From the NCBI GenBank assembly GCA_030141605.1, contig JAQGDQ010000036.1, positions 744,001 to 808,000 on the forward strand: a DNA stretch of 64,000 bases, written 5' to 3'. Shown one piece after another: positions 1-64,000 of the stretch. Position 1 is the first letter of the stretch; the number at the start of each line of letters is the position of its first letter. The notes beneath the pieces were generated by a model. The model was not told the DNA's origin. It did no database searches and saw only the letters and a program-made list of their open reading frames with translations. This DNA comes from Tubiluchus corallicola (lineage: Eukaryota > Animalia > Priapulida). Made by a program: the position numbers and the translations under genes.

Positions 1-76
1 CAGTGACGAAGATGCACAGAAGGCCTATTGCTACCTGCGCGAAGAAGTAAAGACATTTGCGGGCAAACCAATATTG
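1..76 (+). CDS. LARP4: LARP4 exon (end of RRM, 5'-truncated)
   Basis: [25 protein letters not shown], donor gtacca at 77. Confidence 0.88.
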
Positions 77-3000
77 GTACCATGAAAGTTAATTTTATAT
101 AAGTTCAGCATGACATAATACAAGACATAGGCTTTTTTTCAAGTTCACTATAAAAGAATTTAATTTAGAGTAGACATGTAAGTATTAATTACTTCAAGTG
201 ACTAAAATTGATTTGTTTTCTATTTTTACTTTTACTACTGTTATTATTATTATTATTATTATGAGATTTATTTATTAAGAAATTTTTAACTGCACAAATT
301 GTCAAAAGTTCTATGAAATAAATGCACAATTTGAAAATCCATGCACGCACACACACCGTTGTTGTACTGACTGCGTAGTTCTGTGCTGTGTATACATTAT
401 GCATATCGAATACTATTGCAGAAGATGCAAAGGTATGAACTGAGTGTGAAAATTATTTTAACCATCCACAACCAAGTAGCTAAATTTTATCAAAGCAGTT
501 CTTAGTAGTATGTTAAATTTAACACGTCACTCAATTAGTAGCCTATGCACATGACGAAAAATGGGTGTAATATAAATGAAAATGAGACTTGGAAGCATTT
601 CTGGACATGCAAACGGAAAATCTGGAAAATCCGTTTTTAGAGAATCTCTTCTGTACTTAAGGCGCTTCATGGCAAGGCATCTGATTCCATTTGTGACATA
701 ATTCATCCAACAAATTCAAACCGGCATAGTCTTAGGTCAAATGACAGCCTTTTGCTTACGGTTCCTAGAGTACTCTGTTCCACTATGGGTGATAGGTAAT
801 TTGCTGTTGCAGGACCATCTCTATTAAATAGCCTGCCTATTCACATCAGGTCACTCTCGAACACTAACACTTTTAAAATACAGATTATAACATACTTATT
901 TAAAATAGCATACAATCTTTAAAGTAGTCAAATCTTGATTTGTCTTTATATGTTTGTATTTTGTGAATCTGTGTGTTCCTTATGTATTTAGTTATTGTAA
1001 TTTTATGAAATTTAGTATGATTACTGTTTAATCTTGTAAACCTTTTATAAATCTGTCATGATGATTTTAGATACCTTTGTGAAGTGTCTTTGAATGATGT
1101 CAGTTGAGCTGTCTGTAGTTTTAGACACTATACAAAATAATAATTATTATTTTTTGTTTTTGTGGCAAAAAAACTTCTATTCTGTGCATTTAATGTTCAG
1201 CCTTTGTTGTGTTTTATCTTTTAGGCACGAATAAAGGCCAAGCCATTAGCAAGGTCAGTAATTGTACCAAAAAATGGATACAAATTGATGTCTCCATTGG
1301 GCAGTAGTGTGTATCAGCCAACGACTGTTACGGTCACACAGTCACAGACGAGCAGCCCGAGTGGTCAGCAGTCCCCACATAGTCAAACACAAATATTCGC
1401 CCAATCAACTTCTACTTCTTATGCCAGTGGACAAGTTCCTATGGATGGGTATTCAGGACAGGTGAATGAATCAGATTTTGCGTTTAACAGATTGTGATTT
1501 CATTCTTTCATTAACTTTTGTCCTAAATTTCTGAGGCTAATTCTATTTCTTTTTCTGATATTAAAATAGAGTAGAATAAAATTTTATTCTGGTATATATT
1601 TACCAATGAAAATCCTGTACATTGCAGTATAAGAGTCTATGAGTTAATTTCTTCATCTTAACTGGCACCATGTACGCATACCTACTACCATGTATATAGT
1701 AAGTATATGTGGCACTTGTTTTTTCTATTTTCAGCCAAACTTTAAATTTAAATATTTTATGACATTTCAGCAACAGTTTCCGTTTTACCCACCAAACATG
1801 CTTCCAACTGCATGGCAGACTAGTCCACCGTTATTTGATCCTGGAATGGTAAGTGTGCAGAAACCATACACTAACAATATAACTGTGCAATAGCTTTTTG
1901 CAGTTACTTGTGCAAATGTAAGGTCTTAAAAACAGAAATTTTAATAGGCTTAGCAGGCTTAAATTCATGTACACTTCTGTTTTAGCCCTTTCTATTACTG
2001 CCTTTTCCGCATTTAACATAATTCAAAAATGCTACAAATTTTTTCTTTAGGCATTCGTGGCTAATGGTTTTGCACCACAAGCAACTTTCAAACCAACCAG
2101 TCCTGGCCCTCATCAAGGTCAACAAGGCTTCCATGTTATCAACAGAAATAGGTAATGGCTGAAATTTTGCTGTTTTAAATTTTTGTTTGCGTGTCTATTA
2201 TAGATTGTCTTGTTTTGCCCTTATATTGCTGCTTTTTAGTAGTGGTGGAAGGTTAGTAATAGTAAGACTGACTACTTTCAGAAACAAATCTGGTCATCGA
2301 TCATCAAATAATGATCGGTTAGAAAGAAACAGCTTTGACTATGGCCGACCGTCATATGACCGGTATTCAAACACAAGTAGCAGTCATAGTAGACACAGTG
2401 GTGTCAATCAGCGCTCTTACAGCGATTCTTCTACATACAGGGATAAATCAGAATCCATTCATTCCAGGTACAATAGCATGCTTTGCAATTGTAAATGTTG
2501 CTTCATCATGTTGCTGTATGTGTTTCATGTTTTTGTTTAATAGTTAGCAAAGTTTTTGTCAGTTTTATTGTTTTGCGCCATCATAGTAAACAATGAATGG
2601 ATTATCATTATTATCATGTTTTTATTCAAGCCTTATGTAATTTGCAATTATAAATGAAAATTTATTTTGTATTACCTTTTTCTATTGAATTTTTGTGTAA
2701 TTTGCAATTATGAAGAAAATGTTATTTATACAGAGGAGATGCTCATTCACCTAATTACGGTACTCATGTTGGCAATCACACTATTCTGTTGACTGAGAGA
2801 AAACAAGAAGGGGAAGCACAGACTACAGCTTTTCGAGGATTGGAAGCAAAGGATGTAATGGGGCAGCCTATCAGGTATTCTGTCATTTTTGCTTTTAAAA
2901 CTAGAAAACTTTGCTTGACATGAACATACTTGTAGTGCAAGTCATGTAAACATGTGTCTCTTGATCCTGATTCACAGTGCCAGATTGGCACCACCTAGTT

Positions 3001-6000
3001 TAGAAAATGTTGCCTTCTGTACTGACATGGATTTAAGATTAAATTATCAATTGTGGCTTATTACCAATTAAAATGCTTTGAACCTAAACAAGTATAATAA
3101 TTTTTTCTATAGTTTTATATTGGATGGCTTGGGTACGGTGTATGCTTGGGTACAAAAATTAAGTAATGTGATGATTGCTGCAAAGTTAAGCAACGGATCT
3201 GCCATATTGCCATCTGTTTCTCTAATGTAGAGAGCATGTGCACACTTTGGAACATGTCTAAGGTGCTTTTCAACACTTGATCATAGAGGATTGTCCTTTA
3301 TAAGCTAAGATGTGGTCCTGCAGCAGTCACTTAACATTGAACACTTTACTCTGGTAAACTGGGGATTTCATTTGCCGTACTGCCATCTGCTCCTCTCATG
3401 TAGCGGCCATGTGCATACATACGAACCTAGCTAACACACATCCGATGTATAATCTATCTAATCTTAGAGGATTGTCCTTTTTATAAGATAAGTTGCCTTA
3501 TAAGATAATAATCACTTAACATTGAATTCTGGATTTTGGTTTGTAATGTATCAAATTGTATGAACATATGTCGTATTATATTTTAATTTTTTCAAGCGAA
3601 TACTTTTGAAAAGGCATACATTGTGGTATTGCTGCTGCTAACGTATAGCTTAGCCAGACATTAATGGTAGGCTTGTGTTTAAATCCTCTCAGTTAGGAAA
3701 TTGAACTCATATTACATGTAGCTGTATTACAGTGAATCAAAGAACTCTAAATTATTAGAACACCAACAAGCCTTTTCACCTCCTAATTCCCAGTGTTGTT
3801 AAGCGATCATGAAAAATTGATTGCGATCACAATCACGATCCATTTTCAGAGCTGGCTACAATTCAGATCACGATCGCGATCAAATAATTTAACACTTGAT
3901 ATACGTAAATGTACAACTTAAGACAAACCAGTATTTTTGTTTACATATGGTTGTATTTAAAGGGTGTTTTTTTGCACTGCACATGCATTTTGATGCAGTG
4001 CCAGTACAGTGGCCCTATCTTAATATAATAATTTACTTTTAATATATTTGTAATAAACTAAATTTACTAAAACTAAACTAAGGCAATTCTCTAAAACTCT
4101 AACTAAAACACTACAAATTAGGTATTACCACTGAAACACGGTTTTGACTAGCATTTTTCTTGTCAAAGCGCTCGTCAAAATGTCTTTTACCACAGCAAGA
4201 AAGATGCAAATATTGCTGGCTAAAAAATGCTGTAACGCTGAAGCGATGAAACTATCCGTGAAAATATTAATTGCATGAGAAGCGATTTCACTCTTCAAAA
4301 CACCACAAAAATGCTCATGAAAACATCTATCGCTGAAAAAACGTTCTTACAAGTTAGAGCTTTTTTCTCACTGCATAACAAAATTGCAACGTTATTCGCT
4401 GTAGGTTGCACACTGCACATGTCATTGAACATGGAATACTTATTCACATTAAATGTGCAAGAATAAATTATGAACATGTGACTTGTTATGCATGTTTTTA
4501 TCGGAAGTATTCGTCAATTACGTTATGAGAAAATGATTGCAATCCATTGTAAAGTCACAGAATTTGATCTCGATACTGATCGCGATCATTTTCGATTTTG
4601 ATCGTTACAACCTGCTAATTCCTAATGGAGTGCAGTTTTTTCTGTAAACTGATTTAGTGCTGCACTAATTGCAGGTTTTTTTTATTTTAGGATGCACAGA
4701 CGAAGACGGAGAGACGCTGATACTGTTGAAATTCCAGTGAACAGTACCAGCTCTGCCGCTACGACAAATATTAGTGCCAGCTGTACTTCTCGCATGACCA
4801 AAAATAGTTCCTCACAAACTGCAACGACAAATGCATCAACTTCCACTACTGCCAAAGATGGAAAACCTGGTTCTCCAACATTTGCATTAGAATCTAGTTC
4901 CTTTCCTCCTCTACCTGGTGCCACGGTACAAATTAAGAAATTTATTTCATTTACAAACAAGAATTTTAACAGTGTAAAATCATCGACTTTCCTTGAACTT
5001 TTTATCATTTTTTTAATATAAATGTTGCATATTAGTTTTATAGAAAATTACTTAATTTGAGTTTCAGTTCTAGTAAAAAAAATTACTGTTCTTGCACAGC
5101 TTCAGAAGTTTGCGTATTTTCAGCAGTTTCCGTAATGATTTTCAACAAGTAATATTATAGCATCATTCAAATTAACTGTCTGTTAGGTTATGATTGCAAT
5201 TATGATAGTAAATTATTTATGGATGAATTATTTCTAGCATTCACAGTCATAATCTAATTAATAATTCTAATATTAGTGTACGTTTTTTTACTTTCTAACA
5301 AACTACTTGCATTTTTACATAGCATTTATATCAACACCATGTTTATTGTCCTCTTAATTTCTGATGAATATAATCAAAATTTTTAAATTGATAATTTAAT
5401 ATAAGAAACACATAAATATGCAAGTTGCTAGTGGTTTTTTGTCACTTCTTTTGTCAATATTTTTGTGCTGCACAGCCTGCCACAAAAGCAGAAGATGTTT
5501 TTGAGAGCAGGATAGCGGATGTTGTGAAAGGCACGGCAAAACCTCTGACCCGAGACAGCAAGACTCAAACACCTCTTTCTCCTACACTCAAGGATAGTGC
5601 AACTTTGACAAATGGTGATGTCCAAAATCACTCTCCGCTTTCTGGTTCACCTACTAAGTAAGTTATCAAGATGTATTTTTGCAAGATCATCATAGTTGTA
5701 GTTTACAGCTGCTATTAAAAAAATCTCATATGGTTTTACTAGACATTTGTGTTTTTTGTACAGTATTAGTAACATATATTTCTGAAACACTTTGTAAGTA
5801 TAAGATGAGATATCATGTAAGTCTTACTGTACAAAATTTGCTAAGACAGACATTTTCAAGAGTAGACTTGAAAATTTTAGGGTCACAAAAGCTTCATCAA
5901 CACAATCTAAAGCTGCTGTTATGTCGGAAAAGCATCCAAAATCAGAAGATGAAACATCAGAAATCAGTGCGAAGTCATCTGCTGCAACTGCAATGCCCTC

Positions 6001-6965
6001 ATCAAAACTTCCACGTGAAAACAAGCATGTCTTATCTCATTCAACTGCAGTGCATCACAGCAAAGTTCTGTCTATGGAAACGCATGTGAAGTCTCATCTT
6101 GCAGCGGTCCCCTCAAATGATGCAGAGCCTAGTAACCAACTAGTAAGTAAAACATTTTTTACATATTATTTAGTGTTAAAATTTATGTTATTTTTAATTT
6201 TCTTACATTTTTGTTCATATATTTAAAGAATTGTGTTTCAAATATTGCTCATATTTTATCAGTGCATTAATACAGTGTATACTACATAGAATTTAGAGGA
6301 AAAGGGCCCTACAAAGCTAAGCTATGCACAGATGGTTCAGAGAGCTCGAGAAAAAGCAGAAAAGCAAGCCCATGAGAAAGAACAATGTGATAAGGAAAGC
6401 AAAGATAAAACAAATAATCGAGAAAAGGAAAAACCAAAAGAACCCATATCAACAGGTAAGGATTTCCTAGTTTGTCATCTTCTCATACTTTTTATTTCAA
6501 TTTCTTATGGCTGTCTAAAAGTTGAACTTTTGGCTTTTTCCTTAGCCTTTAAGGAAATGAGTTATTTTGTATTCATTGATGCTTATTAGTGTATACTGGC
6601 CCTAATTAAAAGTTACTTAGTAGTTTGCATCAACTATTATTATTAAAAATTTTTCAGCCAAGCTTATACTGAAAGAGACATCTCGTGTACTTCGAGACCC
6701 CAGAGAAGAACAGTCACGTAATTTTCGAGATTCAAGGGATGAAACCACTCGTACTTTTCGGGATTTTCGAGATGAGCTGCCTCACAGTTTTCGGGATTCA
6801 CGAGATGAACCATCGCGTAATCTGCGAAATTCGCGTGATTATAAAATGCGTTCTACTCGCCAATATGATGGTTATCGTGATTGGTACGACCGTGATTATG
6901 ATCGTGATCGCGATCGCTATGAGCGTTCTCGTTACAACTCTAGTCTACGCTCTCCAACAAAGTAA
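1..6965 (+). CDS. LARP4: La-related protein 4 (LARP4/4B-like), 3' part; exons <1-76, 1225-1461, 1771-1848, 2051-2151, 2282-2467, 2734-2874, 4691-4925, 5476-5657, 5881-6142, 6290-6455, 6658-6965
   Basis: The spliced frame is continuous across GT-AG introns with matching phases. It contains the end of the RRM ([32 protein letters not shown]), FALESSSFPPLPG, RIADVVKG, KLSYAQMVQR and a C-terminal RSPTK*, all motifs I recognise from LARP4 proteins. The 5' exons lie outside the window. Confidence 0.9.
659..1150 (+). mobile_element. Decayed L2-like LINE 3' end in LARP4 intron
   Basis: Translates KALHGKASDSICDIIHPTNSNRHSLRSNDSLLLTVPRVLCSTMGDR*FAVAGPSLLNSLPIHIRSLSNTNTFKIQIITYLF, matching the L2 ORF2 C-terminal pattern (KALHG..LRS..LL.VPR..GDRAF.VA.P.LWNSLP..FK..LKT.LF), followed by an AT-rich tail. 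Confidence 0.8.
1225..1461 (+). CDS. LARP4: LARP4 exon
   Basis: ttttag|ARIKAKPLARSVIVPKNGYK...YSGQ|gtgaat. Confidence 0.88.
1771..1848 (+). CDS. LARP4: LARP4 exon
   Basis: tttcag|QQFPFYPPNMLPTAWQTSPPLFDPGM|gtaagt. Confidence 0.85.
2051..2151 (+). CDS. LARP4: LARP4 exon
   Basis: ctttag|AFVANGFAPQATFKP...NRNR|gtaatg. Confidence 0.85.
2282..2467 (+). CDS. LARP4: LARP4 exon
   Basis: tttcag|NKSGHRSSNNDR...SIHSR|gtacaa, phase 2-2. Confidence 0.8.
2734..2874 (+). CDS. LARP4: LARP4 exon
   Basis: atacag|GDAHSPNYG...GQPIR|gtattc, phase 2-2, open. Confidence 0.75.
3200..3526. repeat. Diverged tandem duplication (~3200-3341 and ~3373-3526) in LARP4 intron
   Basis: Shared blocks tgccatctg, atgtag, catgtgca, tagaggattgtccttt, ataag, tcacttaacattgaa occur in the same order in both copies. 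Confidence 0.8.
3791..4614. mobile_element. Non-autonomous hAT-like DNA transposon (MITE)
   Basis: Perfect 8-bp TSD CTAATTCC (3783-3790 and 4615-4622), imperfect TIRs CAGTGTTGTTAAGCGATCA / TGATCGTTACAACCTG, and subterminal CGATC repeats at both ends. Confidence 0.85.
4691..4925 (+). CDS. LARP4: LARP4 exon
   Basis: ttttag|MHRRRRRDAD...FALESSSFPPLPGAT|gtacaa. Confidence 0.9.
5476..5657 (+). CDS. LARP4: LARP4 exon
   Basis: gcacag|PATKAEDVFESRIADVVKG...SPT|gtaagt. Confidence 0.88.
5881..6142 (+). CDS. LARP4: LARP4 exon
   Basis: ttttag|VTKASSTQ...EPSNQL|gtaagt. Confidence 0.85.
6290..6455 (+). CDS. LARP4: LARP4 exon
   Basis: acatag|NLEEKGPTKLSYAQMVQRAREK...PIST|gtaagg. Confidence 0.88.
6658..6965 (+). 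CDS. LARP4: LARP4 terminal coding exon (R/D-rich repeats)
   Basis: tttcag|AKLILKETSRVLRDPREEQ...LRSPTK, stop TAA at 6963-6965. Confidence 0.88.
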
Positions 6966-9900
6966 AACTTGATATTGTGATTGTATTGCCACAGTAATTA
7001 ACAAATGCCCTGTAGGCAGAACATTATTGTGGATATTTTGCTGTGGTAAATACAATACTGTGTTAGTGATGCCTGACTTATAAATTGCTTAACTTTTCTC
7101 CATTGTATTCATTTGAAGAGAAAAAGAGGTAGATACAATGTTTGTGGTGGATTCAAGAATTGTGCGAGAAACTATGTGGAAATCGTCCAAATTTTTAGTC
7201 CTATAATTTTCTTGCCGTTTTCATATTACCATTTGGGTAGGGTTGATTAAGTCCATAGTCATTTTTGTCTTTGGCTTAATGTGTATAGCTGTTTAGTCAC
7301 AACTTGCATAAATGAGTAAGAAGTATTCTTGTTATGAAACAATTACTCATTTAATTATGTTGAAATGCTTTTCCTCCATCACTTAACATTATGGCTAATT
7401 TACTCCAGAGTGAGTATTGTTTCCAAATTAGCATTTTAATTTAAACTCGATCTCTTAGTTAGAACCCTTGTTTATTTTGGACAAAAAGCTGGTCCTGCAT
7501 TATTGGTGATAGTATTGTGATATTGTTTTGTTTTTCATTAAAATTAAATTTTGGATGGCTTAGCTAAGTCAGTAGCACATGTGAATGCACAGGATGCTGA
7601 ACTATTGTTGGTCATTTTGTGAAAGAATTCAGATGTCTTTAGTCCAGATGATGTGATATTAGCACTGAAGTATTATAGTATACAAGTAGCTGAGAAGAAT
7701 AACTCAGTCTAGGCATTGTGCAAGTTAAAGCATTTTTGACTTTCATTTAAATTTTTGGCTATTGGTAGAATATTAGGCTGTAGTATAATTCACATGTGCA
7801 AGGAGAGCCTCTTTGACCTCTTTAGTGCCTCGGTTTATTGTTTTGTAGATTGCTTTGTAAGCTGAATCTGGTATCTAGAAAAGACGTGGGCATTACTAAT
7901 CGTGAAACGTAAATTTGCGCGATAATTTGCTAGTTGTCTTGTTACTATAACTGGAGAGTTTAATTATCTGTTAGGTCAGCGTGATAAGCATTTGTTTTGT
8001 TTAATTTTTATTGTGCAAAATTTACCGTCTTACTCTGTTACGTATTTGAAAAAAGAAAACTACGCCATATTGCAGTAATTTCACTAACTTTGCAGTAGTC
8101 TCATCATGGTAACATAGTCAGGCCTGTCTGAAAATAAGGAAAAAGTTTTTGCTTGCTTGCGATCAAAATATTGGAGATGGCTTATGAATGTGATGGCATA
8201 TTGCTTGGTGAGTAAGTAATTATATGACAAACTTGTGCATTTGTTAATATCTTTTACCTTTTATGATGGCATTAATAGAAATGCTTAGGGAATGACATTA
8301 CTTAGGATTGGTATACGTTGACTGAATTGCATTTGATTAATTGGTTCGTTTGTGTTCATGTGTTCATAATAATAATTATGCTAACATACATATATATTAA
8401 ACGTAACTAATAGCAAGTGTAAAATATAAAAATTTATTTTTTGAAGAAAATACATATACTGTTGTAAAAATGAATGTGTGAGCTTGATCCTTGTATGCAA
8501 GTATAATTACTTCCTGCTAGATGTATTCAGTGGTTTAATTAATTCAGTAAGAATGTTGGGCCATGTTCTATTTTCTTCAATGCAGTTTCTATTTTACTAA
8601 CCTGCTCCAGTCTTCATTTGTTGTTGTTATACACGTAGGTTAGATTCATACTTAGTCGTTATCATATCTATTAAGTTTTTTTCATAAATTTATCTTTTGG
8701 ATTGTCAGTAGGGTAGAGTACATTGTATTATCAGTAACTTTGCTGGATGTTTTGTTGATCTTCGTATGTGGTTTGTGGAATGTATACATAAAAATGGATG
8801 TACATGTACGCAGCTAAAACTTAATGCTGTGCCTTTTCTTTTAATTGTTTTGTTTAGTTGTATTGGAATAACTGCAAGTGGCCCAAGCATAGCTAGCAAC
8901 CAACAAAATAACAATTCTTTCGTGTTATGAGCATTTTAATGCTTGTCTTTGCTAGATTAAGGCTCTTATAAAACAAATTACCGTTTTAATTTGTTTTATG
9001 TTAACAAGATTTTGTTATTATTAATTTGTCATCATGAGAAATTTTTCTTTGTTGTTAATGATATTGGGAAATGTATTTTTGCTGTAGCGCTGCAGTTTTG
9101 TTAGTCTTGTCAACTGTTGCATATTGCTTTCCTATATCATGTGTTGCTACTTTCTCGTTTTAAAAATATTGTCGTTCCCTAATATCATTTCCAGAAAATT
9201 GTGGCTCTGTGCAATTAGTTTTTATTTTATTGATCAGATTTTGACATTATTTGTGCGTATAACATTATTTTTTTCTACTCATTTCTGAATGTTGTATGTA
9301 ACCTTGTACCACATAAGAGAAACATGTCATTTATATGTTAAGTCAATTATGAGCAGGACCTTTACCTACTGATTTAACTAGTCTGAATTACGAAACTGAT
9401 TTTTTTTTGCATTTTATAATCAAACTTGAAATGCTAAAAGAAGATCTCTTTGTCCGAATGGTATAGGTTTATTATTTGTTGTGGTTGTTGCAGCTTGTCA
9501 TTAAACAATAGTTGAATTTGTTAATTATGTTCATATTTGGAAATACGGTACAGTGTAATAGTCATGTATGTATTCATTTGTCAGAAATGCATATTGGTAC
9601 TGCTGAGTTTTAATTATCTCAAAGTTAGTTAAGTTTCTAATGTACACGAAAATGTTGACAAAAACAATTGATTTTATTATCACATTTATTAAGAGTTAAT
9701 ATGGTATCCAACGTTAAATGTATGACATGAAGTACAAATTTCATTATTAGTAGCTTATTAAAAAATTTTACTTATTTATAGCCCGTAATACATAAATATA
9801 AAAAAACAGCAGGAAATTGTGTGGATTTTTTTCCAGAGCAGTTTATGCAATAATAAGATTCATCAGCATTTTTATTGATAACATTATTATAAACAAAAAC

Positions 9901-10693
9901 GGCTGTAAGAAAGTGTTGTGATTAAGTTCATTACTGCAGGGGTAATAATAGCAGCTGGGTTGGTGGCTTTTTTCTAACGGTTTTCATATTATAAAAATCA
10001 AAGTGCAAATCTAATATGTACCGCCTACCTTTAAATTATTGTACAATAGACTATAAGTTACAAGAAGTAGATTCTGCTAAATCTGTATTAAAATAGTAGA
10101 CACATGTGCAACTTTTGTCCAACTTTTTTGTTTGCTTAGGTGGTCGTATTGTCTTCAGTGTACATTTAATCAGCTAAGTTAATTTATTTCAGCAAAATTA
10201 AATTAGTGATCGTTTGGATGATATGTGATCTTATTATTGTAAGTAGTTACCTATCCTATTGTATCCTAGTAGATCGATGATAAAGGTTTGAATGAAGAAT
10301 TTTGCTATTAGCTTCCTGACTAACTAATTATGTAAACCATAACATACGAACTGAGTATGAAGATATAGTAATTCTTTGTTATGTATTGTTAATGAGAAAT
10401 CTGTAATTACAATAATGAAGTGAATTTTTTCATCATTTTTGGAGCAAATTAGAATTATAATTAGGCCTACTCTAAAATGGATAGAAACTTTCTAAATATA
10501 TAGTTAGGACAAAGGGTACACCTGTTCACTTGAGCTTTACTTGTAATGCAAGTCATTGACAGGATTACCAACAAAAATCCCGTATACCAAGCTTTTATGG
10601 TTGTATTTCAGTACCTCATTGCCTGTGCATTTTTCTCATCATAGGCAGTTAATTAATTCCCAGTTGTTGTATATGTATGCATTCAATGCATGA

Positions 10694-10699
10694 AATAAA
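10694..10699 (+). promoter_or_regulatory. Probable LARP4 polyadenylation signal
   Basis: First canonical AATAAA I found after the stop codon, followed by a T/GT-rich downstream element and then microsatellite/intergenic sequence. Confidence 0.55.
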
Positions 10700-10766
10700 C
10701 GTGTGAAATTATTTGCTTTAGTCATTTTTACTGTGTTATTGTATTTATCTTGATGGGTGCTGTGCG

Positions 10767-10799
<33 letters not shown>

Positions 10800-10892
10800 A
10801 TAGAGAGAGTCTTTAGACTCTTTATACCCAATATCAGGCATATGTATATATATATGTATATGTATGTATGTATAGAGTGAGTGTTTAGACTA
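10767..10892. repeat. (TA)n/(TATG)n microsatellite in a short duplicated unit
   Basis: Two (TATG)n runs, followed respectively by tagagagagtctttagact and tagagtgagtgtttagact. Confidence 0.85.
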
Positions 10893-11499
10893 GATCAATG
10901 GCGGAGTTAAATACAAGTGTATATACACGTGCCTATTTCTATGAATGTATGCCCTCTATTACACACACACACGACTAGCTATAAATATAATAACAATAGT
11001 TGTGGGACCGTCAAGAATACACAGATTTGATGGATAACGTTAAAATACTAAGTTAGAATTCGGTATAATTATAGTACAGCGTAGAACTTTTGGCTAAAGT
11101 TTACAATTAATAGTTCCAGAAACGGGTATTTAAATTGCGTGGGGAATTGTAAACTCCTTCAGACCTTTTTTAATTCAATGTAAAGTCAGAACTAAAGTTA
11201 ATGCTAAAGTGCTAGATGCATTACTAAATCTAAAGAAGAAAGTAACTCGCCCATTTTTCCTTTCACATAATTTATCAGCACACCTCAACGAACAAATGAC
11301 AGGTAGAAACTAATAGTCTTTATGTTGGTAAAAACAATAACTTTTGATGCTTACCTTTACAAATCGATAGTCCGTACTTTAAAAGAATACTGCCACATGA
11401 GTTATGTACTTATTATCAGCCTTATAACTGAATAGATAAGTTGCGAAGTAGCTGGGTTTATTTGATATCATCCCTGCAGTCTTATTCAACGAATGACCA

Positions 11500-12085
11500 A
11501 TAAAGGACGTTCGATAAAGGTTTTTGCTACGTCAAGTCCATTTTACGGAAAGAAGATGCGCTGAGGATATTTCTTCTCGATCCTTAAATGTTGATGATTT
11601 CTTCGGAATACTCGTTTCTGAGTACTTCTCATAATATCGCCCTAAAAATTTCTGGATGCCGGGCTTCCGCTTATAAATTCAGCTTTTTTCTTCCGGCGCA
11701 TTTATGAACGGTTTATTCCTGATGGATTGAGAGATACATAAGTTTGAAAACGTGTTCCTTCTAATCACCTCGCGTAAATCCTTTGGGATATAATTAGAGT
11801 AAGACATAAATGCTCTGTAACGACAGGAGTTTAAATTTGTTGAATTAATCAGATTCCAGGTAATCGATAGGGGCTCGTCTTCACTGATATTGAGCATCTT
11901 CTTACATAGCAGTTGTCTCCGCCTTTTCAAAATTAATTCTTTTAAAAGAGGCATATCTGCTTCTATGTAACACAACTCGTTTTATGAGGAATATTTTATT
12001 CCCAGTAGCGCTTTCACAACTTTGTTGTATAACACCTAGAGTGTTCCAAAGTCTGATGGTAACCAAGTTTCTGCTGCTTTGTATG
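11500..12085 (-). mobile_element. Decayed non-LTR retrotransposon (RT C-terminal region) between the two genes
   Basis: Minus-strand frames read AAETWLPSDFGTL*VLYNKVVKALLGIKYSS*NELCYIEADMPLLKELILKRRRQ, then FQTYVSLNP and HQHLRIEK. This matches the LINE ORF2 tail pattern (YGCE.W..LY...K.LLG...T.N..C..E.G.P.L ... TY..LNP ... H.L.IE), with stops and frameshifts. Confidence 0.65.
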
Positions 12086-12354
12086 TATGAATATATATCT
12101 ACATATCTCTGATACTTTTCATCATTTTTCCTTAGAATTTCATTGGAAGTAATAAAAATGAAACTTACCTCTTCATTTTCGGCTTCGGAAGAGAATTTGG
12201 AATGCAACTAACCCGAATCTGATTGCTTCACCAAAAATTGAAGCTACTCTTGTGGCATCATTCGCCGTATCAAAGAATGAATAATGAATATTGGAGTTGC
12301 AGCGTCTGACTAGAGATGGCACGACGAGATGCTGCGCAGTTTACCTGTCGCACT

Positions 12355-12460
12355 TGGCTAATTAACAGAGTTCGCTCACCTGTGTTAAATCATGTGACCA
12401 AAAACGCCATGCTAGTTTACACGGCTACTGCTGCAATAGAGCATGTCTATATAGAAATAA
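12355..12460 (+). promoter_or_regulatory. Candidate LRP2 proximal promoter
   Basis: TCATGTGAC (MiT/TFE M-box/CLEAR-like) at 12390-12398, CACCTG E-box at 12377, TAATTAAC motif at 12359 and TATA-like TATATAG at 12448, all within ~215 bp upstream of the ATG. Motif match only. Confidence 0.35.
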
Positions 12461-12571
12461 GGTGATGTCTGTCTGGATTAATTAACACGCTCTGTGGGCA
12501 TACATATTTTACTTTTTATATTTTGCTGTTTTAGTGCATATATATGACTACAGAGTGCTGAGAATAAAAGG

Positions 12572-12671
12572 ATGTTGCTAAAACTCACCATTTTGGTGAT
12601 TTTTGCGGTCCTGAGCTGGACGTCAAGCCAGGAAACGTCCACGACACGTTCTCAGACGACATCTACACCAA
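12572..12671 (+). CDS. LRP2: LRP2-like exon 1 (signal peptide + S/T-rich linker)
   Basis: [33 protein letters not shown]|gtaagt; phase 1 matches the next exon. Confidence 0.8.
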
Positions 12672-15600
12672 GTAAGTTTGGATATATGTGCGTCTACAAC
12701 AATATAATTATGTTCAACAATCATTACTTCTTACCAGGTACAGTAGGCCCAACGTCATTTCTAAAACGGCAATTTATTAATAATAAAATACTACTGTAGT
12801 ATAAGCTACTTTTTGTTGCAGGGTCTCCATGCGTATATTTCGTTTCGTTTTTAATTAGGTTTCTTAATCTCAGCAACGCTGAGAAATTGAGAAATGCTGT
12901 AATACAGTACACCTTCGATCACGATGTAGTGCGAAATTGTAGAAAAAAATGCGAATACTTAAGATCTTACAGTACTATTTATATCAACAAGAATGAACTA
13001 TTTATGTATTTTGAATTCCAAGATTGTTGATTAGGTCTAAATCTGCCTAATGTTTGCTGGGTATTTCTATCATCAACAATAATCTGTTGCCGGCAAGGAT
13101 TAATTCGAGGTTCAGTAGACTTTTGTACATGTACATGGGTTTGTAAAAAATGCTGTGTATTTCTTATTTTTTACCGAACTGCTTAACGTCAGCATTTTGG
13201 ACTAATAACATCCAGAAAGGTGACCGCATATTTTTGCCCCACTGTTTACATTAAAACATATACAATTATAATACTGTACATTAAAACATAAACAATTTAT
13301 AATACTGTACAGTGTGCGTGGTTTGCAAAATAAATGTAGTTGGTTTCTCGTGCATGGAAGAAGCTGTATGATGCGGTTGATGTTTCTGCATTATGTTGAA
13401 ATTTAGCAACAATGTTAAAACGAAATTTTGTGACAACATCGTGATAAAAACATGCAAATAAGAACTGTCATTTTGGCGTAAATCCATAGAGCCTATGCTT
13501 ACAACACGCATCACTTCACACATGATCTATTTTCTGCTTTTTTTGCAAGGTATAAATGTATAATGAAATGCCAAAATGTCTGTCAATGTAATAGCGACGT
13601 ATGCCACTTGGGTTTTCAGTTGATTCGTTCCTTTCTGTAAGTCTTACTGAGGCAAAATAAGTTTTATACACACACGTAACACCAGTCCTGGCCTTTTGAA
13701 GGGACCTTTCTTTCCCTTATCTTAATAAAACTTATTCCACAATAGACAATAGCTGATGTGACATCACACGTGTTTGGCTATTTGCCATGAGGAATTTTCG
13801 TCAAATACAGGTTCTCACGACCGCTTAGTTGTTACGCTTTGTTGAGATAAATTAGTAGCTACAGACCCGGATGTTTTTCTGCTTTATTGGGCCTCAAGTA
13901 GAAAATGCGCTGGTTCTTAGAAACACGCTTGCATCCTCAAATTGCTTGCAGATTGGAAATTTTCTTTTTTGCTAACTATATGTAATAACCTCATGTAACT
14001 AACTATAAGTTCTCTGACGTTTTTGCTAGGCTTTGTTGGAAACAAACCCGTATATCGAAATTTTTGAGGCACGCACATTGGTAATTTAAAATACTCTTCT
14101 CTGTTTAACACAAGCGACAAATCTTGTGAATTCTCCGGTATGTGTTTTCTGTTAGGCAAGAAAGTGCCACTAGTGAGTGCCATCCATCGACAAGAAAGAA
14201 ACGACAGGAATAACTAGGCTATAAATCTGTAATCTTTGAGATTATTGTCTATTTGAGATGAGTGGCAACTTTTCCGCTGTTGAAAATTATGTTTTTGGCT
14301 AAACATGTCTTTATACACGACTGACTTTAAAATCCTCATTAAAGTACAGTAACTGATTGGCTGTAGGTCAAGTAGGCAAACAAACACTTTGGAAATCTGC
14401 AACTGTGAAAATTAAGCTGGGCTTTGTCGATGAATATATCAGTCTTCAGATTAAGAGAAATTGTCATAAATCGGTCAGGTACAGTACAAGCCTACTCGTG
14501 AAATTTATATCTACGAGCGAACAACGAAAATATTGTCATGAGTTGATTTCGTCTTTTCTTAAATTCCTGTATTCGTGAAAACGCGCAGATTATTAGGCTA
14601 GTATTAAGGCCTTTGGCAAGTTAATCTGTCATTCGGAATCAGTCAACCGTTTTTCGTACTACTGACCTCACAAACCCTGCTGATGCTGAATAGTGCAAGC
14701 ATATTCATAGACGCATATGTATGCAAAAGTTGACTGTGTATAGAATAAATTATTGATTAACCAGTTTTAGTACTTAATTGAATGTTGTTAATTTAGGTTG
14801 CTATAAAAATGATCAATTCGTAGTACAAACCAAATAAATCAGATACACATACACACGGCAATCGATGTAATTTATGTTAATAATGATTATATTGGCCAAT
14901 AGTAATTTATTGATAAATTTTTCATATAGATATTTACAGTAGATCATTTGTAAAGTTCAGTTAATTTCGCAAAACGCGAGTTTATATTTACGTATAATTA
15001 GCTAAACTTTGGCGACCGTGCGTTTTGCAATGGATTAGACCTATACGTCTATTGTTTGGTGCAAAATAACTTCGCAAAATCATTTTTGCTTCCTTGTAAC
15101 AGTTGTTAACAAATTAATTTAGAATTATGAAAACTGTTCGACCACTTGAAACCGGTTTTGTTCTCTTTCCATCACTTTTGTGTATATCTCTAATGTGTAT
15201 TACATAAACACTAATGGCATGTGCAGTTGCTAAACGAAATTTCCATGGGTGGAAATGCATTTTGATTTTTGTGCAAACTCTTGTGCACTAAGGTGCAGTT
15301 CCGGTCAAAGTCAACTGCATTTCAAAGTTTTTAAAATCTCATGTAATAGGTCCATGTTTGTATCAAGGAAAATATGTAACTCAAGCGTACACCTAGGCAA
15401 ACACTCCCGCAAATTGTTTATTAATGCTAATCAAATTGCAGTAATCTAGTTGATGTGGTTACTGGCACTCAGGGCAGCTTTCGCCTATTCTTATGGGCTT
15501 GATTATGCCGTGGGCCTATTCTCACTGAGAAGTTAACTAAACATGTATGTAGTATGTTTGAACAATGGGGTTAAGATAAGTTTATCTGTTGTTACAGTTG

Positions 15601-18600
15601 TTGTCTGTATCTTAGAAAACGTGCCCAGTATTGCTAACTTTTGACATGGGCGAACAGATTTTATGCTGGTATGCCTAAGATTGCGTTTGACCATTCATGA
15701 TTGCTTTTAGGATCTTGCATCTTGCAATTGTGTGATAATTATTTTACGTTCGCAAATTTGATCTAGCGCTTTCGAGTATATAATACATATTGTATTATAA
15801 TAGCAACTTATACTGTATTGTAACTTGTTAAAGTGTCAGGCTTTGCATTAACTTTATAAAGGCACAGTCATATTGTTCATCATGTCGACAGTTTAATCAA
15901 CAACATTTTGATAATTCCTAATACTATTACATAGACCAGTAGGCCCGAGTTCATAATAAATGTAGCGCATTATTGTTGTAACTTAAAATTAAAAACCGTC
16001 GCAAAATGTAGGAATTGTATAATTTGTGTCAGATTAGGTCAGCAAAAGGTTATTGGAACCGGCAATTATTGGATGTATCTGGGTGCGTACGATGTTCACC
16101 GTTCTTAAGCACCGTATACGGTATTATATTGGACAATGTGATATCAATGCAATAAAAGCATGTGTAGGGGCTATGGCTATTGAAAATGGCTTCTTGCAGC
16201 TGCATTTTATAGCTGTTTATAGTACAATACTCATTTAAACTATGAACTGCTGGCTGTACGTTTAAAATTACATTACATTCTCTTCTGTTTCGGTGTTCCA
16301 TGTATGTATAGTGGGTCATTGTACCACACGCAGAGCCCTGCGGCAAGCAGTTAAAATAATCGGGGTTAGTTAAGAATGCAGCTGACTTTGCAGTTAAAGA
16401 TACTGTCTTTAAATGCATGCTGTTAATTTAATCACAACTCCGTTTTGGGAGTTTAGGTAAAAAGTTCCAGTTCACATACGTGGCACAGGATACCCAATTT
16501 TGGACGCTAAAAATAATTTGGATTGCATCCCTTGATACATGTAAGAAGAGTAACAAAAATGAATACACTATGCCAGCGACATCGATGCAACATGTTACCT
16601 CTAGTGAAATGCGTATTATTGTGTAAAAATTAATTGCACAAATGAACCTTGTTAAACCATCCACTTTTTCATCTAAATTATACTCACTGAATACATTTAC
16701 CCTGTGATTGCACTAAATTACTTTACAGTACTAAATATTACACGGCTCGCAGTTCACTCATCTACCTACAGCTTGCAGATAATTGTATTTATATTTTACG
16801 TCCAGTGAATACTAATAAGCAATAAAACCTTACTACGGAAGTAAATTGTGCTGGGCAGCTTTTGGATACGTAACAGTATATACGTTTTTATATAAACCCT
16901 TTCATATCATTAGTACTTCTATTGAAAAAATGTTGTGAAGTGAATTGGTGGTCACTTTTATATCGTAATGTGAAAATATCCGCGCTTTAATAAACCACGG
17001 CTGTACAGCCTGTAAATCTGTGTCGAAAATTCCTGTAATAACGTTTATTATTGCCGCCTGAACTGCGCACTTTAGTTATAGAGCGCCTAGGGCTGATAAC
17101 AAAATATGTAGTAATGCAGCGGAGCGTGCAGAACTATGCGTGGGTCAGCAGACATTTACCTCAGCCACCTTTACCACGTCCCAGTAATGCCATTGTAATC
17201 AACGCTATAAGCGTCAATGACCATATTCGTTTTGTATATTGATAAGCTTCCTGTTGAGCTAGAAAAGCGCAGAAAAACCTATACAGTGCACAGTCACTAG
17301 GACCAGCGTTAGGTGAATAAATAAAACATATGTAGACATGTTACTTGTTATTGTATACATGTTTTGCAATAATAATGATCCTAGGGCTATAATAAATTGT
17401 TAACAGCCACTATACTGAACGGTAATATATTGTGGATTTCTGGTGTGGCAGCTGCAGTAAATTCAAAACATTTACTCATTTAATGCACCTTTTAACGCCA
17501 GACAATTTTTTTCGAAAAAACGCAACGTTATTATGTGAGCTACTTATTAGCCTCCACTGCTAATGTTGTCTGTTAAACGAGCGGACGATAAATAAATGTC
17601 TTTGCATTTGTGATACAAACTTGACAGCCATTTTTAGGCTCAAGCCTGCGCAACGGACTAATAGTAGAAATAAAAATAATGTTATATGGGGTAATATCAT
17701 TTGACTTTAACCAAACTCCATCTTCGCATACACCAATCGACAAGCCAGACAAGGGTGTCACTTAGGTCTTTAACGTAAAAAATAGATATATATCACACAA
17801 ATAATAAAATTTATGAAACGGCGTAATTGTTTTGTTTTGTCAAGCACCGTCTGATTTTGGTTCTTTTGATTCATTTGTAAAACGAATTTAATGTATAAGG
17901 CCAAAATGGTTTGGTTAACTATATTATACTTGTCTACGTCGCACCATACAGTGCAAAAAATCCTTCAGTGTTGCTAATTTACTGTGCCTTATGCCCTAGA
18001 GCGGCAGGCCAAAAACATCCCTAAGTGTCTTGCTTCAGAAAAACTTTGTATCAGATGTCTAACTTGTCACATTACAGAAAACCAGTTTTTTAGGTGTCAG
18101 TTACTTGGATAATAACGTTGAGACGATAAAATCTCATTTAGAAAGGATACAAATACATTTTTGTGCTCACACAAAAATTTCATGTAGGACATGATTCCGG
18201 GTACTATCATTCGCAAGAATCATGACAGTTACCAAAGTCAACTGGACGCATTGAAAAGTTCGTTCCCTGATGCTTCTGTGTGAGAAATGGCCAGGTATAT
18301 TTGTAAAAGGTCTTCTACACCCAACACCAATTCAAGCAAAGTAGCACTTCAAATTGAGAGGCTGCTTTTTTGGGATGCTTTTTAATAGTATTTTAGTCAA
18401 TTCACTGAAGTCGTTTTTAATGTCAACACATGTTGGAAATTTAATTGCCTTTGAATTTCGACATCTAATAGGCCAAGACGTTTCTTGACTGTTTCCAAAT
18501 ATCATAACGTTTTATGAGTTTTCTCATAAATAATTGAACTCATTTGTCCCCTAATGTTCTCGAAAACTTACTAATATCGGGTTGCTTCGTTTGTGCGTGG

Positions 18601-21600
18601 TACTGTTGTTGACGATCTGTTCTGTTATGTTTGGTCACTAGATCATATATACCATAGTATATGACTGTAATCAGAGTGGAATGAATAGAGTAGAATAGAA
18701 TACAATAAAAATATATAATAGAATACAAAAGAGCAGGTGCTGATGGTGCCGCTTAATAAACGCCTGACGTTACTTTTTAACATTCTCAATCTCCTGTAAT
18801 ACCATGAAGTAATTTAAAATTAGAACAGATTTGGGTCAAGCCACATTTGTATGATCGTTTACAACATGTAGTGTTTCCCAGAAGTTTTACAGACATGCCA
18901 CAGACCGAAACTCGCAGGAAAAATTAAGATTTTGGGGATCTTGCTTTTATGCAAGTATGAGCTGCATAACATCCGTGCGCGTGCGATCTATTAGTGTGAG
19001 CACTTATTTTATCGACAAACATCACGCCTGTGTTTATCTAATTATTTTAATGACTCAGTGAGCTACTTATTACAGGCAATTAGTAATGTAGTTTATTATA
19101 GAATCAGCTTGTTATATACTAATACAAATTACTGATAAATAGACTGTTAATTTATGTATTCATGTCCGTCTATCTGAAAATGGGATTCTGATAGTCATAT
19201 AAGCTTATTTAATTTGTTTCACAAGAAATGGACCTATGACATTATTATTTTACTGATGATTTTATATATCCATTTGTTAACCAGCCACTTTTATTATTAA
19301 TAAAGGTAAGCATTCAGTTTTGTTGACTTGAATACATGTAAGCCGTCTTTGGCATATACGCCAGCGACCCGGTACAGTCTGTATGACTTGCGCAGAAGTA
19401 ACAGAAGCAATTCGACTATAGTGTTAATCTGCAAATTCTGTATTCCAAACAACTCAGGTAACAAATTGATTTGAGCTCTGCATCACGCACGCTAAGATTT
19501 CACACATAAAGCTGGATACATGATTTCTGTTCAGACATTGGTGTGATCCAAAAACTACAATTAAATTCGATAATTAGCATCACGTGCCGCTGAGTAGAAG
19601 CATGTTTACCGTAGTGTCGAATGTACGATTCCGACTTACGACGAAAAACGATCTATAAGTCAGAGGTCAGGAGGACAGTATAGGCCATTGGCATAGTTTG
19701 ATACGTTGCATTATCCAGCTTGTTATGATTGTTACCGTTTTTTGCTCATCACATTCGGCCTAACTAACATCAACACAGCAGCGTTAACAAATGAACCGAG
19801 TAATAATAATAATACGTGTAGTAGCTATTAATGTGGAACCAAGAACATGATGGAAGTTACGCTCCAGAAAGACATGGGATTATGAAGCTCGCATTCAGGT
19901 CTGATGTAGTGTTTGACCATTATTCTTCTTTTTATCTAAATTGAATTCTTTCAATTAACACTTATCGTCAATTAATTCAGTAATAATTTTAAGAGAATGC
20001 TGTCACACATGCTGTAGACATCTTGGTACCATTGTACATTAATGTGGAAAAATGAAGGAGGCTGAAATAATTCACCCTACATGTACCTTAAGCGATAGTA
20101 TAGTGTTATCTCAACCGCCAACTCGTGAACTTGAACGTTAATTTTGTCGCTCGCTATGTAATTATTATCAGGACTTTGGATCAGAACTTGGTTGCCGGTG
20201 TGAGTTTACTGGGTTCGTTGCCATGTTTCATTGTAAAGAAACTGGTTTCCGTGTATATTCATGTAGATATTGTTAAGTGAAATCTGTGAACTGTGATGTT
20301 TTTTACTGCCCGCCATGCACATTAGCGAGTTAGTTGAACAATTATAGAAATTTGGCTGGCAGCAGCAATTTTTTTCTTCCATGTCTTAGCCAGTACATTT
20401 TGCTACAAACCTCTAAAAACCGCAAGCGGGGTGACTGGAATGAAAGGTTACAGGTAGCGGTAGATTCTGTGGAAACTTTGATAATGTCATAGTGACGAAA
20501 CATGTGAATACATGTATACCATGAATATGCAATTTATTGCTGTGTCTGTCCATTCTTGTAAATTTGGGTCCTTTTGCTATTTAGTAACAACAAAATGTCT
20601 TTTAGTTTCTGATGGCAAGGGAAGTCATTGCATACCACCCTCATTTCTGTGCCGTGCTGACAACAGCTGTCTTCCCCTATCATGGCAATGTGATGGAGAT
20701 AGTGACTGTTCCGATGGTTTAGATGAGAAAAATTGCAGTAAGTACTCATGTGCACATGTAATAATGTGAATTCTTGATGTCTATTTTAGAAACATGTTCT
20801 CCTACGGAACTTCAGTGTCCTGATGGCAGTTGTATATCAGTAACATGGGCATGTGATGGTGACAATGACTGTAGCTGTCCAGAGGGCACCACGTGTAACA
20901 AGACGTTTGACGAACTGAACTGCAGTGAGTAGAGAATGTAACAGTGTCTTATACAACTGCCTTTATTATTCATGTAAAAGTTGCAATCAAAGCAAAATAA
21001 CATCCTTGCACATTAAATGACTCGTTTATGACAGCTGTGCACATATTTTGCTCAAATTCTTTTTAATATGAACAGCTAAAAATCAAACTCCCTCACTTTT
21101 GCACACACCAATTATTTAAATCATTTTTGTGATTAATTCCTGTTTTATTTCTTCATTCTTTATACGAAATGCAATGCAGTAGAACTAGCTCCAAACTTTT
21201 CATCAGCTCATCATAAAATTATTAGTCAATCTTCTCCCTAATTTTTCATTATAAGCTGCATTTAGTTTAAGGGCACCAAATAAACAACTCTGAGTTCACT
21301 GAATCATATTGAATCTTAATAATTATAGAATGTATTGCTGGATCTCTTACTGACTCCTCAGCAAGTTGTGGACAATGCTAGTGTGAGGGACCATGGTTCA
21401 TCAAGAATTAAGTTTTCCTGAATTTTAGTCACATCACATTTAATTCTCTTGCCCACTTTGAAAAGATTTCCTCTGCAATGTTCAAACATGGCAAATAACA
21501 GAGCACTGCTAATTAGTGTATTTGACTGTTTATTTCACCTAGTAATTCGCTTCCTTTTTGTGTACATGGATAAGCGTATATCATCGAAAACAAAAATAAC

Positions 21601-24600
21601 AAGATGACAAGGTACTCTGTCAGTACCATTTTGTTTTGTGACTTTGCACAGTGCATACAAGTACATTCGTCTTCACCACCATCAACTGTACCTTACATCT
21701 AGTATTTAGTGTCCATATTATGTGTACATCTGTCGTGTGCATGAAGTCGGAGTTTAAATTGTTTTAGTACCGTTTAAATTGTAATTATGGAAAGCTGAGC
21801 AAAGATTGGTTTGATCACCAATTTTCTTGATCTGAATATGTGTGTATTATGTGCTTTACTAGAGATCTCGCTGGTCTGTCGTAGAATTTCTATTCTCTGC
21901 CATACCACATTGCCCCCTTTTGCATACTTCAGGCAAACAATAGGTGTCAGAGACATGCAAAAAGGACTTCTCCGGTCAGCAAAAACAAATGAATTGAAAT
22001 TTTTACGTGGTATTCTAGTTCAATTATTAATGTATCAATTTTCACAGCATAGTTAAAGTACAGTTGGTGTGGTAAAATTTGCACGTATGTTTTGCTGTAA
22101 AATGAAAAATTTATGAAACCAAATTAATGAAATTTATTAATTGTATCCTCTGAATTCTGATGATGCCAGTTTACATTAGGTCATGTTAAGTAGAGTATAT
22201 TGTATAGTAGTGTACTGCAGAATATAGTGTAGCATATCCTACCTTTAATATTTTTCTAAAAACGGAAAGCTCGCGGGTACAATGTTGAACATTTTGGTAG
22301 GATGTGTAGAGCTCGCAACAAAACTCAGAAGCCTTGCTTCGCAAGCTGGTTGCCTATGATTGACACTGATTTCTCGATATCCTTTGCCAATTCCCATGTA
22401 ACTTAAATGAAGATAATTCATTATCACGTAGAATCAAATGCACGACATCCACATTTGACAAATTAACTGATTTAAGCAGTTTCCTTTTATAACTGCAACG
22501 AATGCAGTGCAGTCACATTTTGACTGAACAATCTATAATATGTTTTTTAATATGTATTAATAAATTAATTGTGAGGAAATTGCAAGCATGTTGAACTAAC
22601 CCGGGAAAAAAGGTTTTATAGTAATGTTCCAGTGTGAGAATAAAATTTTGTTTACTGCATGCTTTCAGTGTTATTTTCCCATCACTGACACCTAATAGTT
22701 CTCTTCTCGAATTATGCTTATATTATATATATTTTTAAAGTGGTTTCGCTAGATATAAGCAGAGAGAGTGGCGTTATACTCAACTATCATATACAGTATC
22801 AAATGATATCTCTCTGCCCTGGGAGTCTGCCTTTCAGGATCTTGTAATTCAGAAGAGGCATAAAGACTGAAACTTTTTCAAGGTTCTTTCAGACTTGGAA
22901 TCGCTTTATATTCGAGAATAGTACTGGACTTCTAGTTTATCAGCGTACTAATCTTAACTGGGTATATGCATGATGTCAAAGGCAGTTGTGTAATTACATA
23001 GTTACATTGTCCACTAATGCTGGCGTAGAGCAATTAATAAAGTAATAAATTATTAGTAGTGTGATATTTAAAACATTAATCTCTCCAGGCAATCATGTGT
23101 TTCTCTCTGTTAACACGTTTCTTTTCTGTTAGCACAGGTCCTGTTATAACATGAGTAAGCTTAATTTCAGTGTTTAACAGCTATCCTCTAATTAATGCGA
23201 AAAGACTATTTGTTTGATTACCCAAAACAGAAATTTGCTGTACAAATGCAAAATTGCATAGTCACGTTCGATAAATGGGTATTGCTTTTGGTGCTGCTGC
23301 AATAAAAGAAGTAGCATTTGGGAAGGTTGCACAGTTGATAGAAGCACCTGCTTCATTTGTCTTGAATGCTGGTCATTTTACTGTTTACATGTGGTCATAT
23401 CTTTAATTCAGGATACATACATTTTTGCTGTAATAGAAAGTAAGATAAATTTTGACATCTCGAGAAATCAATTGTGTGGTTTAGGCCACATGTAGACTTG
23501 TATTCACTCATTACTTTGATTCTGATAATGATTTCTGAATAATTTTCAGTATTGCAGCTTGGCCACTGTGCCGAATGCCATGTCTGATTGCCAGTTTAGT
23601 TTTTTTATTTGTATCTTTTGCAACACATCATTTAAAGCCTTCCAATTCGTGTTTGACATACAGGTAGAAAGTGCAAAATGCCTGTTTTTTTATTCTTTTA
23701 GGTACCACAACTTGTCCGTCTGGTTATTTTAAATGTGCAAACTCTGGCCGCTGTATTGCACAGAGTTGGGTCTGTGACGAATACGACGACTGTGGAGATT
23801 ATTCAGATGAAAGGCAGAATTGTCGTAAGTAAAGGCGAATTAAACTACATTACTCAGTGTAGTTAGTTATACATGCATGAAGTATGACTGTATGAAGCAT
23901 AATTATTTAGTAATTACTTGACATTTATTAATTAATCTTAATTAATTACCTGTTAGTATTAAGTACTGGTTGTTTATTTGAACGCTTGTTTGTCTGCTGC
24001 TACTAGTGTTGATGATATTATTTTTGTCAATGTCATTCTTCTTAACAAAATTGAATGCTGATTTAGATGATAACAATGATTTTTACTTTTTTGTTTTTTT
24101 TGCTCAACTGCACAACCATTCATTATGTTAATGATTGTGAAAGCCATGAAAGATAATCCTCTAAAATTAATCTGCAAAAGTTTCGTAGCATCATTTGGAT
24201 ACAATCTGCCTCAATGAAAGCAGCCAGAGGCAATATGTCAAAAGAAAATTCCTGGAAGCAGATTTCCTCTAGGCCGCCCATCTATTTTGAGCAGGAATAG
24301 CATTGGTTAACTTTGCCATTAAAAGCACACCCATGACCACTCAATTTTCTTTTCCCCACCCAACTATTGAAGTTGGTTTTGTTCACTTCAACTTTCATGA
24401 AATTTCTCAGATTTTTTTTTTGGAAAAACTCGGTTAATCAACAACTTTGCTAAAGTGTAGATGTCGATTCTTTATTGTGAAGTCTATTTTTTAAAGGACA
24501 AGAAGGTCGTTAAACTAAGCTTCAGAAATATTAGCTTAAAGATTTATGTTACTTAGTAGCATGACCAAGGAAGCCTTCACCAGCTACCTTCATTACATAT

Positions 24601-27600
24601 GCTACGTTCGCAAGTAAAACAGTAAAGTTTGAGTCAGTACTTGCAGTTATCGCTTATAGTGTTTTAAAATATAAACCAGTTTGGCCGTATTTACAATTAA
24701 CCCGAGATGTAAGATTTTTATTATCTTCTGGTTCAGAGAAGAAAGGTTGCAAAGATACGTGAAAGGCAAATTTAGAAAATGTAATTTCAACTGAACTTTT
24801 TAGTGAGACTAAATCTTGATAATATGCATGTTTCATATTAAGATTCCTCATTAATATATTTAGTTTTTCATTTTAATAACAAAAACTTAAAATGGTTTTC
24901 TTTTTTCCAGCTGCCAAAACTTGTGATACAAATCAGTTTACATGTACAAATGGCAGCAGATGCATACCTCAGCACTGGGTATGTGACAACAAAACTGACT
25001 GTGATGATGGAAAGGATGAGGGCACTTCAGCTAGTTGTGGTAAATATGATTACACCATTAAACTAGAGATCATAATTTCTAGTTTTTATTGAATGGTATA
25101 TTTTTTCAAAATCAATAAATGTGGCAGGGATTTATATTCAAGTTATTTCTTGAACATTTGTGCAAAATCAGCTATCCATTGCTATCAATATTGTTTCATA
25201 GTGCATGTTTACAAACTTTTGTGAAATTATTTGTTTTATTTAATTATGTAAAATATTGTAAGTGGTCTATTTTTGTTCACGCGTACAATTCGAACAAAAA
25301 TTTTAATTCATTCACCACAAGTGACTTTATCTTTCGATGTGATATTTCTGCCAACAAGCTATGAGCAAACTTAACATAATCTCAATTTGACCTGTTTTTA
25401 CATAGTATTAATCACAAGTGCCCATGAGCATTTGATCTCAAGTAGCAAATTTGGCACCTGTCCTACTTCTTTAAGGAGAATTGTCTCATTACACCACTGT
25501 TGCCTTTCATGACAGGATGGCAGCACCGTAGGATGTTTTCTGTCACTGCTAGCTATTAGATGTGATTATGAATACTTGCCTGCCTCTTTCTATATTAGAA
25601 AAAAACTTGAGTGGTGGAACCTTGACAACTTCTCTTGAACTATTTGTCAAACACGTTATACAAATTTAACCATGGCAGAGATATACCACAGGGCCAAGGG
25701 GCAACATAAAAATTAAATTGTGACAAAATTGACAAAAAATGCTGAACACAGTTGAATCGTGGACCACCTTCGGTTGAAATGTAATGAATAAGGCTTTTCA
25801 CAGTTTCGTTGTGCACACATGCAGTTGATATACGTCAAAGATTAAGTGTACCCAAGCAACGCGTCTTAACTACAACTGTCACATGACATGTAGGTAAAGC
25901 AAAGGCGTCTACCACGTCAGTTCAGTAACTTCAGTTGTTTTACATGGACTCTACGCACATGCTTTAATCTGTGCGTGGAGTGATTTACTAGCAGGATCTT
26001 GCTTGGGAACAAAAAAACTGAACTAGGTAAGGTTCTATAGCTATCATTCATCCCTTTTCTTGATGATGATTTTCTTGATGACAATAGTATGGGTGGCAAG
26101 GCATTGTCAAGTCTATGCAAATGCGGTGTCTGGTACACTTAACCTTTGACTTTTTTGCAATCATCGTCAGTTGCTGGAACTGAAAAGGCTTATCAGATGA
26201 ATTAATTTTCCTGGTCAATGAGCCAAACTTCATATGCAGTTTTACTGTCCCTTATTTTTTTATTTTGTGACATCTCAACACATACCGTGTTAGTTTTTTA
26301 ATGATAAAACTAATTTTGTAACTCTTTGTAAATAGATTGTGGTGGCCCCTGGCAATCGCCTGGGGCAGTTGTCCCTTTTACCCTTGTAAATTTGTCCCTG
26401 AATCTGACATTAGTGAAAATTGTTGAAGTACTGGCATTCCAGCCACAATGTCGTATTTTTAAGTAATCTGAAAATTATGTAAGTAAGACTGTCCAAGGTT
26501 CTGTTTTCACATGTCATAATTTAATTATATGTAAAGCTAAGTTCTTTGCTGTGAAAACATAAATTTGCATTTGAATGTCGCTACTGCTTTCAAGAAATAG
26601 CAGTAATTTAAAGGGAATTGTCATGCGTGTAAATGGCTGCCAACATTTACTTTCCAAATATTTGGTGTTTTGATCATAAAACTTGCTTCAGTTGTTTAAA
26701 ACTGAAAACAAAGTGTTTAATTTGACTGGACACAGTCACGAAACATCCTGGACCAGAAAGCGATTGTGCAAGAGTATTTTTAATACTTTAAATCATTGCA
26801 ATATTTCTCATTTAATTTGCTTTTTAAAATTCTTCCCACTTATTGTATTATCATAAATTAAAAATCAGTGGAGTTGAAGAAGTGGGTTATGACAACATTA
26901 CCAAAAATGGAAACTAACTCATATCATACCATGGTATCCCTGTCCTTTTATGACCCATATGCAAAGAATGGCAGTACTTTCTCTTGGTTTTGTCGGTTTA
27001 CATCTATTTCAAGTCAGTTTTTTATTGGCGTAGAGCCTGTCATTTTGTGAGACCACTTTGTAAATGGGGGATTAATCATCTAACTTATTTTGCTTATGGT
27101 TGTGCATATTGTAAATAATATGGAATTATTATCATACTAACCATCATAACTTCAAATCAAAGTGTGTAAGTTTATGACACAGTCATATAACAGTAATTGT
27201 CATTGATTTAAATTTCAGTTAACAAGTCTTAAAAGTAAATACCATTACCTTCTTCTATTTTACTTCTTTAGTATATAGAAATTGCTTGGCAGACGATTTC
27301 AGATGTAATGATTCAGGGTTGTGTTTACCAAAAGAAAAAAAGTGCAATGGCTACTATGACTGTCGAGACGAAAGTGATGAAGCTGATTGTGGTAAGTGAT
27401 AGCTGTAGTTTGGTTATTCTCGTTCTGTTGTTGTGCATATCAACAGTTGTTTGATTATTTCAAGTAGTGGGTAGTTCAAGTGCTTAAAAGTATACATCTA
27501 GAAGAGCTAGAGCTTTTATTGTTGTTTTATTTTCACTTATTCATGTCTGTTTTGCTGCATTACTTTTTTCTAGCATGCTGTTTCTTTACTAGCTGACTTC

Positions 27601-30600
27601 TGAATGTAGATCCTAAACTGTTGGTTGGATAAACATATGCTAGCAGGCTTTGTTGATAATTATCTAGAAAATGTTATTTTCACTGACCAGTGATAATTGT
27701 CTGTTTGCTTTTTCTATTTTGCAGGTTCATCTCACAAGGCATGTCAGACGGGTTATTTCAGATGTTTGCACGGTGACAAATGTATTCCTAACAGCTGGGT
27801 TTGTGATCGTGATGATGACTGTTCTGATGGCAGTGATGAAGTTAGTTCGTGTGGTAAATACATCATAAACAGTCTTTTGATACCCCACTGATCCAATACT
27901 GCACGATTAATTTAATCTGCTTATCAGTGAATTTTCATACATGGAGCTCTAGAAAGATTTGTCTTAGAAATTTTATAATGCTACAGTCTTATAGTATGCA
28001 AAGTTTCGGTTTCAAGCAGCACAATATAAAATGTGAAAATGTAAGCCACTAGATGCAGATATTTTAATGATTGGTCATTTGTTCAAAAATTACACTAGCC
28101 TCTGTTAATACATTTATATTTTGCGAAAAGTGGGCAAAGTCAGAGAGCTAGTTGTACGCAATTGTGGATCCGCATTATGCATCTATATACTGTGAATAAA
28201 TTTTTAATAATAATTTTTTCTATTGCACTAATATATGCTATTGATCATTGACAAAATTATGCGAGTTAGTGATCATAAATTTCTTTTCTACAAACACCAA
28301 GGTTTTTAAACGAGTAAGAGTAACTGATTCAAAAGTCACGAAACAGCCATTCAATTTGAAATTTGTGAACATTTGAGATGACTTATATTCAAGATTTTTT
28401 CCAGGTGTTTTCGTATTTGCTTACTATTCAAATTTATCAACAATTGTGCAATAATAACTACCATTTGGTTATTTTTATTGTAGTGTATCCACCGTGTGGA
28501 GACAATAAATTTACTTGTAGAAATAATAAATGTATACTAAAATCGTGGGTATGTGATGGATGGGACGATTGTGGAGACATGTCCGACGAACTTAAATGTA
28601 AGTAGAATTTAAAGGCTTCTTGAAAAGTTGAATATTCTCTTCTCTATGTAAGTGTCACCAGTTTTAACAATCATTTTCGAAGTTGCCATTTTACCAACGT
28701 GTGAGTAAATCCACGCTGTACTTGGACCAGGATGTTAATTCCTAGAAGTGTTCAGGATGTTTACTTATTGTGAATAGTAACAATAAGAATGTTTGTGTGC
28801 TTTTGTGTGTTTTTTTAGTTTCAGGTATTTCATACATGAATTAAGTGACTGTTATCCTACATAAAAAAATTGTAAACCAAACTCTGTGCATAGAAGTCTC
28901 ATTAAAATAAAGCATTATATTAATTTTGTTTTTTTCCTGCTGTCTGTTTTTCGTGCATGTTGATAGAAGCTTACTTGTTCCGTATTCTGCTGATTTAGTG
29001 TCTCATCTATGTGGTTCTGCCGATTTAGGTCCGTTTCGCAGAAAGTGTTTTCCAGAAAACTTGCTTAACTAAGAACTATCAGAGAATCATTGAAAATGAT
29101 GCCATGTATCGATTACAGCAGACAGTCAGAATGTGCCGTATTTTTAGCGTGCTTAACTCATGTTGATATTTTTCCCGCACATAGCAACTCATTTTAGCGT
29201 TAAATTAGAATCAGTTTCAAAAGTGAGATTCTTAATCTCAATCATCTTAATCACACAAATAATCAGTTACCAGACTCGACATGCTTCACTTTGGTAGCGA
29301 ATCACACACCGTGATTACTCAGTATTGCATAGATGCAAAGACCAACACAATTCGCTACCTAATCGTTCCGACGTTACATACTTTCCATTTTTATTTATTT
29401 TATTTTATTCCACCTTCATTAAAATATGCACTAAAAATAGCTGTAAGACAATAGAAACATGAATGTGGGGAGAGACGTAAAGAGGAGACAAGCTGCTTAC
29501 ATACGCCCATTTATCAAAATTCAGAACTATTTTTGAAAAGTTTAGAACTGCCTGCAGTGACCAAAGGTGCGTCATTTACTGAACTGGATAAGGAATTCCA
29601 TACTTGCACAACACGGTTGGAAAAGGAAAACCTAAAACCTTCTTTATTCATTCTACAAATAGTCAGCTTTAGACTGTGGCTACTTTTTGTCCTGTCAGTG
29701 AGTGCTCTTGTAAAAAAAATTCAGGATCTAAATCAACATCCCTATGTATTTTTTGTAGGTGGCTAAAGTACTGAAGGTCTTTTGAAAATCAATATATGTT
29801 GCATCAAGATTTTTGCCCGTGTCGACAACAACCTCCCCGTCATATAGACATTCCATCATTTGAGTACAAATAGATTTCTTAGACAAAATAGATTTTACAA
29901 GATAAAAGATGTTCAGCTTTTATGTACTTTAAAATATCGTCAGCAATTATCATTTTCATTGTTCTACAACCAATACATGTCACCCTTAATGAGTTGATGA
30001 ATTTTATTGCCTTAACAAGTTCTTATCATATAATCGGCGTTAATCAACTCACATAGTTAAAATAAACTACTTTTTATTTCACATCATCTAACTGTGCTCT
30101 AAAAAGGATTTATTACTTTTTCCATGAATTTTATTTTCTGTGAAATAACGGGCTGAGAAAAAAATTTCTGGGAAATGGTTATTCTGGGAAAAATGGTTAT
30201 TTCTGGCACAAAAGTTTTCTGGGAAATGAGTCTACCTCGATTCTGCCACAAGCATCTAACATTAAGTAGCTACTGTCATTAAATGCTAGATCTGGCTACA
30301 CTATGCCAAAGTTATATAAAAAAAATAAATCAGTGTTCAGTGTTATTGATTGAAGCAAAGGTGTTAAACTGATCTTCCCATTGAAAACTGTGTAACACAA
30401 TTGTATAATTGTAATGGAAAAAATGTTTGCACGTAATCCTTAATATTTGGTTACTTGTTTGCTGAGCTATGTATGGCATGCTAGTTATTTAATATTAATA
30501 CTGTACCATTATTTTACTGTACCGTAGCGTATAATGCTATTAGCACTTCAATTGATTTCTGATAACTATTTTTTAATTCAATATTTTAGGATTACATCCT

Positions 30601-33600
30601 TTGTTAGCCACAAAATTCAATTTTAATTTTTACCTGTTAACTAATTTTCTTTTGAATTAACTGTGGCTACTAGGATGATAAAACAAAATCCAAGAAGAGA
30701 AACAACTGCTGCAGTGATTTCATGTATAAGTCTAAAGGATATTACTAATCAAGGCATCATACCTTTCATGGTTCTTTGAAAGTTTCCTGCAGTATTGTTC
30801 TGCTGTAGCTGCACAGCTCAGGAAAAAATACGTTACTATTTAATTATTCATTATTTTAGCATTTATGTTGGTTGCTTGGTTGCGTGACTTTGCAAACCAG
30901 TGAGAAACTCATTGGAAATGTTACAATAGATGTTGTACATGTGTAACCTATGTAGAACCTTTTTAACGATGAAGATATCAGGTGTTTTTACTTTGTGGAG
31001 TTTTTCCTTTTTTCAGCATACACACTGTTGCATAAAAGTAACTTATAGATTAAAATTGCTTATAAAGGTTTCGAAAAATATTATAAATACATATTGATTG
31101 GCTCTATATTACATGTTTATTGGCTTGAAATTTTAGGAATGCACATGAATAATTTAAACACTTTGTGGCTATAGTATTAAGGGGTAATATATGATCATTT
31201 TAAATCCCATAAAAAATTAGTGGCTGGAAATGAAAATAGTGAATTTTCTATTTGTACTGTATTGTATTTGAGCTTGGCCAACAAAAATGCTGTTTTATTA
31301 CACTTATAATAATAATAATTGTATCATAATTGTATTATCACAATTAGTAGGGAAAATTTTCTGGATTTACAGATCAGCGCTTATTTTAAATATTGGTGCA
31401 AGTAGTTTGGAGAACATTATTCAATATGAAATGAATATAAATCAAGTTATTGCATCTCGTAGTTATGCCGCTGTGTTTAAAAAAGCAAATATTCTCATAT
31501 TTGAGGTTTTAGTTCCTTTTTGTCAGTTGTGTTCATTGTTTTTAGATGAGTTCTGGCTTCAAGTAAAACTTTCTTTTATCTATCTGTCTATCTATATTCA
31601 CTTGTTTTGTTTAATGTCTTTTTTGAATTTATGGATTGTATCTATACTAATCGTTCTGTTTTTAAAATGTGTTTTGCAGGTGGTGACCTTACCTGTCCAA
31701 TAAATCAGTGGCCTTGCCCGTCAGATGGTACTTGTATCAATGTAACACAAGTGTGCAATTCAGCTAATGACTGTCCTAAAGGAGATGATGAAAAGAACTG
31801 TAGTAAGTGCCATAATTTTTAGCTTTATTAATTATTTTTAGATGGTTATCAGTTTGTTGGATTGTTGGGTTGTCAACAACAACAACAACCATCGTCATGA
31901 TGCTGCTTTTACTATCATCACCAGACCCTATCATCATAGTCACTGGCCTCCATATCTGTAATCATAAGAATAACTATTTACTTTTTAGTAAAGAATTATC
32001 AAGACCTGTTATTAACGAACTCGTGGTTTGCATTACTGTTTTATTTACCTGGCACTGCTATAAAGCTGCTATCATATGTACAATTCTTCATACTCAAGTG
32101 TTTTTCATTTTGTAGATTCTGTTGTTTTTGCATATGCTCAAAACATCTATTTTGCTTTAGGCAAATCGGAGTGCTCTAACTTATCCTGCGATAATGCGTG
32201 TATAGCATCACCTAAAGGTGGACTATGTACCTGTCAGCCTGGTTATCATATCAGTCCGATCAATCATAGAAGTTGTGTTGGTAGGAAGCTGCTTTAATTA
32301 TGTTGATATTTATTTTACTGTTGCTAGAATACTGTATATTGTAATACATTTTTGATTTGTTATTAGAGATTGTCATTATGTACAACAAGCAGGAAAATGC
32401 TACACAAGATTGTAAAATTCTTCGTAAATTTTTTGAAAGCAAACAGAAGCAGTAATATCTGAGATGTGATAATTACAAGACTAAAAATAATACAATAATA
32501 TTTTGAAACATTTTTTTGTAAACAGAACTGTAATTACAGATGCTAATGTGTTTTTTGGACAGTTAAAAAATATGAACAATATAACTAGTGGTGTCTTGTT
32601 TTTAGACCTGCAAATCTATATTAAATTGATAATAATTAGACCTACAATAATCATTTGTACCAAAGTATTCCCTCTTTATTTGTAAGATCAGCTTTTAAAC
32701 AAAAATATAAAAGCAGTAGTTGGTGTAAGAAATATTTTGCCGCCCTATTCTCATTTTTAATGACAACAATATTGAAATGTTGTTCCACAGAATTTATGCC
32801 ACAAAGTGTTCCTATTGCCTGTAATTGAAGTGCCCATGACCTTACTGACACACACTTGCAATAATCCTGTTTGATTGGTTACTCTTTGATAGGTTAGAAG
32901 CTGTTTTTATAACTACTACAAGTTTATAGACACGTACGGTTTGTCAGCTATATTCATGTATATATTATTATAGTAGTGTTTGTTGGACTTTTTTTGCAGA
33001 CATTAATGAATGTTATGAATGGGGTTATTGTGATCAGACCTGTACAAATTTGCCTGGATCTTACAAATGTGATTGTGTGGACGGGTATTCGCGGGACCAA
33101 AACTTTTGTAAAGTGACTTCCAGAAGTAAGTAACAGTTAGTTTTAGGTTTCAACACATCTAACTAGTTTACATTTTAGAGGTCCACTGACACCCTGGTAG
33201 GCATTTGCTGTCAAAATTCATTACTGACTAGGATGATACAAAAAAGTGGGTTTATTTCTTTTGTAAACATGCTTGTTTTTGATTCGGTTAATATTCGTTA
33301 AACACTTCAAATTTAGTGCCGCTCAGACATTTTGCTAAAAACAAAAAATCGAGGAAGAAAGTGGAAGTGACATCCCATAATGCATGACACAGCGCATGTG
33401 TGACTCTCTCTGTACATTTACATGTACTCAAAGCAGCTCGCCAGTAATGCAGAGACTGGAGTACTCGCTGAAGTATTTTTTAATATTAAGCTCAAGTCGT
33501 AGCTTTGTCTGTACTATATTTTATAGTTGAAAATATTAGTAACGAGGTACAACATGTAAAAGTTTTAGTGTGACATCACTGGTATTCCGTGCCAGGCTTT

Positions 33601-36600
33601 TTTGTTGTTGCAGCTAATTTTCTGTTTTCTGATCATTTATGCTTTATAAATGTCTCCCTACAAGTTATCTTTTGCCCTGATGTGCCATTCAGACAATGTT
33701 TCTGACAAAGAGTGGTCTTTTTTATGTTTTCCAGCATATAAAATTGTAAAAATAACAGTGGATTCTTAGGTACGATTGACAGTAAGGCAGTAGTGTCGGA
33801 TTTTGTTCCCTGAACTTTACCGACGTTTTGAACCTGTGCAGACCGGGTATACTATTTGACACTTTGTGAGGTTCAAAAGTAAAAGAAAACAGAAAACTAA
33901 AAAGAAATACCTTTCAGACATTTTTTTCTAAAGGGTGGTTACCATTAGAATCTGGAGTTTCTTTTAAATTGGTAGGGTTGAAAGGTCTTACTGCTTACCT
34001 AGACTAAATATAGTTTTCATGAAATTTAGTTACAAGGATTTATTATTACCTTAATTACTGTACATCTAACCCAAAGTAGTGGCTAGCAGCTTACTTGAAG
34101 CATGATTTAATTTGCGAGAGTACTCAGCACACCTATTGTTCATATAGCCTACACACAGTTTAAATAGTTCAGTAACATCATACTGCTCTGTATTCTGTGT
34201 TTATTACTACAAATTTGCTGTTCCTTGCAGGTTTGTAAATTAAAGACTGATTCTTATAAGTTTATTTGCTATAAATAAATAAAAACTATTGTAAAAACGT
34301 TTTTATTAATAGATAAATCATTACTCAGCAATAACCACTCTGTTTAGTGTTCACAGTACTTAGCTTGCTGGGGCCGCTGGTTATCTACTGTACTGCGGCT
34401 ATTAAATGCCTCTTCCTTACGTGACATCATAGCACTGAGTGTCATGACGGGTGATAATATTTGTTACAGTACCAACGGTGCTTAATTTAAGCTGCCATAT
34501 TACATAAAAGTATGCTTCAGAACTGTTTTAAAAATTAGGAAATGCATAATTCTGCCTACGCTATAAAAGAAACCAACATAAAAAAGAGTGCCTTAGAACC
34601 TTTAACACTTTCAGCTTGATTAGCTGGCACCACTACTCATCAGGTATAATTATCTGAAAGCTAGAATGGTACTTTAAAATTTCTGAACCAGATCAAAATT
34701 TAAAATTTTACTATTGGTTTCTGGTTTTTTAAAAAGCTATATTATGAGCCTTCAAAGTGATAAATTCCCGGTATTTTTTTACAAAAGAAACCTAGTTTAC
34801 TTTCAGCTCAGTTCAAACATAATTAATTGTGTCTTTGATTTGCTAATTAGCTGCATTATCATCCCATTATCTTGCTGAGAATAGTAAATTATTAAATTAT
34901 TTGTTTATCTGCAATCGTTCATTTTTTCAGAAATTCAACCGAGATTGATATTTTCACGAAGAAAAACTATATTGTCTATAGATAGGAATGCTATGGATGT
35001 TAAAATAATTGCTGATAATCAAACTTATGCAGTTGGTGTAGATTATCATTTTGCACTGGGAAGAGTATTTTTTACTGATTATGACCAGAAAAAGGTAAAG
35101 CAAATATTGTTTAGACACGATTATTTAAAAATTGCTTGTAATTAATGCTGTTTTGTTTTATTGTCTGCAAACCTAGGAGACAGTGAGAAATTTTGAAATG
35201 GCAAAAACTGTTATATGCAATTGAAACCAATTTCATGATATGAAATTGATAGGAGTTTTTGGAACCTAGTTGTCATGCATACTGCATAGTCCATACTTCC
35301 TTGTTGTCTGCAACACATTATTAAAAGTTTATTCTTGCAATGCTGACAATTTTGAATTTTGATCAAGTAGGTGTGTAAACGATTCACCGAATACCACATT
35401 GCTCAGAACACCTTGTATGAATGAACTTTGTTTGATGATTTGTTTATGTTTTTAAGAAAAACTGCAAAGGTACAAAGGTAGCAATTTGATAAATTACACA
35501 TTTCTGTTATTGTTCATTATTGGAAAATGTGAAATTTTATTGTTGTGAAAGTGAACAAAGAAACAACTTTATTTAATATTTTATCACTTAATTCATCAGT
35601 TACATTTTTCGATGTATTCTTCTCTAATTATGGCCATGAAGAAGACAAGATGACTATTTGATGCTGTGTGTAATTAGGAATATTTAATTACTTTAAATGT
35701 AACTTTCCTTATATGTGATTTTTGTTTCAGATCTTTTCTGTCAATATAGATGGGACCAATAAAACTGAGATTATTTCTGTTGGACTGCAAAATCCTGTTG
35801 GTCTTGCTGTTGATTGGGTTGGCAACAAGCTATATTTTACAGACAGAACAGGTGAAGTTTTCATGAATTAAGAGAACAAATGAATTTTTGAAAATTTAAC
35901 TAGTTTGGAACATAGTTGCATGGTGTTCCAGCACTAATTCCACATTTCTTTTATAAAATTTTATAAAATGTTTAAAATTGTTTTCTTTTGTAATTTAGGC
36001 AAAAGAATTGAAGTGGCTGAACTAGATGGTAGATATCGATCTGTTCTTGTAAAAGGTTTGAATGGTCCGATGGATGTTGCTGTTGATCCGAGTGTTGGGT
36101 GAGCCTGATTTTTGTTTTCAATTTTCAGAGCTGTAATGCTTGTTTAGGCTATATATATATATATGTACGTATGTATGTATGTATGTATATGTATGTATGT
36201 ATATATATATATACATCATATATATATATTCTATATATATATATAGAATCAATAACTGATTCTCTTGGGGCACACTCCATTGTCTTCCGAGATAGAAGGA
36301 TGCCAACAAACACACACATATATATATATATATACAGTGTGGGCATCCCGTAAGCCTACAGCACCTGGTATTCCTAGGCAGTCCCCCATCCAAGTACTAA
36401 CCAGGCTCTATGTTGCCTAACTTCAGTGATCAGACGAGAACCGGTGTTTTCAACGTGATATGGCCGTAGGCCATGTATATATATATATATGTGTGTGTGT
36501 GTATTTCATTGGCTGACTGCAATATTATCCTGTTAATCAATTGCTTTTATCATTTATTAGAATCATTTCTTGTAACCCATTCAATCATTCAAAAGCTTTT

Positions 36601-39600
36601 ATCTATAAATACGAATTTATAAGTTACTTGCTTTTTATCAGGTATCTATTCTATTGTGATCGAGGAAAGAATAATGGAAGTATTTGGCGTTCAAGCATGG
36701 ATGGATCCGATCAACAATTACTGGAAGGAGACAACATTGTCTATGCTAGTAGCATTACCCTGGATTATGTTACTAAGCGTATCTTTTGGGTTGACAACAA
36801 AATAGATTACTTAAGTAGCATTACTTACAATGGAGAGAACAGGTTAGTGAGGCTTGTAAACATTTTTTTGCTTTTTGGTGATTATATTTTTCCTTTTTTA
36901 TTATGTTTTTGGTAGTGTTTATGAACATTGATTCATGAAATTTGTGGTTTGAGTGCTGGGTTTTATTATGCTCAGATTTCAATAATCTAGTCTTACTTAG
37001 TGCTGCGCAATGACTTTCTAGGCAAGTAATTGTTAGCAATGGTCTGTATATACCGCATCCATTTGGGGTTGCTACATTTGAAAACAAACTGTATTGGACG
37101 GATTGGACCAGACTTGGGGTACTTGAAGTGGAAAGATTTGGAGGTGCTGCTAGTATACGAAATGTCACACTTGATCCAGCAAGTCATGTTAAACCAATGG
37201 GAATCGTCTCATATCATAGCCTGCGACAAATGCCTGGTTAGTATATATAATCTTTACCAAATAAATTTTATTTTGAAGATATATTTTCACTGGTACATAA
37301 GTACCATTTTGACTTATTGTCAGTAGAATCATTTTAGGTAAGTAACTGTTGCAGGTGATAATCCATGTGGATCTGACAATGGGGGATGTGCTCAGCTTTG
37401 TGTGCTCAGCCGAGGCAATGGAAGGAATTCTGCAACAATTGGCTACAAGTGCATGTGTGGTATTGGGTATCGTCTAGGCACTGATGAGAAAACTTGCATG
37501 CGTAAGTTAATAATTACACGAAAGTAATGTTTTTTAAGCATTCTGTTCTATAAATGCTTGCAGAGTTATTTATAAATTGCTTTATATGGGCTGTTTGTTA
37601 GTAACTACGATCAGAGTTGTTAACCTGAAAATGGTTTCATTTTACTTGTGTGTTACAGAGGAAACAGAATTTCTAGTGTTTTCTACACAGACTACTGTGA
37701 ATGGGATCAGTCTGCCTAGAGGCAGAGAGGTCAGCTCTAGTACCATTATGATGCCCATTAGCAGTGCATATTCCAACTATGCAGCACTTGATGTTGATGT
37801 GCGAAACAAGTGGATTTATTATGCAGATACATTGACAGATGTTGTTCACAGGATACATCCCGACGGAACAGGTAATTCATCGACACTTTTGGCATGGATA
37901 ATTTTTACTTAATGAAACTATTAATATATTTCTATCTATGTATATTTTAACTGTATATTTTATTATCAAAAGCCTGTTGAGAGAATTGCATAACCCTTGG
38001 AAGTACAAACTTAACTAATGCTTTATTTACAAGCAAAGTTTACTCTTAATTTAATATGACGACACTACCACTCTGCATTTTTGCTACTTTTCCGTTACTT
38101 ACATTGCTTGTTGCAAGTTTGCTATTTGCTTTTCATTATTTAGTCTATATGCACTTTCTTATTTGGTACTACTTGGTATAGTTGGTATGAGCTATCCATA
38201 GCAAGTCCTTAAATAACCTTGTTAACAAATAAATTTCCAACTGTTATTTTTAGGACGGCAAAATGTGACCATGTCTCAGATTCGCAGTGTGGAAGGAATG
38301 GCTGTTGATTGGGCATCACAGAACCTGTACTTTACAGATCGTTACCATTCCACGCTCACCGTCATTCGTCTCTCCAATTTTACTCAGCGCGCTGTTCTTA
38401 TGTCTAAGATGAAAAAACCAAGAGCACTTGTCGTGCATCCAAATGAAGGGTATGATCAGATCTTTTTAAAATTAAATTATGACACCTTAAAATTTAAATG
38501 CCTATGCTAAGACTAGCAAAAGCTGTCAGCCCTTGGCAAACTATGTCGTAACATCGTAATTTACATTGTTTAAAGCTGATATATTATTTTAGTGTTACCT
38601 TGTTGTGTTTTTGTGTTTGAATTTTAGCATTTTGTTTTTCTCTGAATGGGAGCGACCAGCCAACATTTCTCGTGCTGACATGGATGGCAAAAACAAAATA
38701 GTAATTCGCAGTCGAGAGCTGGGTTGGCCTAATGGGCTAAGCATCGACTTTTTACAAAAGCGTTTATATTGGTGTGATGCTCAGCTGGACAGGATACAAC
38801 ATTCAAATTTCGATGGATCTGATGTAAAGACTTTGCAGCTCAAAGTTGTCCACCCATTTTCTCTTGTTGTGTACAAAGGTATATGTCACCATTCTTAAAT
38901 ATAGTACATTTATCACTTGTACAGTTTTAACTATTTTTATTATGATTATATGTTGTATTGGGTTTAGTATTTAAATATGACTGTAAGACTGGCTAAGATG
39001 CTCAAAACACTGTTATAAGGTTGGTAATTTTGAATGTCCCTGTTGTTTCTTGTGCGGTCATGTTCTTCAATTGTATTTAGTTCTTGCGTAACATTTTGCA
39101 CATTTTGTAGAATTTCTGTTCTTCACTGATTGGAGGCTGCAAGGCTTGTTGCGGGTGGATAAACTGACGGGATTCGGTCTACTTAAAGTTTACAATGAAA
39201 CTAAAGAAAGGCTTTTTGGTGCTAAAGTATACAGTATTGATCAGCAGCCCATACAGAGTAAGTCCTTTAGTTGATTCATGGTAAAACTGTAGCTGCTTAA
39301 TAATCAGTTATTACTAAACTGTTTGGGCGAAACCTGCTACTGTTCTTCAGTTTTTTTTATTAAATAAATTAATATTTATTAAAATTCTTAATGTTTAACC
39401 ATTTGCAGAATTGTTATAGTTGATTACATTTACTTATAGCTCACCATCCGTGTAGCGTTAACAATGGTGGCTGCACTCATTTTTGCTTTCCTGTCCCTGC
39501 TGGGAAGCATATGGGCATTCAGGCCAGGTGTGGTTGTCCTACTGGTATGTTACTAGACCACCATGCAGGAAACAAGACTTGTTCACCTGATCCAAATTAT

Positions 39601-42600
39601 AAGCCAGAGCCAGTGTGTTCTCTTTGGCAGTTCGAGTGTGATAACGGCAGGTGTATTAGCTTTTATTACAAGTGTGATGGTGATGATGATTGTTATGACA
39701 ACAGCGATGAGAAGAATTGTACAGGTGAGTCTTGTAAGAATTTGCCATGATTAGGTTTCATATAGTAATCTGTAATCTGCTTTACTATCTTTCATGTAAT
39801 ATACAAGTTATTTGATTATATTTTTTCTAATATTAAACAAAAAATAAAAATTCTTAATTTATAATTTGATTTTTTGTATCATTGCACAGTGCATCACCAG
39901 TTACCGCAAGGGCATTTGTTCTGTATTGGTTATTGGTGTGTCATGAGTAAGTTTTAGAAATAGTGTGTTCATCCCATGCTTTTGCTTCTATCTTAGACCT
40001 ATTATTTTATAACTGAAATTATTTTTATTGGGTTTGTGCTGCTTACTAGATGTGCAAAGTCATATTTTGTGGAGGCCACATATGGTGCGTGTGGATACTG
40101 AAGGTTTTGAATTTTGTAATAGTTTTGGATGCATGTAAAATTTTTAGAGGTGTAGCTTGTGACATTTTTATAAAAGTGCTGTTGTGAAGTCGTGAATTTT
40201 ACCAGCTATTATTCTTGTTGATATAACTTTTATTAGAAAGCGCATATACAAATTGTGCAGTGTTGTGCATTTTATAAAAATTAATTGCATTCTTTGCTAT
40301 CTTTTTCATATTAGCATATTTTTCAAAGAATGCATAACTAGCTTTATTCACGTACAGTAAGTCCTCGCTTAACAACATTAATGTGTTCCAGCAAAATGCG
40401 ACCTTAAAGGAAAGGTTATATGAAACAATGTGTTCCATGGAAAATAATGTAAAAGCATTCATTTGGATCAGTAATGCTTGGCCTAGTAAGAGTGCTCACT
40501 AAGTTGCAGGACAAAAATCAATAATGCATGGCTACCTAAAGTTACCTACCTTGCCTTGAAAAAATTAATAATGCTTGGCTCATAAGATAAGCACTCCATG
40601 ACTTTATTCCTTACAGTTTTTAACTAAAAGTTAAACACAACTGAAGTTTGCAATGAAAATTAAAATTTGAAACATAGACTTTCTTTCTTGCATATGTGTA
40701 TCTTCCTCTGATTTATCCACATGTGTCATTTCTTCCTCTTTCTTGTTTGTCTGTGTTTGTTTTTTAGAAAAAATTAATTGTTTGTTTCGTAGACTCTTTT
40801 TTTCGCTAAAACTTCAACACTGTAAAGCATTATCAACATCATGCTTCATTTCTGAACTTCACTCTGTATCCGTATTATTTTAACAAAAAAATTTCACTCC
40901 AGCATCAATACTGTATTTGGAAAGCTTCATGCATGTGTTTGAGGCTAACCATTTCTGTTTAACACACCTGAGAAATATTTCTAGCGTTATTGTTTTTCCA
41001 ATAATGTAAAAGCATGGAAAGTGGAAGCAGTTATAATTAATCCAGTAATGTAACATGAGAGATTTTTATCAGAGGAATTTTATTTCTAGGCAGATGGGAA
41101 AGTACTGCCAATTAGCAAGTTGTCAGCAGTGAAACATTGCTTCCTGCCTTTGTCTGATTAGTAGGGCAAATTATTACTAGGGTGATTTCTTCTAAAAGCT
41201 TTTCATAAAACAGTACTTGAAGGCCAAAAAACCATCTTTAAAATAAAACATGCATCGTTAAATGAATAAAAGGTGTCAAAAGATCAAGATCATTAAAATG
41301 AAACCATTAAATAATGTGTCATTAAGAGAAGACTTACTCTACGTAGTTATAATTTTATGGTGCAGTTGCTTTTCAGCCTATATCGTATCGTACAGCTTTT
41401 TTAATTGGTTTTTGTAGCGCACCATTATAAACTGCTAGAAATGTGCATTTCAGAAATCACCTGCTCATCTACACAATTTAAATGTGAGGATGGACGCAAA
41501 TGTATTAGTCAATCATCCGTTTGTGATAATCGAAATGATTGTTCAGATGGATCAGATGAAAAGAACTGCCGTAAGTCTTGTATTGTTCTTTTCCATTTAA
41601 TTAATTTATTAGTTTACTACATAAAAAGTACAATTTGATGCGGTGTTCAATAATTTATTAAATTAATGCTTTTAAAGGTAGTTAAATGTATAAGTATAGT
41701 ATGGTTTGTTGAAAAATAAAGTAGATTTATCATGAAGAATAAGTTTCATCATGAAAAAATATCACTGAGAAAATGTAATTAAGCTGACTATTTATAATTT
41801 TGTGGTAAATTAGCATTGTTAATTGAGAAACAAAAGATAACTCATGATTTTTCATGTAATCATTTTAGCAAACAAAACATGTTCTGGCGAACAGTATCAG
41901 TGCACGAATGGCAACTGTGTGCCACAGTCATGGTTGTGTGACACTGAGAATGACTGCAAGGATGGTAGTGATGAAGGCATTTTTTGTCGTAAGTGTTACT
42001 TTCACTTATCGCAATGTTTCTGATGACTTAATATTTTGCTAGTTTTCACTTTTTTGTTTTCTAAATATTGTTTTACCACACAAGAGGTTCACACTAACTT
42101 GATATGAATTTGTGGTTTAGGCAATCACACTTGCAAGTCAACTCAGTTTGTTTGCGATAATGGCCGATGCATTAATAGAGTTTGGCTGTGTGATGGGGAC
42201 AATGATTGCTATGACAAAAGGTGAGGATTCTTGAAATAGGTTAATTCTGCAACTGCTTACTTTGTCCTACGATGCTGAAGTTTTTGTTTTCTGTGGAATG
42301 TTAAAGCATTTAGTGATTAGTCTTTAAGTTTTTCAAGGCTTGTTTCGCTATACTGCATTTCTGTTGCTTTGTTTACAGTGACGAGAAAAAATGTCCTCCA
42401 GTTACCTGTAGATCGTATGAGTTTACGTGTGCTGATTTGAAACAGTGTGTATCACTCACAGTAAGATGCGATGGCCACAATGATTGCAATGATGGCTCAG
42501 ATGAAGTCGGGTGTCGTAAGTTTTGTGTTAAAAGTTTGTTGTGTTTACTGTAGTAAATTGAAAAATGAACTTTCAATATCTTACATACGCTGGAAAAGAA

Positions 42601-45600
42601 GGAATATGTGAATTGTGTTGAAACCTTAGAACTGCATTCTGCATTCAAGTTATGTCTAATAATGCTGTCCTCAGCATGTGTCATATTAGTCTAAAGCTTT
42701 ATATAACACCATTATCTAATTGACAGTAATTATTTTGTTTTAGAAGTTGGAAATCATTTTGAAAACTAGACGGTGTTTATGACAAAGTCATAAACTTAAG
42801 ATTCTGCATTTTAACCAAAACTGCAAGTGTAGACTTTGAAAAATCTTTACTGACTTGATCTTTGTTTCAAGAATCATGATTTTGCTATTGCTAAATTATT
42901 TGTGCTTGATCACCTAGGGAATCCATTTTATTGCAATCCCATTTTAACACCCTTGCCTGTGTCACGTGAACTTGCCACTTTTCGAAAATGCTTAGCACAC
43001 ATCTATGCTACATCTAGCCATACATGCAATAACATAGGCTTCTAGTCCAATACTATAATAGGAGTTGAGCAACAAAGCCGTTTGCCCTAATTTTCACATT
43101 TTGGTTTCTGTCTCAGGCCCTTAAAGAACCCAAGGTTTTTAAAACCCCAGGTGCACATCTACCCCATAGTGCCTTAATACCTGTGGAAAAAAATTGAATT
43201 TAACTCAAAGCCCTAGGAGGAGTTCAGGTGTCTTCTCAGCAAGTTTGGTGACTTCAGGTATCATAGTTTTGGAGTTATTCACTGTCGTAGTGGAGAAACA
43301 ATAATAAACAGTTTATTTCCAAATAGCAGAATCTTAATAGTAAATGGTTGATTTACAATAAGATTCTGCTATATGCAGAATCTTAACAACAGCACTTAGC
43401 AGAAAAATTGTCATTGGCTAATTTTCTGAACGTAGAGTAAAATTGGCTAATGTCATACACAGGCTAATGTCAGACAATGAGCTTCAGATTTTTACTAAAA
43501 ATAACAAAATAGTATGAACACTGGATTTTCCTCTCCTTTTTTTGTCATTGCTTACTTTCTATATTACTTTTTTATTTTTAGCAAAGGCCTGAAGCCAACT
43601 GTCCGACATTAGGCTATTTTGCCAAATAATCCTAGTAGCACTAATTTAGGCAGACCTGTTATAATATTACATATAATAGAACTCAGTATTTTAATCTATA
43701 AAATTAAATTTGATTACTACAAAAATATTTTACTTTACATAGTATATTTACAGCATTTTTTAATAAGCCTAAGAATACAATTCAAAGAAAATTGTATTAA
43801 ATAAAGTGCATCATTATTTAAAAAAATGATCTGTAACTAAAACTGTGTAGCAAAACAGTTAAAAGGAATTTGTTACACAGTTCTAGTTATATATGTAATA
43901 TCAGTATTTTGCTTATTTTGTTACATTAGCATCGAGTGGACCAGGAAACTGTTTGCAAAAAGAATTTCAGTGTTCTACAGGAGTATGTCTTCCGCAAAAC
44001 TGGAAATGCGATGGTACTCCTGATTGTGAAAATGGAGAAGATGAAAAAGACTGTGGTAAGTGGGAAAACAGAAGGAATTGCCATTAAGTGTCATTCATAT
44101 TCTCTGTTGAGCTTACATGAGCCAGCTTAAGTATTTGTAAGCAGTAATTAGGATAAAAGGTCATCTAAACTTGAGTTCTGCTCATTGAAGCTTGAACTTT
44201 GGCTGATGATGCTCCACTATTTTTGTGTTGTTGTTTTTCATTAACTACCACAATTTTCGGAGCCAGAATACTTGGTGAGGTCCCTTTTACTAGTGACCCT
44301 TTTTAACTTGGTTTGGGCCTACATAATAAATTTGATGACAAAGGGACTATCTAGTTATTTGATATCATGGATGCTGAATTTTGTTGATTACTTTGTGGTA
44401 TGCATCCACAATTATCAAACAGAAATTAAATTTTCTTGGAAGTGCTAGGAACATTTACTTCTGAGTACTTTGAAAACTCTTTGCTGCATGTTAATATATT
44501 GTGGTTAAAAACCAAACTGGAAATTTATGCATTCCCTTTGTTGCTCTGAAACATTTGTTTATACACCATACTTTGTTTAGGGCCATTTAGTGGCCGTGTT
44601 TAATGTTTATTATTTTAATAAGAAAGTAATGCGTAATAGTGAAAGTTAGTTTAATGTTTATTATATTTAATAAGAGTTGTAATGCGAAACAATAAAATAT
44701 TTCATTTTTTTTTATTTTAATTGGCCAGACAATTATTTAGCAAGGTACCACTGAACATGCAAAAGGTGATGTCCACTACATTATTTCATATTAAAGGCAT
44801 CATTTAACAATATTTCACTCAAAACCTCATTTTGTTGAAATGAATTACCATCATTAAGCAAAATCAAATTCTTTACCTTTTTTGCTATGATATTTTTTAT
44901 TAAATGTTTTTACTGTTTTTTTATAGATGTTATAACGTGTGCAACAAACAACTTTAGGTGTGACAATGGACACTGCATTTATAAAGCTTGGGTTTGTGAT
45001 GGTGATGACGACTGTGGTGACAATAGCGATGAAAGTGTAAAGCAGGGATGTGGTCAGTAATTGATCCTGCTTCCTATAGTATTAGCAGCTTTAACGACTT
45101 CATCATTTTTATCCATATTTGCCATTTATTAAATTATAGAATTATTGTATTACTATCACTGCAAGTTAGTTATCTTGTTTTTGAGAGTACCGTTGAAGCA
45201 TCTGTTATTTTTTTAGCTGCTCCTGAATTTCGCTGTCCATTTTCAAAGTGGCAATGTCCAGGTTTGCGAACCTGTATAAATCAGACAAATGTATGCGACG
45301 GAACGCCTAACTGCGATAACGGTCTGGACGAAGGTCCTGGATGTGGTGAGTCTTACCCGAGGAACATTCATTTGTGCATTTGTTTTTCCATTTTGCAGAA
45401 ATAGAGATGTGATGTAGGTAACGTGTCTATATTTATTGCAGGATTATCAGACTGTGCATCTCAGCCTGTTGACAATGCCTGTAGTTACCAGTGTATCAAC
45501 ACACCCGCTGGACCGGAATGTGTATGTCCGGAGGGTCAGTCTCTTAATGCCACTACATGTATTGGTATGTCCCAAGTTGTTATTTTTGAATAGTCTAAAT

Positions 45601-48600
45601 TATGATGAATTAGATTAACTGTACAAACTGAAACAATTTTTTGCAATCTGTCTATTTTTTTAGCATTTAGTTATAGCGCCAACTTGTGAAATGTTGGTTT
45701 GTACGAGAATTTTGGTAAGTTTATTGCTTTTGCAGATTTGAATGAATGTGATCCACCTGGTGCCTGTAGTCAAATGTGTGAAAACACTAAGGGGTCATTC
45801 ACATGTTCATGTGCATCAGGTTACACACTGGACAACAATAGAGTTTTCTGCAAAGCGAACAGTAAGTGTTTTAAAATTTTCACTAATAATTCTTTTGATT
45901 AAAATATTTAAGTCTGATGTTTTGTTCATTCATATTTAAGGAATGCCCAGAGATTTCAAGTAACATTTTTTTCACTGTAGATGTGACTGATGCCTACCTT
46001 GTGTTTTCAAATCGTAATAAGTTGATTAAGAGTAATTTGAGGCTGCAAGATACAGACAAGCTGCCGTTCAAAGTTCAGTATGCAGTTGGTATCAGTTTTG
46101 ATGTATCTACTGACATGATTTACTGGTCAGATCTTGAATCAAAAACGATAAGCAGAGCCTATATTAATGGAACTGGAGAGGAAAAGGTCAGTATAGCCAC
46201 TTTTCTTCATTAAATGCAATTGAAGTTATTTCACTCTATGGAAAGTTAATCTTTTGTTTTTGATAGTGCATAATATTTTCATGGTGCTAAGTGAGATGAA
46301 AGAGTAATTCATCTGTTCTTTATTGGAGAAATTTTTGAATGTGCTACCTCACAAGATCCATATTATAATATAATGTTGGATTTGTAATTCTACACCTACA
46401 CTTATTATTAGACACTGGAAAAAATAATTACTCAGTGACAATAATTAATATTTGTGAAATTATTAATTTTGCTGATTGTGTTAGTTTGTTCAGTGTATTA
46501 GTAGAGAAATGCGTGATATAATTAAAACACTAAAATTTGATATGATTGTTGCCTTTTAAAGGTAATAACCTCTGGCATAGATGTTGTTGAAGCTGTTTGT
46601 TTTGATTGGATTGGACGTAATCTATACTGGATTGATTATGGGCTGGAAACAATAGAGGCCTCTAACTATGATGGCAGCTACAGAATTGTTTTGCTTGATA
46701 AAAACATAACTAATCCTAGAGGATTTGCCATTGATCCAACTGAAAAGTATGTACTAGGTTATAATTTTTAAGCTGACGCTTCACCATTAATTCTAGTATA
46801 ATTTTCTATAATTGCTAATAATTCTTAATTTTAATCTTTGTATATCTTTTGGCACTGACAAATGTGAGTTCTTAATGTTTGTTCTTATCATTTACGGTTA
46901 ATCTTATTTCTTTGTTTCTTTCAAACAATGGAAGCTAGGCAGCTGTTATTGTTCACAGTGTGTTAGAGTAACTTTTAGTTATCTCATTTATCTAAATGTA
47001 AAAATCTAAAAAAATCTAAAAATTTATCATTACATTAGATATCACATTCTAGTTCATTTAATTCATTGATGTTTTTAGAGCAAGAGTAATGTTTTGGACA
47101 GATTGGGGTGATCATCCAAGAATAGAAAGAGCAGGTCTAGATGGCAGTAACCGTACCATCATTATCAACACCAAGATTTCCTGGCCAAATGGGCTTACTA
47201 TTGACTATCCGACTATGCGCTTGTATTTTGCTGACAGTCGCTTGGATTACATCGATTATTGCAATTACGATGGGACTGGCAGATACCAAGTTATTGCAAA
47301 TGATCATGTATGATTTTGTGTGTGTTGTAATGTTTTGTTGATGGTGTGGGGGCACTGAATGCACATTTTCATCAACCAAACCAAAGCCGGTTTTTTTATG
47401 CTTACGTGCCACCGAACCGAAGCTTAATCGAATGATCGGCCATGCTGCCGAACCGAATTCCGAATAAAATATCAAGTTAAACCAGACCGAAGCTGACCGA
47501 ATTTTTTACCGAAACTGGAGAGGAATTTTTCTTGCAACTTCAAATGAAAACAGTTATAAATTCTGTAATGTTTTATCATTTTAATTTAGTGGTGACTGGT
47601 GAGCAGTGTAAATTTGTTCTGATTACTAATTTAGTTTTACTATAAATTAATGTTATGTAGTACAGCATTAAGTATTTTAAAAGCAGCCCTAATTCTTTCG
47701 AAAATCGTTAAAATTATTTTGTATATTCAGTAAAAACATTATTTAAGCAAAACTACAATAGTATAATTGTTTACTAACTCAAGTTCTCGTTGATTTGTTT
47801 GTACATTGGTCATGTATGCCCAAATACAGTGCCGCTACACTTTGCCCCTTGATGCGGCTTCTGTATCGATGGTGCATCGCATTTTTCGAGTTATTATACA
47901 GAAACAGAAAGCAAAATGTCAGCTGTTGTGACGTGTTCACCATTTACTATCATTTTTTTCAGATTAGTTTTTATAGGCTTTATAGATAAATATTCAGTTT
48001 GCTTTAATGCAATTTTCCCAGAATTTGACAATTATTAAACAAAGTAACTTTGGTATACCGAAGGTTCTCCGAACCTTTGATAATTAGTACAGAAGTTTAC
48101 TGATCCGGATTTTTGATACAAATATTCCGGGAAAAATTCAGTGACCCGAATGTTCGGTGGTTCTCTCGGGGAACTTTATTTATTTTTTATTCTAACCATA
48201 ATTTTTGTATTTACATACATTTGTTGTTTAATTGTTACTGTCAGGTCATTCCCCACTTTCTTTTTACAAAATTCCCAACTTTTGAGGGCAAAAATGACTT
48301 TTGATTCTTAAGCCATTCATTGAAAGTTATACATTTGGATGAAAAATGGATTTTGTTTACTGTCTCTCTGCAAATACTGTTTATGTCACTAGGTTCTTGC
48401 CTTCATCACATATGTCAGCTTAACAGAAAAAGGTGGCAACTTTATTGTCAGATTAAACTTTGTTCAGACTTTCGTAATACTTTATTGATGTGTTGTATAT
48501 ATTGTAGTTCTTACAACATGTACATGCCATCACATTGTTTGAAGACAATATCTACTGGACAGATCGGGAGAGAAACACGGTCATGCAATGTAATAAATTC

Positions 48601-51600
48601 ACGTGTAATAACCAGACTATTGTGCAGCAAGGTCTGAACAAACCTCTTTATGTACAAGTGCACCATCCTGTTAGGCAGCCAGATGGTAAGATTTAATTTT
48701 TATAATCGGTTGTGTAATTAATTTTTATTGCTTTATATTTACTAGGGTTGTGCTAGATTGGTTGCAAATTCCCAGACTGAGCAATTTGAATGGTCCCAGC
48801 TTTAATCCTGATCTAACAGGAATTTTGTTAGATCTGCTTTTCTATAGCACAAATTTTTCAATTAAGGGCAAAGTTAGTCAGCATAAAAATACGCACAGCA
48901 GTCTAGTTACCTGAATAGTGTTAATTTCTTTAAAGAATTTGGAAGATTTCTATCAAAATGTTTAGAAATTTAGGAAATTGATTTTTTGTGCATAATAACT
49001 GCAGCGTCAGTAATACTGGTAATCTTCATACAATTGTTCCATGTGGTACGTAGTGTACAATGGTACAGCTAGTGCTGCGAAAATTTCTGTTACCTACTTA
49101 TTCAGCTTTTGACAGCAAAAGTATAGTTTAATGTTGTTTAGTTGTAAACCCAACATACACAGACTATGCTGTATGCATGTGCACGGTGTGTGAACTGTGA
49201 CTCGTGCTCACAACTATGGTATACTAAGCTTGAAAAAGCAAGTGCGGTGTTTTCATTTAAAAATTCTGAAGAAAAATGAAGCTTATGTTGCTAATTTGGA
49301 TTCGAACATGGATTCAATACAAACAGTTCTGTAATACTTGATCCTGTACAGCTTTAATATTTACTAAATATTCATTTTACAGTTATTCGTGTTTGCATTT
49401 TATAGGTCCTAATCCATGCGCAAATGAGCCATGCTCTTACCTGTGTCTACTTGCACCTGGCAAGCCAGGATATTCATGTGTATGCCCTGTTGGAATGATA
49501 GTTGATTCCCAGAAGTCAAGTTCTTGTGTCAATGGTAAACTAAATTGTGTTTTTTTCAATAATATACTGTTTTTTTTATTTTTTATTATATTTGGAATAA
49601 ATATTTTATATTAAAGCTTTCATAAGTGTGTATAAACAAAAGAGTGTCTTTGTCGTAAGAGTAGCTGAAATTTGTATGTGTCAAGATCAGCATTTAAAAC
49701 ATGTCTTTATACTAAAATTCTGTAACAGAATACTAATGTTCTGTATGCTGACTAGAAAGGAGCCTAAAATTTGCTTTTTATGGAAATCAAGAGCCTTTCA
49801 GTTGTCAGATTGATTTTTAATGAATAGTGGTTTCTGCTGTCTTTGAATTGATGCTTTGATTTGTAAAGAAGTTTGATAAAGTGTCCTGAATAAAATCTAC
49901 AACAAACTTGTATGTCTTTATTCTTGAAACAGAAGTAGTGAACACTATTAAACTAATAACTGTTTTTAACAGGTAAAAAAGAATAACTAATTTAACGACT
50001 ACAGAAATCAGCCAAAATTGTGTTTGTATTGGCAACATTTGGTCATGTTGATTTTTTTGTATGTTTACCTTTTTTTGTACATTTTCATCAGACACTACTC
50101 CATATCTTATGTACATGAAACGAGATCCTGGGAAGATTCTTGGCTTGTCAATGGATCCAGACACTAAGAACCCTTTTAACAATTTTGTTCCAATTACTGG
50201 CATTAAGAACATTCGTGATTTTGATTATGATTCTCGGGATGGCTGGATCTACTGGATTGAAACAGGAAAACCTGTAAATGGTCAAATTCCTGTAAGTAAA
50301 CAGTTTTAACTACTAGATTAGTTTTGGGTTTTGGGTTGAAGATTTCACATTGAGGTTGCAGATTGATATCCGAGTGATTTGTCATGTAATAGATGCCTTG
50401 TGCAATTTTTTGCTGCTGACAGAATTTAACATGATGATAACTTCAATATTTAATCATGATTTCCTCCCCCTCCTCTTTGCTGTCTTCCTCCAAGCGATAG
50501 GGATTCTGATTTGTTCACTGCTCTTGCCCGTGTCAGTGCCTAAGGCCCTAAGCCAATGATGTCAAATTAAAAGTGGTGAAAACGATTAATACTTCGCTCA
50601 ACTTTGAACCACAGCTGCTTACACAGAAAGCAAATGCAATTCCCATACACTAATGAATTATGCACATGAAATAATACTCCACTTATTGCTTACCTGCTGA
50701 AATGATCGATTGTCACTGTGCAGGCTGGGCTTCTTACTTTAATTTGACCTATTTTATTGCTGTAGTAAATGAGTGAATATTCCACTTGAAATGTTAGCAA
50801 CAAAATCACAATATTTAAGCATTTTATTATTCGTGAACAGTTTCTTTACATTCCAAGCTTATTTTTATTAGTAGGGGTTTAGCTGTTTTATTTTGAAAGC
50901 GGATTTTATATAAAATAACTTGTTTTTATGCTGCAATTATAGGATGATGAGGAAGCTCCATATTTGGTAATCAAAATTTGGTTATTTTGTTCCTTATACA
51001 AGATAGGTAACAATTGATAGACTGATAATTTGATAGTCCATTTTCAAGTGTTTATTTCATGGGAATGATACTGTAATATTGACATACCAATGGAATAATA
51101 TCCTATTCATCAGATTCATTATGTCGTGCAATATGTGATACAATAATATTATTTTGTACAAATGTAAGAACCTTGCCAGTGCTTATGAAATATTCAAAAA
51201 CAGTTTAGCAAGGAAAAGTTGCTTAACAGAAAAATGGTGATGCAGTCATAGAAAAAAATTATTCATGTGTAAACAGTAATCTAGTTATGTTTACCCATTG
51301 AATTGTACATTTTCAATTTTTCATCATCTGCAACCCCCTTGAATCTTACAAATTTCATTTTAGTTACTAAAGAATATTTGTTCTGTCTGTATGTTTGTAA
51401 GTGCTTTGTGTATCTATAGCAGTATTATGTTGGCTTTGCTCAAATAGCCACATTAAATTGATTCAACTCACCTTCTCTTTCCATTACAAACAGTGACTTG
51501 TCTTAAATCTATCTGTAAAGTTTTAGCTTTTTGTTATTTTTTGCAGTTTTAATTAATTATTTTTTTATTGTAGTCCATTATCAAACGAGTACGGTTTGAC

Positions 51601-54600
51601 GGCCAGAATATGACCACGTTTGACAATGGTTCTATCATCGGTGGCGGTGATAGGTTAGGACTGAATAACAAGTTTGGCTTAAATTCGGTCGCATTTGACT
51701 GGATTGGACGTAACCTATATGTAGCGAATCAGGCAGCTGGCAGAATTGAAATCATTAAAGTAGATGGGGATGTCAGGCGACATGCAGTTATCTTGGAGAA
51801 TAATGGGACAAGAAATAGTGTAGCAAATCCTGTAGCACTAGCAGTGGATCCTATCAATGGGTAAACACACCTTGAGCATGTATACTTTGATAGGAATTTT
51901 TGAAACAGATCCGATCAGTTACTCTTCTTGAATTTTTTCCTGATTACCGATTGCTGCTAAATGTAATTTTCCTCTGATCCACAGATCCGATTTGCTTCAA
52001 ATTGTGTCAAATTAGTCTCTATACTTTGTAGTGTCAGCAGATTCTTGCCTATAACTTGTAGATGTTTCAACAAGTTTTTCTGATCCTATCTTAGTTTTTT
52101 TTATACCATTCGATTGCCGGTACCCACTCATCAGCTTCTAATCACTGATACTTGATCAAATTGCAATACTTTTGAACAAAATTAGTTTATAAAAAAGCCA
52201 ACACATATTATTAGTTAATTGTTAATTTATGAACTATTTTTCATTTGTTTTCAGCAAACTATTCTGGCTAGATAATGGTGGTTCAGGAGTGCCTAGAAAG
52301 GTCGCAAAAGCTAATTTAGATGGATCTAGTGCTTCTGTTTTGGAGTCGTCAGGTTTACATGATTTGGATTACTTAACAATTGACTTGAAGGACCAGCAGT
52401 TGTACTACACAATGGATGATATGAGTTGGGTAGGTTTTCTCAAAGACATTAAGTTGTTTATGAAGTAATTCACTTTGGTTATGTGTTGCGTCCTTGCGTA
52501 TTGAGCAATAATTTTTTGATTTGGTAGCATAAGGGCGAAATTCCTTCTGTTATATTTAAAATCTGCAAATGAACAGTTTTATGTCTATCTTTCATTCCAA
52601 ACAAGCAATAAGTGTGGCTTAGGTTATTTGCAAGAATTCGAACTGTGTATGTGGCTGCAATTGATTCAATCTTATGAATTTTTAATTTAAATTGTTTCAA
52701 GTATGCAGACAGTTGTTTTGAGGGTGTTGAATTAAGTTTTGTTAATTAATGGACATTTAATGGAATTAGAGAAATCATTTATCACTAAATCAAACGTTAT
52801 AAAATGGTTTTATATAGAATCAGATTTTGTACATACATCAATTTATAATTTGAGTTTTTTGCTTATGAATATGATATGACAGTGTACAGTGTTATGCTTT
52901 AGCAGATAAAAAATAATAATTTGGCTATTCATGTTCTAATTGAATTTGTTTATACTAGTAAACTGTTAAACTGTTTTTTTTATAGATAGAGAAAGTTACA
53001 ACTGGAGGCCTGAATAGAAAACATTTGGGATTTGCTCAGAATATTGGCACACCAAAAGGTGTGGCTGTTTACAAGAATTTTCTCTATGCAGCTGACACTG
53101 CTTATGAGAAAATTAGCCGTCGTGGGAAAGAAAATGGCATTGATGATGACAAAGAGGTTGTTCTATTGAAAAACGAAAAGAATGTATTTCAGCTTCGAGT
53201 AAAGTACCAGCAAGAATGTAAGGAACTACTTGATTATATTTTTCGGTGATAAATTCTGATACTTTTATATGATAAATTTTTCTTTTTATATTATATACCT
53301 AATAATTTAGGTTTGACATTAAATCACATTTCCGAGATATTTCATGTCATATTAAATTAATACAAAAATATGTGAAAACAAACACAACAAGGCCAAAACA
53401 TGATTAATAAGCAGTGCCTTAACTTGCTTACCCGTTTCATTTAATTCTGTTTAGTAGCAATGAAAGTTTTCTATAAGTCACCCAGTAAACTGAATGTAAT
53501 ATAATCCGCTTAAAATAATTGTTTCAGTGATTAAAGATCATCCTTGTTTAACAAATAATGGTGATTGTGAGCATATATGTATTCCAAAAGATGGCGTTAG
53601 TAGAGTGTGCATTTGTGCAACTGGGTATACATTACAGAACCAGACACACTGCAAAAGTAAGTACTGCAAATGGCTAAAAATAATTAGTATATTGAATAAA
53701 GCATTTGTTTATTTTTTCTTATTTAAAACACTAGCAGAATAAAATGTTATCATTGTAACTCTAATTTAGTAATAATGAACTTACAGTGTTTTTGTACGTG
53801 TAATGAAGCAATTTACACTGTTTAGATCACACATCATTTATGGTTGTAAGCACACTGTCGGCAATTTCTGGGTATGCATTGAATTCTACAGGAAGTGAGC
53901 CAGCCATCATGCCCATTGGTGGAACACAAGGTATATGCATATATGTAAAGTAATTTACTTATAAAAAGTTTTTCTTATAATAGCAAGCTTTACATGATAT
54001 TGTTGGGATTATTGAAAACGTAGTTTCCTCACAGTGTGTTTGTTTGCTCTGTGATTTCTAAATTGCTTAAAAAAATTCATAGCATATAGGAAAAGATTAA
54101 ATTTGTATCTATGGTGTTAACATAAAATTCAGTTGATTTTTCAGGCCTGACAAAACGCCTTTACGTTATTTTTTGAAAATTAATTCCATGTGACATTTGT
54201 AATTTTTTTTACTTTGCTGTTCAGGCTTCCAAGCACTTCATGTTGATGTACATGTAAAGGAGGGCTGGATTTACTGGTGCAATTATGATCAGAAGGGTAA
54301 ACAAAATGCTATACGCAGAATACGTCCAAATGGATCTGACTATGAGGAGCTCGTTTCGACTGGCATTGGTAAAAATGGAATACGTGGCCTTGCTGTTGAT
54401 TGGGTTGCAGGTATGTTTTTTGAGCTTCACTGGATCCGAGTTCTGGACTTTCTTATGGATGTTGCTTGCCTTTAATAAATAACTGGGAAGCAAATGCAAA
54501 TTAGCACAAAAAGACGAAAAACATGCAATATTAATTATTAAAAATTTAACTCCGTTCTCGATATATTGTAGATCTATAAAAATCATGGTGAGCATAATTT

Positions 54601-57600
54601 ATTTGTAATCTTAGTTTTTAGTTTGTCCTTTAGATTTGTCCTTAAGCCTTCAAGAAGACCCCTGTCACGTTTTTGAAACTAAACATAGTCAAAAAGAAGA
54701 GGAATGTGTGGAAGTCAGGAGTGAAGCTTTGATTTCAAATTTGTTCTTTTTTGTCTTTATTCTTTCATTAGAAGGCAAGTTTCAATTTTTCGTAGGTAAT
54801 GTTTATTTCACTAATGCTGGTGGCATTTACACGCACATCGAAATGATGAAATTAAATGGATCAGATAGACTTGTTATTTACTCATCACGCAACGATGAGC
54901 CACGTCAACTTGCTGTCAATCCTGTCAAGCGCTACATGTACTGGTTGGATTATGGACAATATCCCAAGATTGTCAAAGCACTATTAGATGCTACTAACCA
55001 GACTGTGATAGCATCTGATAATGTAGTTATGCCACGGGATATTACGGTAGACATACTGACACATGATGTATATTGGATTGATTCTGAAAAAGAATGGATT
55101 CAGGTATTCATTTTTTATCTCATTACATTTTACTTTCAGCTTTTTTTACTTGAATAGTAGGGATTATTAATCAACATTTTTTATTGTTCTTGCTTTCTAT
55201 GCATGTAATGTATTGTATATTAATTGTCATTAAACTACAAAACTAACTATTATATAAACCCACATTTGTGGAAACTTGTCTAGAAAGAAAATTTGCAACT
55301 TTATTTGTTAGGGAGAAAAATGTTGTTGCTTTAATTCATAACATTTTTAAATGTTTTTTTATTCTTAGAGAGTGGACTATCTTGGTAACAACAGGCAAAC
55401 GATTAGAGAAAACATACCTAGTGGATTTGGTTTGGCAATCTACCTCAATGATGTCTACTGGGTAGATCGAAATTTAAAAAAGATTTTCCGTGCATCAAAA
55501 CTGCCTGGAAACACCAGTCAACCAACAGTTGTTAAAGCAGGAATAGAAAAATTGCGAGATATTGTTATCTTTGACCAAATTAATCAACCTAAGGGTAAAT
55601 GTTGAATTTGTTTTATAAAGTTTTTTCAATTTATTTAATGTTGTAAATTATTAGAGTGTTATTGGCATTTAATTTTGCTTTTAGCTTATAAATGTCATAT
55701 TAATACTATGAAATTACTTATTTTAGTGATAAATTTAATTTTTCATATTTTGTGCAGTTTTTATATTTGTTTAGAAATGAGATTATGCATACATATCATA
55801 TTTTTAGTTATTCACATTATTATCACATTAGTTATTAGTCTCCAAAAGGTCAGCATCAAGGCAACAAAACTATTATTTTGTTTAAACTATTGAGATTTCA
55901 CCTTGGTGAATAGATCAGAATAAATAGGTGTATTTTAAAAAATGAATATTAACTGAAAAAAGTGCAGCAGTAAATCAAAGTTTGTGCTAAAGTAGAAGGT
56001 TTTACGAAAGCTGCTACATGTTTCTTGTTTTTATTATAGAACTTTTGGCATATTTTTATGCAGAATAATCTTAACACATTTTTGGAGATTATATTTAATG
56101 AAAGCAATGTCGTTTTTTACAGGCACAAGTCTGTGCGTGTTTGCTAATGGAGGATGTGAGCAGGTTTGCTTCCCATTACCCAGTATATTTCCACGCTGTG
56201 GTTGTGTGGTTGGTAAACTTGCAGCTGATAAACGTCACTGTGAACGTAAGCATGGATACTTCTTTCAACAAAGTGGCAAATTATATGCTTTTCAATTCTG
56301 TTGTTTTATTGTTGTTTTTCTAGCAGTGTGTTACTTCTCATTAACTTTTTGCTGCCATTGTCACTGTATCATTGCCAATGCTTCGATGTTAGGATTTAAT
56401 GTCTGAAAAGTAGAGCTGGCAGTCAAATTAGAAAATTCGAACATTTGATTCGAATTGACATGAAACAAGTTCGATTCAAATCGAATATGTCTCCAAAATT
56501 TTAGAACTTCTTGCCTTTGCTGTTGTGAAAGTCTTAAAGTAGTCTTAAAGAAATTGCATCATTAAAATTCGAATTCGAAATTTTTGACTGAAGTGATAGT
56601 CGTAATAAAAAATACAATTTGTATGTAAGATTATTAAAATTTTGCATAAGTTATATTTTTTTCCATGAAAATTAGTAAATGAAATAAAATGATAAATAAA
56701 TAACGGGTTTCATTAAGAAGGCATGCCATGGCAGTAAAACTGAATACAAAGTGTGAATACAATAAAAATAGAGAAAAAAAGAGTCAAAAGACACAATGAG
56801 CAATAAAACAAGAAATTATTTAAGAGACATTGCTTACAAGATAAAAATTGGGAGAAATGACACAAAGTCAGCAAAACAGTTTAAAACTAATTGTGACACT
56901 AAATCTTTTACTATAATTTAGAAAGTAGTTCCTTGTTACTATATGTAGTTTTAATTACAACAGGCATTGCTAAATGTTTGTAACATTCTGTTCAAATTTT
57001 AGGCATGTCTAAAATTAGTAGAATTTCGTGTGATGAAGTAGGAAGCAAGTGTCTTTTGTCTATGATACTGGATAATATTAGAAGCAAAATTACAAGTTAA
57101 TTTTTGTGGATAATTTTTCCGATCAATCAGGTTCAGTTTATGTAAAGCATCATCATAAGAAATAAAATCTTTGCCGAAAATTATTCCACAAATTGTTTTT
57201 CGAATTTTTTCAATACTGGCAATTTGGGTTAGATTTATAAACGAGCTCCAAAAAGCATACTCTAAGACAGGGCGAGTATAAGTTGCATAGACACGAACTA
57301 GGTCTGATGTAGGAGATCCATATCTTTTTAATACAGAAACCATGAAAATTTGTTAACCTGCTTTAGCAGTAGTCTTTTCGATTTGGTGATCCCATGTAAC
57401 GATTTTAGCATTATTAAAGATATCGAAAACGTTGCACAGGTCTAAGACCTTAGTCAATGCATCATTAAAGTAAAGTAAGTTAATATTATTTTGAAGTTTG
57501 ATACCCAATAGTGTTGTAAAAGATTTTTAACAGGCACCTCACCATTAATTAGCATAGGAGGTTGACAGATCTGCTTGGATTAGTACAAAAATCAAAATGC

Positions 57601-60600
57601 ATGATACTGTTAGTGAATACACCGATGCCTTGTGTATAAAAACATTCTTTGTATTCTGTATAGATGCAGACGAGTATCTCATCTACACTACAGAAAACTC
57701 AGTACGCAGTGCATTCCTTGAACCAGGTGTTACCTCTAAGCCTTGGCCACCTGTTACAAAACTCAATGTATCTACCGCCATTGATCTTGATGCGAAGAAC
57801 AAGCGTATTTTCTTCTCGCGTAAGTAAGCTGCTTGCTGTGAATGACCGTTGTTTACAAAGTTTTATTGCAATGTATTTTTATGCATGTCATCAGCATTTT
57901 TGTTATACGGTAATATGTGTATGTCGTTTGTGTACTATTGTGGTTGCACTGTTTCGTAATGTGTTTTGCTTGTACATTTGTAATAACTAATTTGCAGAAG
58001 CACATGTCTTTTGTAAACAGTAAAGCTTAAGCACAAAAGACATGTTGCGTAATCTCTGCAATTCAAAGATTTAATTCAATGGAATTTAGAATTCCTCGAA
58101 AATGTACAAGTTCTGAGTTTAGTTCAGTTGTTTTGCTTGGAAACTTTGTACATTCATTGCACTGATTCAGATGCATAAATTCAGCCTGTGACGACAACTG
58201 ATCAGTGTTTAATGAAAGAAAGTTTTGTTTCTTTACAAGTATTCTTTAAATAATGGTCATATTTTAATACTGATATTCTAGGTTGCCTTTTTGGCAGTGA
58301 CAAGTAAATTTAATGAATAATTCAATCAATTTTGAAATGCTGGTAAAACCATTTTTTCCTTTACACTAAACTCAATCGTGGTGGAATAACAGCAGGCAGA
58401 CTTTACTATTGTCATTTATTATCAATAACTCTTGCTTTTACAGAAAGACTTTACAGCTTGGGAAAGCCTGATCCTCGTGCTAAAAATCCAACTATTAGTT
58501 ACTTCAAACTGGACGACCCCTCTCATGAAATAACACATATTCTAGTGAGAAGTAATCAAACAAGTATGTATTGTTGTGCTGTCTTTTACAGAACGACTAG
58601 GTACAGGTTTTGGAGCGATTGATGTGCGTTCTAAGGGCCCAACAATTAGCTACTTCAAACTGGACGATTCATCTCGAGAAATTAAACATATTTTAATTAA
58701 AAGTAACCAAACAAGTATGTATTGCTTTTGCCCTGTGCAGAAGAATAGTAATGTATTGACTGAAACTCGGAGCATGCGGAACTGTAAACATAACTGACGT
58801 TTTCGAAAGCTAACTAATGCATTTTCTTGGCTAACAGGTGGGGTACTTAAACAAATGTTAATGAACACTTTATTGAGAAAATTTTGACTTATTTAACAAC
58901 TTGGTGACATATAGAGATATGAAACTGCTTTTTGGCTTATCAGGCTGCATAACAAAGATTTTATAATTTATAATCTAGCTGCGCAATTGCAATAAAAATT
59001 TTATTCAGAAAGCTTTTACTTGTTAAACAGCTTGGGAACACATAGGGAGATATGCTGCTTTTTTTCTTATATTGCTACGGTTAATGATTATTGCATTCAT
59101 AATTTAGCTGCGCACACTTCAAATTTCACGGGATAATTGCATGTTAACTGATACACACTAATGCAACACTAACTCCATAAACCCTAATCTTTACATAAAT
59201 TATTAAAACTGCAATTCCTTAACTCATACTAAACTTACAAAATACATTTTTGTGTTCGTTTGCTGCGCCAGTCTCACAGTGAAGTGCATATCATGGTAGT
59301 ATAGCCACTGTGTTATGTGGCTTGAAAAATAAACAGAACTGCTTTGTGATTTGCAATTTTACATTGCTTGTCAATTGCTGTAATCTAGTGTAAAAAGGCA
59401 TTTGTATGGCCATTGGATTTTGCTTAGCTTCATAAATCGGCTCGTAATTTTTTATCAAGTGTTGTCATAATATAGAATACAGTAAAAATGTTGGCGAAGT
59501 AAACTTTGCTTCATATTAATGGTAATGCTTCTTTATAAGGCTTATTATAGAGCTTTTCCAGTTAGATGATTCTGTAAGCTCAATTCACCATTGGTTAATG
59601 TTGGATAAAATTTGTTACAAGATACATTGTTTTTTCTAAGAAGCAGAAATGGTGACAGTTATATATGTTAATTAGGAGCAGGAGAGCATAGTAACCTGAT
59701 ATTTGCCAGTGGTCTGGCTTATGATTGGATTCATGATCGTCTGTACTATACCGATGTGGATGCTAAGGAATTAAATGTCATGAGTATGAATGGAACTCGA
59801 TTAAGTAACCTTGTCACTGGTTTAAAACCTCGTGGTATAGTGCTCGATCCATGTGAAGGGTATGACATCATTTTGTGATATTTTTAAACTTTCACAGATT
59901 AAAAATCTATTTTGTTTTGTTTGCTTTGTTTTGAAATTTACCTGCGTAAGTCTACCTAGAGATTTTGTGATATCATTGTTTTTCTTTTTACATTGCTAGT
60001 TGTTATTCTAGTATTGTAGCAGTTGCTTTGATTTACAAAGTATGCTTAGATCATTGAGAGGAGAGCTATGCAAAGTTTGTTTCTTGAGATTTAATTAAGT
60101 GCTTGTATGAAAAAATGCTAGGGATCAGTGTTGCAGATGAAGATAAATTCATTTATTGTTCCAGTCTTGTGTCATAGTATATGTCTTCTTGATTTTATAA
60201 CTTTGTCTTCCGATCATTTGGTTTATCTGGTTTCTACAGTCTAAAATAAACTACAGGTCACACAGCCAAAAAGGTTGTGCTCATCTCTTAAAATTTTAGC
60301 GTTATCTTTTACTACTACCTCTAGTCGAGAGGTGGAAATGTTACAATGTCCCAAGGACTATAAGTAGGCAGCCGTGATGGTCTGGGGGGTTGCAGTAAAG
60401 CCCTGGAGGTTTAGTGGCAAAACCTTTTAAAAATTTGAAAAGTTGGACTTCTAAAATGTCAAGTATGTTAGTTATTAGTATTTTCATCACACATATTTTC
60501 ATTGACAATGCAGCCATTACATCATCATGAATGTTGATTAACATTAGAAATAGATTTGTGATTTAATGTGACGATTATGGTGACGATCGGCATAATATGA

Positions 60601-63600
60601 CTTTGCTACCTTATGTTAGTTACTGTTCATTGAAATTTCTTAAACCTATGCTAAGAAAGGAGCCCACGGTTCTGTTCCGCTTACTTAAATCACTCTTCTG
60701 TCGTTTTGCTAGGATGCAGTATGAAAACAGTCTCTCTGCACAATGCCTCACTCATCTAAACGCTTATTATGTTCGATGTTGCTTAACTACTGAATGCAAT
60801 ATTTATGAGTGCTAAAAAGTATTTATTGTGACATTTCTAAGAAACTGAGACACCTTCTGGTTGGTGTCTAGCCTAGGTGGCAAGGCCACTTGTCAGGGTA
60901 ATTATAATTCGAAGCCAGATTCTGAAATCAACTGTCGTCACCTTCCATTTTAAAGTTTTAAACTGTCATGTGACACTTGAAATTTTAGTACTGTTGCCTA
61001 AGACTCAGGAAGGGTGCTGAGTAGCCAGCAATAAATGCTGTTGCAAAAATTAATACATTTTAACTTCATAGTAGCAGGCCTATGTGAACTAGATCTAGAT
61101 CTAGATCACCACAATAAACTGCATAATTATGCACAAATGCCTAGACAAACGTTGTACTGCTGCCGAATCGGCAAGTGGTTTTATTAGCAAGAGCACAATT
61201 AGAAACTGGTGCATGCATGCATGCCCCTCTCCCCAAAAAAGTAATAATTGCATTGTAATATTCGATTTAGGTGAACATTAGACTGTGAAACAGTTCTGCA
61301 ATCTTTGCTAAGAAAGAGACGAAAGGATCGAAACTTTTTTCCATTAAAAACTTGAAGAAGTAAAAATTCGTGCCCAGTCATTAGAAGTCCGCCAGTCAGC
61401 AAAGATTTTCCCTGCTTTAATGCCTAAAATAATTTGGCTTCACCCAATTTAGAGTTTAAATAAAAGAAGTAAAAAAATGGTAGTTTGTAAGTAGTGATTT
61501 TCCATTTTATTTTTCTTGTGTTTTTAACAGCCTTCCATTTTCTTTCTCTCAAAAGCAATTCTTTTGTAGAATAGTAAAAGCAAGAATTTCCATATTCAGC
61601 CATTTAACTTTATTTTTTTTATGTTTATTAGATTATAATCAGTTTCTTTCAATGTAGCGCGAATGCAAGAATCGCTGATTATAATTGACTAACATTTATA
61701 GGTACATGTACTGGTCTGAGTTATTTTTGGGAAACAGCAAAATCTACCGTAGCACTCTTAGTGGCTCACAAAGAGAACTCATAGTTGGCAGTGATGTGAA
61801 ATGGCCAGCTGGATTAGCTATAGACTGGGAAGATCGCAAACTTTACTATGCTGACCATGCCTTGTAAGTTTTACATTTCTTTATTTTTTGACGATGTTTG
61901 GTGATATTTAATCGACTATCACAGCTAAAGTTATTCTACTGTGATTTACAGTGGATACAGCTCAAGGGGTTTTGCAAACCGTATGCAAATTCTTTCATTA
62001 ATATTGAATTAAAGTTGCCCATTATCACCTAATAGTAAAAATAATTGAGGTCATGCTTAGCTAGTTTGTCTTTTAAAATCTGGAGCAACTCACTTTCTGT
62101 AATGATGTTTGTTATAACTAAGGTCGATACTGTACTACTACTAGCCACATAACAGTTTTCCTTCCTTATTTATCATTTATATTCACAATTACAAAATTAT
62201 TAGGGTGTTTTTCGAGCCAAATTTAAACTACTTTTGTTCACTTTAACGAAAGAAATAAGTGAGAGTAATGTTAAACAGTCAATGGTAAGATTTGGACTTT
62301 GATCACTTGCCGGCATCTTAGATTGCAAGACTCGTAAGGCTCGTACTAAGGTAAATCCTTTCTCGACGTGTTAGTTGACTGGTCATTTTTAGGATTGAAT
62401 TGAGGTTTGTCGTGATCGCAAGGGATTATGCAGTCTAGTGCAAAACACTCGGGCTAATATGAAATTCTGTCTTGGTCCCACTTCTTCACATTTTTTTGTT
62501 TAGTGATATAGTGTATTCGATTTATCACACCTGCTGATTCTCAACCTAAGTTCGCATTTTATCTACTTTAGCTGAACCTATACTTTATAAAAGCTAAACT
62601 ACAAAATTAAATAGATGCTTTTCAAAGGTGTCTCTACAGGAAGCTATTACGTATCAAATGGTCTGGTAGAATATCTCAATAATGACCTTATGATTTGGTG
62701 AAGCAAAATCCTTGGAGCAAATACATCCAAGTAAAAACATTGGATTAGACAAGTGCTAAATTGCCACTGAAATCCATAGCATTACACAAAAAAACACTTG
62801 AATTATCAACAATAATTGCTCGTTCAGCCGGGTCAACTACTGATGTATGTAGAAATGCAAAAGGATTTTCGCAAACACAACTCTAGATTTGGTGGAAGTG
62901 CATTGTGGGCAGTGGCAGATAGGATGGCCTAAAATCAACAAGTATGACCTGCCATGTTTTAGTATATAAAGGCACAGCAATATCACCTTCTGTTTCAATT
63001 ACTGATTAGAATATCCAGATAGTAAAAAATCCATTGAACTGTCAACTCTATTCGTGACACAAAAGTAACAAGCGTTATTATTTGCTTATTTTTTTATGTA
63101 GACAGAAAATTGAAAGGATGGACTTGAATGGCAGCAACAGAGAAATCATTTTGCAAAATGCTATCAAACCATCACAAGTAAGTGATAAATATTTTTAGCC
63201 ATAACTTCAGATTTTGCTTGTAATTTAATGGCTGTTAGTGTGATTGCAGTAAATGGTGTTTGCTAGTGTAAGTAAACAAGAAAATGGAATCCTGAATGTC
63301 TATATATGTTAGATATAAAGTTTGTAAACAATATTTTGGTGTATAGGTGGTAATTTGGAAACAGTACATGTATTGGACTGATCGCGAGAACAATGCCATA
63401 TACAGAGCTAACAAATACACTGGGGCAAACATTGAAGTCATAGAACATGATATTACAAGTGAGCCTATGGATGCACGGCCATTTGACATGAAGCTTTATT
63501 CTGCTAAACAGCAGAAATGTATGTTATTTTCTTTTGTTTTTTTTAATTGCATGTAAATTCTTAAGACAATTCATATATGCAAGTAGGCTATTTGCAAACA

Positions 63601-64000
63601 GTTTTTTCATTCATGAAAACTGTTATGTGCTTTTAAATTCTAAAGGGCAGTGTTGTCAGTTTTTTTTTGTACTTAACAAAGGTAATGTTACTGCTTGCTC
63701 CAAGAACAATGGCGGGTGCATCAATGCTTCATGCCATGAGGCCCCAGGTGGAAAGACAACTTGTTCCTGTGAAATTGGAAAGAAACTGGTAAATGAAGGA
63801 AAGATGTGTGTCCGTATGTATATACCTCATTAATTAATCTTTGGTCACAGGCACTATGATGCAAAAACATAATTTGGCTATGACAATGATTCAGCAGTGT
63901 CTTAATTGTTGACAAATACTGTTGTTTAAATTTATGTATGTGTGTTTAACTAATGCATGTGATAATTATTTGATATTTTTTTTAATTGTGTTTATCACAG
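12572..64000 (+). CDS. LRP2: LDL receptor-related protein 2 (megalin)-like gene, 5' half, 53 exon positions in view, continues past the window end
   Basis: Architecture: signal peptide, LDLa x8, EGF x2, YWTD propeller-EGF x2, LDLa x8, EGF x2, YWTD propeller-EGF x4. A large first ligand-binding cluster fits LRP2 (7 repeats in human) rather than LRP1 (2). All junctions are GT-AG and phase-consistent, and the window ends on an acceptor-like tttatcacag. Confidence 0.88.
13246..13311. repeat. ~31-bp tandem duplication
   Basis: tacattaaaacata(t/a)acaatt(t)ataatactgtaca occurs twice in tandem. Confidence 0.75.
16050..16560 (-). mobile_element. Highly decayed CR1/L2-like reverse transcriptase remnant in intron 1
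   Basis: Minus-strand motifs [18 protein letters not shown] (RPIS-like) and CLPQGSACG (GVPQGS-like) appear in RT order, broken by indels. Confidence 0.4.
20606..20737 (+). CDS. LRP2: LRP2-like exon, LDLa 1
   Basis: [36 protein letters not shown]. Confidence 0.9.
20790..20924 (+). CDS. LRP2: LRP2-like exon, LDLa 2 (8 Cys)
   Basis: [43 protein letters not shown]; preceded by a 52-nt intron. Confidence 0.88.
23702..23824 (+). CDS. LRP2: LRP2-like exon, LDLa 3
   Basis: [37 protein letters not shown]. Confidence 0.9.
24911..25039 (+). CDS. LRP2: LRP2-like exon, LDLa 4
   Basis: [39 protein letters not shown]. Confidence 0.9.
25671..26400. mobile_element. Old hAT-like non-autonomous element
   Basis: Degenerate TIRs (catggcagagatataccacaggg..ggggcaac vs reverse complement cagggacaaatttacaaggg..gggacaac) flanked by near-identical 8-mers aatttaac / aatctgac. 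Confidence 0.5.
27272..27391 (+). CDS. LRP2: LRP2-like exon, LDLa 5
   Basis: [36 protein letters not shown]. Confidence 0.9.
27725..27853 (+). CDS. LRP2: LRP2-like exon, LDLa 6
   Basis: [37 protein letters not shown]. Confidence 0.9.
28484..28597 (+). CDS. LRP2: LRP2-like exon, LDLa 7
   Basis: [34 protein letters not shown]; final Cys codon split across the intron. Confidence 0.9.
29022..30238. mobile_element. Mutator (MULE)-like non-autonomous element containing a nested CR1 fragment
   Basis: 9-bp TSD ggttctgcc (29013-29021) / gattctgcc (30239-30247); TIRs gatttaggtccgtttcgcagaaa vs reverse complement gaggtagactcatttcccagaaa; subterminal ttctgggaaa repeats. Confidence 0.6.
29388..29763 (-). 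mobile_element. CR1-like LINE 3' fragment
   Basis: Minus strand [40 protein letters not shown] (CR1 TRGHSLKL / FSNRVV..WNSLP motifs) followed by an (AATAA)n-like tail. Confidence 0.8.
31680..31802 (+). CDS. LRP2: LRP2-like exon, LDLa 8
   Basis: [36 protein letters not shown]. Confidence 0.9.
32161..32280 (+). CDS. LRP2: LRP2-like exon, EGF
   Basis: [36 protein letters not shown]. Confidence 0.9.
33000..33125 (+). CDS. LRP2: LRP2-like exon, calcium-binding EGF
   Basis: [38 protein letters not shown]. Confidence 0.9.
33179..34601. mobile_element. Possible Kolobok-like non-autonomous element
   Basis: Ends ttag|AGGTCCACTGACACCC and GAGTGCCTTAGAACCT|ttaa are imperfect inverted repeats at TTAA-like sites; GTGACATC motifs recur internally. 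Confidence 0.4.
34931..35094 (+). CDS. LRP2: LRP2-like exon, propeller 1
   Basis: PRLIFSRRK...[12 protein letters not shown]. Confidence 0.9.
35731..35851 (+). CDS. LRP2: LRP2-like exon, propeller 1
   Basis: IFSVNIDG...[15 protein letters not shown]. Confidence 0.9.
35999..36098 (+). CDS. LRP2: LRP2-like exon, propeller 1
   Basis: [33 protein letters not shown]. Confidence 0.9.
36150..36503. repeat. Compound (TA)n/(TATG)n/(TG)n microsatellite hosting the 5S copy
   Basis: Simple repeats directly visible at 36150-36246, 36311-36334 and 36476-36503. Confidence 0.85.
36352..36471 (-). rRNA. 5S rRNA: 5S rRNA copy, 120 nt, probably a pseudogene or SINE head
   Basis: Reverse complement GCCTACGGCCATATCACGTTGAAAACACCGGTTCTCGTCTGATCACTGAAGTTAGGCAACATAGAGCCTGGTTAGTACTTGGATGGGGGACTGCCTAGGAATACCAGGTGCTGTAGGCTT. 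Helix I pairs (GCCTACGGC/GCTGTAGGC) and the internal A/C boxes are recognisable, but several changes look like CpG decay and there is no oligo-T terminator. Confidence 0.85.
36642..36842 (+). CDS. LRP2: LRP2-like exon, propeller 1
   Basis: YLFYCDRG...[13 protein letters not shown]...YNGENR. Confidence 0.9.
37022..37236 (+). CDS. LRP2: LRP2-like exon, propeller 1
   Basis: [18 protein letters not shown]...YHSLRQMP. Confidence 0.9.
37355..37501 (+). CDS. LRP2: LRP2-like exon, EGF
   Basis: [17 protein letters not shown]...[18 protein letters not shown]. Confidence 0.9.
37659..37871 (+). CDS. LRP2: LRP2-like exon, propeller 2
   Basis: EFLVFS...KWIYYAD...IHPDGTG. Confidence 0.9.
38254..38449 (+). 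CDS. LRP2: LRP2-like exon, propeller 2
   Basis: [17 protein letters not shown]...[11 protein letters not shown]. Confidence 0.9.
38628..38878 (+). CDS. LRP2: LRP2-like exon, propeller 2
   Basis: [12 protein letters not shown]...WPNGLSID...RLYWCD...HPFSLVVYK. Confidence 0.9.
39111..39257 (+). CDS. LRP2: LRP2-like exon, propeller 2
   Basis: [20 protein letters not shown]...KVYSIDQQP. Confidence 0.9.
39440..39724 (+). CDS. LRP2: LRP2-like exon, EGF + first LDLa of cluster II
   Basis: [16 protein letters not shown]...[35 protein letters not shown]. Confidence 0.9.
40355..41339. mobile_element. pogo/Tigger-like (Tc1/mariner) non-autonomous element
   Basis: TA-flanked TIRs CAGTAAGTCCTCGCTTAA and TTAAGAGAAGACTTACTC (15/18 match as inverted repeat). 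Confidence 0.7.
41454..41570 (+). CDS. LRP2: LRP2-like exon, LDLa
   Basis: [36 protein letters not shown]. Confidence 0.9.
41869..41988 (+). CDS. LRP2: LRP2-like exon, LDLa
   Basis: [36 protein letters not shown]. Confidence 0.9.
42121..42220 (+). CDS. LRP2: LRP2-like exon, LDLa (split by a phase-2 intron)
   Basis: [30 protein letters not shown]. Confidence 0.9.
42379..42515 (+). CDS. LRP2: LRP2-like exon, LDLa
   Basis: [45 protein letters not shown]. Confidence 0.9.
42796..43386. mobile_element. Helentron/HINE-like non-autonomous element
   Basis: TTAAGATTCTGC at 42796 is inverted against GCAGAATCTTAA at 43326 and 43375; terminal perfect hairpin TAAGATTCTGC-tatat-GCAGAATCTTA (43359-43385); internal AAGTTTGG..TAGTTTTGGAG motif. 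Confidence 0.45.
43930..44055 (+). CDS. LRP2: LRP2-like exon, LDLa
   Basis: [35 protein letters not shown]. Confidence 0.9.
44927..45052 (+). CDS. LRP2: LRP2-like exon, LDLa
   Basis: [38 protein letters not shown]. Confidence 0.9.
45217..45345 (+). CDS. LRP2: LRP2-like exon, last LDLa of cluster II
   Basis: [37 protein letters not shown]. Confidence 0.9.
45442..45564 (+). CDS. LRP2: LRP2-like exon, EGF
   Basis: [37 protein letters not shown]. Confidence 0.9.
45736..45861 (+). CDS. LRP2: LRP2-like exon, calcium-binding EGF
   Basis: [30 protein letters not shown]...CKA. Confidence 0.9.
45981..46186 (+). CDS. LRP2: LRP2-like exon, propeller 3
   Basis: AYLVFSNR...DMIYWSD...NGTGEEK. Confidence 0.9.
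46562..46746 (+). CDS. LRP2: LRP2-like exon, propeller 3
   Basis: VITSG...[11 protein letters not shown]...[11 protein letters not shown]. Confidence 0.9.
47079..47307 (+). CDS. LRP2: LRP2-like exon, propeller 3
   Basis: [21 protein letters not shown]...RLYFAD...ANDH. Confidence 0.92.
47346..48167. mobile_element. Degenerate hAT-like MITE
   Basis: Clustered (A)CCGAA subterminal repeats at 47370-47515 and CCGAA/TTCGG motifs at 48050-48165, ending ttcggtggttctct. Confidence 0.5.
48508..48685 (+). CDS. LRP2: LRP2-like exon, propeller 3
   Basis: [17 protein letters not shown]...HHPVRQPD. Confidence 0.9.
49406..49534 (+). CDS. LRP2: LRP2-like exon, EGF
   Basis: [29 protein letters not shown]...SCVN. 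Confidence 0.9.
50092..50291 (+). CDS. LRP2: LRP2-like exon, propeller 4
   Basis: PYLMYMKR...[15 protein letters not shown]. Confidence 0.88.
51574..51860 (+). CDS. LRP2: LRP2-like exon, propeller 4
   Basis: [10 protein letters not shown]...[13 protein letters not shown]...ALAVDPING. Confidence 0.9.
52255..52429 (+). CDS. LRP2: LRP2-like exon, propeller 4
   Basis: [24 protein letters not shown]...QQLYYT. Confidence 0.9.
52986..53217 (+). CDS. LRP2: LRP2-like exon, propeller 4
   Basis: IEKVTTGG...[15 protein letters not shown]...KYQQE. Confidence 0.9.
53528..53656 (+). CDS. LRP2: LRP2-like exon, EGF
   Basis: [16 protein letters not shown]...[16 protein letters not shown]. Confidence 0.9.
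53826..53930 (+). CDS. LRP2: LRP2-like exon, propeller 5
   Basis: [18 protein letters not shown]...AIMPIGGTQ. Confidence 0.85.
54225..54410 (+). CDS. LRP2: LRP2-like exon, propeller 5
   Basis: [16 protein letters not shown]...[12 protein letters not shown]. Confidence 0.9.
54796..55103 (+). CDS. LRP2: LRP2-like exon, propeller 5
   Basis: NVYFTN...[14 protein letters not shown]...DVYWIDS. Confidence 0.92.
55369..55594 (+). CDS. LRP2: LRP2-like exon, propeller 5
   Basis: RVDYLG...[17 protein letters not shown]...FDQINQP. Confidence 0.9.
56123..56245 (+). CDS. LRP2: LRP2-like exon, EGF
   Basis: [14 protein letters not shown]...[16 protein letters not shown]. Confidence 0.9.
56680..57590 (-). 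mobile_element. Decayed CR1/L2-group LINE fragment (RT C-terminus + 3' UTR)
   Basis: Minus strand [51 protein letters not shown], a typical RT C-terminal signature, ending in a (TTTA)n-like tail near 56680-56703. Confidence 0.85.
57664..57819 (+). CDS. LRP2: LRP2-like exon, propeller 6
   Basis: [14 protein letters not shown]...[14 protein letters not shown]|gtaagt, phase 1. Confidence 0.9.
58444..58563 (+). CDS. LRP2: LRP2-like alternative exon A (mutually exclusive candidate)
   Basis: ttttacag|[40 protein letters not shown]|gtatgt, 120 nt, phase 1-1, open. Confidence 0.8.
58592..58714 (+). CDS. LRP2: LRP2-like alternative exon B (mutually exclusive candidate)
   Basis: ttttacag|[41 protein letters not shown]|gtatgt, 123 nt, phase 1-1, open. 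Confidence 0.8.
59676..59859 (+). CDS. LRP2: LRP2-like exon, propeller 6
   Basis: [17 protein letters not shown]...[12 protein letters not shown]. Confidence 0.88.
61702..61863 (+). CDS. LRP2: LRP2-like exon, propeller 6
   Basis: YMYWSE...[18 protein letters not shown]. Confidence 0.9.
63102..63177 (+). CDS. LRP2: LRP2-like exon, propeller 6
   Basis: [25 protein letters not shown]. Confidence 0.88.
63347..63518 (+). CDS. LRP2: LRP2-like exon, propeller 6
   Basis: [21 protein letters not shown]...YSAKQQK. Confidence 0.9.
63682..63813 (+). CDS. LRP2: LRP2-like exon, EGF
   Basis: [39 protein letters not shown]. Confidence 0.88.

What the first reader, a model, noticed from the sequence alone, without database searches (positions are those of the whole stretch)
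58444..58714. Tandem duplicated exons 28 nt apart: candidate mutually exclusive splicing switch in a megalin beta-propeller
Seen: two homologous open exons (120 and 123 nt), both phase 1-1, with the same acceptor (ttttacag) and donor (gtatgt). The C-terminal halves are conserved ([20 protein letters not shown], partly through synonymous changes such as AGT/AGC and AAT/AAC), while the N-terminal loops differ ([13 protein letters not shown] vs [14 protein letters not shown]). The 28-nt spacer is far shorter than the smallest intron I traced in the gene (52 nt). Its only candidate branch adenosines lie within exon A's donor sequence, and retaining it would shift the frame. Established: very short spacers enforce mutual exclusivity sterically, and YWTD propeller loops of LDLR-family receptors take part in ligand binding and pH-dependent release. 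Inference: the gene makes two receptor isoforms that differ in one exposed loop after the first YWTD-like motif of propeller 6. I know of no such exon pair in vertebrate LRP2.
Basis: partly seen in the sequence, partly recalled or inferred. Interest (0 to 1): 0.8.

Follow-up and report, generated by a model that had tools for sequence, protein, structure and literature searches.

The report
Either-or loop exons in invertebrate megalin
An invertebrate gene for the cargo-uptake receptor megalin carries two intact versions of one exon only 28 bases apart, likely too close to be joined, so each message would use one or the other and swap an unusually long loop predicted to lie on a cargo-binding face; the splicing trick is known from other genes.

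Summary
Exon A (58444-58563, 120 nt) and exon B (58592-58714, 123 nt) are open, phase 1-1 duplicates with normal splice sites, 28 nt apart, in an LRP2/megalin gene of a non-arthropod protostome. Their shared half encodes two beta-strands and is under purifying selection (dN/dS 0.14, p 0.002). The divergent half is a 15-16 residue loop, against 5 in a modelled homologue, on the same face of propeller 6 as its peptide pocket. The conserved pocket acid is Ser here. Joining A to B would stay in frame, so decay cannot police it. The spacer is far shorter than the shortest other intron (52 nt), so steric exclusion is the likely lock, as in C. elegans egl-15 (14 nt) and let-2 (30 nt). No RNA contig covered A or B and no relative's copy was reachable, so use of both exons is inferred, not shown. 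This scan noted the same short-spacer layout in other genes of other genomes, not in megalin. Verdict: a new member of a known kind, moderate interest.

The parts
20554..63812 (+). LRP2/megalin gene, 5' part (about 52 exons; runs on beyond the window)
   Evidence: collinear with horse LRP2 aa 16-2584 in 37 chained hits; 50-exon spliced model without stops plus two further LA-repeat exons; groups with protostome LRP2 outside arthropods in a quick tree
57664..57819 (+). upstream exon, ends in the first YWTD-like motif (RIFFS) of propeller 6, phase 1 donor
   Evidence: donor scores above 41 of 46 others
58444..58563 (+). exon A, 120 nt, phase 1-1
   Evidence: acceptor above 21 of 46, donor above 29 of 46 leave-one-out scores
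58446..58490 (+). variable loop of exon A (15 residues, 3 Pro), predicted strand 2-3 loop
   Evidence: strand positions from homologue model
58552..58556 (+). candidate branch point for exon B (GTAAT, A58555), inside exon A
   Evidence: consensus match only, and the branch motif is weak in this gene
58564..58591 (+). 28-nt spacer: donor of A fused to acceptor of B
   Evidence: 26 of 28 letters match B's donor flank (22 nt) joined to A's acceptor flank (9 nt), score 43 against at most 34 in 150 controls
58592..58714 (+). exon B, 123 nt, phase 1-1
   Evidence: acceptor above 37 of 46, donor above 29 of 46; folds alone as a disordered N-half plus two strands, residues 17-24 and 29-36 (pLDDT 66)
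58594..58641 (+). variable loop of exon B (16 residues, Gly-rich), predicted strand 2-3 loop
58432..58439 (+). 8-nt word before exon A that recurs after exon B (58722-58729); possible duplication microhomology
   Evidence: 2 of 46 other exons reach 8 nt in the same test, so suggestive only
59676..59859 (+). downstream exon (matches mouse LRP2 2464-2520); Ser codon 59708-59710 stands where LRP2 has the pocket Asp/Glu
   Evidence: contig of run X2 begins at 59676 and fits a spliced product at both ends; Asp/Glu in 37 of 37 propeller-6 rows

Best explanation
Exons A and B are a tandem duplicate inside an invertebrate megalin gene and are likely spliced mutually exclusively, because the 28-nt spacer between them is likely too short to be cut out, which would give two receptor forms that differ mainly in one long loop predicted to lie on the peptide-binding face of propeller 6. 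Shown in the sequence: two open 3n exons with normal splice sites, an in-frame A+B product, a frameshifting retained spacer, and constraint on the two shared strands. Inferred: A's donor and B's pyrimidine tract and likely branch point (inside exon A) overlap in about 40 nt, so the factors that define A and those that define B cannot sit there together and the message takes one exon. Skipping both would delete two strands of a blade and keeping the spacer would trigger decay. Inferred more weakly: propeller 6 lines the central cage of the megalin dimer, so the Pro-rich loop of A or the Gly-rich loop of B would tune access to or affinity for cargo there.
For: Anatomy. Splice sites of both exons lie within the range of 46 other introns; no other donor shares the spacer's first 10 nt (0 of 46) and no other acceptor its last 9 (0 of 46), yet A and B share both. 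Shared half: pS 0.48, pN 0.10, dN/dS 0.14, Fisher p 0.002 over 25 codons. Simulation gives the observed pattern in 443 of 60000 runs with both copies constrained and 64 of 60000 with one copy neutral since duplication, about 7 to 1. Shortest other intron 52 nt, next 96, of 46; median 385 of 49 modelled. Introns under about 30 nt are reported in animals only for myxobolids and a dicyemid, whose median introns are that short (PMC13644364, abstract). In C. elegans five clusters with spacers under 40 nt all have 3n exons, and the 14- and 30-nt spacers were never seen excised (PMC4165533, section 6). Loop position: in the model of homologue P0033, which matches the megalin head (E 1e-96), strand 2 is 696-701, a 5-residue loop follows, strands 3 and 4 are 707-712 and 721-725, and the pocket Glu731 opens the next strand 1. 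In an up-down blade these two ends share a face. Rat beta6 binds peptide in the cage through an Asp/Glu-Arg pair and Asn2555 (PMC11145282, section 6).
Against: No transcript was seen to contain A, or B, or to avoid both. The 7-to-1 simulation ratio is modest, rests on 25 codons and cannot exclude recent loss of one copy. The loop half has dN/dS about 0.8 over 11 uncertainly aligned codons, which fits relaxed constraint as well as adaptation. Conservation in relatives is unknown. Intron lengths come from one gene, not the genome. The human ectodomain structure showed no ligand density at P6 (PMC13463032, passages), and the pocket Asp/Glu is Ser and the Asn2555 position Ala here, so this propeller may bind little. 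My spliced aligner chose B with a weak donor (58719) and acceptor (59709) because homologues are shorter; those sites score below 46 of 46 and 45 of 46 others.
Confidence: 0.7

Rival explanations
1. One copy (more likely B, with the stronger acceptor) is used almost always. The other is a spare that was functional for part of its history or is shielded by the short spacer, so no second isoform matters.
For: B acceptor 10.5 against A 7.3. One-neutral simulations still give the pattern in 64 of 60000 runs against 443. A short spacer makes a silent duplicate harmless. The loop half is near neutral.
Against: Both copies keep an open frame, a 3-nt rather than frameshifting length difference and matching splice flanks, despite pS 0.48. 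A's acceptor is mid-range, above 21 of 46.
Confidence: 0.21
2. The 28-nt spacer is a real micro-intron and both exons are included, adding two extra strands or a surface hairpin to propeller 6.
For: A+B is in frame and open. The spacer has a good donor and acceptor. Introns of 22-27 nt exist in some parasitic animals (PMC13644364, abstract).
Against: No other intron under 52 nt in 46 and a median of 385. The spacer's only internal adenosines lie 3 and 7 nt from the donor. The span between the two motifs would be about 90 residues, against 29-58 in 37 homologue rows.
Confidence: 0.03
3. The pair mainly regulates receptor amount: A's acceptor used with B's donor keeps the spacer, gives a stop at 58620 and sends the message to decay.
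For: The retained form has an early stop, and two weak internal acceptors also exist.
Against: It does not explain amino-acid constraint on both copies. Retention is expected as a by-product under the main model too.
Confidence: 0.04
4. Assembly artefact: two alleles or paralogues of one exon were joined in tandem.
For: The one DNA-like run that spans the pair may be the source sample.
Against: One contig reads straight through A, the spacer and 97 nt of B. A and B differ by pS 0.48, whereas X1's spanning contig differs from the window at 1 of 583 letters and X2's downstream-exon contig at 8 of 187.
Confidence: 0.02

Closest known systems
C. elegans mutually exclusive exon clusters with too-short intervening introns: egl-15 5B/5A (14 nt), let-2 9/10 (30 nt), bet-2, gly-5, gly-6 (PMC4165533; passages and section 6 read)
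   Same: Spacer below the minimal intron size; exons of 3n length, so decay cannot remove a double-inclusion product.
   Different: There the exclusivity was tested by RT-PCR; here it is inferred. Different genes and phylum.
Human steric-interference clusters (57 clusters, 9%, donor to branch point under 50 bp) and the LRP8 candidate cluster (PMC5740500; passages and 10 supplementary files searched)
   Same: Steric criterion met. LRP8 shows that a candidate mutually exclusive cluster is listed for an LDLR-family gene.
   Different: LRP2, LRP1, LRP1B and LRP4 had 0 hits in those files. The LRP8 rows shown encode cysteine-rich repeats, not a propeller loop.
Vertebrate LRP2/megalin, propeller 6 of the head and beta-cage (PDB 8em4, 8jut, 8jx8; PMC11145282 abstract, passages and sections 6 and 8; PMC13463032 passages)
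   Same: Collinear domain order over 2,580 residues; the downstream exon's best match is 2464-2520; the pocket Arg is kept.
   Different: The strand 2-3 loop is about 10 residues longer and comes in two versions; the pocket Asp/Glu is Ser and Asn2555 is Ala; no duplicated exon is listed for human LRP2 in the catalogues searched.

Membership tests
Tandem duplicated mutually exclusive exons | adjacent homologous exons of similar length and the same phase | tested here: met
   120 and 123 nt, phase 1-1, 67% identical in alignment A1
Tandem duplicated mutually exclusive exons | each exon has working-looking splice sites and keeps the frame alone | tested here: met
Tandem duplicated mutually exclusive exons | transcripts contain one or the other, never both | tested here: inconclusive
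   runs X1 and X2 laid twice; no joint across the pair was listed
Tandem duplicated mutually exclusive exons | both copies under purifying selection or conserved across species | tested here: inconclusive
   dN/dS 0.14 between copies and a 7-to-1 simulation ratio; no relative's copies retrieved
Steric-interference subtype | donor-to-branch distance under about 50 nt, or spacer below the minimal intron size | tested here: met
   whole spacer 28 nt; shortest other intron 52 of 46; the minimum is from this gene only
Decay-enforced subtype | double inclusion shifts the frame | tested here: not met
   A+B is in frame
Docking-site/selector (RNA-pairing) subtype | conserved competing complementary intron elements | tested here: inconclusive
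   a few 10-13 nt inverted repeats, slightly above shuffles (4 to 14 of 200 reach the observed count); none places a shared site against both exons; conservation untestable
U2/U12 incompatibility subtype | flanking introns of different spliceosome type | tested here: not met
   all flanking sites are ordinary GT-AG with gtaagt or gtatgt donors
LRP2/megalin | LRP2 domain order (LA clusters, EGF repeats, YWTD propellers) and orthology | tested here: met
   collinear chain scores 1977 for horse LRP2 against 997 for carp LRP1; groups with snail, Seison and arthropod-side LRP2 at SH-aLRT 97 in a quick tree, the careful search unfinished
LRP2/megalin | propellers 7-8, transmembrane helix and NPxY tail | not testable with these tools
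   beyond the window end; no genome held
Peptide-binding YWTD propeller (Asp/Glu-Arg type) | Asp/Glu on one blade paired with Arg on the next | tested here: not met
   Ser in place of the acid, Arg kept; Asp/Glu in 37 of 37 homologous rows, many redundant

The most novel reading that the evidence does not exclude
This lineage rebuilt propeller 6 of megalin: it lost the canonical peptide-gripping acid, grew a long loop over the same face, and duplicated that loop's exon as a unit so tight that the copies were exclusive from birth. Splicing now switches a lid or self-ligand inside the dimer's cargo cage, giving A/A, B/B and mixed receptors with different cargo ranges. This would be a splicing switch at the cage of a giant LDL-receptor-family protein, which my searches did not find described.
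Probability: 0.2. Interest if true: 0.65.

Novelty: new member of a known kind. Interest (0 to 1): 0.42.

Why it matters
Megalin's breadth is usually explained by many weak sites on one fixed protein. A spliced loop at the cage-facing side of propeller 6 would show cargo choice being tuned by isoform, and would give a natural pair of variants for asking what that propeller does, a point on which the rat and human structures differ (ligand density at propeller 6 in rat, none in human). The spacer, almost wholly explained as the two flanks of one ancestral exon, is also a clean example of how an exon duplicate can be tolerated at once. The splicing mechanism itself is well known.

Tried and rejected
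No whole genome is held. Sequencing runs: no RNA holder listed. Run X2 (RNA is a guess) laid 3 records on 54000-64000 and 1 on 57600-59900, none on A or B; this blank is no evidence either way. The 6 unaligned letters before 59676 in its contig cannot tell A from B, which end in the same 7 letters. Relatives of the exons: B against proteins of 71-2000 aa, 0 of 1 candidates scored; the A+B alignment against 21-70 aa, 0 of 1; the downstream exon against 106-2000 aa, 0 of 12; metagenome contigs, 0 of 52 pattern matches confirmed; no look-alike stretch in the scan's other genomes. An 81%-identical relative of a nearby exon exists (P0029, unnamed, 6,276-nt contig), but its DNA could not be read, so conservation of the pair stays open. 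A third decayed copy: an acceptor-like site lies 26 nt after B's donor (58740, score 7.1), but neither flanking intron aligns to A or B better than shuffles (113 to 252 of 300 reach the score). RBFOX word TGCATG: 2 copies in the flanking introns, 19 in 33,447 nt of the other introns, P 0.23, rejected. No other duplicated exon pair among the 50 modelled exons; the other off-model hits are two ordinary LA exons. A branch-point consensus could not be sharpened: YTRAY in 19 of 49 introns. The first MAFFT alignment suggested that Seison and P0057 share the long loop; on the unaligned sequences I read their extra length as lying in later loops, so I dropped that link. The spliced isoforms were not folded; only exon B alone and homologue P0033 were. 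Literature: 'mutually exclusive exons' with 'megalin' gave 1 unrelated listing; searches listed no LRP2 exon pair (listings only); PMC8373072's one supplement had 0 hits for six LDLR-family names; PMC9013439's main text had 0. Drosophila catalogues and subscription journals were not searched, and stored supplements may be cut.

Full report
Observation. The sequence shows exon A at 58444-58563 (120 nt), a 28-nt spacer at 58564-58591 and exon B at 58592-58714 (123 nt), both phase 1-1, with acceptors ending ttttacag and donors gtatgt. Between the exons 57664-57819 and 59676-59859, A alone, B alone, neither, and A+B all read open; A+spacer+B shifts frame and stops at 58620. A and B match at E 1.6e-13 and no other stretch of the window comes close. 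A contig of run X1 reads through A, the spacer and 97 nt of B with 1 difference in 583 letters. X1 may be the source sample.

The gene. The downstream exon's best PDB match is mouse LRP2 2464-2520. The window is collinear with horse LRP2 residues 16-2584 in 37 chained hits, scoring 1977 against 997 for carp LRP1. A spliced alignment gave 50 exons and 2,683 residues without a stop; two more LA exons lie off the model. A quick tree of 36 rows (the careful search did not finish) puts the protein with snail, Seison and arthropod-side LRP2 at SH-aLRT 97, outside the 16-row clade that holds the insects. The host is therefore likely a non-arthropod protostome; the branch is long and its place unsure. 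In human LRP2 residues 1307-2698 hold P3-P6 (PMC13463032, passages), and rat Asn2555 is in beta6 (PMC11145282, section 6), so the pair lies in propeller 6.

Are both exons alive? Scored against the gene's 46 other introns, the donors of A and B rank above 29 of 46 and the acceptors above 21 (A) and 37 (B) of 46. My aligner had ended B at 58718 and resumed at 59710 because homologues are shorter. Those sites score below 46 of 46 and 45 of 46. Its 5 listed differences, of 8, are all synonymous. Over the 25 shared codons pS is 0.48 and pN 0.10 (dN/dS 0.14, Fisher p 0.002); over 11 loop codons, uncertainly aligned, dN/dS is about 0.8. A low pairwise ratio can come from one constrained copy, so I simulated. 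The exact pattern (5 residue changes, 6 synonymous codons, no stop) arose in 443 of 60000 runs with both copies constrained and 64 of 60000 with one neutral since duplication. An earlier tail version with fixed rates gave 15,596 against 291 of 60000. This favours two working exons modestly and cannot exclude recent loss of one.

The lock. Both exons are 3n, so decay cannot remove an A+B message. The spacer is 28 nt, while the shortest other intron is 52 nt (20738-20789), the next 96 and the median 385. Animal introns under about 30 nt are reported only for myxobolids and a dicyemid (PMC13644364, abstract). The spacer's adenosines are at positions 3, 7, 25 and 27. When B is chosen, A is intron, and a GTAAT candidate at A58555 lies 37 nt before B's acceptor. 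A's donor, B's pyrimidine tract and that site would then crowd into about 40 nt; that the factors for A and for B exclude each other is inference from general spliceosome knowledge. The layout equals the five C. elegans clusters with spacers under 40 nt, all with 3n exons (PMC4165533, section 6), and meets the under-50-bp criterion of 57 human clusters (PMC5740500, passages). RNA pairing and an RBFOX word were tested and gave nothing firm.

Origin. 26 of the spacer's 28 letters match B's donor flank (22 nt) joined to A's acceptor flank (9 nt), score 43 against at most 34 in 150 controls built from other exons' flanks. An 8-nt word flanks the pair on both sides, a length reached by 2 of 46 other exons. 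This fits a duplication that was short, and so exclusive, from the start. A longer duplication followed by a deletion would look the same.

What is swapped. Exon B alone models as an unstructured first half and two strands (17-24, 29-36; pLDDT 66). In a model of homologue P0033 (pLDDT 78.5), which matches the megalin head at E 1e-96, strand 2 is 696-701, a 5-residue loop follows, strands 3 and 4 are 707-712 and 721-725, and Glu731 opens strand 1 of the next blade. The conserved half of A and B is thus strands 3-4 and the variable half the 2-3 loop, 15 residues in A and 16 in B. In an up-down four-stranded blade the 2-3 loop and the start of strand 1 share a face. PMC2716378 (passages) places loop 2-3 on the top face of Asp-box propellers and says most propellers bind there; that the YWTD motif ends strand 2 is recalled and agrees with the model. 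The span between the two motifs is 51-52 residues here, against 29-39 in 35 of 37 propeller-6 rows and 58 in 2 rows of one cluster (41 rows, 4 from other propellers dropped, many redundant). Rat beta6 grips peptide in the 30-40 A cage through an Asp/Glu-Arg pair and Asn2555. Here the acid, present in 37 of 37 rows, is Ser, the Asn position is Ala and the Arg is kept. Against a strong role, the human ectodomain showed no ligand at P6. The loop may tune, cover or replace the pocket; none of this is shown.

What is missing. No transcript evidence on A or B, and no relative's copy of the pair. The direct test stays open.

Comparison and verdict. It works like, and on all features testable here belongs to, the steric class of duplicated mutually exclusive exons; the defining transcript test was inconclusive. 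LRP2 had no hit in the human catalogue files searched, though LRP8 is listed with a candidate cluster. Paper searches listed no LRP2 pair; supplements may be cut, and fly catalogues were not searched. The scan's notes hold the same short-spacer layout in other genes of other genomes and large exon arrays in this genome's Dscam; these are unchecked notes, not support. Verdict: real, likely two isoforms (0.7), a new member of a known kind, interest 0.42.

Noticed in passing
window 59708-59710 and exon 61702-61863: The pocket Asp/Glu of propeller 6 is Ser and the Asn2555 position is Ala; run X2 keeps the Ser through a synonymous change.
   Followed up: yes
window 58715-58740: An acceptor-like site (score 7.1) lies 26 nt after B's donor, echoing the A-B spacer, but no third exon copy follows.
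   Followed up: yes
window 58456 and 58606: Weak internal acceptors in A (would shift frame) and B (would trim 5 loop residues in frame); both score above only 2 of 46 real sites.
   Followed up: partly
window 59676-59700: A second insertion of about 10 residues after strand 4 of the same blade, also seen in snail, Seison and P0057 LRP2.
   Followed up: no
window 41454-41570 and 20790-20924: Two LA-repeat exons that the horse-guided model skipped; the LA clusters may differ in repeat number from vertebrate LRP2.
   Followed up: partly
window 56999-57352, minus strand: A 117-codon frame in an intron that looks like a fragment of a LINE-type reverse transcriptase tail (recalled resemblance; no Pfam hit); run X1 shows raised, repeat-like depth nearby.
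   Followed up: partly
window 1225-6969, plus strand: Low-complexity open frames (Ser/Thr-, Arg/Asp-rich, one with an FPPLP motif that recalls LARP4-type proteins) suggest exons of a separate upstream gene; no Pfam hit above cut-off.
   Followed up: partly
window 58002-58045: A 13-bp hairpin in the intron upstream of A; 14 of 200 shuffles reach one such repeat.
   Followed up: partly
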